From positions 412 to 64,411 of the forward strand of contig JAYUJY010000174.1 of assembly GCA_043764895.1 (NCBI GenBank): a DNA stretch of 64,000 bases, read 5' to 3'. Position 1 is the first letter of the stretch, and every line of letters begins with the position of its first letter. The notes below the pieces were generated by a model. That model was given only the letters and a program-made list of their open reading frames with translations. It ran no database searches and was not told the origin of the DNA. Position numbers and translations under genes: made by a program. The stretch comes from Synechococcales cyanobacterium (GTDB lineage: Bacteria > Cyanobacteriota > Cyanobacteriia > Leptolyngbyales > Leptolyngbyaceae). Below, one piece after another: positions 1 through 64,000 of this stretch.

Positions 1-76
1 AATCACGGGTTTGACAAGAGCTTTCATGATTCTTATCTTGACACAATCACCCTCATTTGCGAAGATATTAATCTTA

Positions 77-104
77 ATCAATATTGACTTTCATCGATAT
101 TGAT
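77..104. promoter_or_regulatory. Candidate operator (direct repeat) upstream of the aquaporin-arsC-arsH genes
   Basis: ATCAATATTGAC (77-88) and ATCGATATTGAT (93-104) are a 16-bp-spaced direct repeat about 30 bp upstream of the GTG start at 133. No arsR gene lies inside the window. Position and symmetry are the only evidence. Confidence 0.2.
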
Positions 105-132
105 TGAGATTCACCTTAACCCAGGGTAGTGA

Positions 133-837
133 GTGAAAAACGACGCGCGGGAAGTACTAGCTGAATTCATTGGAACCTTTACGCTCATTTTTATGGGAAC
201 GGGTGCGGTGATAGTCAACCAAATTAGTCAGGGTACCCTAACGCACTTAGGCGTTAGCGGTGTGTTTGGGGCGGTAGTTGCAGCGTTGATCTACGCCCTA
301 GGTCACATTAGTGGCGCACATCTGAATCCTGCGGTGACTCTTGCGCTTTGGCAAGGCGGTTTCTTTCGGCGACATCGTGTTTTTCCTTACCTTTTGGCTC
401 AGATTTTAGGCGCGATCGCAGCCTCTAGCCTGTTGCTAATTATTTTCGGTCCTGTTGCGAATCTAGGTGCAACCTTGCCGCTTAACAACAACTGGCAGCA
501 ATCGTTTGTTCTGGAAATCATATTGACCTTTATATTAATGTTAGTGATTTTTGGGGCGGCAGTAGACCCTCGATCGCACCAGAGTTTTGCAGGACTGGCG
601 ATCGGGCTAACGGTGGGGCTAGAGGCGGCTTGCATGGGACCGATTACAGGCGCAAGTATGAACCCAGCGCGATCGTTTGGACCTGCGTTGCTGAGTGGTA
701 TTTGGCAACATCAATGGCTGTACTGGATCGCACCTATTATTGGCGCACAGTTGGCGATGCGGGTTTACCGATTGCTCTCAAATACGGGTTTAGATGATAT
801 TGCGAATTTGAAACAACCCATTAACTTAGGAGAATAA
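133..837 (+). CDS. MIP-family channel (aquaglyceroporin/NIP-like), probable arsenite channel
   Basis: 234-aa hydrophobic ORF with two NPA boxes (HLNPAVT, SMNPARS). It is followed after 2 nt by arsC and then arsH. Confidence 0.85.
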   Translation: MKNDAREVLAEFIGTFTLIFMGTGAVIVNQISQGTLTHLGVSGVFGAVVAALIYALGHISGAHLNPAVTLALWQGGFFRRHRVFPYLLAQILGAIAASSLLLIIFGPVANLGATLPLNNNWQQSFVLEIILTFILMLVIFGAAVDPRSHQSFAGLAIGLTVGLEAACMGPITGASMNPARSFGPALLSGIWQHQWLYWIAPIIGAQLAMRVYRLLSNTGLDDIANLKQPINLGE

Positions 838-839
838 TC

Positions 840-1229
840 ATGAAACGTGTGATGTTTGTGTGTAAGAAAAACTCTGCTCGATCGCAAATGGCCGAAGGTT
901 TTGCGAAGCATTTGGGCGCAGGAAAAATCGAAGTAACGAGTTCAGGTTTAGAGAAGAGTTCGGTCAGACCTGAAGCGATCGCTACGATGAAGGATGCGGG
1001 AATTGATATCACGACACAAACTTCCAATGCCTTGAGTGAATTCAAATCTAAAGATTTTGACATTGTAATTTCGCTGTGTGGATGCGGGGTAAATCTGCCG
1101 CCAGAGTGGGTTCAGCGTGAGGTGTTTGAAGATTGGCAATTGGACGATCCAGCAGAGCAGCCCGAGATCTTCCCCCGCGTTCGGGATGAAGTGAAGGCGC
1201 GAGTTGAGACCTTGATCGCATCGATTTAA
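840..1229 (+). CDS. arsC: Arsenate reductase, LMW-PTP fold (Cys8/Cys80/Cys82 type)
   Basis: P-loop CX5R(S) at the N-terminus (VCKKNSARSQMAEG). There is a CGC pair at residues 80-82. Size is 129 aa and the gene sits in an ars context. Confidence 0.9.
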   Translation: MKRVMFVCKKNSARSQMAEGFAKHLGAGKIEVTSSGLEKSSVRPEAIATMKDAGIDITTQTSNALSEFKSKDFDIVISLCGCGVNLPPEWVQREVFEDWQLDDPAEQPEIFPRVRDEVKARVETLIASI

Positions 1230-1269
1230 TCCAGGGCATTGATCACTGGGTAATTTCTAGGAATAAGTT

Positions 1270-1349
1270 TACCGGAAGCCCCCAACCCCCAATTCTGGGG
1301 GCTTCGGAATCATGCTCCCCCAGAATTGGGGGCTGGGGGGCTTCCGGGT
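1270..1349. repeat. Palindromic intergenic repeat family R1 (CCCCAATTCTGGGGG hairpins), copy A
   Basis: ACCGGAAGCCCCCAACCCCCAATTCTGGGGG...CCCCCAGAATTGGGGGCTGGGGGGCTTCCGG is a nested inverted repeat. A near-identical reverse-complement copy lies at 19801-19873. Confidence 0.85.
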
Positions 1350-1400
1350 AAGTTCTTTATTAAAAACAAGCCCTAATTCATTAATTTAACAGCATTAACA

Positions 1401-2048
1401 ATGTCGCAACTTACAAACACGGACAACCTATTTAATCACCCACCAAGAATCCTATTTCTTTACGGTTCACTGCGCGATCGATCGTACAGCCGATTACTCG
1501 CCGAAGAAGCCGCTCGGATTATGACAGACTTGGGCGCAGAGGTGAAATTCTTCGATTCGCGGGATCTTCCTCTTCAGGGCAGTGTGCCAGACACCCATCC
1601 AAAGGTTCAAGAACTCCGCGAACTGAGCCTGTGGTCGGAAGGGCAAGTGTGGTCTAGCCCAGAGATGCATGGGCAAATTACGGGCATCATGAAAAATCAG
1701 ATTGACTGGATTCCACTGACCCTAGGATCGGTCCGTCCGACCCAAGGAAGAACCCTCGCCGTAATGCAAGTCAGCGGCGGATCGCAATCGTTTAATTCAG
1801 TCAATACGATGCGGCTTCTCGGTCGATGGATGCGGATGTTCACTATTCCCAATCAATCTTCGGTCGCAAGAGCCTATAAGGAATTTAATGACGATGGCAC
1901 CATGAAAGACTCTGCTTACCGCGATCGGGTTGTGGATGTCATGGAAGAACTTTACAAATTTACAATGCTACTGAGAGACAAAGTAGATTACCTCACCGAT
2001 CGACATAGCGAACGAAAAGAAGCCGCTAAAAAAGTGTCTCAGGAATGA
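1401..2048 (+). CDS. arsH: ArsH, NADPH-dependent FMN reductase family
   Basis: [18 protein letters not shown] flavodoxin-like N-terminal motif and an overall ArsH-like sequence. Adjacent to arsC. Confidence 0.9.
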
Positions 2049-2219
2049 TTCTGCGACTCGTTAGTGACTCGTTAGTGACTCGCTATGAGGATCAAATATT
2101 GCGATTTTTGGGTTCTGTGAACGATGACAGAGCAAAGTATAGACTAATAGCCCTCTAAAAGCATGATATTTTAGAGGGCTGATACGGTTTATCCCCTAGT
2201 TCTGACGGAGTGATAGTGC

Positions 2220-4142
2220 ATGATCGCACAACGGAATTCATTGAAGCGCAGCCGCAAAAATTTCATTGAGTGGCTGACAGCGGAGGACCGCAGTGGAAAA
2301 AATGCTCATCACCAACAGCATTCTTGGTGGAAAGTGATGTGTCTGACCGGAGTCGATTATTTTTCGACCCTAGGCTATCAGCCCGGAATTGCCGCTTTGG
2401 CCGCCGGGGCACTCTCGCCGATCGCCACCCTGATTTTGGTATTGCTCACCTTGTTTGGAGCGCTGCCCATTTACCGGAAGGTCGCGGCCATTAGTCCCCA
2501 TGGTGAAGGCTCGATTTCGATGTTGGAGCGGTTGCTGCGGTGGTGGCAGGGCAAATTATTTGTGCTCTGTCTGCTGGGATTTGTCACCACTGATTTTATT
2601 ATCACTATTACCTTATCCGCCGCCGATGCCACCGCGCACATTGTTGAAAATCCATTCATTCCCGCAGCGCTTCATCATCAAAATGTTCCCATTACATTGC
2701 TCCTAGTTTGTATGCTGGGAGCAGTTTTTTTGAACGGGTTTCACGAAGCGATCGGACTGGCGGTTGTACTCGTGATTGCGTATTTGGGACTGAATTTTGT
2801 GACGATCGGCGTTGGAATTCAACACATCATTAGTAATCCAGTTGTTATTCAGAATTGGAAGACGGCACTGTTCACGAATCATGGAAGTCCTTGGATGATT
2901 TTGGGGACGGCCTTGATGCTCTTTCCAAAATTGGCCTTAGGCTTATCGGGATTTGAGACGGGGGTTGCGGTTATGCCGCTCGTAAAGGGCGATCACGGTG
3001 AAAACGATATTCCTGGACGCGTCCGCAACACTCATAAACTATTGAGTACGGCAGCGTTGATTATGAGTTTCTTCTTGATTACCAGTAGCTTTATCACGAC
3101 GCTACTCATCGAACCTGCGAAGTTTCAACCCGGTGGACCCGCCAACGGTCGCGCCCTCGCCTACTTAGCCCACACCTACTTGGGCGATGTTTTTGGGACT
3201 GTTTATGACCTGAGTACGATTTCGATTCTGTGGTTTGCCGGAGCGTCTGCCATGGCGGGACTGCTCAATATTGTGCCACGCTACTTGCCGCGCTATGGGA
3301 TGGCTCCTAACTGGGCGAGGGCGACCCGTCCGCTGGTGCTGGTCTATACTGCGATCGCCTTTGTTGTAACAATCTTGTTTAGAGCTGACGTAGAAGCTCA
3401 GGGTGGGGCCTATGCAACGGGCGTGTTGGTCCTCATGAGTTCAGCGGCCTTTGCCGTAACGTTGGCGGCTTACCAGCGTCGATCGCGTCGTAGGGCCGTG
3501 ATGTTTGGGTTGATTACTTTAGTATTTTTCTACACGACTATTGTCAACATTATTGAGCGTCCCGATGGCGTGAAGATTTCGGCCTTCTTTATTAGTGCGA
3601 TTATTCTCACGTCGCTAGTTTCTCGGATTTGGCGATCGACTGAAATCCGATCGGATGCCGTTGAAGTCGATGAGTTGGCGGCTGAATTCATTGCCGTTGA
3701 GAGTCAACATACCATTCGGCTAATTGCCCATCGCAGTCGCGGCGACAACAGTGACGAGTACTTCTATAAAGAACAAGAAATTCGCAATGACAATACCATT
3801 CCAGAGAACTCTCCTGTGTTGTTCTTAGAAGTCAAAATATCGGATGCATCTGAGTTTGAAGAAAAAATTATGGTTCGCGGCTTTGAGATTGACGGCTACC
3901 GTGTTCTTCGGGTCCAGAGTCCGGCGGTCCCCAATGCGATCGCTGCTGTCCTCTTGCATATTCGCAACGAAACTGGAAAGCTTCCCCACGCCTATTTCGG
4001 CTGGGTCGAAGGCAATCCGGTGCAATATTTGATGCGATATTTGTTGTTTGGGGAAGGGGATACGGCGGTGGTGACGCGAGAAGTTCTTCGGCGGGCTGAG
4101 AGCGACCCGAAAAAGAGACCTTCTGTTCATGTGAGCGGTTAG
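2220..4142 (+). CDS. Polytopic membrane protein, APC-superfamily-like transporter with cytoplasmic C-terminal domain (function uncertain)
   Basis: 640-aa ORF with about 12 hydrophobic segments followed by a roughly 160-aa hydrophilic tail. No diagnostic motif recognised. Confidence 0.4.
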
Positions 4143-4150
4143 AAGTATCG

Positions 4151-4259
4151 GTTTAGGGCACGGTCGGTTTGGGGCACGGCAAGCCATGCCCCTACAAATC
4201 TATTTTCCAGAGATTGTAGGGGCATGGCATGGCCATGCCCTAAACCCAACGAAAAAGAG
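4151..4259. repeat. MITE-like hairpin repeat family R2 (GGGCACGGC..GCC.TGCCCCTACA arms), copy 1
   Basis: Long inverted repeat TTTGGGGCACGGCAAGCCATGCCCCTACA ... TGTAGGGGCATGGCATGGCCATGCCCTAAA between convergent genes. Related copies lie at 23972-24058 and 59163-59262. Confidence 0.85.
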
Positions 4260-4278
4260 ATCAATACTCCAATTGTTC

Positions 4279-6642
4279 TTACAACACTGCAACACATTCA
4301 TACAGCGCCATTAAGGTATTGCGGGTTTTCGTTACTTCGGAAACTCCAGTACTAAATTGCATCTCTTTTTCAAGATCTAGCGTTTGTTGAACCTGCGCGA
4401 TCGTTGACGTTAGAAATTGCTGACCCGATCGCGCATCCATTCCGGGCATCAGCATGACAAACTCCCCGCTGTCCCACCGAGCGATCGCGCTGTCTGTCGG
4501 GAGCGTTGCGCGCAGGGCATCGGCCATTCCCTTCAAGATCCGCTCACTCGCCAAATACCCGAGCTTTCGAGTGATCGAGAGTAGGTTCTGAATCCCAATG
4601 ACGCCGAAACAAACGGGCTGATGAAGCCTTTCCGATTCTTGGATAAGTAACTCAAACTGTTCTTGCGATCCGGCTTGATTCCAACATTGAGTCAGCAGGT
4701 CTCGCTGTGATTGTTCTCGGAAGAGCTGCGATCGTTCCAGCCGATTGAAAATTCGAGTCATCAGTTCCGGCGCAATCACGGGCTTACTCACATAGTCATC
4801 AGCCCCGGCTGAAAACACTTTTTGCATCGTATCGGCGTCCCGGTGGGCCGTGAGAAATAGAATCGGCAATGTCGCAGTATTCATATCATTGCGAGTCTGC
4901 TGACACACCTCAATGCCATTCATCTCCGGCATCTCAAAGTCTAGTACCATCAAGTCTGGCTTGTCCTCACTCAGCATTTTTCTGGCCTGCCTAGGGTCAT
5001 TACAGGTCGTCACTTGCATTCCCCATGGCTCCAAAATCCCCTTCAGCAATAACAGCATCAGCCGATCGTCATCCACTAATAAAATCTTTGCCTCCGGCAC
5101 TGAATAGCGAGGAGCTTCGTCTAGCAGCGATTGATTAATCAGTCCCATTAGCGTTGCCAGCGGAATAGATTTTCGGAAGAATCCTTGTCCCCGATGGTTT
5201 GAAATAGCGACTCGATCGGCGGCAACTAGTCCATTGTCACCGTCATGGGTCACGATCCAGACGGGAACTCTCGGACAGTGATGCGTTAAGTGTTTTAAAA
5301 ATTCGATCGTCGCTGTTGAATCTACAGTTGAACCGACAGTTGGACCCACGTTGATGGATGCATTCAAGATCACCGCATCTGGGCACGCTCGTTCAATGGC
5401 GCTCACGGCTAGGTTCGGGTCAGCGGCCCTAACCATTTGAATGCCCCAGCGATAGGCTTCATTCATGAGTTGAGTGACCCATTCGCGATCGCCATCCACG
5501 ACCAAAATCCGTCGATCGGGAAGCCGTTCTCCCGTGACAACAGTCTCTTGGACACGGATGACATTTCCGGATGTTGCGGCCTCTAGCATTTGCGTCAACA
5601 TCCCCAACTGTTTATGCAACACTTGGATTTCAGATGGGGTATTGAGATGGGCACCCGAAATCCAAGTCCCGAGGGCTTGCAGGGTCGGTAGATGTTCAGC
5701 AATACAGACGCTACCCATGACGCCCACTAGAATGTGACCTTCTTGGCGAATTTTCGATCGCAGGTCCTCATCACTCGGATTACGCTGGAGCGCTTGGACG
5801 GAATGATCTAAAATCTGTATTCGTCGCAGCACTTTGGCCGCCTGTTTTTCCCAGAACTGTGCGATGAGCTGGGCCTGAGACGACTCGATCGCACCGCTCT
5901 CTGCATCCCTCGAATCCACTTTGGGTGCGCCCAAGGGGCTAATGATCGCAATGGAAGTGGGCGGAGCCTTCAACGCAGGATTGAGCCGATAGCCAAGTCC
6001 GTAGACCGTCTCGATCAAATCCCCTGCTCCGATCGGCTTTAGTTTTTGGCGGAGGCGCTTCATGTGAGTGCGCACGGTTTCTTCCCCGCGTGGGCCATTG
6101 TCAAGGGACCATAGGGCATCAAGCAGCGCCCGCTGACTGTAAATGCGATCTTGATGACGCAGCAGCAATTCTAGAATTCCGTATTCCTTCGTCGTCAGCA
6201 TCACAGGCGTGCCGTGGTAAGTCACATTGCATCGAGTCGGCTCAATGGCCAACGGTCCCCACGTTAGGACCGGAAGCTCCGTCACCATTCGCCGCCGCAG
6301 GAGTGCTCGAATTCTGGCTTCCAACTCGTTTAGGGCAAAGGGTTTGACTAGATAATCATCCGCGCCTGCGTCCAATCCAGAGACGCGATCGTAGGTGCTC
6401 CCCTGCGTTGACATAATCATCACCAACACTTGATTCCCCTGTTGGCGAAGCTGTTGACAAAACTCTAGTCCATCGATTCCATCTATTGATCGATCGAGCA
6501 AGATTAAATCATATTTCCCTTGTCCCACAAGTTGTAGCCCTTGCAATCCATCCTGGGCACTATCGATGACATATCGATTTTTCAACGACGTTTTCAAAAT
6601 TTCTAGAAGCTGGATGTCATCTTCAATGATCAGCAATTTCAT
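4279..6642 (-). CDS. Multidomain response regulator: REC + OmpR-type winged helix + HPt-like + pseudo-REC + REC + degenerate GGDEF
   Basis: N-terminal REC (LIIEDD...DLILLD...KP). trans_reg_C-like wHTH (TVYGLGYRL). Later REC (ILLVDDD...LMVLDFEMPEMNG...KP). C-terminal GGDEF-like domain whose active-site motif reads DSGEF. Confidence 0.8.
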   Translation of the reverse strand: MKLLIIEDDIQLLEILKTSLKNRYVIDSAQDGLQGLQLVGQGKYDLILLDRSIDGIDGLEFCQQLRQQGNQVLVMIMSTQGSTYDRVSGLDAGADDYLVKPFALNELEARIRALLRRRMVTELPVLTWGPLAIEPTRCNVTYHGTPVMLTTKEYGILELLLRHQDRIYSQRALLDALWSLDNGPRGEETVRTHMKRLRQKLKPIGAGDLIETVYGLGYRLNPALKAPPTSIAIISPLGAPKVDSRDAESGAIESSQAQLIAQFWEKQAAKVLRRIQILDHSVQALQRNPSDEDLRSKIRQEGHILVGVMGSVCIAEHLPTLQALGTWISGAHLNTPSEIQVLHKQLGMLTQMLEAATSGNVIRVQETVVTGERLPDRRILVVDGDREWVTQLMNEAYRWGIQMVRAADPNLAVSAIERACPDAVILNASINVGPTVGSTVDSTATIEFLKHLTHHCPRVPVWIVTHDGDNGLVAADRVAISNHRGQGFFRKSIPLATLMGLINQSLLDEAPRYSVPEAKILLVDDDRLMLLLLKGILEPWGMQVTTCNDPRQARKMLSEDKPDLMVLDFEMPEMNGIEVCQQTRNDMNTATLPILFLTAHRDADTMQKVFSAGADDYVSKPVIAPELMTRIFNRLERSQLFREQSQRDLLTQCWNQAGSQEQFELLIQESERLHQPVCFGVIGIQNLLSITRKLGYLASERILKGMADALRATLPTDSAIARWDSGEFVMLMPGMDARSGQQFLTSTIAQVQQTLDLEKEMQFSTGVSEVTKTRNTLMALYECVAVL

Positions 6643-6728
6643 GGGGGAGGGTCTCCTTCTGGATTTGAGCTAAACGGGATTTGAGGTCCAAATAGTGATT
6701 AAACGTCGATGCTTTTAACCCATTGTTT

Positions 6729-9614
6729 TCAGTCTACTATCTTAGCCTCTGGAAATTTCTCCGTTACATAGGTTTCAAGATCCTGTATTGCGATCGTAAT
6801 TGCGGCAAGAATCCTACCGATCTCAGATGCCTGTCGATCGGAATCACGATCGGGATCACGATCGGAACCCTCGGTGCTGGCCGTAAGAGGGCTAGTCAGC
6901 GCGGATTGATGGGTTGTGGCGGCGGTCTCAAGCTCCGCTGCTAGTGACGTTAAGACCGAGAGGCCAAGATTTCCGTGGGATCCTCGAATTTGGTGAGCGA
7001 TCGCACGTAACGTTTCATAGTCTTTTCGAGCATGTGCAGTTTGGAGATTGAGACTTCGGGCATGATTTTCGTGGACGGCAAGCTGTAAAAGTTCGATCGC
7101 GAGGGGACGGTTGTCCAAGGTCACTTGCATCAATGCTCTCCAGGCTTCCTCCCAGTTTTGCTTAGGCGGCGGTGCAGATGATGCGGTCTTTAGGGTTGTT
7201 GCTCCATCTGTAGACATTGATTCTTTGGGAGACATTGATTCTTTGGGAGACGTTAACGTGTTTGGATGCATTGTCATCGCTGATAGCTTGATCGAGATGG
7301 CTTGCAACTTGACGTCTAGATCCCCTAGCCGCAAGGGCTTCCCAAAAACATCATTCATCCCCGCATCCAAACAGGCTTTGACCGCAGACTCGGAGATGTT
7401 AGCGGTCATGGCCACAATGTGAATGTTCTGATACGCCTCATGGCTCGATCGAATGCGTTGGGTGACGGCCAGACCATCTAGTTTTGGCATTTGGACATCC
7501 ATCAAGATCAAATCGTAAGGCTGAAGTTTGATTTGTGTTAAAACAGCCTCACCATCGGTAACAACATCAGCGTGGTAGCCCAGTTGAGTGAGTTGAAGAA
7601 GAATCACTTTCTGATTAACTAGGTTATCTTCTGCGAGTAATATCTTTAGGGGCGATCGAGTAACAAGATCCATAGGGCTTAAGGCATTCAATTCACTCAA
7701 TTCATTCTCCACATCACCTTCCTGAGAACGAGCGACAAGCGTAAACAGTGGAACAACTGGAAAATTCAGCGTAAATTCAAATACCGATCCCACCCCGAGT
7801 TCACTGGTGACCTGCAATTGTCCACCCATCTGATTTACCAACTGTTGACTAATCACCAGTCCTAGCCCCGTCCCACCGTAACGTCGCTGAATGGACGAAT
7901 CCGCTTGAACAAAGGGCTGAAAAAGCCGATCGATCTGCGGTTTGGACATGCCAATTCCTGAATCTATGACTCGAAAGGTGAGGGAATAGAGGGTATTAGG
8001 GTCATTAGGTTGAGATTTGGTTTGCTGAGATTTAGTTTGCTGAGGTCTAACACGAGTCGAACCTGTTACTTCTAGACGCACTTGTCCCCGATCGGTAAAT
8101 TTCACCGCATTCCCTAAAAGATTAAGCAACACCTGCCGCAACCGCAAACCATCGCCCAGAAGTGCCGATGATGAACCGGACTGAAGATTTTTTTGAAGCG
8201 TCGTCTGAATACTATCCTGAATCCTGTATTGGAGTCCAATCGCCTTGGCATGGGCTTTCGTCTCAAGCAATGCGATCGTGAGCTTGACTTCATCGAATAG
8301 ATCAAAGGGAACTGATTCTAGCGATAGCTTCCCGGCATCAATCTTCGCAAAATCCAACACATCATTAATCAATCCCAACAACATCTCCCCGCTGCGATCG
8401 ATCGTTTGAATAGAGTCGCGATCTTGAGCGTCAAGTCCCGTGCGAGCCAATAGCAAATCGGTCATTCCCAAAATGCCATTCAACGGCGTCCGCAATTCAT
8501 GACTCATCACCGCCAAAAACTCACTCCGAACTTGCAGCAGCGCCTGTATCCGCAACCGATCGTTCACCACCGCAACTCCGCCCACTCCGCCCAACAACAA
8601 ACAAGGTGCAACCACCGGAATCCATACATTCAGATGAATCGCCACAAGTGCCCCGCTCACCCAAAGCCCTATTGATCCCACCACCACTGCGCACTGAACG
8701 CCCCAAGACCACCGACTCAACCCCCAGCTCAACAGTGCGCCCAAGGGCACTAATGCCCAAATATAGAGAGGATTTAGAACTAGTAAAAAGTTGTTTTGTA
8801 AAATATTATTGATCACCGTCAGATGAAAATAAACGCCGCTGCTGGGGACACTTCGATCGAAAGGCGTTTGAAGCGAGTCTGCCCCTGTGGTAGTCATGCC
8901 GATAAGGACGATTTTGTCTGTAAAAGCTGAGGCCGGAATTTCCCGAGCGAGGACGCTAGAAAAGCTATACCGAGTCGCTTTAGCGGTCGGTCCCTGCCAG
9001 TTCAGCCACAGTAACCGATCGCTTGGCAGCTTTACCGAGTCCTGTGTGATGAGCGAGTGGGTCTGAGAAACCGTAATTCCAAAGGCGTCTACACCCTGCT
9101 CATTAGGCTTGAGCGATCGGGCAATCCCGTCAGAACTACTTCGAGTCATGATATGTCCCATGCCGATCAAAGATTTCTGGAGCGCGGGACTTGGAAAGAT
9201 AGGCATTTGGTCCTGAGTCCAAGCAAGCGGCATCACAACGCGTTGATACTCATCCATCGCCTTCGCCAGTCCAGCATCTTCCCGACTTGGCTCTGAAAGA
9301 AGGATATCAAAGGCAATGACGCTTGGATTGGCGGGAGTGAGTTGTTCGATGAGCTGCTGATATCGCTTGCGAGACCACGGAAATGCCCCTAATTTTCTTA
9401 GACTATCGTCATCAATTTCAATCACGACCACTCGATCGTCCCAAGAACGCGCTCCTCTAGATTGAAACAAAACCCGATAGCTAGCATCTTCTAACGTCTG
9501 CCACATTCCACCCATTTGGGCCAAGCTCAGCCCCAACCCCAACAGGACACCAGGAAGCATTTTCACAAGATGAGGAGAGATTTTTTGAAGTTGAGCAGGC
9601 AGCATAGGGGACAA
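6729..9614 (-). CDS. CHASE2-sensor hybrid histidine kinase (CHASE2-TM-HisKA-HATPase-REC-HPt)
   Basis: CHASE2-like N-terminus (VVVIEIDDDSLRKLGAFPWSRKRY...AFDILLSEPS). H-box [14 protein letters not shown]-boxes DSGIGM/GGTGLGL, REC (ILLAEDN...LILMDVQMPKLDG), HPt (AHQIRGSHGNLG). Confidence 0.9.
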   Translation of the reverse strand: MSPMLPAQLQKISPHLVKMLPGVLLGLGLSLAQMGGMWQTLEDASYRVLFQSRGARSWDDRVVVIEIDDDSLRKLGAFPWSRKRYQQLIEQLTPANPSVIAFDILLSEPSREDAGLAKAMDEYQRVVMPLAWTQDQMPIFPSPALQKSLIGMGHIMTRSSSDGIARSLKPNEQGVDAFGITVSQTHSLITQDSVKLPSDRLLWLNWQGPTAKATRYSFSSVLAREIPASAFTDKIVLIGMTTTGADSLQTPFDRSVPSSGVYFHLTVINNILQNNFLLVLNPLYIWALVPLGALLSWGLSRWSWGVQCAVVVGSIGLWVSGALVAIHLNVWIPVVAPCLLLGGVGGVAVVNDRLRIQALLQVRSEFLAVMSHELRTPLNGILGMTDLLLARTGLDAQDRDSIQTIDRSGEMLLGLINDVLDFAKIDAGKLSLESVPFDLFDEVKLTIALLETKAHAKAIGLQYRIQDSIQTTLQKNLQSGSSSALLGDGLRLRQVLLNLLGNAVKFTDRGQVRLEVTGSTRVRPQQTKSQQTKSQPNDPNTLYSLTFRVIDSGIGMSKPQIDRLFQPFVQADSSIQRRYGGTGLGLVISQQLVNQMGGQLQVTSELGVGSVFEFTLNFPVVPLFTLVARSQEGDVENELSELNALSPMDLVTRSPLKILLAEDNLVNQKVILLQLTQLGYHADVVTDGEAVLTQIKLQPYDLILMDVQMPKLDGLAVTQRIRSSHEAYQNIHIVAMTANISESAVKACLDAGMNDVFGKPLRLGDLDVKLQAISIKLSAMTMHPNTLTSPKESMSPKESMSTDGATTLKTASSAPPPKQNWEEAWRALMQVTLDNRPLAIELLQLAVHENHARSLNLQTAHARKDYETLRAIAHQIRGSHGNLGLSVLTSLAAELETAATTHQSALTSPLTASTEGSDRDPDRDSDRQASEIGRILAAITIAIQDLETYVTEKFPEAKIVD

Positions 9615-9744
9615 AAGCAGTTCACTGCACCAATATTACTAGATATTAATAGATTTTTACGAGATAGACCTTGCTCTCCCCAAGCTATTTGATCCCTAGT
9701 TTCGATCGAAGTAGAAGATTCTTGTGACACTTGCGTACGCTATT

Positions 9745-11322
9745 TTACACCGAAGACTTTATTGGAATCCAAATCCGAAATTCCGTTCCCTGACCTATTT
9801 TTGAGCAGCATTTTAGGGTTCCTTTATGTTTTTCGACAATAATCTGGTAGCTGATAGATAAGCCCAAGCCAGTGCCTTTTCCAACAGGCTTTGTCGTAAA
9901 AAAGGGATCAAATAAACGATGCTGAATTTTCTCTAGAATTCCAATTCCATTGTCAATGATGCGAATCATCACGCCATCAGATTCGATCGCAGTACAGATC
10001 TGAATTTCTGGTTGTTTAATAAGTTTTTGTTGACAAGCCGACTCCATAGCGTCAATAGAATTGCTCAGTAGATTCATAAAAACTTGGTTGAGAAGACCCG
10101 CTGCACAGTCTATCAACGGCAAGTCAGCATATTGCTTGATCAGTATAATAGGAGGATGGTCGTAGCACGCTTTAAGCCGATACTGTAAAATAAGTAAGGT
10201 ACTTTCAAGGCCATCATGAATGTTTACCTGTTTAAATTCCGATTCATCCATGCGTGAGAAATTTCTGAGCGACAGCACAATATCCTGAATTCGACTCGCA
10301 CCCACTTGCATGGATGAAATAACTTGTAAAAAATCAATTTTCAAGAAATCGAACTCGATCTCATCCAATGTATGTTGGACGGATTTTGTTAAAACTGGAT
10401 AGGCAGTTTGGTAGACTGAAACTAGTTTAAATAAATCGTTTGTGTACTTGCTTACATAGGTTAAATTACCATAGATAAAGTTAACTGGATTATTGATTTC
10501 ATGGGCGATTCCGGCGACAAGCTGCCCGAGAGACGACATCTTTTCGGTTTGAATCAATTGACTTTGGGTCGATCGCAGCTTAGAAAGCGTCGTCTTTAAA
10601 GTTTCAGCTTGATCGTGAGTGGCTTGATACAATAACGCTTGCCCGATCGCACCCGTTACCTGTGCGAGCAAGTTCGATAAGACCACTAAATAATCAGCTT
10701 GGGCCGTCACGCGCGCGAATAGCGTTGCTTGATGGGCCGTATTGCCAACTGCAATTAAATATTGAGAAGTGGCATGAGTCGATCGAATCGGACAAAGAAT
10801 AAATTCGTCCATCCCCAACGTAGACCCTAAGTTAGGTTCGATCGGGGCATCAAGGGGACTTAAAATAAAATCTTGACCATCACTTCGATTTTTCAATCCT
10901 CCTAAACAAGGCCAGTCTAAAAGGGATAGCGTAAACTCGATCGGAGCTTCATCATCATCATAGCCGTCCCACAAAAAAGCCCTGAATACGTCTGAAGGAT
11001 CAGTATTTGACAACACATCCCGTTTAAAAATTAAGCATCGCTCAAAATTGAGATCGTACAGCATAAACTCCATAGCAATGGTTAATATTTCCGTCGGGAC
11101 AAACGTTGCTTTAAGGCGTTTTGCAATTTCATTGAGTTTCCGATAAAAATTAACTTGTACATCAAGTTTATTCTGAAACTCAATCATCGATCGTTCGACT
11201 TGAACCAGCCGTGTTACTTGGGCAACAAGCTGCTGATTAGAGGTCTCGACATGCTGTAAAGTACTCAGTTTATTGCGCAGTTTTTGGTTTTCAGCCTGAA
11301 GCCTTTCTAGTTCGAGGTTCAT
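9745..11322 (-). CDS. Sensor histidine kinase with N-terminal coiled coil and GAF-like region
   Basis: H-box GIAHEINNPVNF, N-box NLLSNSIDA, G-boxes DNGIGI/GKGTGLGLS. Confidence 0.85.
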   Translation of the reverse strand: MNLELERLQAENQKLRNKLSTLQHVETSNQQLVAQVTRLVQVERSMIEFQNKLDVQVNFYRKLNEIAKRLKATFVPTEILTIAMEFMLYDLNFERCLIFKRDVLSNTDPSDVFRAFLWDGYDDDEAPIEFTLSLLDWPCLGGLKNRSDGQDFILSPLDAPIEPNLGSTLGMDEFILCPIRSTHATSQYLIAVGNTAHQATLFARVTAQADYLVVLSNLLAQVTGAIGQALLYQATHDQAETLKTTLSKLRSTQSQLIQTEKMSSLGQLVAGIAHEINNPVNFIYGNLTYVSKYTNDLFKLVSVYQTAYPVLTKSVQHTLDEIEFDFLKIDFLQVISSMQVGASRIQDIVLSLRNFSRMDESEFKQVNIHDGLESTLLILQYRLKACYDHPPIILIKQYADLPLIDCAAGLLNQVFMNLLSNSIDAMESACQQKLIKQPEIQICTAIESDGVMIRIIDNGIGILEKIQHRLFDPFFTTKPVGKGTGLGLSISYQIIVEKHKGTLKCCSKIGQGTEFRIWIPIKSSV

Positions 11323-11349
11323 TGGACATTAATGGGTGAAACGGTGAAT

Positions 11350-12543
11350 TTATGAATAGATAGCAACTAGGACGAGCGTATAGTTGTGAAATGTGTTTCG
11401 TTGTCCGATCGGGGCGATTTCCCCATGGGAATAGAAGCCAATCCAAGGGAGATCTGTGCCAATACTGTTCTGGAGTTGATGGAGATTCTGATGCTTTTGA
11501 TTCTCTGTTAAAACTGATTTTCCTCGACCATAGCAATCAAACTGAAAGATCAACTTTGGCGATCGTCCGTCAAGTTGATCCTTAATAGATTGAGCCAGTT
11601 TTTCGGTGCCTTGGTAGATGAGTTCTTGGTCGCGTCGCATCACCCAAATGCTAGTTCCTTCAAACACCTCTGTTTGTAAGATTACTGCTCCCGCTGCTTC
11701 ATCTTTACGAGGTAAATAGCGAATCGCAAACTCGTCCTCACCCTGAAGTTTAAACCCGAAGCAAAAGGAAACCATGGTGCGATCCCATCGAGCCAGCTCG
11801 TCCTCCCTGAAGTACTGCCGCAGCACTTCAAAAACGGGTCTATGATCGAGTTCATAAATCATGTTGTCTGTCGCACGCGTGATTTTGTACTCAGTGCCGA
11901 TCGGAACACAGCCATGATTTGCGGCCCATGCAACTTGAGCGGTGCCAGACATAAGTGCAACAACGGTCCCATCCGTCAACACGCGATCGTCACAAAACTG
12001 GTACGTTAGTTTCATGTCTAAATTACTACCCGCAGCCCCGCCTAAGATGGGCAAGAAGTTTTGTGTTTGCAGCGTAGACTGTAGGCCCGTCGCAAGTCTA
12101 TCAAAGTTGAGGGTCAGCCCATCGGTAAAGAGGAATAGGGCGATCGGATTAGTCGGCATATCTATCTGAATCTTACGGCCCAAGGCTTTTCCCACCTGCT
12201 CAAAACTCAGTCTCTCAGAATCAGTTTCCTGATGATGCGTAAGGTGAGTTTTAAAGTGCAATTCATCAGACCTAATCACCATTACAGCAACAGAAAAACT
12301 AGATTCGTCTGCCTCTCCCTGTACGATCACGCCTTGCCCAGAGCAGCCGACCAAAGGACATCCTCCGGTCACTTGCCTAACGGCGGACAATAATTTTTCT
12401 GGATTGTATCCTAGTGAAGCGAAAAGTAGGACAAAATCCGGCTCCTCAGTTCCCGCCGCAAGAAATGCTTTTTTAACAGCCTCTTGAGCAGCTTTAACGG
12501 CGTTTCGCTGGTGACTAACTCCAACTCCAGTGAGCGTTCCCAT
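11350..12543 (-). CDS. FIST-domain signal-sensing protein
   Basis: 397-aa ORF with FIST_N/FIST_C-like layout (PDFVLLFAS...GCPLVGCSGQGVI...FLPILGGAAG...SHGEIAP). Sits directly upstream of the kinase. Confidence 0.75.
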   Translation of the reverse strand: MGTLTGVGVSHQRNAVKAAQEAVKKAFLAAGTEEPDFVLLFASLGYNPEKLLSAVRQVTGGCPLVGCSGQGVIVQGEADESSFSVAVMVIRSDELHFKTHLTHHQETDSERLSFEQVGKALGRKIQIDMPTNPIALFLFTDGLTLNFDRLATGLQSTLQTQNFLPILGGAAGSNLDMKLTYQFCDDRVLTDGTVVALMSGTAQVAWAANHGCVPIGTEYKITRATDNMIYELDHRPVFEVLRQYFREDELARWDRTMVSFCFGFKLQGEDEFAIRYLPRKDEAAGAVILQTEVFEGTSIWVMRRDQELIYQGTEKLAQSIKDQLDGRSPKLIFQFDCYGRGKSVLTENQKHQNLHQLQNSIGTDLPWIGFYSHGEIAPIGQRNTFHNYTLVLVAIYS

Positions 12544-12686
12544 GATTTATTTCTCCGTTAATTCTGCGTATCAACATCAACTATAAGCCGCTGTATTTAA
12601 GCGGCCTAAATCTGTGTATTGATAGAGTTCCCTAATGTATTAACAACAGAACATGCGATTAATCACACTAAAGTTAGAGATTATGG

Positions 12687-13706
12687 CTAAATACTGGGTT
12701 TTTGAGCCACGATCGTGCGGTGACGAGGGTCTGATTCGACGGTGTGACCGTTGACAAACCCTGTGTTTGTCAGGGCTGCTTCAATGTCAAAGGTATAGTA
12801 ATCGTCTGTCCAGGGTTCTGTACTTTTCATTAGAGTAAAGAGCACGGGCGGAAGGCTCTGAATCACTTGAGAGTATGGATTGTTATCGACGATCGCACAG
12901 GTTCCGCCCGGTCTGAGAATCCGGTTGATTTCTTGAAAAATTTCCACCGTGGCCGATCGAGGCAATTCATGCAAAACAAATTGCAGCGTCACTAAGTCAA
13001 ACGATTCATTGGCAAACCCTGTAGCTTCAGCTCGTCCATGAATCCAGGCGGCAATCTTATGCTCTGGGTCTCTCTGTTGGGCGATCGCTAACATATAAGG
13101 GGACAAGTCAAATCCAGTCGTGTAGACCGGGCTATTTTGCTGGGATTGATAATAGTGATGGAGCGTCAATGTTGATATTCCAACGCTACAGCCGATGTCT
13201 AGAATATCGATCGCAGTGACCTGTTGATCCGCTAAAACTTGATGAAAACTCGATCGCAATCGGGCCTGTGCCTCAACGGCTGTTAGTGCTTCTTCTTTCC
13301 AGATGCGGAGGGCCATGGAATAAGTTGCAGACTCCGCTTCAAAAGCCGCATCCCAACAAAGATTTCCGTCATCATAGGCATGGAACGGAACTTGATAATA
13401 ATCAGGATATTGAATCGTTGGGTTGGTCACATTTTTTAGGGTCGATTGGATTCCCGAAGCCTTTAACCGTTCGTAATTTTCACGCCAAGGAATGCCATTT
13501 TTTTCAGCCGTCTTAATCAAGACCTGACGAGCTTGCTGCTTCATTACGCTGTAAATAGGCTTCGTCTTGATCAAACGGTTGACGACCCGAGATAACAGGT
13601 TTTCCCCAGCCCAATCCGGCTTTTGCTTTTTGACCGTGGCTTCTTGACCTGTGGCTTTTTGACCTGTGGCTTCTTGACCTGTGAAGTGTTGCATTTCAGC
13701 GCTCAT
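12687..13706 (-). CDS. Class I SAM-dependent methyltransferase
   Basis: Motif I ILDIGCSVGIST and post-I/II motifs (LRPGGTCAIVD). The N-terminus carries a 15-bp in-frame tandem repeat (ATGQE/K x3). Confidence 0.8.
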   Translation of the reverse strand: MSAEMQHFTGQEATGQKATGQEATVKKQKPDWAGENLLSRVVNRLIKTKPIYSVMKQQARQVLIKTAEKNGIPWRENYERLKASGIQSTLKNVTNPTIQYPDYYQVPFHAYDDGNLCWDAAFEAESATYSMALRIWKEEALTAVEAQARLRSSFHQVLADQQVTAIDILDIGCSVGISTLTLHHYYQSQQNSPVYTTGFDLSPYMLAIAQQRDPEHKIAAWIHGRAEATGFANESFDLVTLQFVLHELPRSATVEIFQEINRILRPGGTCAIVDNNPYSQVIQSLPPVLFTLMKSTEPWTDDYYTFDIEAALTNTGFVNGHTVESDPRHRTIVAQKPSI

Positions 13707-13747
13707 AAGTTAACTGACCCAAATAACCGACCCAAACGAAGCAATTT

Positions 13748-14833
13748 CTATTTTAGCGGGAGTGGGCGCGCGACTACAATTCCGATCGCCCCATCGACAT
13801 TCCCGACATAAGTCGCCAAATCCGGTGATATTTTAATACCCGATCGCACCGACGCGTGCATGAGTCCGGTTCTTGACGATCGCGCTGTTCCATTGGTGTC
13901 AAGACGCTGATACACGATTCCACTATGAGTCACATCCAACTCTTTCATGCGAGTAACAATGCCAACGACATCACCGGGCTGAAGCTTAGAATAATGCTGA
14001 GAAATCTGCTGAGTGGGAATATAAAATACATTCTTCGTCTCGATCGCGGCTTCGGTTTCAGCAATGCAGGTGCGAAATTTTAGAGATGCAACTAAGACTG
14101 GATATTTCCTCCAATTCTGACTCATAAAGGAAAGCGATCGATCTAATGGGACACCCCCAAGCGATTGGCCCAGCTCTTGAACGAGTCCTCGCCTGTTGTG
14201 GTCCAATATCCAGTCTGAAAAATAGTGTAATCGACTGCAATAGTCACCTAAAGTTCCATTGCGATAACGATACTGCTGCAACGCATTAAAAAACAACGTT
14301 TCCGCTTGTGTGTCTGAAAGATTAGGCTGTTGGAACGTCTGCGCTAGAGCTAATACCGTTTCAACAAATAAGACACAATCAAACTGCTGAAGTGATGCGG
14401 TTAAGGTTTCCTGACCTGATCCATTTTGCAATGCATTTCGTGATGTGTTCTGCAATACGCGATCGAGTAAATTTGCCTGATATTCACTGCCTAAAAATGA
14501 TTCGCCAACGCGTTGTGTCAGTGTTCCGATCGGTAAGTTTCTCCAATCTTCAGTTCTAGCACGGCTACGAAGTTGATTAAAGATTTTGCGATCGCTTGGA
14601 CTCAGGGTGACAACGGAAAGGTCGATCGGTTGGGACGATGACACGGATGGCAATGAGAAACGGGATGGCGTAGCACGGGGTATCACCCGAATCTGAGGGG
14701 CTGCACTCACGGCTGTATCATGCATAGAAGACGTCGGTGCCGTGACCCAAAATAGTGCGCCTATCCCACACGATAGACCTCCCAATCCCCCGATCGTCCA
14801 TCGATGCCCCAAAGATCCCATTACACGCCTCAA
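13748..14833 (-). CDS. Secreted DUF1460-like (amidase-like) protein
   Basis: Signal/TM segment near the N-terminus. The blocks FLGSEYQANLLD...FDCVLFVETVLALA...HYFSDWI...THSGIVY resemble the DUF1460 family as I recall it. Confidence 0.45.
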   Translation of the reverse strand: MRRVMGSLGHRWTIGGLGGLSCGIGALFWVTAPTSSMHDTAVSAAPQIRVIPRATPSRFSLPSVSSSQPIDLSVVTLSPSDRKIFNQLRSRARTEDWRNLPIGTLTQRVGESFLGSEYQANLLDRVLQNTSRNALQNGSGQETLTASLQQFDCVLFVETVLALAQTFQQPNLSDTQAETLFFNALQQYRYRNGTLGDYCSRLHYFSDWILDHNRRGLVQELGQSLGGVPLDRSLSFMSQNWRKYPVLVASLKFRTCIAETEAAIETKNVFYIPTQQISQHYSKLQPGDVVGIVTRMKELDVTHSGIVYQRLDTNGTARSSRTGLMHASVRSGIKISPDLATYVGNVDGAIGIVVARPLPLK

Positions 14834-14964
14834 TTCACACTTTATTTCACCTGGGTTACTTTAACATTTCAAGCTACGGTTGAACTAAGTATTGAGCCAA
14901 ATTTTCGACCATCGTGCAATATTCTTCAATATTTCGATTAATATAAGCGTAATACTCCAAACTA

Positions 14965-15417
14965 ATGGAATCTTTTACTATGTTCATCCAATCTTTAAAA
15001 TTCATCGCACTCGGGGTCATGGGTGCGATCGCACTTAACGTCGTCACACCAACCCTTACCTCCGCAAAAGACGCCGCAAAACAGGCTCCACAAGCAGCCA
15101 CGCCTACCGCTAGAAAAGCTGCCCCATCCATTTGGGAGCAACTCAACCTCACCAAAGAACAAAAAGGTAAGCTCCAAGCTCTCCGAACTAAGCGAACCAT
15201 TACCATCAGCAAGGTTCTCAATAAAGATCAAAAAGCGACCTTTGATAAGCTGCGCGGCAAGAAGAAAGTGATGGACATGTTCACGGAACTCAAGCTAGAC
15301 GTAAACCAACAGAAATTGGTAAAGGCAGCGATCCAACAGGCCAATAAGGACATCATCTTAGTCCTCACCCCAGAACAACAAAAGCAACTCAGTGCCCGTA
15401 AGGAATCGGCTGAGTAG
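14965..15417 (+). CDS. Periplasmic Spy/CpxP-like (LTXXQ-motif) protein
   Basis: Signal peptide, then LNLTKEQKGKL and LTPEQQKQL motifs. 150 aa, lysine/glutamine-rich and helical. Confidence 0.55.
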   Translation: MESFTMFIQSLKFIALGVMGAIALNVVTPTLTSAKDAAKQAPQAATPTARKAAPSIWEQLNLTKEQKGKLQALRTKRTITISKVLNKDQKATFDKLRGKKKVMDMFTELKLDVNQQKLVKAAIQQANKDIILVLTPEQQKQLSARKESAE

Positions 15418-15424
15418 TTTTTAG

Positions 15425-15459
15425 GTTTGTCAGGATGAACCTTGATTTATTCTGACAAA
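15425..15459. terminator. Candidate bidirectional hairpin terminator
   Basis: GTTTGTCAG ... CTGACAAA is an 8-9-bp stem with an 18-nt loop, between convergent genes ending at 15417 and 15461. Confidence 0.3.
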
Positions 15460-15460
15460 T

Positions 15461-16828
15461 CTATTCCATAGGTAGACAAATTCTAAATTCAGATCCCTTG
15501 CCCTGAACAGACGTGCAGTCTAACGTTCCATGGTGTTTATCGACGATAATCTGTTGACTAATGGCAAGACCTAATCCTGTGCCACGACCGATCGGTTTGG
15601 TGGTGAAAGACTGCTCAAAAATGCGTTCTCGAATGGATTCTGGAACACCGATTCCATTGTCACGAATGGTAAAATAAACTTCATTTCGATCGACATTAGC
15701 AGATGTAATAATTTCAATCTGCCCGATGTGATTCTTCAAGTGATCGGGCTGCTCATAGTATTCATCAATGGCATCAATCGCATTTGCGATGACATTCATA
15801 AACACTTGATTGAGAGGTCCAGCATAGGCATCAATGGCTGGAATAGCGCCTAAAGAGGAGACGACTTGTATTTCAGGACGAGTGCTGTTGGCTTTCAGAC
15901 GATGCTTCAAAATCATCAGGGTGCTTTCTAACCCGTCATGAATCTGTATTTTCTCCTTTGCATGATCATCCGATCGGGCAAAACTTCGTAGCGACAGGCT
16001 AATTTCCTGAATTCGCGAAGAACTCGTCTGCATTGACTTTAGAAGCTTCGGCAAATCTTCTGCTAGATAGTCTACTTCTATTTCTTCTGAACGAGTTGTT
16101 ATCTGAGGATCGGGCGTTGGGTAAATCTCTTGATATAGAGCGATCAATCCTAAAAGATCTTGAATATAGCTAACGGCATGTTTGATATTTCCGTCAATGC
16201 AGCCAATGGGGTTATTGATTTCATGTCCAATGCCTGCAACAAGCTGCCCCAAGACCGACATTTTTTCACTTTGAATCAGTTGAAGTTGAGCCGTTTGAAG
16301 CTGATTGAGAGAGCCTTCAAGTTCTTGAGTTCGCTCTAGGACGCGCTGTTCAAGACGGTTGTTGAGATAGAATAAGTTGAGATGAAGCTTAATTCGAGCG
16401 AGGACTTCCTCATGTTGAAAAGGCTTGGTAATATAATCAACAGCCCCAAGTTCTAGTCCCTTCACCTTGTCTACTGTATCAGAAAGGGCAGTCATGAAAA
16501 TAATCGGCAGACGCTGCGTTCTTGGGTTAGCTTTGAGCTGACGACAGGTCTCAAAACCGTCAATTCCAGGCATCATGACATCCAGCAAAATCAAGTCGGG
16601 CAGGGCATAGTCTACTTGCTCAATAGCCGACTCACCGTCTGTTGCCACGAGCGTCGTCCAGCCTTGATCGCGAAGGGCATCCGACAAAACTTTTAGGTTG
16701 GTGGGATTATCATCCACAATTAGAATTTTGGGCGTGGATGAAAAATATTCTATTGACCCCTTGCGATCGCTGATCGTCTCACCGATCGTCACCGCGATGG
16801 TCGAAATGGGTTGAGCGCTAGCGATCAT
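15461..16828 (-). CDS. REC-domain histidine kinase (response regulator fused to HisKA/HATPase)
   Basis: REC ([10 protein letters not shown]...[13 protein letters not shown]...KP). H-box [12 protein letters not shown]-boxes [15 protein letters not shown]. The start overlaps the upstream kinase stop (ATGA). Confidence 0.9.
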
Positions 16829-19716
16829 GATACAGACTCCAAGGGAGCGAAGGATTTAAGGAACTCACGAATCTTTTTAGTTTGAAAACTATTCACAAGC
16901 GGACTCAATGCTGCGACAAAAGGTTCAAGTTCAGGATGATTCTTTGAGATTGTTTCTAGAGTGCCCGAGAGCGTCTGCAAATCACCCATCATTGCCAAAT
17001 GGCGTAGTTTTTCAAGCACGTCTGGACTCGGTGCAATCATCGGACCTGTGGGTTGTTTTGGCAGATGGTTTGTACTTGCAGCGGCACTGGACAAATCCTC
17101 GGCAAGAGCATAGGACCACTCTATGGGAAGAAGCTGGCCTAAGTGCGTGACAAGCTGCTCAAACTGAATGGGTTTGGCCAAGAAACCATTGGCCCCAGCT
17201 TGAAGACTGCGGGTTTGATCAGCCTCAAACACACTGGCGCTGGCGATCAAAATGGGTCGATCGGTCCACTCAGGTTGGGTTCGGAGTTGTTTGACGAGGC
17301 TAGCTCCGTCAAGTTTGGGAAGATTGAGATCGGAGATAGTGAGGTCGGGCTGGAGCGATTGGGCGATGGCTAAACCTGAGGCTCCGTCTTCGGCTTCTGT
17401 GACCTTAAACCCGAGATCTTTGAGCCAGATGGAGAGCAGTTGACGGTTCATCGCATCGTCGTCGATGAGCAGAATGTGCGGGATGAAGTCGGTTAAAGAA
17501 ACGTCTGAATTAGGAATGACTTTGCGACTGAATCCGACAATGCGAGAGGGAGTAATAGCCTCGTGCGATCGGCTAGACGTAATCACCGGAAGCGTGAGGT
17601 CGAAGAAGAAAATACTGCCTTCCCCAGCCTGACTCTGGACTTGGAGTTGGCTCTCCATGAGGTTGACGATGTTGGTACTAATGGCGAGACCCAAGCCAGT
17701 GCCTTCCGATTGTTTGCCCACATCACCCACCTGTTCAAAGGGCAGAAAAATCTTTTCTAACTGCTCAGGCGACATCCCCACTCCAGTGTCTTCGATTTGA
17801 AAGCGTAGCCGTGTGGTGTGATGGACTTTGGGCTGGGCCGCCGTAGACGAGTCGAGTTCGGTGACGCGCAGGGTGACGCTCCCTTGTTCGGTGAATTTAG
17901 TTGCGTTTCCTAAGAGATTAATGAGCACCTGACGCAACCGTTTTTCATCAGATTGGATGCAAATCGGCAGTTGAGCCTGAAAATCCACTTTAAATTGCAA
18001 TGCCTTCTGCTCAGCCCTCACTCGACAAATTTCGACCACGCCCTGCAAAAAAGGCAGCAACATGATTTCGCCGGGAGCCAGTTCGAGTTTGCGCGCTTCG
18101 ATTTTCGAGAGGTCGAGAATGTCGTTAATTAGGGTCAGCAGATGAGTGCCGCACTGGTGAATGATGTTAACGCCTTCTTTTTCTCCTTGGCTAAAAGTCT
18201 TCGATCGGGACAAAATTTGCGCATATCCAAGAATTCCGTTCAGAGGCGTGCGCAACTCGTGACTCATATTGGCCAAAAATTCGCTTTTGGCATGGTTCGC
18301 GGAGTCGGCGCAGTCTTTGGCGATCATCAGTTCTTGGGTGCGTTCTTGGACCTTGAGTTCGAGGGTTTTGGAATAGTTGCGAAGCTGGTGGTTGACAATC
18401 GCGAGCTGGTCGTTGGATTCTTCGAGTTTTTGTTGTTTGTGAGCGAGCGTTAGGGCAATAGCGCTTGTCATCAGGGTGCTAAGGGTCGGCACGACGGGAA
18501 TTAGCCAGCCGGATAAAAAGGCTCCGTAGGCACTTCCTAAAATGACGACAATTCCGGCGCTGGTAACGAAGATAAGGCTGCCTGAGGGAAGACGCTTGCG
18601 CTGCGATCGATCGGCAACGGCCCAACTCACGGCGGTGGCGGCGATCGCCCATGCGGTGATCCAACTATAGGTTAGGGGTGCGGTGAAGCTTTGGAGTTGG
18701 GTGGATTGTTGGAGTGCGCCTGTGGTGAGCTGATGGGCGATATTTGCGTGGATTAGGACGCCGGATGTGGGTTGATCGCCGCCAAACCAGGACTGGCTAT
18801 AGGGACTGCCAAAAAAGTCATTGGTACTCTGAGCAATCGAACCAATCAGAACCATTCGATCACGCAAGGTATCGGGTGAGATGCGATCGGCGAGAATATC
18901 CCGCATTTTGACTTGTTTAAATTTCGTGCTGTCGCCATACCAGTTGAGAAAAATCTGATATCCGCCTAGGTCTTGATTCACGTAACCGCCTTCACTATTG
19001 GCAATCTGTCGATAGTGCGTTTTGCCGAGTTGGTAGTAATTTTTAGCTTCGTCCGTAACCTTGAGTTCGATGCCTTTGGTTTTGAGATGGAGCAGGGCTA
19101 CTTGGGTGGCGAGGCCCGGTTTGATGGTTTTGTTTTCTTTTTCATCATCGGCGGTCAGTAGTGCTCGACGAATCCGACGATCGCCATCTAGGGTGAGATC
19201 CGCAAGGCCCACTTGCCCCAGTTTCTTAAGTTCGGGGGGCGGGGGAACTCGATCGCCGATGATCTTTTCGACGCCGATTAGTGCGGGTGTCGTTTGAAAT
19301 ACTTTTTTGAGGTCGTCGTAGCCTTTCCCGACGGGCAGATCACGGTAGAGATCCATGCCAATGGCGGTGGGTTTTTGAGCGCGAATTTTGGTGATCAGTT
19401 GGGCCAGAACGCTGTCTGGAATAGGCCAGTCCCCAACCTGCTGAAGATCTTGTTCATCAATGGTGACGACAATAATTTCAGATTGTTCTTTAGGGTTTTG
19501 CTGGCTTCGCACCCGAAAAAACGTATCACGGGCTTCCCATTCCGGTAGGTTAAATCCGCCGATCGCTTGGATGCCGACAATACTCAGGGTCACGATCGGC
19601 GCAACGCTAAGACAACGCCGCGATCGATAGGCCCAGCTCTGGCTAATCCAACCCTGACGAAGACTTTTTTGGATCTGGAGGAATTTTGGCAACTGGGGGA
19701 AGCGCAATCGAAACAT
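16825..19716 (-). CDS. CHASE2-sensor hybrid histidine kinase (CHASE2-TM-HisKA-HATPase-REC-HPt-like)
   Basis: CHASE2-like N-terminus ([21 protein letters not shown]...GMDLYRD). H-box [29 protein letters not shown] (ILLIDDD...[11 protein letters not shown]). The start is placed at the ATG at 19716, because the longer ORF to 19848 translates repeat R1. Confidence 0.88.
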
Positions 19717-19800
19717 GGGCAATGCGGTGGGAAAGGGCGACAGCGACGAACGGGAAGATAGGCTGTGAAGAGGGAATAGAGCGTGAAAAGGAGAATTTAG

Positions 19801-19873
19801 AAAGCCCCCCAGCCCCCAATTCTGGGGGAGCATGATTCCGAACATCACAGAATTGGGGGTTGAGGGCCGGAAC
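19801..19873. repeat. Palindromic repeat family R1, copy B (reverse orientation)
   Basis: AAAGCCCCCCAGCCCCCAATTCTGGGGGAGCATGATTCCGAA...CAGAATTGGGGGTTGAGGGCCGGAAC matches the reverse complement of 1270-1349. Confidence 0.85.
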
Positions 19874-19912
19874 TTTATGTCTACGCAAAGACCTGAACGA
19901 AGATCTTAGAGG

Positions 19913-20941
19913 CTACTGGTATTGCAGCATGGGCGCAGACTGAATCGACTGCAATCCTACGGAGGTCAGTAGTTCTTGCCAGTTCTTGCGCGATGCCTCA
20001 TGATCAGGCTTTTGCTCGATCGCTTCGGCAAGGGCAGATGCACTGTCATACCAGATGCCAACACTGGCAAGCGCCTCGGCTCGGGCGATCGCATCGGGCT
20101 TTTTCAAGGCGGCGGTCATTTCAGCCGTGGGTGCGATGCGTTGAATCCAGCCGTCCACGTAGGGCGTACTCGGACTCAGACGACCATCGATTTTCAAGGC
20201 CGTAAGCCACTGATAGTTTTTTCCTACGTCTAGCGCAGGAACCGAGGCGGGCAGTTGGACCCGTGCGATGCCTGCTTCCCCTGAAATCGGCAAAACAGTC
20301 TGATAGATCAACTGTCCAGCTTCATCCTTAAGGCTAAAGACCGCTTCTTCAGCATTGGATTCGGGCAAGTAAACCAAAATGCTCGGACGATCGGATAGCG
20401 TTGTCCCGTAGAACTCTTGTGGCACTAAGGCCATTAGGGCTGCGGGATACTGAGTAGACTCTGCGGGATTGACGTAGGCCGTGGCATCACGAGAGGCTCC
20501 ACCCGCCGTTTGCTTCGGGGCGCTACCGCTGGAGAACATGGCCCCACGGGATGCGCCGCCCACTGCCCGCAAGACTCGACCTGTGGGTTTGAACAGGATG
20601 CCGCGAGAGGCTCCTCCGACGGATTGGCGAATGGTTCGACCCGGCATGGGCTTGAACAAGGTGCCGCGAGAGGCTCCTCCGACGGAGGTTTTGGGTGCGC
20701 CGCCGTTACGGGAGACAAATTGGGTTCCCCGAGATGCGCCGCCTGTGGATTGTTTTGGGGCGGCATTTTGGCGGGAGGGCTTGAATATGACGGCTTGGGC
20801 TGGGGTCATTTCAAGGGCGATCGCGCCTAGGGTGAGGGCGATCAGACTCCAACGGCTCACGAGGGAGCTGGTATGGGTTCCGATCGTAGATTTCCTAACC
20901 ATATATTCTCCGAAGATATATTTGAGAGGGAGTTGTTTCAT
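19913..20941 (-). CDS. Secreted DUF928-family protein with five N-terminal GGASRG-containing repeats
   Basis: Signal peptide ending AQA. Five units of about 20 aa each end in GGASRG/GGASRD (aa 51-155). The C-terminal region (YQWLTALKIDG...PYVDGWIQRI) resembles DUF928. An alternative start lies at 20902. Confidence 0.7.
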   Translation of the reverse strand: MKQLPLKYIFGEYMVRKSTIGTHTSSLVSRWSLIALTLGAIALEMTPAQAVIFKPSRQNAAPKQSTGGASRGTQFVSRNGGAPKTSVGGASRGTLFKPMPGRTIRQSVGGASRGILFKPTGRVLRAVGGASRGAMFSSGSAPKQTAGGASRDATAYVNPAESTQYPAALMALVPQEFYGTTLSDRPSILVYLPESNAEEAVFSLKDEAGQLIYQTVLPISGEAGIARVQLPASVPALDVGKNYQWLTALKIDGRLSPSTPYVDGWIQRIAPTAEMTAALKKPDAIARAEALASVGIWYDSASALAEAIEQKPDHEASRKNWQELLTSVGLQSIQSAPMLQYQ

Positions 20942-21138
20942 GCGTAAACACGGATGAAGAGATCATTCTTTAGCGTAAACAAGGTTGATGAGTCTAGTCG
21001 GTCGTGGAATTGCGTGTTTCCTCGACTGACAGCGGTTGGATGCCGCCGTTTTTCAGTAAAACTACTCTTTTTTGAGGGATCTTTTGAGGAATCTAAGGTA
21101 AGCGTCTGACGCCAGTTAGGGGCTACACCCATTGCGGT

Positions 21139-23817
21139 CTAACGCCAGTTGCCGACCAAGACAAATCCCGACCAGAAAAAGGGATCGTCAAAGTCGGTTT
21201 GTTTCATAATTTCGATTTGGGCTTGGCGGAGGGCTTCGGCCTTGGTGGTGCCCGGTTGGCGGAGGTGAGTATAGAAGCGGGTCATCAGGCTTGCAGCGGC
21301 GGCGTCCTTGACGGGCCATAGGGTGGCAAGAGTCGATCGTGCGCCTGATTTGACCGCGAGTCCAGCGAGTCCTAGGGCCGCATATTCATCGCCCGCTGCC
21401 GTGTCGCAGGCACTGAGGACCAATAGTTCAATCGCTCTGGTGCGGCTAGTCTGCCGGGATTGGAGCACTTCTGACAGTTCTTTGATGTTCATCCGTCCGT
21501 CCCAGGTCAGCAGGAAAGTTTCTTCTTGCCGGGAGCTAAATTGACCGTGGGTGGCGAGGTGGACGACATCGGCGGAGCTATTGCTGAGCCTGTCGGCAAG
21601 GGCTTTGCTGGTAAATTGCTCGTTGAGCAGGGTCCGGGAGTTGACGAGATCGGCGATTTGTTGGATTTCTTTTTTGACGGCGGGGAGTGCGCTAAAACCC
21701 GATCGAGATTCGCTGATACCGCCAACGACGGCTCCAATATGTTGGTTGTCGAGGGGTTTGTCGGCCATGAGCTGCAATCCTGGGGAAAGCGTCACGGCAT
21801 ATTTTTCGATCAGATATTGTTTTCCGTCGTAGAGCGCCGCCATGGGAATGTTCCGCAGTTGGCCGTCTAGTACGAAGACGAGGGTTTTTGTATCCTTGAG
21901 GGCACCTGCTGTTTCTGCCGGACGGATCAGCCAATCGTAGAGCTGACTGGAAATCTCTAGGCGCGTTTTGCGATCGGAGACGGGGTTAATGGCCGCAAGG
22001 AGATTGTTGAGGGTGGTGTTGACCTGTTGGTTATTCCGATTGCTGCTGTGGTAGCGCAGAGGCTGTCCGGCGGTAGAGAAGATCACGGCAATGCGTTCGG
22101 GGAGCAGAATCGGGTAGACGACGGTGGCGGTGCGATCGACTTGATCGATTTGCTTGGCTTTGTCAAGGCAGGCTTCCCGAAAGAAATTATCGAGTTCGGC
22201 CACTTGCAAGGCTTCAATCAGGTTTCGAGCTTGGGTTAGCTCCTCTTGGTTGGGGTTCTGCGTCAGCAAAATATCCACCATTTCCCGATACACAGGTTCC
22301 ACGCTCTCACGGAAGGAGAACTGGATTTCAGGATTGATCGCTACGAGATCCCCACGCAGGGCTTGCAGCGCTTTGGTGGCCTCTTGATAGGCTTGCAGGG
22401 CACGCGATCGATCGTTTTGGGCGTTTAGAATCTGGCCGAGTTGCCATGCGGATTGAGAGATGATGTGTTCGGCTTGCAGTTGGCGCGCGATCGCGAGGGA
22501 TTGTTCGGTGACTTGCTGGGCTTCACGCAACTGTTTGGCTTCGACGTAGACCTGTCCCAATTGATGCAGACCGTAGGCTTCGGCTTCGGCGTCTCCTAAA
22601 CCTCGGGCGGACTGAATGGCTTGGGCTAGCCACTCGGACAAGTCTCGGAGCGGGGCGACTTGGGTGGGATCTTTTAGTCGGTTGATGTTTGCGGTGAGGT
22701 TGATGATGCTGTAAATCGAGAGGCGGCTAGGGGGGAGTTTGAGGAGCTGCGATCGGATATTGGGAAGGCGTGCATTGACTTCCTTGAGGTTGCCTTGGTT
22801 GAGGTAGATATTGAACTGTCCGAGTTGGGCTTGAACTTTTTCCAGTGGATTGACGGCCACTTTTTCCGCTTCTTCGAGATATTTCAACGCCGTTTCGTCT
22901 TTGCCGCTGCTATTGCAGGCATCCCCTAGCGCTAGGAGGGCAGAGCTAAGTTCTGGCGCAGATTTAAGCCGACGGGCGGTCATCACAGCAGCTTCGAGAG
23001 CGGCTTGACTTCCGGTCATGTCACCGACGACTTGCAACACGCTTCCGAGATTCCGAAATCCTGAGATTTTTAAGTCGGAGTCGGGGAGGGTGACGAGTTT
23101 TTGGTTTAAGCCTTCAAGTTGAGTTTTGGCACGACGATAGAAGCCTAGGCTCTGGAGCGCTTGGGCTTGGTTGATTTGGCTTCCAATATTGCCAACGGTG
23201 TCGCCTGCTTTTTCGTAGTATTGTGCAGACTGTTGCCAGGTAGCGAGGGCGAGTTCGGCTTTTCCCGTTTGGAGTAAGATGCCCGCTTGGGTGTTGAGAA
23301 CCTGCGCCCAGAGCGTCGCGTCGGTACCTTTGCCGCCTTGCGTTTGGGACTGTTCTTTGAGGAGTTTTAGGCTGGTATTAATGGCTTCTCTCGCGGCATC
23401 CCATTGATTGAGTTCTTGTTGGGCGAGGGCGAGGTAGTTCAGCGCTAGGGCTTGGGTCGTGCGATCGCCTTGACTAGCGGCTTGGTCGGCGGCGGCTTGC
23501 CAGAGTTTTGCGGCGGCGTTGAATTGTCCGGCTTGATAGGCCGATCGTCCGGCTTCTAAGCCTCCCGTGGCGTCCTTGAGGGGTGCAAAGGTGGGTGCAG
23601 CGGCGATCGAACCGGGCACTGGATTAGGGACTAGGCGATCGAGTGCGGCGGGAACGGTGCGTTTGCTGGGGGTGGGGTTGGCGAGGGTCTGGGCCGTTGC
23701 AAACAGAGGCACACTCATACAGCCTAAGGTGCTAGCCAGCAGGGCATGACGCAAAATCTTCGAGGTCCAGATGGACACCGAAGGCTGAACAGGATGAAGG
23801 CAAGGGCGATCGCGCAT
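21139..23817 (-). CDS. Secreted TPR + CHAT-domain (caspase-like) protease
   Basis: N-terminal signal peptide and multiple TPR-like helices. C-terminal CHAT domain with His (VVHLATHGQF) and Cys (LLVLSACDTAAGD) dyad. Confidence 0.88.
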   Translation of the reverse strand: MRDRPCLHPVQPSVSIWTSKILRHALLASTLGCMSVPLFATAQTLANPTPSKRTVPAALDRLVPNPVPGSIAAAPTFAPLKDATGGLEAGRSAYQAGQFNAAAKLWQAAADQAASQGDRTTQALALNYLALAQQELNQWDAAREAINTSLKLLKEQSQTQGGKGTDATLWAQVLNTQAGILLQTGKAELALATWQQSAQYYEKAGDTVGNIGSQINQAQALQSLGFYRRAKTQLEGLNQKLVTLPDSDLKISGFRNLGSVLQVVGDMTGSQAALEAAVMTARRLKSAPELSSALLALGDACNSSGKDETALKYLEEAEKVAVNPLEKVQAQLGQFNIYLNQGNLKEVNARLPNIRSQLLKLPPSRLSIYSIINLTANINRLKDPTQVAPLRDLSEWLAQAIQSARGLGDAEAEAYGLHQLGQVYVEAKQLREAQQVTEQSLAIARQLQAEHIISQSAWQLGQILNAQNDRSRALQAYQEATKALQALRGDLVAINPEIQFSFRESVEPVYREMVDILLTQNPNQEELTQARNLIEALQVAELDNFFREACLDKAKQIDQVDRTATVVYPILLPERIAVIFSTAGQPLRYHSSNRNNQQVNTTLNNLLAAINPVSDRKTRLEISSQLYDWLIRPAETAGALKDTKTLVFVLDGQLRNIPMAALYDGKQYLIEKYAVTLSPGLQLMADKPLDNQHIGAVVGGISESRSGFSALPAVKKEIQQIADLVNSRTLLNEQFTSKALADRLSNSSADVVHLATHGQFSSRQEETFLLTWDGRMNIKELSEVLQSRQTSRTRAIELLVLSACDTAAGDEYAALGLAGLAVKSGARSTLATLWPVKDAAAASLMTRFYTHLRQPGTTKAEALRQAQIEIMKQTDFDDPFFWSGFVLVGNWR

Positions 23818-23971
23818 AAGAACTGGGGTACGAACTCAGGGTGATTGTAGTTGTTCCCTAGAGTGCCCAGCTTTACAACGAGATTGCGCGTTTGAATTTA
23901 AATAAATGTTAAATCAGCTTTAAATATAGGTTGGCTTTAAAGCTAAGGAACAAAGCTGTATTAAAATCAGG

Positions 23972-24058
23972 CTTTGGGCACGGCATAGCCATGCCCCTAC
24001 ACTCTCTGAAACCCGGATCTGTTGGGGAATGGCTCGCCGTGCCCCAAACCCAACGAGG
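23972..24058. repeat. MITE-like hairpin repeat family R2, copy 2 (diverged right arm)
   Basis: CTTTGGGCACGGCATAGCCATGCCCCTACA ... GGGGAATGGCTCGCCGTGCCCCAAACCCAAC. Confidence 0.75.
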
Positions 24059-24117
24059 AGGAGTTGAATCGCTGGATTACTCAAGCCGCAGACGATTGGG
24101 GAAAATTGTAGATCTTA

Positions 24118-24828
24118 TTAAGTTCTGATTTCTAACCCATTGGATTCTAATGCTTTAAACCGATCGAGCAAACTTGCTTCGTTATGAAGGTCAATATCTT
24201 TATTGAATTGCTCAGATTCATAGTAGGCTCTAGACCTAAAGCTTGCTTCTTGCTCATATCGATCGGCATTTTTATATCGACGAATGGATGCTGCTAGGAC
24301 ATTAGGAAAATAAATCTGCTGGGAAAACACTTCGCTAGAGCGTTCTAGCCTGATCTGAGCGTACTTCTCGAAGCTTTCAGCGGCAAATGCAATACAGTTG
24401 TTTAGGAACAAGTTGTACCGAAATTCATCTAGGTGTAGCTTTGGCGATCGTGTGTTTGTCCCGACAAATAGTTCATCAATGAGTACACTTGATACCATCT
24501 TGGTGATAAATTCATCGCCTCCAAACGGTGGTGATTTCTTAAAGTACATTCGATCGACGCGCCTTATATCTCTCTGATCGTCGCGAAGCTGGCCTTCTGG
24601 GTAAAAAGAGCAGGTGTAGAGTTCAGGAATCAGTTGGCCGTAGCTATTCTTTTTGGTGAGCAGACAGGCTTCTTTATCACTGGCTTTTTGACAGGCTCTT
24701 AGCTTTTGGATATCAAACTTCATTCCAGCAAGATAAGCATGGCCGATCGAATTTTCACCATCGGTCGATTCGACGCCCAACATGAGAAGAGCCATAGTCT
24801 GATTTGAACTAGTCTGATTTGAACTCAT
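24118..24828 (-). CDS. Hypothetical protein, possible papain-like (PPPDE/LRAT-type His...Cys) fold
   Basis: IGHAYL early in the protein and YNLFLNNCIAFAAESF later resemble the His/Cys signature of permuted papain-fold peptidases. There is a 15-bp tandem duplication at the 5' end (SSNQT x2). Confidence 0.3.
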   Translation of the reverse strand: MSSNQTSSNQTMALLMLGVESTDGENSIGHAYLAGMKFDIQKLRACQKASDKEACLLTKKNSYGQLIPELYTCSFYPEGQLRDDQRDIRRVDRMYFKKSPPFGGDEFITKMVSSVLIDELFVGTNTRSPKLHLDEFRYNLFLNNCIAFAAESFEKYAQIRLERSSEVFSQQIYFPNVLAASIRRYKNADRYEQEASFRSRAYYESEQFNKDIDLHNEASLLDRFKALESNGLEIRT

Positions 24829-24831
24829 TCT

Positions 24832-25704
24832 TTAAATCTCCAATAATTTCCTTGCATGATGGACTAAATGATCGCGAATAAGACTTGTAATGAAGTAGTA
24901 ACTGTGGTCATAGTGTTCATGAAGCCGTAGGTTTAGGGTTTTCCCAGCCGATCGACAAGCGGTTTCAAACCGTTCTGGCTGGAGCTGAAGCTGAAGAAAT
25001 TGGTCGTCCAATCCTTGATCGATTAGAATCACATCCTCAAACGTCGATCGTGCCACTAATTCACACGCATCATACTCAGCCCAAGCTAGTTTGTCCTCAC
25101 CCAAATACAATCCCAACGCAGCTTGTCCCCAGGGGGCTTTGGTTGGTGCGACGATCGGAGAAAAAGCCGACACGCTAAGGTATTTTTCTGGATTTCGCAG
25201 GGCACAAACCAGCGCTCCATGACCGCCCATGCTGTGACCGAAGATGCTTTGTTTTACGCGTCCATTGTTGCCAACGGCTACAGGAAAATGCGCCTGAATG
25301 ATCGCGGGGAGTTCTTCCGTGACGTAGGTATACATTTGGTAGTGCGATCGCCAGGGTTCTTGGGTTGCATCGACATAAAACCCTGCGCCCTGACCGAGAT
25401 CGGTGCGATCGCTCAAGTCTGCAACCTGCACCCCACGCGGACTCGTATCCGATGCCACCAGCATGATTCCCAACTCCGCCGCCACTACGATCGCCCCAGA
25501 TTTCGCCATGAAATTTTCGTCACTGCACGTCAACCCCGACAAAAAATACAGCGCAGGCACTGGCTGCCTTACCGCTTGCGGCGGAACATACACCGAAAAA
25601 TTCATCGCACTCTGACAACACACAGATTCATGACGATAAAACCCGATCGTCCCCCCAAAACAGCAATGCTTCGATCGCACTATCAGTTCACCTAATTCAC
25701 TCAT
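24832..25704 (-). CDS. fghA: S-formylglutathione hydrolase (esterase D family)
   Basis: GHSMGGHGAL nucleophile elbow and an esterase D-like sequence throughout. Adjacent to class III ADH. Confidence 0.9.
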   Translation of the reverse strand: MSELGELIVRSKHCCFGGTIGFYRHESVCCQSAMNFSVYVPPQAVRQPVPALYFLSGLTCSDENFMAKSGAIVVAAELGIMLVASDTSPRGVQVADLSDRTDLGQGAGFYVDATQEPWRSHYQMYTYVTEELPAIIQAHFPVAVGNNGRVKQSIFGHSMGGHGALVCALRNPEKYLSVSAFSPIVAPTKAPWGQAALGLYLGEDKLAWAEYDACELVARSTFEDVILIDQGLDDQFLQLQLQPERFETACRSAGKTLNLRLHEHYDHSYYFITSLIRDHLVHHARKLLEI

Positions 25705-25749
25705 CTCCCCCTCCCAAAATTCTCAATTCTCAATTCACCCTTCTCAATT

Positions 25750-26865
25750 CTAAAACGTCACCACCGTCCGAATCCCTTCTCCTCGTTTCATTTTGTCAAA
25801 CGCATCGTTAATCCGATCGATCGGCATTACTTCGGTAATCAAATCATCAATATTAATCTTTCCATCCATATACCAATCCACAATCTTCGGCACATCCCGC
25901 CGACTTTTTGCCCCCCCAAATGCCGTTCCTTTCCACGTTCTTCCGGTCACAAGCTGAAACGGTTTGGTGCTAATTTCTTCGCCTGCTGCTGCAACGCCAA
26001 TAATCACACTCACCCCCCAACCCTTATGACAACATTCCAACGCTTGACGCATTAGATTAATGTTGCCTGTACATTCAAAAGTATAGTCCGCCCCGCCTTT
26101 AGTTAACTCTACCAAATACCCCACTAGCTCCCCATCAATCTCGCGAGGATTCACAAAATGGGTCATGCCGAGCTTCGTAGCAATCGATCGTTTGGACGGA
26201 TTGATATCGACGCCAACGATTTGAGTCGCGCCCACCATTTTTGCGCCTTGGATCACATTTAAGCCAATCCCGCCCAATCCAAACACCACCACCGTCGATC
26301 CCGGTTCCACCTTCGCTGTATTAATCACCGCCCCAAGTCCTGTCGTCACCCCACAGCCGATGTAGCAGACTTTTTCAAACGGCGCGTCTTTCCGAATTTT
26401 CGCTAGAGCAATCTCCGGGACCACCGTGTAATTGGCAAAAGTCGAGGTGCCCATGTAGTGATGCAGCGGCTTGCCATCCAGGGAAAATCGACTAGTTCCA
26501 TCGGGCATCATCCCGCGCCCTTGAGTCACTCGAATGGACTGGCAAAGATTGGTCTTGGGATTGAGGCAATACTCACAGTTGCGGCACTCGGGAATGTATA
26601 GCGGAATCACATGATCGCCCGGTTGCAGCGACGTCACGCCGGGGCCAATTTCCACCACAATTCCCGCACCTTCATGGCCAAGAATTGCCGGAAATAAGCC
26701 TTCCGGATCGTTGCCCGACAGCGTATAGGCATCCGTATGACAAATTCCCGTCGCCTTGATTTCCACTAGGACTTCCCCCAATCGAGGACCCTCTAGCTGA
26801 ACGGTCTCCAAGGAAAGAGGTTTTCCTGCTTCAATCGCAACCGCTGCACGCACATCCATGGTCAT
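25750..26865 (-). CDS. frmA: S-(hydroxymethyl)glutathione dehydrogenase / class III alcohol dehydrogenase
   Basis: Zn-ADH motifs ([18 protein letters not shown], CxxCxxC at [14 protein letters not shown]) and a GLGGIGL Rossmann motif. Confidence 0.92.
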
Positions 26866-26922
26866 TACCTTGGTATCTAGAATTAAAAGAGAGCCAAGAA
26901 TGACAAGACTCTCCCACTGATT

Positions 26923-27588
26923 CTATAATGCCTGATTCAAAATTCCATAGTGTCTCCAATTCGGCCCATCATAGTGCCACCATTCCGAATCAATAGTGGT
27001 TAATCCTTGAGCTTCCAATGCGGTGGTCAAGATTTGAACATGTTTCCGAGCGGTATCCGTCATCGCTGAAGAATTTCGGTGGGCACGATCGCTAAAGTCA
27101 TCAAACTCTGACGGCATTTCGAGATCACGGCCTTGAGCATTGACCAGAGTCACGTCCACCGCTGCACCTCGATTGTGGCGCGATCCGGTTGCGGGGTTGG
27201 CGACGTAGCGGCCATCAGGGAAAATCTTCCACATGGCTTTTTGGACGGACAGCGAGCGGTAACAATCGAAGATCTTAAGACCATAGCCTTGTGTTTTCAA
27301 TTCCTCCTGTGCTCGCTGAATCGATCGGGCGACGGGATCCCGTAGCAAACATCGGGCTTTGGAATACACCGCTTGTTTCAAAAAGTTATTCGTCGTTGCA
27401 TATCGCATATCCAGCAAAATATCTGGCGCGATCGATCGGATATCTATGAGCCGATAATCCTTTAGAAGCGGCGTAGAGGCGATCGCACTGGGTTTAGACA
27501 GCGGACGAACCAACGCCCCATTCCACCCAGTCAGCATGATGAGCATCATTGCGATCGTGCTCAAAGCCCAAAAATAACGACGTCTCAT
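26923..27588 (-). CDS. D-alanyl-D-alanine dipeptidase (VanX-like M15 peptidase), secreted
   Basis: DMRYATTNNF, SRHNRGAAVDVTL and EWWHY motifs, plus an N-terminal signal/TM segment. Confidence 0.85.
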   Translation of the reverse strand: MRRRYFWALSTIAMMLIMLTGWNGALVRPLSKPSAIASTPLLKDYRLIDIRSIAPDILLDMRYATTNNFLKQAVYSKARCLLRDPVARSIQRAQEELKTQGYGLKIFDCYRSLSVQKAMWKIFPDGRYVANPATGSRHNRGAAVDVTLVNAQGRDLEMPSEFDDFSDRAHRNSSAMTDTARKHVQILTTALEAQGLTTIDSEWWHYDGPNWRHYGILNQAL

Positions 27589-27720
27589 AGGATAATTAAT
27601 TTAGAGAGTTGAGAGTGATCATTACGCCCCAGAGTACCCAAAGATTAAGGGATATGGGTCACACTCGTTAATCAGCCGCTTATATAAGGTAATTTCCATC
27701 ATTTAGGCCATTTTTCCTGC

Positions 27721-28764
27721 ATGAAAAACATTCAACTTCCCGAACCTTTAATTGTTCTTGTGCCATCACGGGATACTGCGGCGATCGAATTCCGATCGAG
27801 TTCTAAATCAGAGTCCAAACGATCGCCGCAGTCCACCCCTTCGGACCCAACTGAACTAAGATCGCTGCGAATTGAAGAGTTTTTGTCCGCGCGATCGCTG
27901 TCGCTGAATAGTCAGAAAGCTTACCGCGCAGATCTCACCCGGTTTACCACCTGGAGTAACCAAAGCTGGCAGGCCGCCACTCCACGCTTGATGGCCCAGT
28001 TCAAAACCCATCTGATGCGGGTTGATCCGAAGACGGAATCTCGCGTTCTAGCGGATAGCTCGGTCCAACGCATTGTGCATAGCTTAAAAAGTTTTTATAG
28101 CTGGATGCAAGACACGGGATACATCACGGTTAATCCCATGAAAGCGATCGTCGCCCCGAAAGTCAAACAACCGCAAGCCGATCACTTAACAGATGAACAA
28201 GTCACCGCAATTTTTACAGCAGCCCTAGACCTCCATCCTGCCGAACGCAACCTAGCGCTGCTGTCTGTTTTGCGTCATGGACTGCGGGCGGGGGAAGTGT
28301 GCGGGCTAAATCTAGGCGACTATGACGGCGAACGGGTCACCATTCGCGAAGCCAAGGCAGACAGTACGGGCGTTGTGCCGATTGATGCGGATGGCCAGGG
28401 CTGGATCGATCAGTATTTGCGATTTCGGGCCGATCGAGGCGAAGACCTCACTGACACTAGCCTTCCCCTATTTGTCTCTCACTCCCACCAAAACGATGGC
28501 CAACGGCTCGGCTACCACGGCGTCCAAAAACTCATGGGTGCGATCGGGCGGGTCGTCGGCTTCAAGTTCCACGCCCACCAGTTCCGCCACACCTACGCCA
28601 CCAACCTTGTCCTCAAAGGCATGAACCCTTACCACGTCATGACGCTGACCCGCCACAAGTCACCGCACACCTTCCGCCGCTACACCCAAGCCGCCGACCA
28701 ACTCGCCGCCGAAACCGCCTTTCGATCGATTTCCGAATTTACAACAACCCACGATATCGAATAA
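27721..28764 (+). CDS. Tyrosine recombinase / phage-integrase family (XerC/D-like)
   Basis: Catalytic blocks RHGLRAGEV, HQFRHTYAT, LTRHKSPHTFRRY. The 3' end overlaps the convergent mrp gene by 26 nt. Confidence 0.85.
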   Translation: MKNIQLPEPLIVLVPSRDTAAIEFRSSSKSESKRSPQSTPSDPTELRSLRIEEFLSARSLSLNSQKAYRADLTRFTTWSNQSWQAATPRLMAQFKTHLMRVDPKTESRVLADSSVQRIVHSLKSFYSWMQDTGYITVNPMKAIVAPKVKQPQADHLTDEQVTAIFTAALDLHPAERNLALLSVLRHGLRAGEVCGLNLGDYDGERVTIREAKADSTGVVPIDADGQGWIDQYLRFRADRGEDLTDTSLPLFVSHSHQNDGQRLGYHGVQKLMGAIGRVVGFKFHAHQFRHTYATNLVLKGMNPYHVMTLTRHKSPHTFRRYTQAADQLAAETAFRSISEFTTTHDIE

Positions 28765-29398
28765 AAATAAGCACCACCGCCCACGATCCCAAAGCCACCT
28801 TAACCGCCACCAAGATATTCAAAATCGGAACAATGCCACCGCTCACCAATGCTCCCATTTCACCAAACGGCAACTCATAGCCTGCTAACGTAATCACAGA
28901 CAATACAATAAAAACCAACACCGAAATCTTTTCCCAAACCGCCGCATTCCATTTCTGATACACCGATTGCATCCATTCCGGCGAAGAGGTCATCGCCACT
29001 AATCCGATCGCTGTTCCCCCCGCCACTCCCGCCGCAAAACCACCTCCCGGACTCAAATGTCCCCGAATAGCAAGTTCAATGCCCACCAAAGCGGCGATCG
29101 TCGATCCCAACCTCGCCAAAATAATGGAGGACGGGTCAGTAAATTGATAAATCTTTTCCGCTGGACGTTCTGTTGCAAGTAAGAAGCTTGCTCCCATGAT
29201 GGCGATCGTAAAGACAATCACTTCAAAAATCGTGTCATACAACCGATTTCGCAAAATGATCGCCGAAACTGCATTGGGCAAACCGCTCTCTTTAACGACA
29301 GTTTCAACAATTGAGAAGTCTAGTACTGGTGAAGGATTCGCCAAGAACAGCATCTTAAAATAGAACAAAACACCTGCAATCAGATACACCCATTTCAT
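28739..29398 (-). CDS. Mrp/Mnh antiporter subunit B-like membrane protein
   Basis: 219-aa polytopic ORF, last gene of a translationally coupled mrp-like cluster. Assignment is by order and hydrophobicity. Confidence 0.55.
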   Translation of the reverse strand: MKWVYLIAGVLFYFKMLFLANPSPVLDFSIVETVVKESGLPNAVSAIILRNRLYDTIFEVIVFTIAIMGASFLLATERPAEKIYQFTDPSSIILARLGSTIAALVGIELAIRGHLSPGGGFAAGVAGGTAIGLVAMTSSPEWMQSVYQKWNAAVWEKISVLVFIVLSVITLAGYELPFGEMGALVSGGIVPILNILVAVKVALGSWAVVLIFIRYRGLL

Positions 29399-29979
29399 GA
29401 TTGAACCCCTTCTAAATCAGTAGAACGTAGCAGGACAAGAGTAGACGTTAGACTGGGTTTCACAATTTCATAAATCCGATTCAGCCGCGTCACCAATTGA
29501 TAGGAACTAGCCTGAGTGTGATTAATCATTGAAGCTGAGACTGAATCTGGGCTTGACTCTGAGCAAAGTGTGCTGTGAATCTCCTGTTGAACAAGGGCTT
29601 CATTCAAGCCTCTAGCGTCAGAATAGGGCACTAATCTGACTCTGACATAATAGGGATCGAGCGAGGTTTGGATTGTATCAACTAGACTTTGAAAATTAGG
29701 ATTTCGATCGCTACTATCAAACTCATCCTGTAACACTCCGATCGTCAAGACTAAGGACGATCGAACCGCAACAGCATACAGCGTAATCGCTAACAATGTC
29801 CCCACTAATGCTTCCGTCAAAGCCACATCCGGCGCACCCAAAACTGAGTAGACCAATGCTGCGATCGCCCCCAAGACACCGCGAATAACGAGTGCATGGT
29901 ATGGATTAGTTTGAAAAACGACCATCATTGCAGCTAAGGGCAATAGCGCGATGATGATATACAAGTAGCTATCGATCAT
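29395..29979 (-). CDS. DUF4040/MrpA C-terminal-like membrane subunit
   Basis: Three N-terminal TM helices (ALLPLAAMMVV..., VLGAIAALVYSVLGAPDVALTEALVG) as in the MbhD/MrpA C-terminal domain. 4-nt overlaps on both sides. Confidence 0.5.
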   Translation of the reverse strand: MIDSYLYIIIALLPLAAMMVVFQTNPYHALVIRGVLGAIAALVYSVLGAPDVALTEALVGTLLAITLYAVAVRSSLVLTIGVLQDEFDSSDRNPNFQSLVDTIQTSLDPYYVRVRLVPYSDARGLNEALVQQEIHSTLCSESSPDSVSASMINHTQASSYQLVTRLNRIYEIVKPSLTSTLVLLRSTDLEGVQS

Positions 29980-30302
29980 GCCTCTTCTCCCGGCTCAAAA
30001 TTGGGGTCAAAATACAGTGCGTCATGCTGCATTTTTACATCATCACTCGAACATGACGCTAATACATATCCCAGCATCGTATTCCAAAGCATTAATGAAA
30101 CGATCGCGAGTAGTAATAGTGGCCATTCCCTGGGTCTTAGAAAGAGCAATCCCACAACAATACTGAGGGATCCGAGTGTATCCGAAACTGAAAGATTGTG
30201 TAACTTAAACAGAACCGATCGATCGCCTAGAAGTGACCACGTTCCCCAAAAACAAAATATTAATCCGATCGTAATCCAAACAGAACTAAGCACCGTAATC
30301 AT
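29976..30302 (-). CDS. Mrp antiporter subunit G-like
   Basis: 108-aa three-TM ORF in the position of mrpG, with ATGA overlaps to its neighbours. Confidence 0.5.
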   Translation of the reverse strand: MITVLSSVWITIGLIFCFWGTWSLLGDRSVLFKLHNLSVSDTLGSLSIVVGLLFLRPREWPLLLLAIVSLMLWNTMLGYVLASCSSDDVKMQHDALYFDPNFEPGEEA

Positions 30303-30574
30303 GATTCACCGACCCGTTTCAAAATATGAGACAACAGCATGAATCCAGCATTTCCCACACTAATCATAATCACCCCACTCACTCCGATCATCCAGTCATC
30401 TCGCAATACTGAAAGCATCAAAACAATAATAGATGACTTTGTAGAAATGCTGGCCATCGATAACATCGTCTGCCAAATATCTTCATTTTTCCAAGCCGCA
30501 TACATGGGAATCAGCAGAGAGAGAGTCATCGCAATCAATGCCATATTTAAGACCATTATCATCACATCTGTCAT
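30299..30574 (-). CDS. Mrp antiporter subunit F-like
   Basis: 91-aa three-TM ORF in the position of mrpF, translationally coupled. Confidence 0.5.
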   Translation of the reverse strand: MTDVMIMVLNMALIAMTLSLLIPMYAAWKNEDIWQTMLSMASISTKSSIIVLMLSVLRDDWMIGVSGVIMISVGNAGFMLLSHILKRVGES

Positions 30575-30972
30575 GGCAATCTCCTGCTCGGTCGAACTTG
30601 GTGAACTTCGTACCAGCCTTCTTCGTGATAGTTCAAGACCGTTGTTTTCGGGGTAAAGGTAATTAAGAAAATATCTAAAAAGACCAGTCCCGGCGATCGT
30701 CTCAACTGAACCCGTTCCATCACAATAGCTTCTTCAGTGTGAGGGTTGAGAATGAGTTCAACCGCTTCCATGTAAGCCTGTGGAATAGCGAGAATGATTT
30801 TCCAAATGCCCTGCAATAGGTCTTTTAAGCGTTCCGGTGAGGCGCTACTTCTAGGAAGTAGAAAGGCAATCAAAAGTCCAATCACGATATTGGCGATCGT
30901 AAAATTAGCCGTCAACAAGAACCAAATAATCAGTCTTAAAACAACATCTCCAATCATACAAATACCATCCAA
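30571..30972 (-). CDS. Mrp antiporter subunit E-like
   Basis: 133-aa ORF with two N-terminal TM helices followed by a soluble part. Lies directly after the MrpD-like gene. Confidence 0.5.
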   Translation of the reverse strand: MDGICMIGDVVLRLIIWFLLTANFTIANIVIGLLIAFLLPRSSASPERLKDLLQGIWKIILAIPQAYMEAVELILNPHTEEAIVMERVQLRRSPGLVFLDIFLITFTPKTTVLNYHEEGWYEVHQVRPSRRLP

Positions 30973-32426
30973 AAGAGTGCAACCAAACTCAAACTCATCA
31001 CCCCAACCAAATGTTCAAACTGTTCCATTACGCGGGGCAACTTAATAGACAGCTTGCGGAAAATAAACCAATAAGCCAGCCAACCTAATCCGATCGTCCC
31101 CACAGATTTCATCATGTTTTCCAGGGTGTAGGCTTGCAGATACAAACCATTGCCCACCACCAAACCACCCAATAGCAGAGCGATCGCTACCCAAAATCCA
31201 GGATTCGCAGGCTTTAGTGCAGCAGCTTTATCTAATTTGGTATCGCCATGAGGTAGAAAGATGAACTTTGCAAATGAAATAGCGGTTCCCAATGCAGCAA
31301 TATTCATGACAATCACTTGCCAAGGAAGCAACTCTTTCATCGTTAAAGCCTTCGTCCCAAACCCTGCGAGTAAGGGCATCCCAGAAATGGAAAGACTAGC
31401 GATCGTCAATGCAATCCAAAGCCGATTATCGATCGATTTCTGTTGCAGTACTTTAAAGTCACGACTAGGAAGATTTCCCACCATTAAGAACAACGCTGAT
31501 TTAACTAAGCCATGAGTCAACGCATAAAATCCACCCACAACAGGAGCCGCCAAAATAAACCCTAACTGTGAAACCGTATGAAACGCCAGCATCCGTTTAG
31601 TGTCTTTTTCAAACACTGCACAGGATACGCCTAGCATGGCTGTTGCCAATCCCAAACACCGCACGATCGGATTGATTTCCTCTAGTAGCAACGCACAGCG
31701 CACTAATGGAAAAATTCCAGCTTTCACAACAATTCCCGACATCAAAGCCGACACAGGCGTTTCTGATTCTGCATGGGTCAACGGCAACCATAACCCCGAA
31801 ACAAAAACGCCTCCTTTTACTAAAAGACCCAAGAAAATCAATGAAACGGCTTCTGTAGGTGCATTCCTGAGACCGATAAAATCAAAAGAATGGTGTGTTT
31901 GGTAAATCAGGATAGCTCCGACCAAATAGAACAACATCGCGACATTACTAACAAATAAATACCGCAATGCAACCCAAAGCGATCGATCGGTTCTAGAGTA
32001 CGCAATCAGCAAAAATGCCGAAATACTAATCACTTCAAGTGCGACATACAAACTAATAAAATCCGAACAGGCAAAGGCCGCATTCAAACTGCCATGTAAA
32101 ATCAAAACTTGAGCATAAAAGAACGTACTCTTGTCCGTGCGCCAGCAATACAAAACAACGGCCATGGTCACTAAGGCATTCGTTAAGATGAAAAATCCAG
32201 CTAAGGGATCTAGAATTAAACTCACCCCAAAATGATCCATCAACCTTAACGTGAGCGGCGCTTGATTAGGGAGCAGCAACAGGCCCGCATAGGCCGCAGA
32301 ACCGATCGTCCCGATTAAGGCTAACGATCGGTCTAATTTTGGAATGAGATAGATAATAAAGCCGATTAAAAATGGAAAGGCAATCCAAATTAACGCCATA
32401 AGATCCATTGTCAAAATATCCTTCAT
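30954..32426 (-). CDS. mrpD: Mrp antiporter subunit D (NuoN/NuoM-like proton-conducting subunit)
   Basis: 490-aa polytopic ORF of about 14 TM segments with NuoM/N-like blocks (FLLIAYSR, LPLTHAESETPVSALMSG, GFGTK). Confidence 0.8.
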   Translation of the reverse strand: MKDILTMDLMALIWIAFPFLIGFIIYLIPKLDRSLALIGTIGSAAYAGLLLLPNQAPLTLRLMDHFGVSLILDPLAGFFILTNALVTMAVVLYCWRTDKSTFFYAQVLILHGSLNAAFACSDFISLYVALEVISISAFLLIAYSRTDRSLWVALRYLFVSNVAMLFYLVGAILIYQTHHSFDFIGLRNAPTEAVSLIFLGLLVKGGVFVSGLWLPLTHAESETPVSALMSGIVVKAGIFPLVRCALLLEEINPIVRCLGLATAMLGVSCAVFEKDTKRMLAFHTVSQLGFILAAPVVGGFYALTHGLVKSALFLMVGNLPSRDFKVLQQKSIDNRLWIALTIASLSISGMPLLAGFGTKALTMKELLPWQVIVMNIAALGTAISFAKFIFLPHGDTKLDKAAALKPANPGFWVAIALLLGGLVVGNGLYLQAYTLENMMKSVGTIGLGWLAYWFIFRKLSIKLPRVMEQFEHLVGVMSLSLVALFWMVFV

Positions 32427-32863
32427 ACCGTACTACTCTTTTCAATTTCATGAGTTTCCAGCGTGGGATTATTACGTGCCAATTTCATGACCCCCACTAA
32501 CATCAATGCCTGAATCGAAAACCCAATTACGATCGCAGTCAGAATCACGGCTTGAGGCACCGGATCAGCGTAAGCGCCCTTTTGTGAGTCTACTAAAATG
32601 GGCGTAAAAAAGCCGATTCGACTGGCAATCACGACATAATACGCAATCACACCCGTGCTCATCACATCCATAGAAATGATCTTCATCACCAAATTTTTTT
32701 TGAACACAATTCCAAAAAAACCACACAAGATTGTGATCAGAACTAATCCTTCGACCCAGTTTTCTAACATATCTTCCTCCCAATAGACGCCGAGACCACT
32801 ATTTAAAATCAAAAAACGATCGCCTCCAAAGATTGGATCAAAATCGTTGTTGAATACCATCAA
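32423..32863 (-). CDS. mrpC: Mrp antiporter subunit C (NuoK-like)
   Basis: Three-TM NuoK-like ORF (PQAVILTAIVIGFSIQALMLV). A shorter start at about 32770 gives the usual length of about 115 aa. Confidence 0.6.
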   Translation of the reverse strand: MMVFNNDFDPIFGGDRFLILNSGLGVYWEEDMLENWVEGLVLITILCGFFGIVFKKNLVMKIISMDVMSTGVIAYYVVIASRIGFFTPILVDSQKGAYADPVPQAVILTAIVIGFSIQALMLVGVMKLARNNPTLETHEIEKSSTV

Positions 32864-33038
32864 GACTATAACTTTAAATCTATGGTTAAGTTAAAGTTTA
32901 TAGCTTTAATATTATGCTTTATTCTGAGTTCAAGACGTCACAAATTACTATAACGATCGGCGTTCTAATCCATTGACTTCACCCAATGTCTCTATCGACA
33001 CAGAGGATTGAAACGAAGTTATGGATCTTATTAAATCC

Positions 33039-33643
33039 TCATTCCTTAGAACGAAGCTTGCGAATGTCATTCTGAACGAAGGCTAGATCCACAAAGTTAT
33101 CGGCCACCGTGATCATCGATTCCTGCATCATCGATCGAACGCCCACCACTTCTAAGCGCACCCCCCGCTGTACAATTTTTTCTAACGCATAGACCAGATC
33201 TACATCCTGACTCACCAAAACCAACACGTTCACTTGATTAGAATGATCGGCAAACTGTAACATATCGATCGCAATTTCAACGCCCATATCGGCATATCGT
33301 GATCCGTCTGCACTGACGGTTAGCTCTTTCTGTATAACACGATAGCCGTTGTTTTCATCCAACGTAAAAAGGAAGATTGCTTGTTATTGCCAGGGCTAAA
33401 TCCCGTGTAGAAATAGGCTCGCAACAAATCTCTTCCCTGCAACAAACAGGGCAGTAGTTTTTCATAATCAACCTCCAAATTCAAGTGGTTAGCAGCCCTG
33501 AACAAACTACCCCCATCCACAAAAATTGCTACACGATCGCCCCAATCAAGCGGGATTCTCTCGCCCTCGCTCAAACTCCAACCCATGCTGTACCTATTTC
33601 CTATCAATCTGATGAAATGCTCAAGTTGTATTGAACATCGCAA
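33039..33643 (-). pseudogene. NYN/LabA-like (DUF88) RNase-domain gene split by a 1-nt frameshift
   Basis: ORF 33320-33643 carries the NYN N-terminal half (VAIFVDGGSLFRAANHL...AYFYTG). ORF 33039-33362 carries the C-terminal half (ADMGVEIAIDML...LVLVSQDVDLVYALE). Adding one T to the T5 run (AAAAA at 33366-33370 on the + strand) fuses them as ...SSFFTLDENNGYRV... Confidence 0.8.
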
Positions 33644-33906
33644 TTAACAAAAGTTAATAAATAAGACGGACCCCTTCAGCGCTAACTTCAGCGTTAAGTC
33701 GGTCGTTTTACAAAACAGATTGTAGAATGGCAAGTGGACTTGTATAAATGTCCAGGAAACGTCAAAATCTGCCCTAGGACAAATGGTCTGGCCAACAGCT
33801 TTGAAGCATTAAAAAGTATGACTGTATCTTACCTAGAAACTCTTCTTGAATGAGCGCTACAATTGTAAAAATATAATTCTTAATACGATTGCTCTAAGAG
33901 GAAACA

Positions 33907-34689
33907 ATGCAGGATGCTTTAGTGCTGGGAGCCAGCCAGGGGATTGGGTTTGGGTTTGTTCAGCATTTCCTAAATCAAGACCCGACCCGTCAGGTTTATG
34001 CCACCTACCGATCGATCGATTCTGCTGCCCCGCTCTTGGCCTTGGCCAACCAGTATAGCGATCGGTTGACCTGCATTAGGCTAGAGATTACCGATGAGGA
34101 CCAAATTATTCAATGTCTCCAACAAGTGGCCACTGGGTTGGCTGCTGGGTTAGCTGCTGGGTCAAGAGTGTCCGATCGGCAGCTCGGCTGGGTGATTAAT
34201 TGCATTGGAATGCTCCATCAAGGCGACCTTCAACCGGAAAAAAGTCTCCGCCAAATCAACACAGAACAGCTCACAACCTATTTCCAAGTCAACAGCATTG
34301 GGTCAATTTTACTCGCCAAGCACCTCGCCCCACTGATCAAAACCACCGATCGCGTTATTTTTGCGACGATTTCGGCCAAAGTCGGCAGTATCACAGACAA
34401 TCAACTGGGCGGCTGGTACGGCTACCGCGCCTCGAAAGCGGCTCTCAACATGTTCATGCGATCGATCGCCATTGAGTACCGCCGGACCTGCAAAGGCGCG
34501 ATCGTCGTCGTCCTCCATCCCGGAACCACCGAAACAGGCTTATCCGAACCCTTTCGCCGAGGCGTCCCTCCGGAGAAACTCTTTTCCATCGATCGATCGG
34601 TTGGCCAGTTGATGCAAGTTATGAACGGTCTCAGCCCTGAGGACAGTGGAGAATTTTTCTCGTGGGATGGAACCCCGTTGCCTTGGTAG
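33907..34689 (+). CDS. Short-chain dehydrogenase/reductase (SDR) family oxidoreductase
   Basis: N-terminal VLGASQGIG Rossmann motif and catalytic YRASKAAL. Contains a 12-bp in-frame tandem repeat (GLAAGLAAG). Confidence 0.85.
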   Translation: MQDALVLGASQGIGFGFVQHFLNQDPTRQVYATYRSIDSAAPLLALANQYSDRLTCIRLEITDEDQIIQCLQQVATGLAAGLAAGSRVSDRQLGWVINCIGMLHQGDLQPEKSLRQINTEQLTTYFQVNSIGSILLAKHLAPLIKTTDRVIFATISAKVGSITDNQLGGWYGYRASKAALNMFMRSIAIEYRRTCKGAIVVVLHPGTTETGLSEPFRRGVPPEKLFSIDRSVGQLMQVMNGLSPEDSGEFFSWDGTPLPW

Positions 34690-34753
34690 TTTAATCGGAG
34701 TCCGATCGCAAAATCTGTCTCAAGTTCATACAGTCATAGCGATCGCGTGAGCT

Positions 34754-37700
34754 ATGATAGTGGGTCAACTGGATAATGTTCGTCAAAAATCGTTAACAAC
34801 CCAGTTGGCTATTCAACCTTCTCCTACCGCTGCAACTGCTATGCCCACTTCCTTATCCATCACGCCTAAACAACGCGAAAAAGCACGGGAACGGTATGCA
34901 GCGTTGGATGCCACCTCTCGGGCTGTGGTACAAATGGCGTCGATTATTTATGAACCCGTTCCCCGCGCAACACTGCTGTCCTGCCTCGACACGATCGGCA
35001 TCAAAAACACTGAACCGATTGCTGAGACACCAAAAACCACACATGCCGCAATAAGAGAAGCAATTGCCAAAAAACGTGGCCACAGCGAGAATGCTCGATC
35101 GTTTACCGCATCCACCTTCAACGACATTTTAATGCCGCTGTTCAAAAACTCGCTGCTCGAAACCAGCATGATGGGCGTCACTTGCGGCGATGCGATCGTG
35201 GAAATTGCGACGCGCGATGCCATTAAATGCGGTCTATTTAAAGAAATGGTGGAGGCGATTCATCACTACATGCCCGTCAAACAGCGTTTCTCTTACGGTG
35301 GGCCGCGTTACTTCAGTAGTGAACGTCAATTCATTCGGGAAATTCGCGTTTCCATTTACAGTCAAGAAGGTGTTGAGGCGATCGAAACGCTGTTCCAAGA
35401 GTACTACGCTTACGGAACTCGGAGCGTGATGCTTTCCGTTAATGGTTGCATTAATCAAATTGCTGATAACCCGTTCGATCGGGAGTGGTTAGAGAGTCTA
35501 GAAGACCTCCAGCTTCAGAAGATCATCCTGTCCAGCGTCTTGTCCAGTTCCATCATGGAACTCAACAACGTGGAAGAGGCGATCGGCTTGCTGCACGACT
35601 ATAGCGAGCAGGATGATGCTGACACGAGCACGCTGCTCACCTACGCCGATCTAATGATTATTCGAGGGGATCTCGATGCGGCTCAATCGGTCATTGCAAA
35701 AATGCCCCAAGCCGCTGAAGAAATCGGCTATCCGTTGAATGGGGCGATCGCCTTTCTCAAGGGCGACAATGATCGTGCGATCGTGCTGTTCCGCGAAACC
35801 CTGGCGTACTTTCGCAAAGTGGTAGGCAAACGGAAAATCTATTTTAGAATGCCGATCGGATTGTTATTTGTATTGGCGCTGATCAAAGAAGGGACATCCG
35901 ACAGTCTCAAAGAAGCGATGGAGTATGTCACGATCGCCCGCAAGGAAAAGATGCCGCTCAGTCCCACCTACGCGATTCTGGACACCTTTCTCCAAATCCA
36001 GCAGGGCACCTTCAGCAAAAAAGCCGCACTCCTAAACGAAGCCCCAGCCCTCAACGGTGACAGTTGGACCATGCTGATCAGCGCCCTCTGCATCTACTGG
36101 AGCGATCGAGATGAGGCTGCAAAATGTCTGCCACCCGGAGTCAAAGACCTCTTCGATCGATCCCGCAGCAATGGATTCTTATGGTTCGCGATGGAGAGCG
36201 CCGAACTGCTTGCCCGCATCACCGAGTCCAGCGACAACCCCGACGAAAGCGAACAGTGGCAAGCCATCGCGGACACCCTTCGAGACGGATCGAGCTACGA
36301 ATCGATTGTGGACCTGATCGCACCCCAAGAAGCCTGGGAACAGAGCCTAGCCGCGCTGACGAACCTCACAGGCATCGTTCCCGCCAGCACCATCAATAAA
36401 GCCTCCAGCCGCATCATCTGGACCCTCACGCCCGCAGGCAAAAGCTACAGCCTCCAGCCGAAAGAACAGAGTCTCAGCGCCAAAGGCACCTGGAACAAAG
36501 GCCGCCCGATCGCCCTTAAACGCCTGCGCGGCACCCCCGATGAGATTCCCGCCCTCACGGCCCAAGATTTGCGCATCGCGACGACCTACATCAAAGCCGA
36601 AACCTACGGCTACTACAACAAGCCCGAATACCTCTGGGCCGACGACGCCATTCTGGGACTGGTCGGCCATCCCCTCGTCTTTTTTGAAGCCAATCCCAGC
36701 ATCGCCATTGAAGTGGTCAAAGGCTTCCCCGAAATCTTAGTCAGCAAAATCAAGGGCGGCAAATTGGCGCTGTCTTTTTCGCCCAAGCTTCCGGTTTACG
36801 ACAATACGATCGTCACGAAAGAAACGCCCACCCGCATCAAAATCATCGAAATCACGCCCGATCATCGCCGCATCAACGAAATCCTAGGCTCCAAAAACAA
36901 ACTCGAAGTCCCTGAATCCGCCAAAGATAAAGTTCTCGAAGCGATCGGCAGTATTTCCAGCCTCGTCACGGTCCAATCCGACATTGGCGGCGGCATGAGT
37001 AACGCCGAAGAAGTCCCTACCATTAGCACGCCTCACGTCCATCTGCTGCCGTCGGGCGAAGGACTACGGCTTTCCATGCTAATTTCGCCCTTTGGCAACG
37101 GCGGCACCTACTATCGTCCCGGCGTCGGCGGTGAAACGGTGATTGCCGAAGTCGAAGGCAAACGTCTTCAAACCACCCGCGATCTTAAAGCTGAAAAGCA
37201 GCTCACCAAGCTCGCCATCACCGCCTGTCCGACGTTAGCCGAATGGGAAGAAATCCAGGGTGAATGGGTAATTGAAACCGCAGAAGCATCACTAGAGTTA
37301 TTGCTGCAACTACGCGCACTGGGCGATCGAGCGATCGTAGAGTGGCCCCAAGGCGAAAAAATGCGCGTGTCCAACAGCGCCGGATTTGATAATCTCCACA
37401 TGAAGCTCAAGAGTCAGAATGAATGGTTCACGGCCAGCGGAGAACTGCGCCTACCCGACGGTTCAGTGATTGAGATGCAGAACCTATTGCGATTGCTCGA
37501 CCAATCCACCGGGCGTTTCATTTCTTTAGGTGATGGTGAATTTGTTGCCCTTACTAACGAGTTCCGCCGCCGCCTTGAAGAACTACGCGACTACTCCGAA
37601 AGCACCCGTGACGGTCTGCGGTTTAACAAACTGACGGCACCGACGATCGAAGACTGGATTGACGATGTAGGAAGCTTAGAATCGGACAAAGCCTGGAAAG

Positions 37701-39145
37701 AACAAATCGCCCGCATCCAAGAACTGCGCGACTACCAACCCGAACTCCCCACCACGCTCCAAGCTGAACTGCGCGATTACCAAGTCGAAGGCTTCACCTG
37801 GCTTGCCCGTCTTGCAAAATGGGGCGTCGGAGCCTGCCTAGCCGATGACATGGGCCTCGGCAAAACGCTGCAAACCCTGGCACTGATGCTCGTTCGTGCG
37901 CCTCAAGGTCCGACCCTAGCTATTGCCCCCACTTCCGTCTGTATGAACTGGCTCAGTGAAGCCCAAAAGTTTGCGCCGACGCTCAATCCCATTCAGTTCG
38001 GCTCTGGCAACCGCCAAAAGGTCTTAGACGAACTTAAGCCGTTTGATCTCGTGGTCTGTAGTTACGGTTTGCTCCAACAGGAAGAAGTCGCTGAAATGCT
38101 AGCCAAAATTCAATGGCAAACTATTGTCCTCGACGAAGCCCAATCCATCAAGAACTTCGCCACCAAACGATCGCAGGCGGCTATGAATCTACAAGGTGAA
38201 TTCAAACTATTAACAACCGGAACGCCCATTGAAAATCACTTAGGTGAACTGTGGAACTTGTTTAGATTTATCAATCCTGGATTACTCGGATCGCTCGATC
38301 AGTTTAACCAACGCTACGCCAACGCGATCGAAAAAGGACTCGATAAAAAAGTACGCGATCGCTTGCGAAAACTTATCCAGCCCTTCATCCTTCGTCGCAC
38401 TAAGACCCAAGTTCTACAAGAGCTTCCGTCCCGTACCGAAATCGTACTGAACGCCGAACTCAGTAAAGAAGAAATGGTTTTCTATGAAGCCCTGCGCCGA
38501 GAAGTCATCGCCAAACTCGAAGAAAGCGACGCCCCCGCCGGACAAAAACACCTGCAAGTTCTTGCTGAAATCATGCGCCTCCGCCGTGCCTGCTGCAACA
38601 CCCAACTGGTCAAACCCGAAATCGCCATTCCCAGCAGCAAACTCGAAGTCTTCGCGAACATCGTCACCGAACTCCTCGACAACAACCACAAAGCCCTCGT
38701 TTTCAGCCAATTCGTCGATCACCTTTCACTCATCCGCGCCTACCTCGACGAACAAGGCATCCACTACCAATACCTCGACGGCAGCACCCCCATGAAGGAC
38801 CGCAAAAAGCGCGTCGATGCGTTCCAAGCGGGAGAAGGCGACATCTTCCTCATCAGTCTTAAAGCAGGCGGAACCGGACTCAACCTCACCGCCGCAGATT
38901 ATGTTATCCACATGGATCCTTGGTGGAACCCTGCCGTGGAAGATCAAGCCTCCGATCGTGCCCACCGCATGGGCCAAAAACGCCCCGTGACCATCTACCG
39001 CATTGTGGCAAAAGACACGATCGAAGAAAAAATTGTCCAACTCCACCAACAAAAACGCGCCCTCGCAGACAGCCTCCTTGAAGGCACCGAAATGAGTGGA
39101 AAAATGAACACCAACGACCTGATCAAGATGATTCAAGAACGATAA
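34754..39145 (+). CDS. Large SNF2-family helicase/ATPase with about 950-aa N-terminal non-helicase region
   Basis: SNF2 motifs LADDMGLGKT (I), VLDEAQSIKN (II), TGTPIEN (III). Helicase_C includes QASDRAHRMGQ (VI). The start may be the downstream ATG near 34841. Confidence 0.9.
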   Translation: MIVGQLDNVRQKSLTTQLAIQPSPTAATAMPTSLSITPKQREKARERYAALDATSRAVVQMASIIYEPVPRATLLSCLDTIGIKNTEPIAETPKTTHAAIREAIAKKRGHSENARSFTASTFNDILMPLFKNSLLETSMMGVTCGDAIVEIATRDAIKCGLFKEMVEAIHHYMPVKQRFSYGGPRYFSSERQFIREIRVSIYSQEGVEAIETLFQEYYAYGTRSVMLSVNGCINQIADNPFDREWLESLEDLQLQKIILSSVLSSSIMELNNVEEAIGLLHDYSEQDDADTSTLLTYADLMIIRGDLDAAQSVIAKMPQAAEEIGYPLNGAIAFLKGDNDRAIVLFRETLAYFRKVVGKRKIYFRMPIGLLFVLALIKEGTSDSLKEAMEYVTIARKEKMPLSPTYAILDTFLQIQQGTFSKKAALLNEAPALNGDSWTMLISALCIYWSDRDEAAKCLPPGVKDLFDRSRSNGFLWFAMESAELLARITESSDNPDESEQWQAIADTLRDGSSYESIVDLIAPQEAWEQSLAALTNLTGIVPASTINKASSRIIWTLTPAGKSYSLQPKEQSLSAKGTWNKGRPIALKRLRGTPDEIPALTAQDLRIATTYIKAETYGYYNKPEYLWADDAILGLVGHPLVFFEANPSIAIEVVKGFPEILVSKIKGGKLALSFSPKLPVYDNTIVTKETPTRIKIIEITPDHRRINEILGSKNKLEVPESAKDKVLEAIGSISSLVTVQSDIGGGMSNAEEVPTISTPHVHLLPSGEGLRLSMLISPFGNGGTYYRPGVGGETVIAEVEGKRLQTTRDLKAEKQLTKLAITACPTLAEWEEIQGEWVIETAEASLELLLQLRALGDRAIVEWPQGEKMRVSNSAGFDNLHMKLKSQNEWFTASGELRLPDGSVIEMQNLLRLLDQSTGRFISLGDGEFVALTNEFRRRLEELRDYSESTRDGLRFNKLTAPTIEDWIDDVGSLESDKAWKEQIARIQELRDYQPELPTTLQAELRDYQVEGFTWLARLAKWGVGACLADDMGLGKTLQTLALMLVRAPQGPTLAIAPTSVCMNWLSEAQKFAPTLNPIQFGSGNRQKVLDELKPFDLVVCSYGLLQQEEVAEMLAKIQWQTIVLDEAQSIKNFATKRSQAAMNLQGEFKLLTTGTPIENHLGELWNLFRFINPGLLGSLDQFNQRYANAIEKGLDKKVRDRLRKLIQPFILRRTKTQVLQELPSRTEIVLNAELSKEEMVFYEALRREVIAKLEESDAPAGQKHLQVLAEIMRLRRACCNTQLVKPEIAIPSSKLEVFANIVTELLDNNHKALVFSQFVDHLSLIRAYLDEQGIHYQYLDGSTPMKDRKKRVDAFQAGEGDIFLISLKAGGTGLNLTAADYVIHMDPWWNPAVEDQASDRAHRMGQKRPVTIYRIVAKDTIEEKIVQLHQQKRALADSLLEGTEMSGKMNTNDLIKMIQER

Positions 39146-39227
39146 TCGATCGGTTTAAGAGCAAGTTTACAAACAACGTTCTTTGAGAATTCTAGAACTG
39201 GGATTAGCGACTGTTAACATTACTGGC

Positions 39228-39285
39228 GAACCTACTGTAAAGTCGATCGCGTCATCGGATGCTCTGACAGTCGGTCGGTTTGTCT
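39228..39285 (+). repeat. Cassette-boundary repeat family R4, partial copy a
   Basis: GAACCTACTGTAAAGTCGATCGCGTCATCGGATGCTCTGACAGTCGGTCGGTTTGTC matches the right half of copies at 40081, 40975 and 41747. Confidence 0.8.
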
Positions 39286-39307
39286 ATTAGATGACTGCTG
39301 AAACGCT

Positions 39308-39706
39308 TTAACTAGGAACAATAAGCCGAAGATTAGGAAGACCTTGAAAGTCTTTGAGATTGTGGGTAACGAGTTCTAAGTCATGACGAATGGCTGTTGC
39401 AGCAATCCAAGCATCTTGAGAGGAAAGTGCCCGTCCAGATTGCTGAGCATCTGCACGAACTTTAGCCCATGTTTTGCAGAGGCGATCGTCTACGGGGATA
39501 GCCAGGTAATTTGATAGATAGTGTTCGAGTTGGGAAATGCGTCGATCGCCCCACTGTCGTACAAATGCCCATTGATAAAGTTCGGCGATACTCATGAATG
39601 AGAGTGCGAGTTCCTGGCCATTGAGCAGAGATTCGTAGGGTTGAATATAGTCACTTCCTTTGAAAATAAAGGACGCAATATTGGTGTCAATTAAAACAAG
39701 GCTCAT
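39308..39706 (-). CDS. vapC: PIN-domain toxin (VapC family)
   Basis: LIDTNI N-terminal acidic motif and a later AWIAATA...LVTHNLKDF block. Paired with a small upstream ORF. Confidence 0.85.
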   Translation of the reverse strand: MSLVLIDTNIASFIFKGSDYIQPYESLLNGQELALSFMSIAELYQWAFVRQWGDRRISQLEHYLSNYLAIPVDDRLCKTWAKVRADAQQSGRALSSQDAWIAATAIRHDLELVTHNLKDFQGLPNLRLIVPS

Positions 39707-39715
39707 ACTAATTGA

Positions 39716-40006
39716 CTAGAGCGTTTCTTGACGCTGCGTTTGAAGAAAGCTGAGAAAATTTTCAATAGAATCTTCATCGGGCCAAAATGCAGCCGTAAGA
39801 TCTTTGAGGGTTTTAGGGGGAGACGTTTTCTGAGAAGATTGGAGCTGTGAGATCGTCCGACCTTCCCAAAATTCGATGCTTTGCTGTGTTAGAGCAGTGG
39901 GTTCAAGTAAGAGGTTAAGAACTTGTATTCGTTCGGTGCTGGAAAGGGGCTGAATGGCAGCGATCGCAGCTTCAAGTTGGGGTGTCATAGTCAATAGCTC
40001 CTCCAA
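39716..40006 (-). CDS. Antitoxin partner of VapC (small acidic-tailed protein)
   Basis: 96-aa ORF ending 10 nt upstream of the vapC start. The call is positional. Confidence 0.6.
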   Translation of the reverse strand: MEELLTMTPQLEAAIAAIQPLSSTERIQVLNLLLEPTALTQQSIEFWEGRTISQLQSSQKTSPPKTLKDLTAAFWPDEDSIENFLSFLQTQRQETL

Positions 40007-40080
40007 AATTCATGTCGTTCTCTATCATAGTCTTCGCTCGACTAACAAAGCGTAGGTTATGCTTCTCTACCACTGATCGC

Positions 40081-40175
40081 TAATCTGCCGATGGTCTACG
40101 ACCGACCTTGGGGCATCGAACCTGTTGCAAAGTCGATCGCGTCATCGGATGATCTGACAGTCGATCGGCTTGTCC
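40081..40175 (+). repeat. Cassette-boundary repeat family R4, copy b
   Basis: TAATCTGCCGATGGTCTACGACCGACCTTGGGGCATCGAACCTGTTGCAAAGTCGATCGCGTCATCGGATGATCTGACAGTCGATCGGCTTGTCC. Confidence 0.85.
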
Positions 40176-40192
40176 TAAAACAACTTACTTAT

Positions 40193-40579
40193 TCACCAAA
40201 TCACATTGACGGGATACTGAAAGATGTAGCGATCGATGCTAATGATGGGAATATCCTCGACTTGACTTTGGGCGACGAGCAGTCGGTCGAAGGGGTCTCG
40301 GTGCAAGTTTGGGAGCGATGCAACTTGGAGAATGTGGGGTAAGTTGACGGGAAGAATCATGAATCGATTTGTAGTAATTCGTGATGGAATGTAGGTTTCG
40401 GCAGGTTCTGGGAGTGTGAGCTTTCCAGTTCCTTGTTTAATTATGATTTCCCAGCCGTTGATCACGCTAAAGAGAATCGTGTGATCTGGATTGGCGATCG
40501 TGTCTCTTGCGATCGTAGAAAGTTGAGGGTTGTCAGTGACCCACCAGATAAAAGCATGGGTGTCGAGCAGAAACTTCAT
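40193..40579 (-). CDS. vapC: PIN-domain toxin (VapC family)
   Basis: MKFLLDTHAFIWW N-terminus and C-terminal DPFDRLLVAQS, typical of VapC. Confidence 0.88.
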   Translation of the reverse strand: MKFLLDTHAFIWWVTDNPQLSTIARDTIANPDHTILFSVINGWEIIIKQGTGKLTLPEPAETYIPSRITTNRFMILPVNLPHILQVASLPNLHRDPFDRLLVAQSQVEDIPIISIDRYIFQYPVNVIW

Positions 40580-40588
40580 GGGAATGGA

Positions 40589-40906
40589 TTATAACGGGTT
40601 GAGAAAATCATTGAGGAGAGCCTCGGGGAGAGGTGCATTGAAGTCATCTGAAATCCAGACTTTCCCTTGGTCCTGTCCTGGCTTTCTAGGAGAGCTGTTT
40701 TCTAAGATTTGTAGCCGATCGCGTTTCAACCGATCGCGTTTCAACCGATCGCGTTTCATCTGTGCGACCTCGATTTCGAGTTTGACGAGTCGCTCTTCTA
40801 ATACAGAGGTTGCGATGACCCAAGGTCGGTCGTAGACCATCGACTCTTTTCTGAGATGGAACCAGTCGCTGAGTCGAGAGGTGAGACTTTTGAGTGAGAT
40901 AGCCAT
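40589..40906 (-). CDS. Antitoxin partner of VapC, containing a 15-bp x3 tandem repeat and an inverted R4 fragment
   Basis: The C-terminal KVWISDDFNAPLPEALLNDF motif is typical of VapC-associated antitoxins. KRDRL x3 is encoded by the tandem repeat at 40715-40759. Residues MVYDRPWV are encoded by an inverted R4 fragment at 40814-40844. Confidence 0.65.
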   Translation of the reverse strand: MAISLKSLTSRLSDWFHLRKESMVYDRPWVIATSVLEERLVKLEIEVAQMKRDRLKRDRLKRDRLQILENSSPRKPGQDQGKVWISDDFNAPLPEALLNDFLNPL

Positions 40907-40974
40907 GGGAACGTCCTCGATCGCATTTCTACAAAATTATAACAAGGCTATTCACGAAGTTCTCTGCCATCATC

Positions 40975-41065
40975 TAATCCGCCGATGGTCTACGACCGAC
41001 TTTGGGCCATCGCATCTGCTGCAAGATCGATCGCGTCATCGGATGGTCGGACAGTCGATCGACTT
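40975..41065 (+). repeat. Cassette-boundary repeat family R4, copy c
   Basis: CTAATCCGCCGATGGTCTACGACCGACTTTGGGCCATCGCATCTGCTGCAAGATCGATCGCGTCATCGGATGGTCGGACAGTCGATCGACTTC. Confidence 0.85.
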
Positions 41066-41119
41066 CAGCACAAACCCGTCGTCGCAGCGATTTTGCGTTA
41101 ACTTAGAGTCAGTCCATCG

Positions 41120-41749
41120 GTGGGAACTGAAATCATGTCGATCGTCCTTAACGCCAGCGAACTCACGCTCAACGACTTGCATGACCGATTTGCCATCACC
41201 CGCGTCACCGAACCCACATTCTTTTCCGAATGGTACACAGATTTACCTCACTTGAGTGAAGTCGAACAGATTATGCTCGATCGAGTCCAACGGAATTTTC
41301 TGGACCAACTCGCTGCCCGGTCGATCATTGAAGAGACCGTCAAAATGGTCATCGTCTCGCCATTGCTTGATTTAGCCGGATTTTATAGAGCGCCCTACGG
41401 CATCGAATCCGAAGTCCCAGTTCAAATCATTATTCCTAGTGAAGACGGAATCATCCAAGGCCGAATTGATACCTTAATTGTTCAGCACAAGCTTTGGATC
41501 TTAGCTGTAGAATCAAAACGAACCCAACTCTCCATCCATGTCGCGCTGCCACAAGCGATCGCCTATCTCCTCGCTACCCCAACGCCCCAAACAACCGTCT
41601 TTGGACTCGTTACTAACGGCAGTGAATTCCTGTTTATCAAATTCGATCGGACGACAGGTCTGCACTACGATTTATCCAACGTATTCTCACTCCTGAATCG
41701 AGGTAACGATCTCTACACCGTCGCCCAAATATTGAAACAACTCGGTTAA
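41120..41749 (+). CDS. PD-(D/E)xK nuclease-fold protein (HsdR-N-terminal-like)
   Basis: The GRIDTLIV ... LAVESKR arrangement fits a D...ExK nuclease core. An alternative ATG start lies at 41135. Confidence 0.55.
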   Translation: MGTEIMSIVLNASELTLNDLHDRFAITRVTEPTFFSEWYTDLPHLSEVEQIMLDRVQRNFLDQLAARSIIEETVKMVIVSPLLDLAGFYRAPYGIESEVPVQIIIPSEDGIIQGRIDTLIVQHKLWILAVESKRTQLSIHVALPQAIAYLLATPTPQTTVFGLVTNGSEFLFIKFDRTTGLHYDLSNVFSLLNRGNDLYTVAQILKQLG

Positions 41750-41839
41750 TGCCAATGGTCTACGACCGACCTTGGGTCATCGCACCTGCTGCAAAATAGC
41801 TTGGGTCATTGGATGGTCTGACAGTCGATCGGCTTGTTC
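41747..41839 (+). repeat. Cassette-boundary repeat family R4, copy d
   Basis: TAATGCCAATGGTCTACGACCGACCTTGGGTCATCGCACCTGCTGCAAAATAGCTTGGGTCATTGGATGGTCTGACAGTCGATCGGCTTGTTC. Its first TAA is the stop codon of the preceding gene. Confidence 0.85.
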
Positions 41840-41898
41840 ATTGTGGCGATTGCCGTCGAGGGAAGTGGGTTAACGATCGAATTGAGAATGAATCACCT

Positions 41899-42261
41899 CT
41901 ATGCAGTCTGTTGCAAGGTTTGTTTTAGTTGTTTCATCCAAGCTTTGGTTCCGTAGATTCCTTGAAGGATGGAGGGGACGCGAAGATGAATATCTAGAGT
42001 TTCCCAATGAAGGGCGTTGCCGGAGGGTGTAAGTTCGATCGCAGCAATGTCTTTGGGGTCGGCGTCGGCGAGTCCTTGAAGGAGGTGATGAGGGACGGTG
42101 AAGGTGGAGCCGTCTTTAAGTTCGATGACGATGGTATGAGTGGTGCGATCGTAGTAGGCATTTTGCGCGCGTGGTTCGGTTGCGTCGGCCAGCATGGCTC
42201 TCGCTTGGGCGCGATCGAGTTGTTCTTTGAGATTTTCTTCGGTCAGGTTAGGTTTTTCCAT
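41899..42261 (-). CDS. DUF2442-family protein
   Basis: The C-terminal half (IVIELKDGSTFTVPHHLL...IELTPSGNALHWETLDIHLRV) matches the DUF2442 pattern. Overlaps its DUF4160 partner by 14 nt. Confidence 0.7.
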   Translation of the reverse strand: MEKPNLTEENLKEQLDRAQARAMLADATEPRAQNAYYDRTTHTIVIELKDGSTFTVPHHLLQGLADADPKDIAAIELTPSGNALHWETLDIHLRVPSILQGIYGTKAWMKQLKQTLQQTA

Positions 42262-42493
42262 GGATATTTTCCCAGGCTTGGAGAAGTTCGGTTTGGTACT
42301 GAGTCACAAGTTCGAGGGCTTGGACACCTGTACGAGGTTTTCCTCTGAGTTCAATGATGCTCGGAGGGATCGTTTCATTTCCTAAGCTAATTTTAGCTTC
42401 TTCTCCGGCGCGAAAGACATGGACATGGGACGGAAGATGATCGTCGAGATAGATAACAACTCTGAATCCATCTTGTCTCAGGATATTTGGCAT
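42248..42493 (-). CDS. DUF4160-family protein
   Basis: MPNILRQDGFRVVIYLDDHLPSHVHVF is a DUF4160 signature. The start is chosen at the internal ATG at 42493, because the longer ORF abuts the NLR stop. Confidence 0.7.
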   Translation of the reverse strand: MPNILRQDGFRVVIYLDDHLPSHVHVFRAGEEAKISLGNETIPPSIIELRGKPRTGVQALELVTQYQTELLQAWENIHGKT

Positions 42494-42535
42494 TTTGGGA
42501 TGTTGAGTTCGACTGTACGACTTGCTGACTGCCAA

Positions 42536-44935
42536 TCATAAAACATCCTGGCTATGCTGCGAAATCGCTTGAGTCATCGGATGCTCGGACAGGCGATCGG
42601 CTTGTCCATTCGTGTGCGCGGTGATAATTAGATCAACCAATCCATTGAATGTGCTTTCGACGTAGGGATGATCTTGGGGGAGCCGATCGAGGAAGACAGT
42701 TAGAGCTTTTTGGTAAAGGGTTTCGGCTTCCTCGTAACGCTCGAATTGAGTATAGAGTCCAGCGAGATTGTTATACCAAACAGCAACGTCTGGATGATCT
42801 TCTCCGAGATGTTGAATACCGATCGCCAAGGCGCGGAGGTAGAGGGGTTCTGCCGCTTCATAACGTCCCATCGATTCGTATAAAAGCGCCAAATTATTTA
42901 AACTCATTCCTATGTTTGGATGGTCCGGACCTAATTGCTTTTCGCCAATCGCCAAGGCGCGGAGGTAGAGGGGTTCTGCGGCTTCGTAACGTCCCATCGA
43001 TTTGTATAAAAGCGCCAAATTGTTCAAATTCGTTCCCGTAGACGGATGGTCCGGACCCAATTGCTTTTCGCCAATCGCCAAGGCGCGGAGGTAAAGGGGT
43101 CCTGCGGCTTCATAACGTCCCATGGATTCGTATAAAAGCGCCAAATTGTTCAAGCTCGTTCCCGTGGTCAGATGGTCTATTCCTAATTGCTTTTCTCTAA
43201 TCGCCAACGCACGAAGGTTGAGGGATTCTGCCGCTTCGTAACGTCCCATCGGTCGATATAAACCCGCCAAGTTATTCAAAATTGTTCCCGTCTCTAGATG
43301 GTCTGGTCCTGATTGCTTTTCTCTGATCGCCAATGCACGAAGATAAAGAGGCTCCGCTGCTTCGTAACGTCCCATTGATTCGTATAAACTCGCCAAATTA
43401 TTCAAGCTCGACCCTGTGGTCAGATGGTCCGGTCCTAATTGCTTGCTAATGATCGCCAAGGCTCGCAGGAAGAAGGATTCTGCCGCTTCGTAACGGCCCA
43501 TCGATCGATATAAACCCGCCAAATTATTCAAGCTCGTACCCGTGTCCGGATGGTCCGGGCCTAACTGCTTTTCTCTGATCGACAAGGCCAGTTCACTACA
43601 CCGAAGCCCCGGTCCAAATAACCCTTGAGTAGAGTAATAAAGGCTAAGGTTTGCTGCCACAGCGGCGATCGACTCTCCAAAAACCTCCACAGACTGCCGC
43701 TCCGTCAGATCCTCCCAATGGGTCATCCACAGCGCCGCATCCTCCACCTGCCCCACATCCATCGTCTGCTTACACCGCTCCCTTGCCGCCTCTAACATCA
43801 CCGCCACATAGCGCTCCCTTGCCTCACTCCCGTCAGCTCTCTCATCCAGCTTCACCACCAAAAACTCCCGCAGCATCGGATGCAACTGCTCATCCATTCC
43901 CACCAAATGCAAATTCACCAACTCATCCCAAGCCTCCTCAAGCTCTTCCTCATCCCACTCCGCTAGACAACTCCGCACCGCCACCGCAGGAATCCCCGCC
44001 AACCCAAACAAACTCAAAAACGCCCCCAAATATTGCGCCTTAGAACCCTCCTCCAGCGCCAGCCAGCTCACCTCAAAAGCAGCCGCCAAACTCACATGCG
44101 TCGTTGTCATCGGCTGTCCCCGCAGCAACGCCTTCGCCACCAGCCCCTGCCCCTTCAACCGCTCCAACACCACCACAAAACTAGTCCTGAGACTCTTCGC
44201 CAAATACCGCCCCACCAGCTCGATCGCCAACGGCAAATTTCCCAACCACTCACACACCTTCGTCGCCGCTTCTCTCTCCCGATCGACCCGCCCCGTCCCC
44301 ACAATCTCACCCAGCAACCCCAACGACTCCGGCAAACTAAACACCCCCAAATCCAACCGCCGCACCTGTAACCGCTCCCTTGTGGTCAACAGCACCCGAA
44401 ACGCCCCATCTGTCGGCAAATAAGGCCGCACCGCCGCATAATCCTGACTCGTCACCACATCATCCACAATCACCAGCCTCCGCCCCTCAATGCCCTGCCG
44501 CCAAAAGGCATAACATTCCTGCACCTTCTGCACATCACTACTCCTCGTCCCCGTCTCCGGCAGCCCCATCCGCACCGCATAGCTCAACACCTGCCCCACA
44601 ATATCCCGCCCACTCAGCCACCACACCCCTCCCGGATAATCCTCGTCATGCCGCACCGCATATTGAACCGCCAGCTCCGTCTTCCCCACGCCGCCCATCC
44701 CCGCTGTCGCCGCCGCGATCGCCACTCTCGACTCTTCCATCAGCAACCCATGTAACGTCGCAAGCTCCTTCTCCCGTCCCACAAAGGTTTCCGTTCCATT
44801 GCGATCGAGAGTCGGACGTTCTACCGATCGTTTTTCCCCATGGTAATGCGTCCCACCTGTAAAGTTTTGATTGTGATCGCCATCATTATGAACATCATAA
44901 AACTCTTGACGATCGGACGTAAAATCTTCATTCAT
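42536..44935 (-). CDS. NLR-like STAND NTPase: N-terminal short signalling motif + NB-ARC + TPR array
   Basis: Walker A GMGGVGKTELA and Walker B LVIVDDV. The C-terminal half carries at least 7 units of 42-aa TPR (NNLAxLYxSMGRYEAAEPLYLRALAI). N-terminal residues 18-33 (HNQNFTGGTHYHG) match the C-terminus of the upstream gene. Confidence 0.9.
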   Translation of the reverse strand: MNEDFTSDRQEFYDVHNDGDHNQNFTGGTHYHGEKRSVERPTLDRNGTETFVGREKELATLHGLLMEESRVAIAAATAGMGGVGKTELAVQYAVRHDEDYPGGVWWLSGRDIVGQVLSYAVRMGLPETGTRSSDVQKVQECYAFWRQGIEGRRLVIVDDVVTSQDYAAVRPYLPTDGAFRVLLTTRERLQVRRLDLGVFSLPESLGLLGEIVGTGRVDREREAATKVCEWLGNLPLAIELVGRYLAKSLRTSFVVVLERLKGQGLVAKALLRGQPMTTTHVSLAAAFEVSWLALEEGSKAQYLGAFLSLFGLAGIPAVAVRSCLAEWDEEELEEAWDELVNLHLVGMDEQLHPMLREFLVVKLDERADGSEARERYVAVMLEAARERCKQTMDVGQVEDAALWMTHWEDLTERQSVEVFGESIAAVAANLSLYYSTQGLFGPGLRCSELALSIREKQLGPDHPDTGTSLNNLAGLYRSMGRYEAAESFFLRALAIISKQLGPDHLTTGSSLNNLASLYESMGRYEAAEPLYLRALAIREKQSGPDHLETGTILNNLAGLYRPMGRYEAAESLNLRALAIREKQLGIDHLTTGTSLNNLALLYESMGRYEAAGPLYLRALAIGEKQLGPDHPSTGTNLNNLALLYKSMGRYEAAEPLYLRALAIGEKQLGPDHPNIGMSLNNLALLYESMGRYEAAEPLYLRALAIGIQHLGEDHPDVAVWYNNLAGLYTQFERYEEAETLYQKALTVFLDRLPQDHPYVESTFNGLVDLIITAHTNGQADRLSEHPMTQAISQHSQDVL
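42553..42606 (+). repeat. Cassette-boundary repeat family R4, partial copy e embedded in the NLR 3' end
   Basis: TATGCTGCGAAATCGCTTGAGTCATCGGATGCTCGGACAGGCGATCGGCTTGTCC. On the minus strand it encodes the NLR tail GQADRLSEHPMTQAISQH. Confidence 0.7.
42683..43564 (-). repeat. Tandem 126-bp coding repeats (TPR units) inside the NLR gene
   Basis: Six near-identical 42-aa units (aa 458-709) plus a more diverged seventh. The repeats are visible at DNA level (..CGCCAAGGCGCGGAGGTAGAGGGGTTCTGC(C/G)GCTTC(A/G)TAACGTCCCAT..). Confidence 0.85.
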
Positions 44936-45001
44936 GACTAAAAACCGGGATTGCTAAGAAGAATAGATTGAGTGCTAATTTAATGTCTAGACTTAGAGCG
45001 A

Positions 45002-45439
45002 TTAGGCAGGGTGATTATGCGTTCCTCCAGTAAAGTTTTTATTGTGAGAACCGATATTTTGAACCGCATAGCCTGTGCCACCCGTCGCGATGTTTTGCAC
45101 GATCGGGCTATTGTTTTCAATCTGCGTCAACTCAAAATGCAGATCATTCGCCAAATCCTTAACAGCCTTCTCAAAATCCGGCGACTGTTTCCAAAGACTC
45201 TCCAGAAAATTCTTCAGCGCCTGCACTTCTTCCGGTTTCTGCTCAGAAGCCCCAACCAGCGCTTCGACCGCTCGCTTATTCGGATGAATCTTCTCAAATA
45301 CAGCATTCCCTAACGCCGTCAGCTTCGTCGCCGCCTTCATCGTCAGCGTCTTCCCCAGTTCTCCCGCCCCGCCCTCAATAAATTTATCCAACGCAATCTT
45401 ACCGATCGCCATCGCCGCCGCCGTCGTCAAAACTTCCAT
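45002..45439 (-). CDS. Small helical Bell-like effector candidate with C-terminal signalling motif
   Basis: 146 aa from the ATG at 45439, with GGAG 7 nt upstream. Hydrophobic/amphipathic N-terminal helix (MEVLTTAAAMAIGKIALDKFIEGGAGELGK). The C-terminus VQNIATGGTGYAVQNIGSHNKNFTGGTHNHPA shares NFTGGTH.H with the NLR N-terminus. Confidence 0.7.
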   Translation of the reverse strand: MEVLTTAAAMAIGKIALDKFIEGGAGELGKTLTMKAATKLTALGNAVFEKIHPNKRAVEALVGASEQKPEEVQALKNFLESLWKQSPDFEKAVKDLANDLHFELTQIENNSPIVQNIATGGTGYAVQNIGSHNKNFTGGTHNHPA

Positions 45440-45631
45440 CACAAGTCTCCCAATCCTAAATTTAAGGTAGATATTTACTTCTTCGAGGACTAGACGAAGT
45501 ATTCCGCACAATTCTCCCGCTCTACCAAAAATTCATCAAAACCTTCACACGACTCATCTTCGATCGTCATTTCCGGAATTCGATCGACAACCATTGAAGT
45601 TCCACCTGTCACTGATCTGTGGAGCATTCCT

Positions 45632-46714
45632 ATGGGACTTTTTGATAAGATTCGGGGCGAATTTGTTGACATTATCGAGTGGTTGGACAACTCCAATGAC
45701 ACGATCGCCTATCGGTTTGAACGGTTCCAGAACGAGATTAAGATGGGCGCAAAGCTCACCGTCAGGCCAGGACAACGCGCCGTTTTTGTCAACGAAGGGC
45801 AAATTGCAGACATCTTTGATCCAGGACTATTTCAACTCTCCACCCAGAACCTGCCCCTTCTGAGCACCCTCCAAGGCTGGAAATACGGCTTCAATTCCCC
45901 TTTCAAAGCAGAAGTCTACTTCTTTAATACTCGCATCTTCACCAACCTCAAATGGGGCACCGCCAACCCAATCATGGTCCGCGATCCAGAACTTGGACCC
46001 GTACGATTGCGCGCCTTTGGGTCCTATAGCATTCGAGTTGTTGATCCCAGAGCATTGTTAGAAGAACTTATCAGCACCGATGGACTCTTTCAAGTCGATG
46101 AAATCAGCGATCAAATTCGCAACATGATCATGACATCCTTTGCGAATAACTTAGGCTCCAATCGCATTCCACTTCTCGATCTCGCCTCCAACTACGGTAG
46201 CCTTGGCAATACCATTCGCACCACGATGCAGCCTGACGTTCAGCGCTTTGGTCTCGACCTAGCGCAGCTTCTCATTGAAAACATTTCCCTCCCACTCGAC
46301 GTCGAAACCGCCCTCGACAAACGGGCCTCCATGGGAATCCTCGGAAACATGCAGCAATACGCGCAGTTCCAAGCCGCCAACGCGATCGAAGCCTCCGCCA
46401 AAACCCCTAACGGCAGTCCCGGACTCGACTTCGGCGTCGGCATCGCCATGGGCCAACAAATGATGAACACCTTCGCCCAACCCCAGCAAGCCACCGTCCA
46501 AACCGTCCCGCCGCCCCCTGTGCAAACCGCCGTTTGGTACCTCTCTCGCAACGGTCAGAACTTCGGTCCCTTCGAGCCTGCGCAGATGATTCAGCAAGGC
46601 ATGACCGCAGAAACCTTCGTCTGGCGATCGGGCCTACCCGGCTGGCTTCGATCGCGCGAAGTGCCTGAAATGGCCCTGATCTTAGGAACGGTTCCGCCGC
46701 CGCCACCCTCGTAG
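45632..46714 (+). CDS. SPFH/band-7-like (COG4260, virion-core-like) protein with C-terminal GYF_2 domain
   Basis: The N-terminus MGLFDKIRGEFVDIIEW...VRPGQRAVFVNEGQ is typical of this SPFH class. The C-terminal WYLSRNGQNFGPFEPAQMIQQG...FVWRSGLPGW fits the GYF_2 pattern. A Pro-rich linker separates them. Confidence 0.75.
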   Translation: MGLFDKIRGEFVDIIEWLDNSNDTIAYRFERFQNEIKMGAKLTVRPGQRAVFVNEGQIADIFDPGLFQLSTQNLPLLSTLQGWKYGFNSPFKAEVYFFNTRIFTNLKWGTANPIMVRDPELGPVRLRAFGSYSIRVVDPRALLEELISTDGLFQVDEISDQIRNMIMTSFANNLGSNRIPLLDLASNYGSLGNTIRTTMQPDVQRFGLDLAQLLIENISLPLDVETALDKRASMGILGNMQQYAQFQAANAIEASAKTPNGSPGLDFGVGIAMGQQMMNTFAQPQQATVQTVPPPPVQTAVWYLSRNGQNFGPFEPAQMIQQGMTAETFVWRSGLPGWLRSREVPEMALILGTVPPPPPS

Positions 46715-46755
46715 AAACGCCCATCCTTCTTTGTACAACAAACCACACTGCACGA

Positions 46756-48030
46756 GTGGCGATGATTAACAGCCCAAAAAATGAAGCCCGATCGTTTCAA
46801 GACTTTCCCTGTCCTCAGTGCGGCGGGAAACTCGAATTCTCGCCGAAAGCGGGGCAACTGCAATGTATCTACTGCGGCTATAAAGAGACTCGTCCAGCCG
46901 CCACGGAATCCACCGCCGTTCGAGAAATTCCCTACACTGAATTTCTCGATAGCCAAGCCGTCAAAACCGCACCGCTTTCCGAAACCGCCCTAGAAGTTGC
47001 CTGCCCAAGCTGCCGCGCTCGCATCACCTTCCAGCCCCCTGACGTCGCCGGGAAATGTCCCTTCTGCGCAACGGCGATCGTCACTCAAGGCGAAAAAGCC
47101 CATCCCGTGGTCGAACCGGGCGGCGTATTGCCCTGCAAAATCACCCAGAAAAAAGCCCGCAAAAACGTCCAAAAATGGCTCGGCAACAACTGGTTCTTGC
47201 CGACCGCCCTCAAGTCCCTCGCCCAACAAGAAGCTATGCAGGGCGTCTACATTCCCTACTGGACCTACGACGCCAAAACCGAAAGCCAGTACACCGGAAG
47301 TCGCGGCGAATACTACACCACTACCGAAATTTACACCACCACTGATGACGATGGGAACCCGTCCATCCAAACCCGTGAAGTCCAACACACACGCTGGTAT
47401 CCGGCCTCGGGTCACGTCTCCCGGCACTTCGACGATCTCCTAATTCCTGCGACAACTCAGCTTAATGAAAAATATCTCGATCGCCTATCCGACTGGAAAT
47501 TAGACCAAATCGTTCCCTACTCGTCATCCTACTTAGCAGGCTTCAAAGCACAACGTTATCAAGTCACCCTCGAAGCCGGATTGACCCTAGCAAAGTCCAA
47601 AATGGCCTCCCAAATCCACACCGACGCCTGCCATGACATCGGCGGAGATACCCAAAGTGTTGATCACATCCAAACTCAACATCACGACATTACTTTCAAA
47701 CATATTCTGCTGCCCCTGTGGCTTTCCGCCTATCGGTACAAAAATAAGCAATACCAAGTCATGGTCAACGCCCAAACGGGAGACGTGTCCGGTGAACGGC
47801 CTTACAGCAATACTAAAATTGCGATCGCCGTTATGCTTGGAATCACGATCGTTCTAGCCTTCTGCTATGCCGTATCCCGTGGGCAAAACAACAGCGCTCC
47901 ATCGAATAGCCGAACTCGAATTCGCATTGAGAACAGTGCCCCTAGACGAGATCCGCCCACGCTTTCAAATCCCGCCGTCTCCAAACCCGCCGCCACTAAA
48001 CCTCAGCCTCAAAGCAAAAAGCGACCGTAA
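46756..48030 (+). CDS. Double zinc-ribbon protein with C-terminal TM anchor
   Basis: CPQCGG..x..CIYCG and CPSCRA..x..CPFC zinc ribbons. One TM helix near aa 355-375 (IAIAVMLGITIVLAFCYAV). Lies 41 nt downstream of the SPFH gene. Confidence 0.6.
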   Translation: MAMINSPKNEARSFQDFPCPQCGGKLEFSPKAGQLQCIYCGYKETRPAATESTAVREIPYTEFLDSQAVKTAPLSETALEVACPSCRARITFQPPDVAGKCPFCATAIVTQGEKAHPVVEPGGVLPCKITQKKARKNVQKWLGNNWFLPTALKSLAQQEAMQGVYIPYWTYDAKTESQYTGSRGEYYTTTEIYTTTDDDGNPSIQTREVQHTRWYPASGHVSRHFDDLLIPATTQLNEKYLDRLSDWKLDQIVPYSSSYLAGFKAQRYQVTLEAGLTLAKSKMASQIHTDACHDIGGDTQSVDHIQTQHHDITFKHILLPLWLSAYRYKNKQYQVMVNAQTGDVSGERPYSNTKIAIAVMLGITIVLAFCYAVSRGQNNSAPSNSRTRIRIENSAPRRDPPTLSNPAVSKPAATKPQPQSKKRP

Positions 48031-48311
48031 CTGAACCACCCATAGCCACTCCCCTTAATTAGCAATCTAAATGAATTAACTACATTAGAAAAACATCCGA
48101 TCGTAAAATTTTAGGTAATCACACGTAAGTAGTTGTTATTTCCTCATAGAGATCAGTAGACTCTCTTATAGATCATCTGTTTCTGCTCCAAACAAAACGG
48201 GCATCATGGGACTACGAGGCTGATACGCTCAGTATTCGTACGGGACCACAGATTTTCTGTGTATTCTAGGACACAAATTAGCGAATTTTTTTGGAATGAG
48301 GGCTGGATTAG

Positions 48312-49733
48312 ATGTTGGTCCCTGAAAATCGATTGTTTTGTCGCTTGGATGGCTTAAGTCAGACGGTGCGGGATAAAAATCGGAGCGATGCGCTACAAGC
48401 CCTTCGCCTGTTGGAGGTAAAAAGTGTTCCCGTCTTTGAAGAAGTGGTTCAGACGGCGGCTCATTTTGCGCAAGTGCCCGTAGCATGGCTCAGCGTAGTC
48501 GATCGTCATACTGAATGTCTCAAGGCAACCTTTGGGCTATCCCGCCTGGGTTTGATGAATGATTTGGTCATGCGTCGATCGATCGATCCGGATGATTCCT
48601 TTGGGCAGTACGTGACCGATAGCCACCAGCCTCTGCATATTTCCGATACGTTAGCGCATCCCGTTTTTGCTCAGAGCATTTTAACTCAGCAGTACGGTAT
48701 TCGATCGTACTTAGGGGTGCCGTTGGTGACGAGTAAGGGAGAATACTTAGGCGTGCTGTCGATTCTCGATACCGTACCGCGCGAATTTACGGTGCCGCAG
48801 ATTGAATTTTTGATGTTGACGGCTCGGCTCGGGATGAGTGAGTATGAGCGATCGTACTATCAGCGTCAGGCTGAGGATTTGGCCTTATCAGCCAGACAAC
48901 CTGTTGATCCTGCACCGACTCAAACCCATTTACCAGAGACCACCCTCGCTGGAGTCCTCGATCAGGCCATCATTCCGTTGAAGTTTGAACTCTTAGCGCA
49001 GCTCACTCAGGAACTTCGGACGCCGCTGACCTCCGTCATGGGCATGGCCAGCGTACTTACCCGTGAAATTTATGGTCCGTTGACGCTGAAGCAACGCGAA
49101 TATCTCAATATCATTCACCATAGTGGCGAGTATTTGCTGTCATTGGTGAAGGAAATCTTAGAACTATCACAGTTGGATCTGTCGCAGCGAGTGCTCAATC
49201 CAGTATCGGTGGATATTGAGATGCTCTGTCAACAGGCGATCGCGACGCTAGAACAATCAGCAGCCCGTCGTGAGCAACAGATTCGTCTAACGGTGGAACC
49301 GGGCAATCGGATTTGGATACTCGACAAAGAAAAAATCCGTCAGATGTTGTATCACCTGATTTTCAGCGTCGTGCAATCGTCGAACGGCGGCAGTCAGGTC
49401 CATCTCCATGTTTCAAACAAAAACGGTGCGCTCCGACTAACAGTGTGGGTCACGCATCCTTGTCTAGACGAGACGCTGTTTGGACGCGGTGAATTTCAGC
49501 CGTTGCGCAATGGTCGATCGAGTGGCGTGGCCGTAATGGATGCGCCGACGTTACGCGCTGGAGTGGTCAGCCCTGAAGTCGGAATTCACGACATCCTTCA
49601 ACAAAACATGGGCTTCCTCCTCAGTCGCCAATTGATCGAGCTTCACGGCGGCCAAATCCAAATCCAAGGGGAATCGAGTCCGGGTTATCGCTATGTGATC
49701 ACCCTTCCTCGACTAACATCAAAGTCAGTATAG
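48312..49733 (+). CDS. GAF-domain histidine-kinase-like protein lacking the phospho-acceptor His (pseudokinase)
   Basis: GAF-like N-terminal half. The HisKA-like helix reads TQELRTPLTSVMG (Q in place of H). The N, G1 and G2 boxes of the ATPase domain are not recognisable. Confidence 0.75.
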   Translation: MLVPENRLFCRLDGLSQTVRDKNRSDALQALRLLEVKSVPVFEEVVQTAAHFAQVPVAWLSVVDRHTECLKATFGLSRLGLMNDLVMRRSIDPDDSFGQYVTDSHQPLHISDTLAHPVFAQSILTQQYGIRSYLGVPLVTSKGEYLGVLSILDTVPREFTVPQIEFLMLTARLGMSEYERSYYQRQAEDLALSARQPVDPAPTQTHLPETTLAGVLDQAIIPLKFELLAQLTQELRTPLTSVMGMASVLTREIYGPLTLKQREYLNIIHHSGEYLLSLVKEILELSQLDLSQRVLNPVSVDIEMLCQQAIATLEQSAARREQQIRLTVEPGNRIWILDKEKIRQMLYHLIFSVVQSSNGGSQVHLHVSNKNGALRLTVWVTHPCLDETLFGRGEFQPLRNGRSSGVAVMDAPTLRAGVVSPEVGIHDILQQNMGFLLSRQLIELHGGQIQIQGESSPGYRYVITLPRLTSKSV

Positions 49734-49754
49734 AAAGAAGCGAAATTTTGAAGT

Positions 49755-49789
49755 GTAGGGGTGCTGTGCGATCGTACCCCCCTACTTTA
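49755..49789 (+). terminator. Candidate rho-independent terminator
   Basis: GTAGGGGT ... ACCCCCCTAC hairpin followed by TTTA, 20 nt after the stop at 49733. Confidence 0.35.
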
Positions 49790-49891
49790 ATGATTAGAGG
49801 AGAAGGGCGATCGATATCTGATGCATAACAAGTTTTAGAATCGGCTAAACTGAGAATAAATCTATATCAGTAGAGTCTGGAGCTAATTTTT

Positions 49892-50161
49892 ATGCCGATC
49901 GCTTTACCACCGGAATTAGAATTATTTGCCCAACGTCAGATTGAGAGTGGAAAGTATCGTTCCATTGAAGAGGTCTTAGTAGATGGCCTTCGATCGTTAT
50001 GGGAAAAAGAAGATCTCTATCAAGGCCGTTTAGAAGAATTACGTCAGGAGGCACAGCGAGGAATTGCATCCGTGGCGCGAGGTGAACTCATCGATTTTGA
50101 TACGGCAATGGATGCAATTCGCGAAAAAATGCAACAACGCTATGGGGTCTCATGCGATTAG
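49892..50161 (+). CDS. parD: ParD-family antitoxin
   Basis: MPIALPPELELFAQRQIESGKYRSIEEVLVDGLR is a ParD/RHH-type antitoxin signature. Overlaps the parE-like start by 10 nt. Confidence 0.85.
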   Translation: MPIALPPELELFAQRQIESGKYRSIEEVLVDGLRSLWEKEDLYQGRLEELRQEAQRGIASVARGELIDFDTAMDAIREKMQQRYGVSCD

Positions 50162-50454
50162 CGTTGAATATTTCAGGGGATGCGAATCGGGATCTTGAGG
50201 CGATCGCAGATTACATCGGTGCAAACTATGGATTGTCCAGCAGCAATCAATTTATTGCGGGGATTACGGCTCGGTTGAAGTAGTTGGCACAATTTTCCAT
50301 GATGGGTCCAAGTCGTGAAGAAATCGCACCGGGGTTTCGCTCTCTAATCTACGAGCGATATTTGATTTTGTATGTGGTTCAGGAAAATTCACTGAATGTG
50401 ATACGAGTTGTGAGTGGATATCAGGATTTGACTGGGTTATTTGGGAATGAGTAA
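50152..50454 (+). pseudogene. parE: ParE/RelE-family toxin interrupted by an in-frame TAG
   Basis: Translation is MRLALNISGDANRDLEAIADYIG...ITARLK*LAQFSMMGPSREEIAPGFRSLIYERYLILYVV...IRVVSGYQD, with the TAG at 50281-50283. Both halves are ParE-like. Confidence 0.8.
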
Positions 50455-50511
50455 ATTGGGGTTGGGGTTGCGATCGCCCGATTTATTGAAGTTTGGGCGA
50501 TCGTAATAACT

Positions 50512-50625
50512 TATGATCCTATTCTTTAAGAGCTGTGCTTGGCCTGATTCCACCCAGTTATCGGGCATTGCTGAAGGCAGAACAGTAAGGCGATCGCTCG
50601 AGTGAGTTGGGAGTGATGGGCAATC
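50512..50625 (+). repeat. Repeat family R3 copy a: xisH 3'-end remnant fused to xisI 3'-end plus downstream tail
   Basis: TATGATCCTATTCTTTAAGAG matches xisH at 54848-54868. It is followed by TGTGCTTGGCCTGATTCCACCCAGTTATCGGGCATTGCTGAAGGCAGAACAGTAAGGCGATCGCTCGAGTGAGTTGGGAGTGATGGG. Confidence 0.85.
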
Positions 50626-50790
50626 GGGTTGGTATTACTATCAGCGTCTCAAATCAGTGGCAGCAGATCGCCTCAACTCAACGCCAGTATCTTTCAACTA
50701 TCCGCTATATTTGTTTTTCATGCCGCGTTGTGTGACATTGACCTCAGTTTTCAAACATAAAGAGAGGCAATCCCTGAAGATCAACCTCTC

Positions 50791-50814
50791 TAATTCTAAT
50801 TCTAATTCTAATTA
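50791..50814. repeat. Hexanucleotide microsatellite (TAATTC)x3 + TAATTA
   Basis: Read directly: TAATTCTAATTCTAATTCTAATTA. Confidence 0.9.
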
Positions 50815-50837
50815 CATTGCTGCTCGGTTTAAAGTTT

Positions 50838-51197
50838 TCAAGAGAACTCAGGACAATATGTTGGTTTAGCTACACGCGCCACTGTTTTATCCAAGAGCCA
50901 AAATGCTTGCTTCATCTCGGAACTTTCCAGTTCCTGATTTTTTACCCATTCGATATCTAAGATATCGCTTTGACTCATTCCCTGACTACGCAATTCACAA
51001 TAATTCTTACCTAGATGTACCCAAGGTACTGGATCTGCATCAAGAGTTTTGATCGCTAACTCCGATCCAAGGTTGCCCTCCATCATGACTTTCAAATCGT
51101 AAACAAAGCCACCATCTATCAAGAAGTTGGCCTGTGCAGGCAAACTAATAAACAACCAAACTACTGCCACTGCCAGCGACATGATAAACCCTTTCAT
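50838..51197 (-). CDS. Small secreted hypothetical protein
   Basis: 119-aa ORF with a clear signal peptide (MKGFIMSLAVAVVWLFISLPAQA). Lies in the HIP1-free AT-rich segment. Confidence 0.5.
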   Translation of the reverse strand: MKGFIMSLAVAVVWLFISLPAQANFLIDGGFVYDLKVMMEGNLGSELAIKTLDADPVPWVHLGKNYCELRSQGMSQSDILDIEWVKNQELESSEMKQAFWLLDKTVARVAKPTYCPEFS

Positions 51198-51364
51198 GAA
51201 TGTTCCTCTCTGGTACTAATTTTCATACATTTAGTTACCTAGTACTACGCGGCGTACGTTACCCAGTCTTTAGATTAATCATGGCTTTACCTAGCCTGAT
51301 TTGCCATTTTAAATAGCTAGTTTATTTACGCCGGAGACTACTAGGAATTGGTGCTTGCTGCTGA

Positions 51365-51880
51365 TCAAGCAAGAATCTTGAGCTTTGCGGTGTTGAATTC
51401 ACCTTCTGTGAGAGCACCAGCGTTCTTCAATTCAACAAGCTTCTTTAGTTCATCAGCCAAGTTACTGCCATTAGGTTGCTGTCCCGTGCGAGAGGACTTT
51501 TTAGCTGCTTCAATGCGTTGAGCTAACTCAGTGTAGAACTTATTGGCATCTTCAACTTCCTGTTTGATAGTTCCAGCAAACGGGAGGACATTTTCGCGCT
51601 CATCATACCCAGGCTTGAAGCTCTTTGCGTTCAAATCCCCAGACCCTGAGTAGTTAATTTCAACAAACCCATATCCAGCTATGTTCCATGAAGAAGGACG
51701 GTTGAACTGATAACTTGTGATATCCTCCAAACGCACTTTCTTCTCCCCTTTTCGACTCTTTGAGATTCCACTCAACTTGTAGATTGTCAAGAACTCAGAG
51801 TCTATTACCCATTCAGCGTACAAACGCTTAAATCCTACAGTGCTATCTTCATTTTTCAGAAGCTTGCCAAAGTCCGACAT
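51365..51880 (-). CDS. SHOCT-domain protein with N-terminal PH-like/unknown domain
   Basis: C-terminal DELKKLVELKNAGALTEGEFNTAKLKIL fits the SHOCT motif. Confidence 0.7.
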   Translation of the reverse strand: MSDFGKLLKNEDSTVGFKRLYAEWVIDSEFLTIYKLSGISKSRKGEKKVRLEDITSYQFNRPSSWNIAGYGFVEINYSGSGDLNAKSFKPGYDERENVLPFAGTIKQEVEDANKFYTELAQRIEAAKKSSRTGQQPNGSNLADELKKLVELKNAGALTEGEFNTAKLKILA

Positions 51881-52592
51881 TGCTATTTCCTCAATCCTTA
51901 TCAGATGATTAAAGTGTTCCCATCAGAAGAGAGTATCTAACTTACGATTCCTCCACTATAAATCTTGAGGTACAAGCGGCATAACTATCGAGTTGAACCG
52001 CCTTAAAACTTCTTGCGATTGCAAACGCAGTTACAGAGTGGCTCAACGGCACACCTTTCTAACAAGTCGGTTCTAACGAGATTGTTCTACTGTACCTGGT
52101 AGGATTTAGTTTTCCCAACGTAGAATATTTTATATCTTGAAGTAAATAATCATATAGACGGCTAGTTTGCTGCCTAAGTATCCAGAGCGGGATCTTAGAC
52201 TGACAAGCTATGTATATAGCAATCCTAAATGATTCATGAATTTTGGGATCCCATTTCAATCCTGGAATGCTTATCGGTCAACGGTTTCGGTCGTTAGATT
52301 TTTTACAAATGATTTAGGACTGCTATATTTCAGGAGCAAGAATCTTACCACTCTACCTAAGATTCCAAAACTAGGAATTAGAGTAATTTGGAGATAGACA
52401 TGGATCCAAAGCCGATCGCTCATCACTCCAGCCCAATCGCATAAACCGAACTCCCGAATCAAGCAACCTGAATCCCAAATCAACTAATCTGAGTCTCCGA
52501 TCGAGTAACCTACATCCCAAATCAAGTAAATCGGTCTTCAACTCATAAAGCTTCTCGATCGTCCTTAAAATGAACCTCCGATTGAATAAATC

Positions 52593-53075
52593 TTAAATCT
52601 GAGTTAATTCTCGATCGGGATTGTATTTTAAACGGAGCAGTTGATGGTGATGAAGTGAAAGTATCGCATAAGTTTTCCCGTTGTCATCACTGAAGTCCAC
52701 TTCATAAACATCAGAGGCCAAGATTTTGGCGATCGTACCGACTTGTCCAACGGAAAGACCTCGATCGGGCAGATCTTCAATTAAGGCAACGACATCCCGG
52801 TATTGAATCTTGATGGATTGTGAAATCTTTTGTAGAGAATACTGTAGGGATTGCTTGTATTTGTCTCTCTGCTCCATTCGTTCTGCCACATTTTCTGGCG
52901 AAACCTCACTATAGGTTGAGGTGCCGTCTTCATGGTGGACAGTGACAGAGTATCCATTTTCACGCAGCCTTTGGGCATGTCTACCTCGGACAGGTTTCCC
53001 CATTTGACTGAGATTATATTCAGGTAACATTTCATCTTCTTCCATCGAAGAAGTGATGTCTTTAGCTTGGGTCAT
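52593..53075 (-). CDS. BrnA-position antitoxin candidate fused to a DUF4926 domain
   Basis: Start taken at the ATG at 53075, overlapping the brnT stop by 14 nt. The N-terminal part (MLPEYNLSQMGKPVRGRHAQRL) is antitoxin-like. The C-terminal DVVALIEDLPDRGLSVGQVGTIAKILASDVYEVDFSDDNGKTYA fits DUF4926. Confidence 0.6.
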   Translation of the reverse strand: MTQAKDITSSMEEDEMLPEYNLSQMGKPVRGRHAQRLRENGYSVTVHHEDGTSTYSEVSPENVAERMEQRDKYKQSLQYSLQKISQSIKIQYRDVVALIEDLPDRGLSVGQVGTIAKILASDVYEVDFSDDNGKTYAILSLHHHQLLRLKYNPDRELTQI

Positions 53076-53337
53076 AGAGACGAGCCTCCTGAGAGGTGCA
53101 AGGGCGAGCACTAATGATTCGGATACGGTTTCCCCGTTCTGCATAGACGACTAACAGTAGCCGATTGTATTTGGATAAACCAATATCAATATAGCGCAAC
53201 TCCTCGAAAGAATGTTCTGTATCTTCAAAGGTCTCAGCATCGGTGTCTTCAAACACGGTAGAAGCTTCTTCAAAGGAAACGCCATGTTTTGTAAAATTAA
53301 TCTGGGCCTTATTCTCATCCCACTCAAAAGATCCCAT
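53062..53337 (-). CDS. brnT: BrnT-family (DUF497) toxin
   Basis: FEWDENKAQINFTKHGVSFEEASTVFED ... IRIISARP is a characteristic BrnT sequence. Confidence 0.88.
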   Translation of the reverse strand: MGSFEWDENKAQINFTKHGVSFEEASTVFEDTDAETFEDTEHSFEELRYIDIGLSKYNRLLLVVYAERGNRIRIISARPCTSQEARLYDPS

Positions 53338-53432
53338 CGATTTATTGACAGCACTTGATTTTGCGGTTCTTATAGTAACATTTCTGAGTTTTCGCTGAGC
53401 AAGTTAATCTAAAAGACATCTTGAAAAAGGCA

Positions 53433-53527
53433 ATCGTGCTTGGCCTGATTCCACCCAGTTATCGGGCATTGCTGAAGGCAGAACAGTAGGGCGATCGCTT
53501 CAATGAGTTGGGAGTGATGGGCGATCG
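53433..53527 (+). repeat. Repeat family R3 copy b (xisI 3'-end plus tail, no xisI body)
   Basis: ATCGTGCTTGGCCTGATTCCACCCAGTTATCGGGCATTGCTGAAGGCAGAACAGTAGGGCGATCGCTTCAATGAGTTGGGAGTGATGGGCGATCG. Confidence 0.85.
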
Positions 53528-53544
53528 AATTCCCATTCAATTTA

Positions 53545-53961
53545 TTACAGCAGCAATCGACGAAATCCAGCTTGTGAAAAGTGTTCATCGGCAGTTAATA
53601 CATCGGAGATGTTGCGATCGCGCATGACCGTAAAGGAAATACAATCTACTAATCCCCATTCTTTATCTAATCGGGTTTTAAAGAGTTCCAAGGCGCGGCT
53701 ATAAAGCTGAGTTGAAAGGGGGACGATCGTGACGTTTGGATCAGTTTCTAGAGACGTGAGGAGTTGGACAGCGGCTTTTCTGTAACGGGCTTTAGAGAGG
53801 GCATTACCGAGTTCGAGGAGAATTGCTTGGGTTGTAACGAGTTTTGTTTTTTGTCTTGTCAGTTCTGCGGCGATCGCCATGGCTTGGAAATGGTGCCGAT
53901 CGGTCACTGAAGAAAGAGCAATGGCAAAGGAGGTATCCAGAAAGACTTCAGTCATGAGCAT
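53545..53961 (-). CDS. vapC: PIN-domain toxin (VapC family)
   Basis: VFLDTSFAIAL N-terminal motif and C-terminal LVDCISFTVMRDRNISDVLTADEHF. Overlaps the upstream small ORF by 14 nt. Confidence 0.85.
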   Translation of the reverse strand: MLMTEVFLDTSFAIALSSVTDRHHFQAMAIAAELTRQKTKLVTTQAILLELGNALSKARYRKAAVQLLTSLETDPNVTIVPLSTQLYSRALELFKTRLDKEWGLVDCISFTVMRDRNISDVLTADEHFSQAGFRRLLL

Positions 53962-54181
53962 TCGGTTCTGGATAAATTTCGACTTGGGTAGACCAGCCGA
54001 TCGGACCTTCTAAATTAAGCGCTTGTGCCGTTTGTAGAAAGCTCGTAGGCTGGGCTGGGCTGGAAAGTTGATTGAGCTTCAAAAGTAACCATTCGGTGAG
54101 AACAAGTCCATTCCGATCGGCTTGCTGGGTAAGCGCAACGTATAATTCGTCGTTGAGTTCTAAGGAGAGATGCTGGCTCAT
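53948..54181 (-). CDS. Antitoxin partner of VapC
   Basis: 77-aa ORF overlapping the vapC start. The call rests on position and size. Confidence 0.6.
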   Translation of the reverse strand: MSQHLSLELNDELYVALTQQADRNGLVLTEWLLLKLNQLSSPAQPTSFLQTAQALNLEGPIGWSTQVEIYPEPNAHD

Positions 54182-54217
54182 GGGACGATCGGGAGAGTTA
54201 AGGTTGTACTTAGTATA

Positions 54218-54330
54218 GCGATCGATCGCTTGAGTAGCTTAGGAAGATGGACGATCGTGCTTGGCCTGATTCCACCCAGTTATCGGGCATTGCTGAAGTC
54301 CCAGCAGTAGCGCGATCGCTTGAGTAAGTC
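54218..54330 (+). repeat. Repeat family R3 copy c (tail fragment + xisI 3'-end + partial tail)
   Basis: GCGATCGATCGCTTGAGTAGCTTAGGAAGATGGACGATCG is followed by TGCTTGGCCTGATTCCACCCAGTTATCGGGCATTGCTGAAGTCCCAGCAGTAGCGCGATCGCTTGAGTAAGTC. Confidence 0.8.
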
Positions 54331-54467
54331 TGCGTTATGGTCGATCGGATGAGTATCATTAGATAAGCAGCGGCAGATAGCCTTCGTAATACAATCGCGT
54401 ACTATCATCTGTGTCATCGACTTGTTAGCGCTAATATGGTAAGTAAGATCCTAATTTTAAATGAGCA

Positions 54468-54890
54468 ATGGCAAAAGATACTTTCTATCCCCAAGTAAAA
54501 CGTGCGCTCATTAAGGACGGATGGAAGATTACGGATGATCCTCTCAAATTAGAAGTTGGAGGCGTTAAACTAGAGGTGGATTTGGGTGCAGAGCGTGTGT
54601 TAGAAGTCGTTCTAGCAGCGGAGCGTGCTAGTGAAAAGATTGCTGTCGAGGTGAAAAGCTTTATTTCAAACTCACCCATCAATGAATTGCATGGCGCATT
54701 GGGGCAGTTTATTGCTTACCGTACAGCACTCTCAGAGTTGGAACCCGATCGTAAACTTTACTTAGCCGTTCCGATCGCAACTTTTTCTGATTTTTTTCAA
54801 TTGCCGTTTCTACAGCGTTTGATTCGAGAAAACCAGTTGATTCTCATGGTTTATGATCCTATTCTTCAAGAGGTTGTCCAATGGCTGTAA
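54468..54890 (+). CDS. xisH: XisH-family protein
   Basis: MAKDTFYPQVKRALIKDGWKITDDPL...IAVEVKSF...ALGQFIAYR...KLYLAVP...MVYDP matches the XisH family. Confidence 0.9.
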   Translation: MAKDTFYPQVKRALIKDGWKITDDPLKLEVGGVKLEVDLGAERVLEVVLAAERASEKIAVEVKSFISNSPINELHGALGQFIAYRTALSELEPDRKLYLAVPIATFSDFFQLPFLQRLIRENQLILMVYDPILQEVVQWL

Positions 54891-55249
54891 GTCCTATTTC
54901 ATTGACACACTTTGAATCTGAAGTTTCGATCGATCGCTGCCGATCGGCAATCCTAACCATTTTGAGTGTAGCGATTGCGACTGAGACTGACCGTGACGTA
55001 GAAACGGAGATGATTTGCGATGAGATCCGCGATCGTTATTTGTTATTGGGACAGGGTTGGCGTGGGCAGGAGCGGGTTTATGCCGTGTGGATGCATCTAG
55101 AGATTCGCAAGGGACGGATTTGGATTCAACGAAATCAGACAGAGGTTGATTTGGAGGCTGAGTTGTTACGGTTGGGAATTCCGCAAAAATCGATCGTGCT
55201 TGGCCTGATTCCACCCAGTTATCGGGCATTGCTGAAGTCCCAGCAGTAG
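54881..55249 (+). CDS. xisI: XisI-family protein
   Basis: ...YLLLGQGWRGQERVYAVWMHLEIRKGRIWIQRNQTEVDLEAELLRLGIPQKSIVLG matches XisI. Overlaps xisH by 10 nt. Confidence 0.88.
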   Translation: MAVSPISLTHFESEVSIDRCRSAILTILSVAIATETDRDVETEMICDEIRDRYLLLGQGWRGQERVYAVWMHLEIRKGRIWIQRNQTEVDLEAELLRLGIPQKSIVLGLIPPSYRALLKSQQ

Positions 55250-55279
55250 CGCGATCGCTTGAGTGAGTTGGGAGTGATA
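55193..55279 (+). repeat. Repeat family R3 copy d (the resident xisI 3'-end and downstream tail)
   Basis: ATCGTGCTTGGCCTGATTCCACCCAGTTATCGGGCATTGCTGAAGTCCCAGCAGTAGCGCGATCGCTTGAGTGAGTTGGGAGTGAT. Confidence 0.85.
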
Positions 55280-55346
55280 ATCAAACTGCCCACGCTAAAC
55301 ACAACTGCTATCATAAGGTCAGTGAAAGACACGGAGCATTGGCATA

Positions 55347-55820
55347 ATGACCCTCCTCCAAGACGATCGACAACTCACCCATTTATCCAACCCAACCTTA
55401 TACAGTTGTGATTATGCGGCATGGGTAGAACAGACGGTGACGCTGCTGCGCGATCGATAGTTTGAAGCGGTAGATTTAGAGAACTTGATTGATGAGTTGG
55501 AGGATATGAGTCGGCGGGAAAAACGATCGCTCACTAGCAATGTGCGCGTAATTTTGATGCATTTGTTGAAATACAAATTTCAGGCTGAAAAAAGATCTAG
55601 ATCGTGGTTGGTTACGCTTCGGGAATATCGGATTCGATCGGCGGAGATTTTGGCGGATAGTCCAAGTTTACAGAACTATTTGAATGATCAGTTTGAACTT
55701 TGTTATGCACAGGCACGGCGGGAAGCAGCAGATGAGACTGGATTGGAGATTGAGGAATTTCCGATCGAATCACCCTTTACGGTTTGGCAATGTTTAGATG
55801 AGAACTTCCGCCCAGATTAA
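55347..55820 (+). pseudogene. DUF29-family gene with an in-frame TAG
   Basis: From the ATG at 55347: MTLLQDDRQLTHLSNPTLYSCDYAAWVEQTVTLLRDR*FEAVDLENLIDELEDMSRREKRSL..., with the TAG at 55458-55460. The sequence is DUF29-like on both sides of the stop. Confidence 0.75.
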
Positions 55821-56854
55821 GGGCTAGGGTAATCATTAGGCATAATTTCAACACTTTTTACAAAGAAGAATAGATCGCTGGGACGCGCACCAGGAAGTCG
55901 ATCGCCATTGGGTTCAGCGGCGTATTCCAAAATGATGTTCTTTCCTTTAAAGGACTCCTTCAGTAGGCTCCATCCATTGGGGTGATCCATAAACCAACTA
56001 TTACATTGCGTGGTGCAGTAAGCCACAATATCCGGCCCTGTTTCTGACTGGACAATGATCCGCATGTTGTCAACGCCGCCGCCACCAATGAGTTTTCCCT
56101 TGACAGTGATCGATTTATTCTCCATTGATACCTGTTTAAATTTAAACTGACTTTGAGAAATCCAGCATTCTGAATACAGTTCACGATACCAACTGTCTCC
56201 TTTCTCATCGACTTTAGGCTTTTCTCGATCGACAAAAACTTCCCCACGCTGAAAGACTTTTTTAACCGATGCCTTAAGGCTAGGCTGCGATCGGCAATTC
56301 GTCGGTGCATTACTAATTTCAGCATTAAACCCAACACTAGCTGTCGGCTCACTTCCACGAGAATTGATCGCAGAATTAGCCATCGCCATCACATTTCTTT
56401 TATGTCCATTTTTGATATAGGCCATGTAGAGAACGCCATTTTCTTGCCAAGATACAGACGCATTAATATAGGCCGATCTCTCGCTGCGATATAGAGCCTT
56501 CTTCCCTTTTGCTAGTGTCACTCTTTCAGACTTCGTGAAGGAATTATTCTCAAAGGCTGGCATCTGCCCTCCTTTTCTAGCCGAAAAAGATCCCCAATTA
56601 CAAGGAGTCGCACCCTTACATTCACGAGTGAATCCAAACGTAAATCCATATCCGGCATTTTCCCTGAATACGCTCCAATAACGATGTTGTTCAGTCTCAA
56701 TCTGAGATGGGGCAAGAATTGGAATTTGAGTGCGTCCCATAATCTGATAGGCACTTCCAACTAATTCGCCAATCGGCAAATTGAGCGCCTGGGCTGGACT
56801 AGCAAACAAAAGTGATAGTGTGGCGATCGTAATAGGAAGGGACTTATTTTTCAT
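55817..56854 (-). CDS. Secreted hypothetical protein
   Basis: 345-aa ORF with a signal peptide (LLFASPAQA). No family recognised. There may be an SH3b-like stretch in the middle. Confidence 0.45.
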   Translation of the reverse strand: MKNKSLPITIATLSLLFASPAQALNLPIGELVGSAYQIMGRTQIPILAPSQIETEQHRYWSVFRENAGYGFTFGFTRECKGATPCNWGSFSARKGGQMPAFENNSFTKSERVTLAKGKKALYRSERSAYINASVSWQENGVLYMAYIKNGHKRNVMAMANSAINSRGSEPTASVGFNAEISNAPTNCRSQPSLKASVKKVFQRGEVFVDREKPKVDEKGDSWYRELYSECWISQSQFKFKQVSMENKSITVKGKLIGGGGVDNMRIIVQSETGPDIVAYCTTQCNSWFMDHPNGWSLLKESFKGKNIILEYAAEPNGDRLPGARPSDLFFFVKSVEIMPNDYPSP

Positions 56855-56895
56855 AGCTTTTAGAAAGATTAATTTTAGTTAAAAATTGAACAACA

Positions 56896-57768
56896 TTAAG
56901 TAAACTGCTTGAGAATCCGATCGCACCGATCGCTCCCAGCCTTGTTTCCAGCGTTAACATATTCATTTTTTGCGTATTCTAAAACTCGTTTGGCTTCGGG
57001 ATAGTTTTTTTGATGAAGGAACGTCATCCCAGCAGCGTAATACGCATTCGCAAACTTTGGATTGACGCGTGTGGCATTGCGGAAGGCTTCGAGTGCGCCG
57101 GGAAAATCTCGATCGCTGTAAAGGACCGTCCCGAGACCGTAGTAGGCATCGTAGTAGTTAGGATTGAGCTGGATGGCTTTGCGGAACGATGCAGCAGCGC
57201 CTCGGTTCCATTTCGATCGATGGTGGACGATGCCAAGATGATAATAGGGTTCGGGGATAGCTAGGCTAAGTGTCGTAGCTTTTTGGAGTTCTTCGGTCGC
57301 GCCTTTGAGATCGTTTTCTTGATGCAACACTAGACCGAGATTGTAGTGCGCCATGCCGAGATTCGGATCAAGTTCGATCGATCGTTTGAGATACTCTTTA
57401 GCCTGTTTTAGATTGTTTCCTTCGAGCAACGCCGCACCAAGATTGGCATAGGTCATTGCAAAGGTTGGATCAAGACGAATGGCATTGTAAAACGTAGATG
57501 CCGCCTCTTGGACTTTACCCGTTTGGCGCTGGGCGAGTCCGAGATTGTAGTGGGCCGGAAAAAAGATGGGGTTGAGCTGCGTGGACCGTTTGAATGCGTC
57601 GATCGCCCCCTCGGGATTGCCGGATTGAATCTGCTGGAGTCCTTGCTGATATAGAGATTCGGCAGATTCGGCCCGGACGGATAGGGTCGAAACCGTTGCC
57701 ATAACCAGTGCGGTCATCAGAACGGTTATGCGGGACGTTAGGAGAGAGGCGATCGACGTTTTCATCGG
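56896..57768 (-). CDS. Secreted TPR-repeat protein
   Basis: Signal peptide followed by about 7 canonical 34-aa TPR units (A..YNLGL......A...F..AI.L.P). The start is set at the ATG at 57768 to avoid overlap with the upstream peroxiredoxin. Confidence 0.8.
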   Translation of the reverse strand, partial: PMKTSIASLLTSRITVLMTALVMATVSTLSVRAESAESLYQQGLQQIQSGNPEGAIDAFKRSTQLNPIFFPAHYNLGLAQRQTGKVQEAASTFYNAIRLDPTFAMTYANLGAALLEGNNLKQAKEYLKRSIELDPNLGMAHYNLGLVLHQENDLKGATEELQKATTLSLAIPEPYYHLGIVHHRSKWNRGAAASFRKAIQLNPNYYDAYYGLGTVLYSDRDFPGALEAFRNATRVNPKFANAYYAAGMTFLHQKNYPEAKRVLEYAKNEYVNAGNKAGSDRCDRILKQFT

Positions 57769-57769
57769 G

Positions 57770-58225
57770 CTAGACCAATCCCTGTACAACGGTCAAGGAT
57801 TCATCGATATGACCTTGGAAATTGAGTTGGGAGTTGGTGATGTGTTTGACGATGCCAGACTTATCAATCACGTACGTGACGCGGCCTGGAAGAATCCCAA
57901 ACGTAGACGGCACGCCGAAAGATTTACGAATTGCGTTTCCAGTGTCGCTGAGGAGCGTGAAGGGAAGATTGTATTTGGTTGCGAAGGTTTTGTGGGACGC
58001 CACGTCATCTCCGCTAATTCCGATCACTTCAGCTCCCGCGTCCTGAAAGGCGGTGTAGCTATCGCGAAAGCTGCAAGATTCCTTCGTACAGCCGGGAGTG
58101 TCATCCTTTGGATAGAAGTACAAAACGACGCACTTGGTCCCATTAAAGCTTTTCAAATTCACCGTCTCGCCCGTCTGAGACTGAAGCACGACGTCCGGAA
58201 TTGCATCCCCAACTTGAATACCCAT
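57770..58225 (-). CDS. bcp: Peroxiredoxin Q / bacterioferritin comigratory protein
   Basis: The YFYPKDDTPGCT active-site motif is typical of BCP/PrxQ. 151 aa. Confidence 0.92.
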   Translation of the reverse strand: MGIQVGDAIPDVVLQSQTGETVNLKSFNGTKCVVLYFYPKDDTPGCTKESCSFRDSYTAFQDAGAEVIGISGDDVASHKTFATKYNLPFTLLSDTGNAIRKSFGVPSTFGILPGRVTYVIDKSGIVKHITNSQLNFQGHIDESLTVVQGLV

Positions 58226-58333
58226 GATTGATTGACCTGTTATTGAGCTGTATCCGATCGTCAGTATAGCGCAGTGCTAATATACCAAGAGCGCCCCAAT
58301 GAAGTGTTCTGAGGGATCGTTCTGAGAGATTGT

Positions 58334-59098
58334 ATGGAACCACTATCGATCGCATTATCCCTGTTACTCGGCCTGATTTCGCCTGTCGGCATCGTGAGCG
58401 ATCGCGTGGCTGAACAGCAAATTCGCAAGCAGCTTTATAAAGCCGAGTCGTTGCAGGTCCGGATTGACAACGCGCCGACGTATCAATTAGTCAAGGGAAA
58501 AATAGATCAGGTCCGCGTGGCGGGTCGGGGTTTGTACTTGACGCCGGATGTGCGCATTGAGGGACTGGACATCGAGACGGACCCGATCGCTCTAGTGGGA
58601 TTGAGTACCAAACTGGAGAAACCCCTTCAGGCAGCAGTTCGGCTAACCTTAACCGAAGCCGACATCAACCGCGCATTTTTAGATCCGCAATTTACAGCCG
58701 CATTTAACAACCTCGGCACCGATCGCACAGGCAAGCGAGGCCGTTACCAGGTGCTCAATCCGCAGATTAAGCTGTTGGGACGCGATCGCATTCGCCTTGC
58801 AGCGCAACTCACTGAGCGAGGTTATCCAGGGACGCTCAATCTCACGATGGAAACCAACATTACCGTCGTGGCAGGGCGATCGATCGAACTCGTCAATCCC
58901 ATCATCAAAGTCAACGACAAACTCGCCCCCCAAATCCTCGTCGATTCGCTCTCAAAAGGGGCCAGTCAACGGTTTGACCTCAACCAATTTGAGTCCATGG
59001 GCATGACCCTTCGAGTGCTTAAATTAGAACAAGTTCAAGAAGGACTTCAACTGGTTGGGTTTGCTCAAGTCCGCCCAAAACCCGAGAAAATGCCTTAG
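58334..59098 (+). CDS. DUF2993/LmeA-like membrane-anchored protein
   Basis: N-terminal hydrophobic anchor followed by repeated beta-rich blocks (VRIDNAPTYQLVKGKIDQVRVAGRG ... ). Family recall only. Confidence 0.45.
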   Translation: MEPLSIALSLLLGLISPVGIVSDRVAEQQIRKQLYKAESLQVRIDNAPTYQLVKGKIDQVRVAGRGLYLTPDVRIEGLDIETDPIALVGLSTKLEKPLQAAVRLTLTEADINRAFLDPQFTAAFNNLGTDRTGKRGRYQVLNPQIKLLGRDRIRLAAQLTERGYPGTLNLTMETNITVVAGRSIELVNPIIKVNDKLAPQILVDSLSKGASQRFDLNQFESMGMTLRVLKLEQVQEGLQLVGFAQVRPKPEKMP

Positions 59099-59162
59099 TA
59101 CTGAGCAGCATAAATAAGACCATTATTAAAATCAATCAAAACGAGGGTCGCTATTAGATCTC

Positions 59163-59262
59163 TTCTTTGTTGGGTTCCGGGCACGGCGAGCCGTGCCCCT
59201 ACAGATCCGGGTTCCAGAGATTGTAGGGGCATGGCTTGCCGTGCCCTAAACCCAACAAAGAG
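59163..59262. repeat. MITE-like hairpin repeat family R2, copy 3 (most symmetric)
   Basis: CTTTGTTGGGTTCCGGGCACGGCGAGCCGTGCCCCTACA ... TGTAGGGGCATGGCTTGCCGTGCCCTAAACCCAACAAAG lies between convergent genes. Confidence 0.88.
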
Positions 59263-59297
59263 GCATTGAATATCCGGATTATTTACGCCGCAGACTA

Positions 59298-61919
59298 CTA
59301 GTCCATCTGCTGAAGGGCCAGACGTTCTAAGGCCGGACGAGCGCGAAGTGCAGGTTGGAAATTAGGTTTGTTTGCAAGGGCATGGTCGATCGATTGCAGG
59401 GCTTCCGCGTAGCGCTGAAGCTCAATGAGCACGCGGCTGCGCCAGTACCAAGGAATATGGCTTTCGGGCTTGAGATGGATGGCGCGATCGAAACAGGCGA
59501 TGGCTTCTCGATGACGTTTGAGCTTCATCAGCGCACTGGCAAGACTGCACCACAGTTTAGGCTCGTTGGGCGTGTTGTGAATGGCGCGATCGTAGCAACT
59601 AATGGCATCTTCATAGCGCCCCAAGCCAAACAACGTATCCCCGCGAATTTTTAACGCTTCGGGATTATCAGGGTTGCGCTGAAGCTCAGGGGTATAGGTC
59701 GTGAGCGATCGGGTTTTTTGGCGAACTTTTTCTAGGAGCGGACCCCGCAAAATCCACGATCCCGTTTGGTCGGTGTTGCGGCCAGTGCCCAGGTTGGGGT
59801 TAGCTTTGGCGGCGACGAGAGCGGCCAGGAGATTTAGGGAGTCGAGGGGCGCGGGCATCTCGGTGCTGGCGCTTTCAGCGAAGGTCGATTGGCTATCGAT
59901 ATGGTTAAGCTTGGCGGCAATTTTGGCAGCGGTGCGTTGGCCTGTGATATTGGCGGCATTGGCGACGGCGGTCGTGCGCAGGTCTGAGGAAGATTCTCCT
60001 AAACTTTGGGGCAGAATCGGAAGACTGAGGATCGTGGAATCGTCTTCGATCGCTTCATCCAGTGGATTAGGGATAGGTCGGAGACTGTTCTGGCAACGCG
60101 ATCGTTCTTTTTTTGCGTCGGGTTCATTGGGGTGAAGGGTGAGGATTTGGGCATAGACGGTGATGGCCTCTTCCAGTCGGTTCATGCTTTCTAGAATTTT
60201 GGCTTTGGCCTGCAACGTTTTAAGATGGTCTGGATCGGACATGAGTGCCTGGTCCACGTCCTGAAGCGCACCGTCCCAGTCTCGGCGCTGACAGCGGATA
60301 TCACTGCGCACCAGCCAAGCTTTGGCATGGTCAGATTCACTGCCGAGGAGGACATCTAGAATCACGATCGCTTCGTCATAGCGTTGAAGTTTGGCAAGAG
60401 TCGTGCCGTAGGTCAGCAGGGTGCGGGGATTGCTGGGATCGCTTTGGTAAGCAGATTTGGCGAGTACGAGGGCTTCAGAATAATGGCCGAACTGAAGTAG
60501 GGCGTAAGCGTCAGCTCGATCGATGAGGATTCGCTTCCGACTTTCGACTGCAAGCTGAAATTTTGGCTTAATTTCGACGGCGCGGCTATAGGCGAGCAGC
60601 GCTTTGTTCGGGTGCCCAAGCGTTTCCAAGACCTTACCCCGATCGTGCCATGCCCAGACGTTATCGGGCTGGAGTTCGACGACCTTGACATAGACCCCGA
60701 GGGCTTCTTCTGGTCGGTTGAGATTTTCGAGCAGGACGCCGAGCTTTAGCCAAACGCTGGCATCATTGGGCGCATGTTGCGTGGCTTTTTGATAGGCCGC
60801 GATCGCATTTTCAAATTGCTGAATCCCGTCGTAGGCCATGCCTTGCTTCATCCACAGCGTCGCATCTTCCGGCTGACGTTGAAGCGCCCGATCGTATGCC
60901 GCGATCGCCTCGCGGAAATGCTGTCTCTGGAGCAAATAATCCCCACGCTCGACCCAAGCAATACTACTCGTACTCGGGTCTAAATTAGAATCTACACCGT
61001 TCGGAGTTAAGGCGGTGCAAGAAGTGGCGGCCCCCTCTCGGCAGATTGCCGTTACCCCCAGCGCTGGAATGGGCCGATCGATCGATGGAAGAGACGCACC
61101 GAAGCACTCACTTGTCGATGATTGCTGAAGGATTTCAAGAACTTCCTCCGCGCAGCCGTAGCGTTCATTCACGTCATAGCGTACGAGTCGATCGAGCACT
61201 TCTGCAAATTCAGGACTCACCTCGGCTTGATCTCGCCAAAACAGTTCCCGACTCTCTGGATCGCGCTGGAGATGCTTGGGAGAATAGCCCGTCATGGCCT
61301 GAATGCCAATCATGCCGATCGCATAGAGATCACTTTCAAAACAAGAACAGCCCAATAGCTGCTCTGGAGGTGCATAGCCCGAAGAACCCACAATAATCGC
61401 TGGGTCATCAATGGACGACAGGGTAAGCTGCTTCACCGCCCCAAAGTCAATCAACACAATCTTACGATCGCCTTCACGGCGGATCAAGTTGCTAGGCTTG
61501 ATATCCCGATGAATCACCTGATTCTGATGCACAAAAACTAATAGGGTTAAAATCTCCTGAATCAAGCTCTTCGTGTCGGCCTCAGTCAGCGGCAAACTGT
61601 TTTTGAAGCTCTGATTCAAAACCCATCCTGGAATATATTCTTGAACAAGATAAAGTTGTCGAGCCTCTTCAAAGTGCGCCGTCAGATGGGGAATCTGATC
61701 GTGGTGTCCGAGCGCGTGCAGCACCACCGCCTCTGCCTCAAACAATCGTTTTGCCGCCTCCCACGCTTCAGGACTTTTCACCTTAGGCTGTAATTTTTTG
61801 ACAACGCAAAACGGTTTGCCGGGAAGGTGCTGGTCTCGTGCCAGATAGGTCTGCCCAAAACCACCGCCCCCAAGCTGGCGCAAAACATCATATCGTCCGG
61901 CAAGGAGTTTATGGGGCAT
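59298..61919 (-). CDS. Ser/Thr protein kinase with C-terminal TPR repeats
   Basis: Hanks kinase motifs GGGGFG, VVKK, HRDIKPSNL, DFG, APE. Multiple TPR units in two C-terminal blocks. Confidence 0.92.
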   Translation of the reverse strand: MPHKLLAGRYDVLRQLGGGGFGQTYLARDQHLPGKPFCVVKKLQPKVKSPEAWEAAKRLFEAEAVVLHALGHHDQIPHLTAHFEEARQLYLVQEYIPGWVLNQSFKNSLPLTEADTKSLIQEILTLLVFVHQNQVIHRDIKPSNLIRREGDRKIVLIDFGAVKQLTLSSIDDPAIIVGSSGYAPPEQLLGCSCFESDLYAIGMIGIQAMTGYSPKHLQRDPESRELFWRDQAEVSPEFAEVLDRLVRYDVNERYGCAEEVLEILQQSSTSECFGASLPSIDRPIPALGVTAICREGAATSCTALTPNGVDSNLDPSTSSIAWVERGDYLLQRQHFREAIAAYDRALQRQPEDATLWMKQGMAYDGIQQFENAIAAYQKATQHAPNDASVWLKLGVLLENLNRPEEALGVYVKVVELQPDNVWAWHDRGKVLETLGHPNKALLAYSRAVEIKPKFQLAVESRKRILIDRADAYALLQFGHYSEALVLAKSAYQSDPSNPRTLLTYGTTLAKLQRYDEAIVILDVLLGSESDHAKAWLVRSDIRCQRRDWDGALQDVDQALMSDPDHLKTLQAKAKILESMNRLEEAITVYAQILTLHPNEPDAKKERSRCQNSLRPIPNPLDEAIEDDSTILSLPILPQSLGESSSDLRTTAVANAANITGQRTAAKIAAKLNHIDSQSTFAESASTEMPAPLDSLNLLAALVAAKANPNLGTGRNTDQTGSWILRGPLLEKVRQKTRSLTTYTPELQRNPDNPEALKIRGDTLFGLGRYEDAISCYDRAIHNTPNEPKLWCSLASALMKLKRHREAIACFDRAIHLKPESHIPWYWRSRVLIELQRYAEALQSIDHALANKPNFQPALRARPALERLALQQMD

Positions 61920-62024
61920 GGGTCGCGATCGGGTTTTCTATTTCTATGTCCCCTTTAACGTTCCCGAACTGGATTGGAATAACTCACGATTCCGGTGCAA
62001 GTTCATGCGTTATTTACCGATCGT

Positions 62025-62531
62025 TTACGAGTTATTTATATTTTTCATCGTACGCTGCATTTCCCGCTGATCGTCCTTGCGACGACTATCTTCTCGTTTG
62101 TCGTGAAGCTTTCTACCTTTTACGAGGGCGAGATCGATTTTGACAATGCCGCGCTTAAAGTACATTTTTAGCGGCACCAAGGTCAGTCCTTCTTGATCGA
62201 CCCGACCGACGAGCTTACGGATTTCCTGGCGGTGCATCAAGAGCTTGCGCGTACGGCGAGGATCGTGGTTGAACACTTGGGCTGTGGTCTGGTGAGGCGA
62301 GACGTGGACGTTGTGGAGATGGATTTCATTTTGACGAATCAGCGCAAACCCGTCCCGCAGATTGGCCTTGCCTTCCCGGATGGACTTGACCTCAGTCCCA
62401 ACGAGCGCAATGCCCACTTCAAAAGTGTCTAAGATTTCATATTCAAACCGCGCCTGCCGATTATCCGCAACGATTTTGAAGCCGTCACCGGGAGGGGTTG
62501 ATTTTTTGGCGGGTGTTTTTTTCGTGTTCAT
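62025..62531 (-). CDS. smpB: SsrA-binding protein
   Basis: [40 protein letters not shown] is a canonical SmpB sequence. Confidence 0.95.
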
Positions 62532-62546
62532 ACTCTTAATTCTACT

Positions 62547-63410
62547 CTAAAGCCCTGCGAACCATTCGTAGCCTTGATCTTCCCAAAAGCCCTTGACGGG
62601 GTTTAGGCCGTAGGTGGCGGTGGCGATCAACAGGGCACGATCGCGCCTCGAACTCAGCCACTCCGGAGGAATCAGCGCTTTGGTAAAGGTGATGCGCGTG
62701 ACCCATTTGCTCAACTTGTAGCCTAGTTTAATGGGCGAGGCGAGGCGGAGGGGTGCGCCGTTGGGAACCGGAATCGGATTGCCGTTCATCTCATAGGCCA
62801 AAATCGTCTGGGGGTGCAGGACCGAGGCGATATCCCAGCTCTCGTAGTAGCCATCGGCGGATTGGAAATAAACGTACTTTACATCAGAGGCAGGCTGGGC
62901 CAGTCGGGCAAGATCCACAAGGCTGACCCCCGCCCACTGAACCACCGCCGCCCACCCTTCAACGCAAACGTGGCGAATAATCATGGATTTTTTGTCGATC
63001 GGGTAGAGATCGCTGAGGGCAAGGCTCAAAGGTTTAGCAACTGCGCCGTCAATGGTGAGCCGAAACTCCTGCGGGTCTAGCACTGGGTAGTTGCGAGAAA
63101 ATCCATTGACAATCAAATCGTCAGGCTTAACGGCACTTAGCGGCAGGTCTGGAATCGGTCTTTGGGCGTTGAGCAGGAGAGACTCCACCGATTCATTCCA
63201 GGGTTCGGTGAGAAAGCCAACGAGATTGCCTAGATCGGCAGACGCGCACCCGCCGAGGGTCAGGCTCATTCCGGACAGTCCCGTGAGTTTTAGAAAGTCT
63301 CGACGTGTAATCATAGAAAGTAAGTCTGATGCAAGGTCTTTTAATTCTGACAGCATTTCTGACCAAACGGGTCGATCGCCCAATGTTCCATGTCGTTCGT
63401 TGCTACTCAT
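62547..63410 (-). CDS. Molybdopterin-dependent oxidoreductase (sulfite-oxidase/MsrP-like fold), Tat-exported
   Basis: Twin-arginine signal TRRDFLKLTG with a lipobox-like LGGC. Oxidoreductase_molybdopterin-like block HVCVEGW. Confidence 0.75.
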   Translation of the reverse strand: MSSNERHGTLGDRPVWSEMLSELKDLASDLLSMITRRDFLKLTGLSGMSLTLGGCASADLGNLVGFLTEPWNESVESLLLNAQRPIPDLPLSAVKPDDLIVNGFSRNYPVLDPQEFRLTIDGAVAKPLSLALSDLYPIDKKSMIIRHVCVEGWAAVVQWAGVSLVDLARLAQPASDVKYVYFQSADGYYESWDIASVLHPQTILAYEMNGNPIPVPNGAPLRLASPIKLGYKLSKWVTRITFTKALIPPEWLSSRRDRALLIATATYGLNPVKGFWEDQGYEWFAGL

Positions 63411-63688
63411 TACGTTAACCTGGACGATCGCTAATTGTTTGAATGCTCATCCCGCAAAAGACTTGAATAACCGTATCAGGCTCCCAGCGGAGAGCCTATA
63501 TCTTAATGGCTTTTGGCTGGGAAAATAGACACTTACATCGTAAGATAATATAGAGTTTGATTGAGAACATTTTTTCAATATCCTTTCAGAAAAGAGTTTG
63601 ACTAGCTAGGGACGATAGAGATTCCGCATTCTGCGTCGGGATGAGCGATCGCATAGAGTATCCTAGAACTACTCAACCCTCCTGAATC

Positions 63689-64000
63689 ATGGCCATCATC
63701 TCTTCAAAACCCGCCGATCATTCAAACCGTCGCCCAGCCGATGAAGAGTCGGCGGTTGATGCGTTGTTGGATGTGTTGCAGGATGCGCAGACGGAGTTGC
63801 CGCTGGAGACGATGCAAACGGGTAAGGGACGGCGAAGCAAGGCCAAACCTAAAGAAGACAGTACGCCTACACCAGAAGATAAAACCAATAGCGAACTCCT
63901 TAAAGGCGATCGAATTGTTGAAGAAACGCAGAAGCAAGACGAAAAAATCCGTCCCCAAACCATCCAAGAATACGTCGGCCAAAAAGATCTCAAAGATGTT
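63689..64000 (+). CDS. ruvB: Holliday junction helicase RuvB, 5' partial (runs off the window)
   Basis: Open frame from the ATG at 63689 to the window end. A low-complexity N-terminal extension is followed by IRPQTIQEYVGQKDLKDV, the conserved RuvB N-terminal motif. It is absent from the ORF track because it is open-ended. Confidence 0.8.
   Translation, partial: MAIISSKPADHSNRRPADEESAVDALLDVLQDAQTELPLETMQTGKGRRSKAKPKEDSTPTPEDKTNSELLKGDRIVEETQKQDEKIRPQTIQEYVGQKDLKDV

Follow-up and report, generated by a model that had tools for sequence, protein, structure and literature searches.

A candidate NLR/effector gene pair of the Bell/BASS type, sharing an uncatalogued terminal motif, in a cyanobacterium

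Amyloid signalling from an NLR to a pore-forming effector has been established for fungi and, as of 2024, for one anti-phage system of E. coli; in cyanobacteria, it is so far known from bioinformatics only. In the HET-S/NWD2 system of Podospora anserina (HeLo effector, HRAM prion-forming domain), the two genes are adjacent and the N-terminal motif of the NLR is that of the effector C-terminus, the effector being a helical protein whose N-terminal helix is membrane-targeting. The Bab/Agp pair of E. coli ECOR25 (BASS11; Ibarlosa et al., 2024, preprint) acts against phages by abortive infection, with proven phage-triggered cell death; its effector, a small helical protein related to Bell, carries a C-terminal amyloid motif that has its counterpart at the N-terminus of the sensor encoded next to it. 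Bell effectors were described as proteins of about 120–140 aa made of an N-terminal helical bundle followed by a C-terminal motif (Dyrka et al., 2020), and the described signature of Bell, HeLo and MLKL N-termini is a hydrophobic helix in which residue 2 or 3 of the protein is acidic. The published BASS motifs are rich in G, N and Q (also in V/I), poor in K, P and L, and have beta propensity. BASS1 and BASS3 are reported to form prions and fibrils, while a literature search found no experimental data on BASS9. The latter motif is found in cyanobacterial Bell/BASS9/NB-ARC-TPR pairs such as CAO90856/CAO90857 of Microcystis aeruginosa PCC 7806 and BAU44503/BAU44504 of Leptolyngbya sp. O-77 (Dyrka et al., 2020).

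An initial annotation of the window, i.e., the whole stretch of 64,000 nucleotides analyzed here, had pointed to two consecutive minus-strand genes separated by 66 nt as a candidate for such a pair. ORF calling confirmed that the effector and NLR genes are collinear, on the same strand and 66 nt apart (Table 1); the small protein, first given as 146 aa, is 145 aa plus a stop codon. As a whole, the amyloid-signalling interpretation proposed at that stage is supported, none of the computational checks named with it, run directly or through a surrogate, having spoken against it, and the two genes probably form an NLR/effector cassette of the Bell/BASS type that acts on cell fate. It resembles the Bell/BASS9 pairs in effector size, homologous N-domain, position of the tail (about residues 110–145), collinearity of the genes, presence of NB-ARC and TPR downstream, and match between effector C-terminus and NLR N-terminus. 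In common with HET-S/NWD2, it has adjacent genes with matching termini, a helical effector with an N-terminal helix and a hint of a tail pseudo-repeat. However, no sequence or Foldseek similarity to HeLo was detected, the NLR is of the NB-ARC/TPR type instead of NACHT/WD40, the pseudo-repeat is weak and the host is bacterial. [quoted passage not shown]

Table 1. Features of the gene pair, in coordinates of the window.
Feature	Coordinates	Strand	Evidence and remarks
Upstream region, ~110 nt, conserved	45440..45551	(-)	Travels with the cassette; GGGAGA precedes the ATG
Bell-type effector gene	45002..45439	(-)	ORF, 145 aa plus stop; ends ...VQNIATGGTGYAVQNIGSHNKNFTGGTHNHPA
Helical N-terminal (putative Bell) domain, residues 1-112	45104..45439	(-)	AF2, 5-6 helices, block pLDDT 65-89; family conservation
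Hydrophobic N-terminal helix, residues 3-17	45389..45433	(-)	Kyte-Doolittle; VLTTAAAMAIGKIAL, preceded by E2
C-terminal tail, residues 113-145, variable, bearing the putative signalling motif	45005..45103	(-)	Family alignment, tail classes
Effector-side motif copy, residues 124-143	45011..45070	(-)	YAVQNIGSHNKNFTGGTHNH; alignment to the NLR copy
Spacer, 66 nt	44936..45001	(-)	Five in-frame stops; no terminator-like site on the coding strand
NLR-type STAND receptor gene	42536..44935	(-)	ORF, 799 aa; starts MNEDFTSDRQEFYDVHNDGDHNQNFTGGTHYHG; Pfam NB-ARC and TPR_12/TPR_10
NLR-side motif copy, residues 13-32	44840..44899	(-)	YDVHNDGDHNQNFTGGTHYH; alignment to the effector copy
NB-ARC, residues 55-266	44138..44773	(-)	PF00931, E 6e-13
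Walker A GMGGVGKT	44678-44701	(-)	Read in the sequence
TPR sensor array, residues about 398-766	42638..43744	(-)	TPR_12, E 9e-120, 7 stretches; TPR_10, 8 stretches

The two genes lie in one frame, yet the spacer, whose length is 64–66 nt in orthologous pairs, interrupts that frame with its five stops. A promoter/terminator scan returned weak promoter-like sites only and, in the spacer, a coding strand devoid of terminators, which is compatible with an operon without proving it. Nucleotide identity of the upstream region reaches 73–93% among the window and the related loci L028, L030, L001 and L024, the effector proteins of these loci being only 60–79% identical and their genomic contexts being different. 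This region is likely a promoter or leader, and an Rfam search of positions 42300–45800 gave no match. The cassette was found in unrelated neighbourhoods and therefore behaves as a unit; no consistent defence-island signal was present in these neighbourhoods.

The 799-aa protein has the organization of an NB-ARC/TPR STAND receptor, in which an NTPase domain with Walker A and B motifs precedes a repeat sensor. Both strings on which this assignment had been based, GMGGVGKT and LVIVDDV, are present, and Pfam gives 7–8 repeats of the TPR_12/TPR_10 types for the TPR array read beside them. Besides, the NLR is the sole ORF in the window with a G.GG.GK[TS] P-loop. A PADLOC run on the pair matched no system model and returned a generic TPR only. 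The bacterial STAND anti-phage NLRs (Avs, bNACHT) are likewise made of a STAND NTPase and a repeat sensor, and activation driven by oligomerisation would be expected in both cases. However, their effector domain is part of the same polypeptide, whereas in the window a separate effector is linked to the receptor only by the motif.

This motif, reported initially as common to the effector C-terminus and the NLR N-terminus, turned out to be longer than described, since the two proteins share a gapless block of 20 residues with 14 identities (Y.V.N.G.HN.NFTGGTH.H). The Smith-Waterman score of the pair is 81, against a maximum of 47 among 20,000 shuffles, and the pattern N[FIYL][TFIL]GG.H occurs just twice in the six-frame translation of the whole window. 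At the DNA level, 44 of 60 positions are identical and different codons are used at 5 of the 14 identical residues. Because of these synonymous differences, selection must act on the motif peptide, and a recent DNA duplication was ruled out as the source of the two copies. The upstream pseudo-repeat noted in the effector (VQNIA..TGGTG / VQNIG......TGGTH) does exist, but it is weak and only partly retained in relatives. Recurrence of the motif in orthologous pairs, a check set beforehand, was observed on both partners in three of them (L028, L029 and L030), with EFYCIHNDGDHHKNFAGGTHYH and EFYNVHNDGDHNKKFTGGTHYH as the NLR-side copies of L028 and L030. In 13 of the 13 pairs examined, an NB-ARC/TPR protein is encoded immediately downstream and carries a matching motif. 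Effector tail and NLR N-terminus co-vary across these related pairs. This is illustrated by a sum of cognate tail/NLR scores of 941, compared with 623 ± 56 when partners were permuted, the cognate sum being reached in none of 100,000 permutations of these phylogenetically related pairs from one clade.

The BASS family of the motif had been left open. Table S2 of Dyrka et al., which lists the published BASS1–10 pairs, contains none of the strings FFGG, GGTH, FTGG, IGGT and IGEI, and a full-text search of the literature for the motif strings found no paper. On a surrogate BASS9 profile made of 16 published BASS9 sequences, the window copies score –5.8 and 0.2 bits, as low as shuffled sequences, and BASS9 was dropped as a profile-based assignment. 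On the same profile, the relatives L027 and L007 reach 46.8 and 12.8 bits. The window motif lies in a BASS9-bearing Bell clade, where graded intermediates join it to BASS9, and canonical BASS9 followed by IGEIH.H is present in close homologues of the window effector. Compared with BASS9, the window motif (GYAVQNIGSHNKNFTGGTHNH) is ~2 residues longer in its middle, lacks the GWQTKV core and ends with an N-x-N-Phi-x-G-G-x-H-x-H block; in the NLR, its copy is located close to the N-terminus (Table 1), whereas in many BASS9 NLRs it follows a helical extension of ~50 aa. The Bell/BASS/NLR design is known and the version of the motif carried here is, judging from its sequence, uncatalogued and outside the ten published families, although linked to BASS9 through intermediates.

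Motif sharing and co-variation tell that the two ends must match, not by which mode they interact. The motif could consequently be a homotypic docking tag of stoichiometric nature (e.g., beta-augmentation between one NLR N-terminus and one tail), by which the effector would be recruited to the activated NLR, or kept inactive, without amyloid templating. This would agree with the AF2 model of the effector, in which the tail forms beta strands and hairpins of low confidence, and with the failure of the window motif on the surrogate BASS9 profile. It is nevertheless an unlikely explanation, since the motif agrees with the amyloid-prion motifs BASS1, BASS3 and BASS11 in its length, its richness in G and N, its placement at the protein ends and its association with Bell and NLR proteins, and since the tail classes grade into BASS9.

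The effector side of the proposed Bell/BASS cassette was characterized through its N-domain. The small protein has 75 homologues of ~145 aa, all from cyanobacteria or metagenomes; the family alignment shows conserved N-domain residues (ELGK and HFELTQIEDNSS) and a variable tail that sorts into classes. No family was assigned to the small protein in Pfam, NCBIfam, PADLOC or PHROGs, and Pfam gave none for any of the 32 aligned homologues, HeLo, HeLo-like, SesA, MLKL and RPW8 being without match. A profile search of PDB sequences returned no hit below E 0.08, and Foldseek comparison of the AF2 model with PDB and BFVD nothing significant (best E-value 0.43); BAX, NRG1 CC-R and Rx-CC, with E-values of no better than 2–8, were not used as evidence. 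As Pfam, NCBIfam and PADLOC contain no Bell HMM, a profile of residues 1–112 alone, A2, was used as a surrogate for the Bell model of Dyrka et al., which was seeded on Saccharothrix ONI86675.1. The effector is the sole match to the N-domain profile within the window (E 2e-53). A2 retrieves 261 cluster representatives, among which are proteins with the BASS9 (..NA[KR]GWQTKVEGGTAYI), BASS8 (NYGRDQINI) and BASS3 (NQSGTGNTQNNTF) tails of Table S2 of Dyrka et al., reached at E 1e-8 to 1e-19, as well as the Cyanothece motif EVWNVIGKAEKN, which has no BASS family in that table. None of the best 150 A2 matches has a BASS1-type tail, as found in actinobacterial Bell proteins. Since published BASS9, BASS8 and BASS3 tails are found among the proteins retrieved with the N-domain alone, the small protein would be a member of the Bell set described by Dyrka et al., a link made through identity of tail motifs and not through accession numbers, nearly all matches being metagenome proteins. 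This surrogate profile thus supports the view that the N-domain is homologous to Bell-set proteins of cyanobacteria. The AF2 model, with helices at residues 6–20, 24–27, 34–51, 55–65, 69–85 and 87–106 and a pLDDT of about 65–89 over residues 1–100, is helical, a non-helical fold having been named beforehand as an argument against the Bell-like reading; neither this model nor the surrogate profile goes against that reading. The helical bundle followed by a beta-prone tail, over 145 aa, fits the Bell layout.

The hydrophobic N-terminal helix noted in the initial annotation was recovered as well, the Kyte-Doolittle mean over residues 3–17 being 1.73, the highest anywhere in the effector. Of 20 family members, 18 have an acidic residue (D/E) at one of positions 2 and 3, the window effector starting with ME-VLTTAAAMAIGKIAL. 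This is the Bell/HeLo signature and it argues against a role of the small protein as a regulator of the NLR, such as a motif-tethered inhibitor or chaperone, the output being then carried elsewhere. Pfam detected no effector domain within the NLR itself, and in relatives the N-domain is fused ahead of NLRs, TIR or CHAT, a place usual for effector domains; the all-in-one protein P0175 combines it with a BASS9-like motif, NB-ARC and TPR, and P0127 with CHAT, TRADD-N and TIR. Foldseek gave no significant match to pore-forming domains, which speaks for a regulator, yet such a role is improbable in view of these features.

The composition of the motif is 16% T, 15% G, 15% N and 13% H, with K and P at 3% or less, no L and ~2% Q. 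This agrees in part with the published BASS motifs: G and N are abundant and K, P and L scarce, but Q is rare and H unusually frequent. This abundance of His, together with an H-x-H(-x-H) end retained across tail classes, could mean that the ends (GGTHNH / GGTHYH) are mainly metal-binding or pH-sensing sites, whose identity would reflect a common ligand rather than contact between the two proteins. Such an explanation is very unlikely, given that the whole 20-residue block is conserved, including Y, V, N, G and NFTGG, that partners co-vary at non-His positions too, and that the NLR-side copies of BASS9 often lack the His end. Finally, neither a fortuitous or low-complexity resemblance nor another small-protein/NB-ARC-TPR system can readily be envisaged. 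The former is excluded by the shuffled sequences, by recurrence in orthologues and by the permuted partners. As to the latter, the FxSxx-COOH system, whose TPR protein (NF040586) is the best NCBIfam match of the NLR, was rejected: the score of 292.3 bits falls short of the curated cut-off (300), the last residues of the partner are HNHPA and not FxSxx, and no radical-SAM maturase is encoded within ±10 kb.

In the favoured Bell/BASS reading, the 799-aa protein would be a STAND ATPase with an NB-ARC switch, a TPR sensor and a short, presumably unstructured N-terminus bearing the 20-residue G/N/T/H-rich motif, and the 145-aa protein a helical-bundle effector with a hydrophobic N-terminal helix and the same motif in its C-terminal tail. 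Sensing of a phage- or stress-derived ligand by the TPR array would drive oligomerisation of the NB-ARC, clustering the N-terminal motifs of the NLR into a cross-beta fold able to template the tails of unbound effectors. Once refolded, the tail would release the N-terminal helix of the Bell domain for membrane attack, so that the cell would be killed or arrested, with abortive infection or programmed cell death as the outcome. We infer amyloid formation, templating, membrane targeting, the death phenotype and the trigger by analogy with the systems described above. The locus adds a clean, intact and conserved pair whose motif lies beyond the ten published families while being tied to BASS9. 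Such a pair is suited to asking how much divergence of the motif is compatible with partner specificity, and whether the conserved H-x-H end confers pH or metal sensitivity on the switch.

Related loci in which the motif is not duplicated show another arrangement, the NLR following in frame after one conserved TAG/TGA stop. Conservation of a single in-frame stop suggests that it may be leaky and give a fusion protein. Re-initiation at a CTG located after the stop is unlikely as a general rule, since L043 and L044 have CTA at this place. These loci would fit with the NLR having to carry the effector's own motif. On a more tentative level, and with a good deal of doubt, the window tail may typify an uncatalogued, His-laddered BASS subtype (...G-Y-x-[VT]-x-x-x-G-x-x-N-x-N-Phi-x-G-G-x-H-x-H), i.e., a cross-beta switch gated by pH or metal via stacked His. 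In the same tentative scheme, the NLRs of this Bell clade would have to present the effector's motif by one of two interchangeable solutions, either a second, N-terminal copy of the motif, which is the case in the window, or, in the sister loci, a conserved leaky TAG/TGA-C stop in frame giving a minor Bell-BASS-NLR read-through fusion that would act as nucleator. If confirmed, programmed read-through would be a rare case in bacterial immunity and would argue, on independent genetic grounds, that the motif of the effector is required in its receptor.

The locus is supported, from sequence comparison, as a Bell/BASS/NLR pair whose motif would represent an uncatalogued subtype. Both ORFs were found where the initial annotation had placed them, but the 146 aa given there for the effector included the stop codon, and the protein has 145 residues. 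The two genes are separated by a spacer of 66 nt holding five in-frame stops. The NLR carries both Walker A (GMGGVGKT) and Walker B (LVIVDDV), with NB-ARC at residues 55-266 and seven to eight TPR_12/TPR_10 units at residues ~398-766 (Pfam). The common motif that had been noticed on the two proteins is real but longer than first described, the block spanning 20 residues with 14 identities and no gaps. Its local alignment score is 81, whereas shuffling the NLR N-terminus 20,000 times gave 47 at most, and just two instances of the core pattern are present across the six frames of the whole 64-kb window. The corresponding DNA segments are identical at 44 of 60 positions and the codons differ at 5 of the 14 identical residues; therefore it is the peptide that is conserved, and recent DNA copying is ruled out as the origin of the motif. 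The upstream pseudo-repeat of the effector (VQNIA..TGGTG vs VQNIG......TGGTH) exists as well, but it is weak.

Coordinates of features in the window and, where a locus code precedes them, in related genomic or metagenomic loci
Feature	Location	Strand	Remark
Effector ORF	45002..45439	-	145 aa
NLR ORF	42536..44935	-	799 aa
Effector motif copy YAVQNIGSHNKNFTGGTHNH	residues 124-143, 45011-45070	-	gapless alignment to NLR copy
NLR motif copy YDVHNDGDHNQNFTGGTHYH	residues 13-32, 44840-44899	-	gapless alignment to effector copy
Conserved region before effector ATG	45440-45551	-	~110 nt
DUF4160/DUF2442 pair	41899-42535	-	directly after NLR
Band_7/SPFH+GYF_2 gene	45632-46714		divergent, upstream of effector
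Zinc-ribbon protein gene	46756-48030		424 aa
In-frame-stop region	L011:6451-6540
In-frame-stop region	L015:6460-6570
In-frame-stop region	L020:6463-6606
BASS9-type effector with extra TGA	L045:3001-3375
NLR with ~50-aa extension	L005:2636-
NLR with ~50-aa extension	L027:4431-
NLR with ~50-aa extension	L004:6419-

As a surrogate for the Bell profile, a profile of effector residues 1-112 without the tail (A2) was run on 1.84 billion cluster representatives, yielding 261 proteins at E <= 1e-3 (72 of them at E <= 1e-10). The tails of the best 150 of these 261 matches were compared with the Bell-side motifs in Table S2 of Dyrka et al. (2020). Among these 150 were BASS9 tails (e.g., P0086 ..NARGWQTKVEGGTAYIGEI and P0140 ..SAKGWQTKVEGGTAYIGEI; published Bell-side form M[TI]QNN.DNA[KR]GWQTKVEGGTAYI, residues ~110-132), BASS8 tails ..NYGRDQI.I (P0113, P0124, P0197), a BASS3 (RHIM-like) tail with VNQSGTGNTQNNTF (P0120), and the Cyanothece PCC 7822 motif EVWNVIGKAEKN.F.DNKAPIIKD, which has no BASS family assigned (P0116, P0128); no actinobacterial BASS1-type Bell protein was among them. 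Since the A2 matches bear published BASS9, BASS8 and BASS3 tails, the proposal of a Bell-like effector is supported, and its N-domain probably belongs to the cyanobacterial part of the Dyrka Bell set, by tail motifs and not by published accessions. This domain is also found fused ahead of NB-ARC+TPR (P0175), CHAT+TRADD-N+TIR (P0127), TIR (P0094), CHAT (P0173) and GUN4 (P0108, P0112, P0134), similar to the "all-in-one" architectures reported for Bell. These fusions are single polypeptides that keep a BASS-like tail behind the N-domain; those with GUN4 are surprising for an immune effector.

The effector itself had no match in Pfam, NCBIfam, PADLOC or PHROGs, nor did any of 32 homologues in Pfam. 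In total, 75 homologues of ~145 aa each were collected; all those with a source name are cyanobacterial (Oscillatoria, Geitlerinemataceae, Symploca, Adonisia), the others being genome or metagenome entries. In their alignment, the N-terminal domain (~112 residues) is conserved and the tail (~33 residues) varies. AlphaFold2 run on this alignment predicted a helical bundle (helices 6-20, 24-27, 34-51, 55-65, 69-85 and 87-106; block pLDDT 65-89 over residues 1-100), the tail being modeled as short strands at low confidence. Hydrophobicity along the protein peaks in the first helix, with a Kyte-Doolittle mean of 1.73 over residues 3-17, and E2 precedes this helix, D or E being present at position 2 or 3 in 18 of 20 family members. 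A hydrophobic N-terminal helix with an acidic position 2/3 is a signature of Bell, HeLo, MLKL and plant CC domains (Dyrka et al., 2020). Because Foldseek found nothing significant for the model in PDB and BFVD, the predicted fold speaks neither for nor against HeLo-type kinship.

Related loci were then drawn from genomes, metagenomes and exact-protein look-ups. In three orthologous pairs (effectors 70-79% identical, spacer 64-66 nt), the motif recurs on both partners, as the initial annotation would lead one to expect: the effector tails end ..GYAVQNIGSHNKNFTGGTHNHPS and the NLRs start ..EFYCIHNDGDHHKNFAGGTHYHG or ..EFYNVHNDGDHNKKFTGGTHYHG. Among pairs further removed, a shift in tail class is accompanied by a shift in the NLR N-terminus. 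This is illustrated by L001 (tail NKNTNIIGGTHTHTHNQ, NLR N-terminus EKNTNIIGGDHVHYHNE), L007 (STGYQTKTGTNNTNFFGGTHNH and GTGYQTNTGANNTNFFGGEHHH) and L005 (NAKGWQTKVTGGQPYIGEIHIH and DARGYQVLVEGGRAYIGEHLH). Across 13 pairs the cognate scores sum to 941 versus 623 +/- 56 after permutation, a value reached by 0 of 100,000 permutations, although the shared phylogeny of the pairs keeps this from being a probability in the strict sense. An NB-ARC+TPR gene lies directly downstream of the effector in every complete locus, whereas the wider surroundings vary (ABC transporters, PGI, LytB/NdhS, tRNA synthetase, toxin-antitoxin modules). Given this constant pair in differing surroundings, the effector and NLR genes would travel as one cassette.

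The strings FFGG, GGTH, FTGG, IGGT and IGEI are not in the Dyrka table of 346 pairs, and a literature text search found no paper printing the motif strings of the window class. A surrogate BASS9 HMM, built from 16 published BASS9 sequences, gave 46.8 and 40.0 bits for the tail and NLR N-terminus of the BASS9-class relative L027, 12.8 and 5.1 bits for the NTNFFGG-class L007, and -5.8 and 0.2 bits for those of the window, both at shuffle level, so that membership of the published BASS9 type was rejected. Among the 75 close effector homologues, N-x-N-Phi-x-G-G-x-H-x-H is present in 25 and canonical BASS9 followed by IGEIH.H in 19; tails intermediate between BASS9 and the window class also occur, e.g., STGYQTKVEGSGPTFVGGVHHHG (P0167). 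From the table, the HMM scores and these intermediates, the most fitting description of the window motif is a putative uncatalogued His-rich derivative inside a BASS9-bearing Bell clade. T, G, N and H each account for 13-16% of its residues, K and P for no more than 3% and Q for just 2%, and L does not occur, a composition that agrees only in part with the BASS profile. The NLR-side BASS9 motif lies at residues 51-73 in the Dyrka table, whereas that of window-type NLRs lies at residues 13-32. Indeed, the latter are without the conserved helical extension of ~50 aa (MADLLIEQLCQ.L.EKLQ...) that precedes the motif copy in canonical BASS9-class NLRs (L004, L005, L027, L032, L041).

The window locus is not of a type seen in twelve loci of relatives with other tail classes (L011 from Microcoleus, L012, L013, L015, L017, L020, L037, L043-L048), where the effector ORF ends ...P-x-D before a single stop. 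This stop is TAG or TGA, never TAA, and is directly followed by C (CTG or CTA) in 11/12 loci. In E. coli, termination is weak where UGA or UAG is followed by C. Beyond the stop, the NLR (NB-ARC+TPR or NACHT+NCH2) stays in the frame of the effector; a search for a motif copy of its own found none (scores 15-30), and the first 17-46 codons contain no ATG, GTG or TTG. In L017 and L020 the earliest canonical start falls within the P-loop (VISGLGGVGKS), ten codons after the NB-ARC match begins. The post-stop peptide L-x-S-S-G-G-x-P-T-K is kept between distant loci and is unbroken in the continuous fusion P0112 (..PPHELKSSGGVPTKK..); between L017 and L020, the post-stop stretch has 8, 8 and 18 differences at codon positions 1, 2 and 3. 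A conserved leaky stop, giving a minor Bell-BASS-NLR fusion by programmed read-through, would explain the frame continuity, the motif-less NLRs, the missing starts and the conserved peptide. If true, this would be a second route for an NLR to carry the effector's own motif, supporting the matching motif as the functional link in the two-gene version of the window. In L045, besides the conserved stop before the NLR, a TGA replaces the Trp codon of GWQTKV (..NAKG-stop-QTKVEGGTAYIGEIHIHGQTD-stop-LESSGG..); an error in sequencing, a pseudogene and an additional site of recoding are all possible readings.

As far as computation reaches, architecture, motif matching, co-variation and fold class support the Bell/BASS-type interpretation, and the amyloid-signalling mechanism first proposed is the best-supported one. 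Ligand sensing by the TPR array would lead to NB-ARC oligomers, whose clustered N-terminal motifs would form a cross-beta nucleus; the effector tail would be templated on it, freeing the Bell N-terminal helix for membrane attack. Amyloid, templating, membrane attack and a death phenotype are proposed by analogy with BASS1/BASS3, for which published work includes prion and fibril data, and with Bab/Agp, an abortive-infection system. Behind this mechanism come a motif acting as a stoichiometric docking tag, then an effector that is a regulator rather than an executioner, then a metal or pH site common to both proteins. Chance resemblance ranks last with another system such as FxSxx-COOH, whose TPR protein is the top NCBIfam match of the NLR yet falls just below the cut-off (292.3 bits versus 300), a match reflecting the common NB-ARC+TPR architecture and not system membership. 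The pair itself would not surprise a specialist; of interest are the drift of the motif, its His-rich end and the relatives with an in-frame stop.

The region before the effector ATG shares 73-93% nucleotide identity among the window, L028, L030, L001 and L024, loci with differing genomic contexts and effector proteins only 60-79% identical. It had no match in Rfam. GGGAGA lies ahead of the ATG, a weak -35/-10-like pair (TTGAAG-16 nt-TAAATT) is present in the relatives, and conservation extends past about -40; judging from these alignments, the region may include a regulator-binding site. The surroundings of the pair look like an accessory-genome region, with no recognised defence island. Within +/-10 kb (locus L021) are many toxin-antitoxin-type genes (two PIN, BrnT, ParD, XisH/XisI), a 1461-aa SNF2-family helicase and a GAF histidine kinase. 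The DUF4160/DUF2442 pair follows the NLR, and the Band_7/SPFH+GYF_2 gene on the effector side stands beside that of the zinc-ribbon protein.

Follow-up and report, generated by a model that had tools for sequence, protein, structure and literature searches.

In the stretch of cyanobacterial DNA analysed here (the window, 64,000 nucleotides), the end of an xisI gene and the tail downstream of it occur four times in direct orientation. We conclude with moderate confidence that these units represent the 3' ends and tails left over from at least three xisH-xisI modules (probably four), stacked directly with other toxin-antitoxin (TA) cassettes between them, and that this stack of xisHI relics was built at a hyper-variable accretion site by recombinase-free serial insertion or displacement, and then reworked by deletions and gene conversion. 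Each layer would consist of a 5'-truncated xisHI, followed by the unit and then by the cargo. A dedicated recombinase is most likely unnecessary for this, and XisH and XisI are most likely passengers or anchors rather than machinery.

The repeat unit and its xisHI relics

A repeat search and a pattern scan of the window gave four direct copies of a unit of about 92 nt, namely a (50535-50626), b (53436-53527), c (54257-54348) and d (55196-55287), whose identity to copy a is 76-95% over 92 nt. Their starts at 50535, 53436, 54257 and 55196 bear out the four direct reiterations described in the original prediction. When the whole assembly (4,995,735 bases) was searched by BLAST with the unit, just these four copies, all in the array, were matched, so chance can be ruled out as their origin.

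The unit is composed of the last 57 nt of xisI and of a tail bracketed by HIP1 (GCGATCGC) sites. On the plus strand, unit a (50535..50626) carries XisI codons 106-122 (VLGLIPPSYRALLKAEQ and the stop, also detected by tblastn) and the tail, unit b lies within a longer layer-b xisI relic (53388..53527) that covers codons ~88-122 and ends in VFAEQVNLKDILKKAIVLGLIPPSYRALLKAEQ and the stop, and unit c (54257..54348) carries codons 104-122 and a diverged tail. Unit d (55196..55276) is the genuine xisI 3' end with a truncated tail, the homology to strains G009 and L072 on the DUF29 side starting at 55277 (breakpoint BP8). That d is the real gene end had been predicted, and the PF08869 open reading frame that follows xisH (54881-55249) confirms it. 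The extra tail fragment expected before copy c is also present, as an orphan tail copy (T', 54223..54257, plus strand; repeat family D4) that is 74% identical to the tail of c and is joined to unit c at a CGATCG site.

The first 42 nt of the unit form a core that is identical at 42/42 positions in copies a-d, while the 50 nt that follow show 12-22 differences (24-44%) between copies a/b and c/d; this points to concerted evolution of the core within the genome. The orthologous copy of G009 differs from this genome (G000) at 4/42 core positions. Unit c and copy d are 98.7% identical over 78 nt.

The intact module lies on the plus strand, with xisH at 54468-54890 (PF08814, E 6e-50) and xisI at 54881-55249 (PF08869, E 2.5e-27), the two genes overlapping by 10 nt. 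At 169 bits for XisH and 96 bits for XisI (cut-off 25 each), both belong to their families. The last 7 residues of XisI, ALLKSQQ, deviate from the usual T.[FY]A[VI]A tip.

An xisH 3' fragment had been predicted in front of copy a, and it was found at 50500..50535 (plus strand). Its nucleotide match (50511-50532 against 54851-54872) covers 21/22 bases with a score reached by 0/300 shuffles, and at the protein level tblastn extends it to XisH codons ~125-136, read as IVITYDPIL*EL. This relic is kept in G009, L071 and L072. A second xisH relic precedes copy b (53352..53392, plus strand) and corresponds to XisH codons ~96-109, with 71% nucleotide identity to 54754-54795 and a local alignment score of 35 against a shuffle maximum of 33 (0/300). 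The layer-b xisI relic next to it matches the XisI of the window at E 4e-8 and the paralogue C3 at E 0.13 over 26 aa (tblastn); it has diverged 5' of the core, the core itself being identical. Since the xisH and xisI relics of copies a and b are collinear and carry different internal deletions, whole modules must have been present in both places. Like copy a, copy b is therefore a gutted whole xisHI module, in which an xisH relic is joined to the last ~35 xisI codons; this is new here. The truncation points differ between the layers (XisH codon ~125 in a, XisH codon ~96 in b, XisI codon 104 in c and none in d). The earlier reading had overlooked both copy b as a whole-module remnant and the HIP1 bracketing of the tail.

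Cargo of the stack and its variation among strains

The stack lies 3' of a histidine-kinase-like gene. The gene content predicted for its intervals was recovered with Pfam (ParD and ParE; two orphan ORFs with DUF4926-BrnT; VapC and a partner; XisHI; DUF29), by which the interval ORFs matched TA families or nothing and no mobility gene was detected. The layer closest to the histidine kinase gene holds, on the plus strand, a parD antitoxin gene (49892..50161; PF03693, E 1.9e-5) and a parE toxin gene (50152..50454) whose C-terminal half matches PF05016 and which is disrupted by an in-frame TAG at 50281-50283. A HIP1-stemmed hairpin (GCGATCGCCC...GGGCGATCG) is found at 50470..50503. Tail a and a segment termed Y (50587..50706, plus strand) are followed by a foreign-looking block (50707..52457, minus strand; GC 40-43%) that contains a 119-aa ORF (50838-51197), a 171-aa ORF (51365-51880) with a weak, sub-threshold SHOCT match in Pfam and a MITE-like element (52208-52328). 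A site scan found no CGATCG from 50597 to 52412. Three tandem 21-nt units, termed R21 (52458..52529, plus strand; repeat family D2), lie 3' of the DUF4926 gene (52593-53075; PF16277, E 6e-20), the partner of brnT (53062-53337; PF04365, E 1e-27) in a minus-strand block at 52593..53337. Also on the minus strand (53545..54181), a vapC gene (PIN domain, 53545-53961; PF01850, E 7.5e-14) is preceded by a 77-aa upstream partner (53948-54181) that drew no Pfam match and resembles VapB in position only. On its right side the stack is bordered by a conserved plus-strand DUF29 gene (55347..55820; PF01724, E 1e-33), which contains an in-frame TAG at 55458-55460 and is 89.6% identical in G009/L072.

The close relatives compared with this genome belong to one lineage, consisting of G009 (contig C37), L071 and L072, the sister strain G009/L072 being ~90% identical. 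In all three the cargo differs from that of G000, with breakpoints at unit boundaries; the uniform junctions that had been named at the outset as evidence against the original prediction were thus not what we observed. The segments closest to the histidine kinase gene vary most: G000 has parDE there, L071 a 156-aa ORF, and G009 is truncated. parD is missing at this position in G009, L071 and L072, which diverge directly after GGGCGATCG at 49813 (BP1), and homology with the G009-type strains restarts at the hairpin (BP2). The L072 counterpart of tail a and segment Y (76-78% identity by BLAST) is a tail-only copy with DNA 3' of an ABC-transporter ATPase gene, and ABC-transporter genes occupy the place of the foreign-looking block. 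R21 occurs twice more in L072 and coincides with a strain breakpoint (BP4). The brnT/DUF4926 block shares 95% identity with its counterpart in G009/L072, which has a truncated brnT (BP5); the flanks are 87-91% identical.

The order in L072 is a'-T'-173-aa ORF-R21-DUF4926-brnT'|T-Y, whereas a, T and Y are contiguous in G000. Judged from these two arrangements, the L072 insert is a putative insertion flanked by duplicated parts of the unit, with G000 holding the single "empty" site. The brnT'|T joint of L072 has an AAGG microhomology beside HIP1, which shows that an xisI end formerly preceded that tail. Several orders of the events that separate G000 from L072 may fit, and no genome with an unoccupied counterpart of layer b, c or d of G000 came to light, G009, L071 and L072 being the sole close lineage. 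The unit-boundary differences among strains, the L072 insert and the concerted core together support the earlier proposal of recombination at the unit or serial insertion beside xisHI ends.

Mechanism and rival explanations

Of 15 joints in the window, 6 have a CGATCG no more than 3 nt away (expected 7.6%; P 5e-4), and of 26 in other arrays, 10 have one within 6 nt (expected 11.8%; P 4.5e-4); these joints were hand-chosen by the analyst and include relics of the same array, which are not independent. Among the strain breakpoints, 4/10 have no CGATCG nearby. HIP1 has been described as a Chi-like enhancer of homologous integration (bioRxiv 10.1101/2024.09.10.611283). We infer an order of events, a circular intermediate and a role of HIP1 as follows. 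DNA with a copy of the xisI end and new cargo, perhaps supplied by a second copy of the chromosome or by a different strain, would enter through a homologous crossover in the shared stretch. Its other end would be joined illegitimately at a short microhomology, often CGATCG/HIP1, either by Campbell-type integration of a circularised fragment or by homology-facilitated illegitimate recombination. The shared stretch would be duplicated by this, and the resident copy pushed downstream. Internal deletions would later gut the redundant xisHI copies, and gene conversion or repeated crossovers would homogenise the 42-nt core.

Arrays of the type gene end, cassette, gene end recur about 28 times in the genome, each with its own unit taken from a local gene end and with a stack depth of 3-7 layers; ordinary recombination, rather than an enzyme of the XisHI or integron type, is their most likely origin. 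At least 8 of them have a unit that forms the actual 3' terminus of a large 5' anchor gene, with TA pairs behind it; the anchors include STAND NTPases, restriction-modification genes and MetH. xisHI is ordinary cargo in two other arrays, and the cassette content behind the anchor on C227 varies among congeners. The position of the intact gene speaks against our model: it comes first in the clean anchored arrays (an intact-first layout seen in 8 other arrays), but in the window copies a, b and c are 5'-truncated and the intact xisHI comes last, at copy d, so we must assume that copy a served as the anchor before it degenerated and that copy d was moved downstream intact.

More tentatively, recombinase-free cassette capture could be active across this cyanobacterial genus, although we regard this as rather doubtful. 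Any gene end would then be a portable landing pad, natural transformation or chromosome-copy exchange would import a gene end with its cassette, HIP1/CGATCG sites would be preferred crossover or joining points, and stacks of TA and defence genes would grow and shuffle behind anchors. If this were true, the xisI array would represent a worn case whose anchor was itself a cassette.

Plain local paralogy, in which unequal crossing-over duplicated xisHI, the TA cassettes landed independently and the spare copies decayed, gives the repeat no role in capture. Copies a and b are indeed decayed whole modules, the genome holds ~10 XisI and 8 XisH loci, several in a decayed state, and gene conversion could by itself have made the core identical. 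The layer-b xisH relic is, however, merely 71% identical to the live gene, against 92-100% for unit b, so b is no recent duplicate. Moreover, the strains differ by entire blocks delimited by parts of the unit, and the layout recurs behind unrelated anchors with heterogeneous cargo, for which duplication alone is insufficient. We consider this explanation unlikely. Of the related alternative raised with the original prediction, that the fragments are decayed paralogues with independent flanks, the decay of xisHI modules stands, but the tails are shared and the junctions are polymorphic.

The unit could instead be under selection as a cis element of the adjoining minus-strand operons (a promoter or operator, a terminator or an antisense RNA) that travels with the cassettes. 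The start of brnT lies 15 nt from the layer-b xisH relic and that of the 77-aa vapB-like gene 42 nt from T', so close that their promoters must lie inside relic or unit DNA, and non-coding copies preserve the 42-nt core without a single change. Against this, scanning with consensus sequences locates neither a sigma-70-like promoter nor an intrinsic terminator within the units, which also have no Rfam match and no conserved fold, copy a has no adjacent minus-strand operon start, and the G009 copy varies within the core. Such a role is thus highly improbable as the explanation of the array.

Least probable of all is that the unit is an attachment site for a trans-acting site-specific recombinase, with the intervals as mobile cassettes, by integron-like capture or XisHI-assisted excision. 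The direct-repeat array with its ~0.8-2.9 kb spacing and TA cargo does resemble chromosomal integrons, the genome encodes an integron integrase, and XisH is placed in the PD-(D/E)XK nuclease superfamily according to PMC3424549. That sole integrase (contig C89; TIGR02249, 356 bits against a 265-bit cut-off) is, however, split by a frameshift, is on another contig and adjoins its own small cassette array, whose junction sequences are unlike the units. No integrase-like gene was found at E<=0.001 on the contig of the window (C174). PF00239 is unmatched in the genome (99.55% complete), with matches in 12/14 control genomes, so serine recombinases, and hence XisF, are absent. No AAC...GTT inverse-core pair spans any unit in a crude scan that also missed the by-eye candidate attC sites of the C89 control, so the structural argument comes mainly from the folds: copies a and b fold no better than shuffles, the stems of c and d are HIP1 pairing only, the z-scores (+0.2 to -2.7) are inconsistent between copies, and no fold common to the units was found. 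The units are also array-specific and derived from a local gene end, partial units exist (copies consisting of the tail alone, and 5' truncation points that vary), the cassettes are distributed over both strands, and no interrupted gene that excision could restore was found, the flanking ORFs being complete TA genes or xisHI relics. The XisH/XisI-linked or site-specific mechanism suggested in the original prediction is thus unsupported, the same architecture being seen on unrelated anchors.

Comparison with known systems

In heterocystous cyanobacteria, the fdxN element is cut out by XisF, XisH and XisI (Hwang et al. 2014, as cited in PMC4853749). The locus studied here also codes for members of the XisH and XisI families, but an XisF-XisHI excision element was rejected: XisF or any other serine recombinase and an interrupted gene are lacking, the units are the xisI end itself, and xisHI behaves like a TA cassette. 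Integrons and CALINs share with the stack a repeat-punctuated array of small, TA-rich cassettes and an intI in the genome; they were rejected on the missing attC features, the array-specific, local-gene-derived units, the cassettes on both strands and the frameshifted intI on another contig. In integrase-made tandem islands (at tRNA/ssrA or gene 3' ends), a reiterated gene 3' end likewise separates successive inserts. These were also rejected, as no integrase lies in or beside the inserts, truncation points vary and the inserts are single 0.8-kb operons.

C-terminal displacement and orphan arrays are known from the rhs, cdi and T6SS effector loci (Jackson et al. 2009, PMC2935791). There, as proposed for the stack, serial recombination in a shared anchor stretch moves older 5'-truncated copies downstream, so that relics and cargo are stacked. 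Unlike here, Rhs/CDI DNA brings a new functional tip and immunity gene; in the window, the terminal end is repeated, the cargo consists of unrelated TA operons, and the intact xisHI is last, not first.

Restriction-modification units insert with long target duplication and without mobility genes (Nobusato et al. 2000; Furuta, Abe and Kobayashi 2010, PMC2853133). The cargo here is TA pairs instead of restriction-modification genes, the events are iterated into stacks, the duplicated target is the terminus of a small xisHI module, which became multi-copy itself and then decayed, and the joints tend toward HIP1/CGATCG. In both cases, nevertheless, a selfish, addiction-type unit without a mobility gene sits between unique direct repeats of more than 30 bp, as observed at this array. 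The repeats of the known insertions are genome-unique, frequently lie over the 3' end of a gene and occur just once at the unoccupied site in a related strain, which fits the L072/G009 insert (a'T'...T) against a-T-Y in G000.

The repeated xisI end and the modules behind it

The locus carries a unit of about 92 nt that recurs four times in direct orientation, with copies a to d starting at 50535, 53436, 54257 and 55196, as found by a repeat search and a pattern scan of the window. The original prediction had placed four direct copies of the xisI end here, and this is borne out: in a BLAST search of the full assembly (285 contigs, completeness 99.55%; the window is C174:412-64411), the unit matched at these four places alone, and this confinement to one locus speaks against a dispersed mobile element. 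The first part of the unit is the final 57 nt of xisI, which encodes …IVLGLIPPSYRALLK followed by SQQ* or AEQ*. The second part is a tail, GCGATCGC-TTGAGTGAGTTGGGAGTGATGG-GCGATCG, with sites of the HIP1 palindrome (CGATCG centre) at both sides. The first 42 nt of the unit, or core, are the same in all four copies (42/42); the next 12 nt separate a/b from c/d at 4-5 positions, and over the 38 positions of the tail the copies show 4-19 differences. G009, the nearest strain, has an orthologous copy with 4 mismatches over the 42 core positions, so the core is not evolutionarily invariant, and its homogenisation within this genome bears the mark of gene conversion or of repeated crossovers there. 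A consensus scan found neither promoter nor terminator within the unit, and no Rfam family or tRNA was found in it.

Copy d closes an intact xisH-xisI pair (PF08814, PF08869; profile search) as its genuine 3' end. The repeat search also recovered two features described from the sequence beforehand, namely a 22-nt xisH fragment that precedes copy a and an extra tail ahead of copy c, which is the orphan tail T'. In copy a, XisH codons ~125-136 are joined to XisI codon 106; copy c begins at XisI codon 104 and is linked to T' by a CGATCG site. Upstream of copy b, 53352-53392 aligns to xisH codons ~96-109 with 71% identity (0 of 300 shuffles reached the score), and 53388-53489 translates as VFAEQVNLKDILKKAIVLGLIPPSYRALLKAEQ*, corresponding to XisI codons ~88-122. 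Copy b thus reads as a gutted xisHI module, like copy a. From these relics of xisH and xisI, it follows that no fewer than three whole xisHI modules, all in direct orientation, have left their trace in the array, and their 5' truncations and internal deletions vary from one to the other.

The profile search confirmed the predicted content of the intervals. ParD is found with a ParE interrupted by an in-frame TAG at 50281-50283; the a-b interval holds two orphan ORFs and DUF4926-BrnT; a PIN VapC is paired with a 77-aa protein for which Pfam gave no match; the XisHI pair lies between copies c and d; and the DUF29 gene has an in-frame TAG at 55458-55460. The DUF29 gene of the G009 type (L044/L072) carries another in-frame TAG, a CAG-to-TAG change at a different codon, so that the two strains between them have three independent amber codons in small accessory genes. 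Within the a-b interval, 50597-52412 runs for 1.8 kb without any CGATCG, against 5.1 per kb genome-wide, at a GC content of 40-43%. Both features fit recently acquired foreign DNA, which probably stands here in place of the ABC-transporter operon found in L072, a metagenome contig of the G009 lineage. The ORFs of this block encode two products, one of 119 aa that begins with a hydrophobic N-terminus and one of 171 aa that ends in a weak SHOCT-type C-terminus. A MITE-like element of 120 nt with ~20-nt terminal inverted repeats (TATAGCAATCCTAAATGATT / AATGATTTAGGACTGCTATA) lies at 52208-52328; it is present once in this genome and is 98-99% identical in G009 (contig C88) and in G011, from another genus, and its short end fragments occur in several further genomes.

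Polymorphism of the array between strains

Outside this genome, the unit was sought in 40 relatives and next in 89 other members of the family, and G009, which is 87-95% identical across the array region, was the only one to have it. One genome-collection scan and one metagenome scan returned G009-type contigs only, and exact-protein look-ups gave the same assembly and one Logan unitig broken inside the cores of a/b, with no further variants. Two metagenome contigs from this lineage, L071 and L072, gave the full G009-type arrangement. It begins with the histidine kinase (HK) gene, a 156-aa ORF or remnant in the absence of parDE, a hairpin, and a copy a' with the same xisH fragment as copy a. 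These are followed by tail T', a different 173-aa ORF, the tandem repeats R21, DUF4926, and a truncated brnT abutting a tail and segment Y, and then by three ABC-transporter genes, R21 again, the DUF29 gene and a TPR gene. In our genome, copy a, its tail and Y are contiguous, which means that the G009-type lineage holds an insert flanked by duplicated parts of the unit and that our genome represents the empty site. The joint between the truncated brnT and the tail has an AAGG microhomology beside HIP1, and shows that an a/b-type xisI end (…TAAGG) formerly stood ahead of that tail.

The strains gain or lose homology at several defined points: the HIP1 site past the HK gene (49813), the HIP1 site in the hairpin (50470), the degenerate HIP1 that closes tail a, and position 55276/55277, where tail d ends. 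Between strains, the brnTA block shares 95% identity, against 87-91% in its flanks, and G009 lacks copies b and c, vapBC and this xisHI. Uniform junctions among strains had been named as the observation that would speak against the original prediction; the unit junctions vary between our genome and the G009 type, so that this objection falls. A more distant congener, G008, has parD and, further on, R21, DUF4926 and brnT, then, 1.2 kb on, another xisI 3' relic, which indicates that the brnTA-xisI neighbourhood is old. This relic (L046 = G008:C40, reverse complement 6051-6137) is an xisI 3' end with the canonical C-terminus DIVLGLHSKSLRRFSDYAI.

Our arrangement and that of L072 may be related by integration of a circle at the tail or at R21, or by duplication and deletion, with no unique order of events. 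R21 consists of 21-nt tandem repeats (ATCGAGTAACCTGAATCCCAA-like) downstream of the DUF4926 gene (52458-52529); in L072, it lies at ~996-1060 and 5238-5321, reappears ahead of DUF29 and marks a breakpoint. It may be a second recombination joint. Two further differences lie on either side of the array. A 345-aa minus-strand gene (55817-56854) is flanked by ATTAAG direct repeats in our genome and absent from G009/L072, which makes it a simple microhomology indel. The region 39157-48003 (the R4 TA array, the NLR/Bell pair and SPFH genes) has no G009 counterpart beside the SNF2 gene end and HK gene, and this whole island appears strain-specific.

Sister arrays in the same genome

A self-BLAST census of the genome gave 28 local arrays of direct repeats, each of three copies or more, spaced mostly by 0.6-1.1 kb, which makes the xisI array one case of a common architecture. 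At least 8 of the 28 open, when read in the direction of a large anchor gene, with the true 3' end of that gene, and relics are found downstream, one after each small, mostly two-gene cassette of the TA type. Read from sequence motifs alone, the anchors are a NACHT-WD40 protein of 1465 aa (C227), NB-ARC STAND proteins (C31 and C148), an MmeI-like methyltransferase (C65), HsdS (C83), a nuclease-like protein (C224), MetH (C146) and, in the window, the NLR beside R4. The R4 units read QADRLS.HPMT in the frame of this adjacent NLR gene and are therefore its reiterated 3' end. Contigs C43, C62 and C268 also bear arrays. The units of several arrays (C227, e.g. 30974-31168; C43; C62) have a 10-nt inverted repeat, CGATCGCCCC/GGGGCGATCG, at their borders and purine-rich heptamer-like runs inside (GAATTGA/GAATGTA), and some contain a hairpin insert of ~30 nt, of the GTTGGCGAAGCCTCCCGGAACGGGAATCGC family, which resembles a mini-MITE.

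In congeners, the cassettes trailing the C227-type unit vary in presence and order. The C227 and C43 arrays carry xisHI pairs among their ordinary cargo. The xisI array is atypical in two points only: a small cassette serves as its anchor, and the intact copy comes last. XisHI pairs in such genomes act as cassettes rather than as excision factors, and pairs devoid of XisF are known in other filamentous bacteria (PMC4853749). Annotators should take note that the short xisI-like and other gene-end fragments amid TA operons are scars of recombination, not genes.

Building of the array and known systems

The best-supported account of the array is serial insertion without a recombinase. Recombination or serial insertion at this sequence had been proposed in general terms at the outset, and the unit-flanked insert of the G009 type and the empty site of our genome support it. 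A fragment carrying the shared gene end and a new cargo would integrate through a homologous crossover in the shared stretch, and its far end would join at a microhomology, either by circularisation and Campbell-type integration or by homology-facilitated illegitimate recombination. The shared stretch would thereby be duplicated and the resident copy displaced and truncated at the illegitimate joint, with deletions and gene conversion acting afterwards. Such serial insertion would explain the 5'-truncated xisHI copies with their differing end points, the joint of T', CGATCG and core, the hybrid copy b, diverged upstream but identical in its core, the insert and empty-site pair between strains, and the higher variability toward the HK gene. 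It further requires copy a to have been the anchor before it decayed, and copy d to have been displaced intact.

The idea that XisHI points to a site-specific mechanism is not supported. An integron reading could call on the single integron integrase of the genome (C89:24257-25227; TIGR02249, 356 bits), but this gene is split by a frameshift and lies on another contig, no integrase-like match was found on C174, the contig of the window, and attC-like folds and inverse cores are absent from the units of the xisI array and of the other arrays; the crude attC core scan has little weight here, being unspecific and having missed candidate attC sites picked by eye in the C89 integron. The integron reading was rejected. 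The integrase gene adjoins a short divergent cassette array of its own (C89:22400-24250), which includes a pair read from its sequence as RelE/ParE-like, and on another contig the intI 3' end survives as two relics (C169:3021-3128 and 9156-9233) with 6 kb between them. XisF-dependent excision was rejected, since no serine recombinase was found in the 99.55%-complete genome.

The joints themselves fall close to HIP1 sites. In the xisI array, 6 of 15 lie within 3 nt of CGATCG (7.6% expected, P 5e-4), and among 26 left ends of relics from the eight other anchored arrays, 10 fall within 6 nt (11.8% expected, P 4.5e-4), the joints being defined by us in both tests and the relics of one array being non-independent. 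The question of what the HIP1 palindrome does has, to our knowledge, stood open for about 30 years, and the spread of toxin-antitoxin and small defence operons in the absence of mobility genes is poorly understood. The xisI locus and about 28 sister arrays in one genome are a natural record of serial cassette capture via gene-end duplication, and the enrichment of joints at CGATCG ties HIP1 to recombination and to the building of islands in a concrete way that can be tested. The main interest of the xisI array is that it is part of a genome-wide pattern which makes the recombination role of HIP1 testable.

HIP1 has been reported to increase homologous integration in a Chi-like manner (bioRxiv 10.1101/2024.09.10.611283) and was proposed as an uptake signal (PMC13756078). 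The closest described process to the xisI array is insertion with long target duplication, known for restriction-modification units without mobility genes, in which some of the repeats overlap the 3' end of a gene, with one case in Microcystis (Furuta et al. 2010, PMC2853133). The structure of the stack is also similar to the C-terminal displacement seen at rhs loci (PMC2935791).
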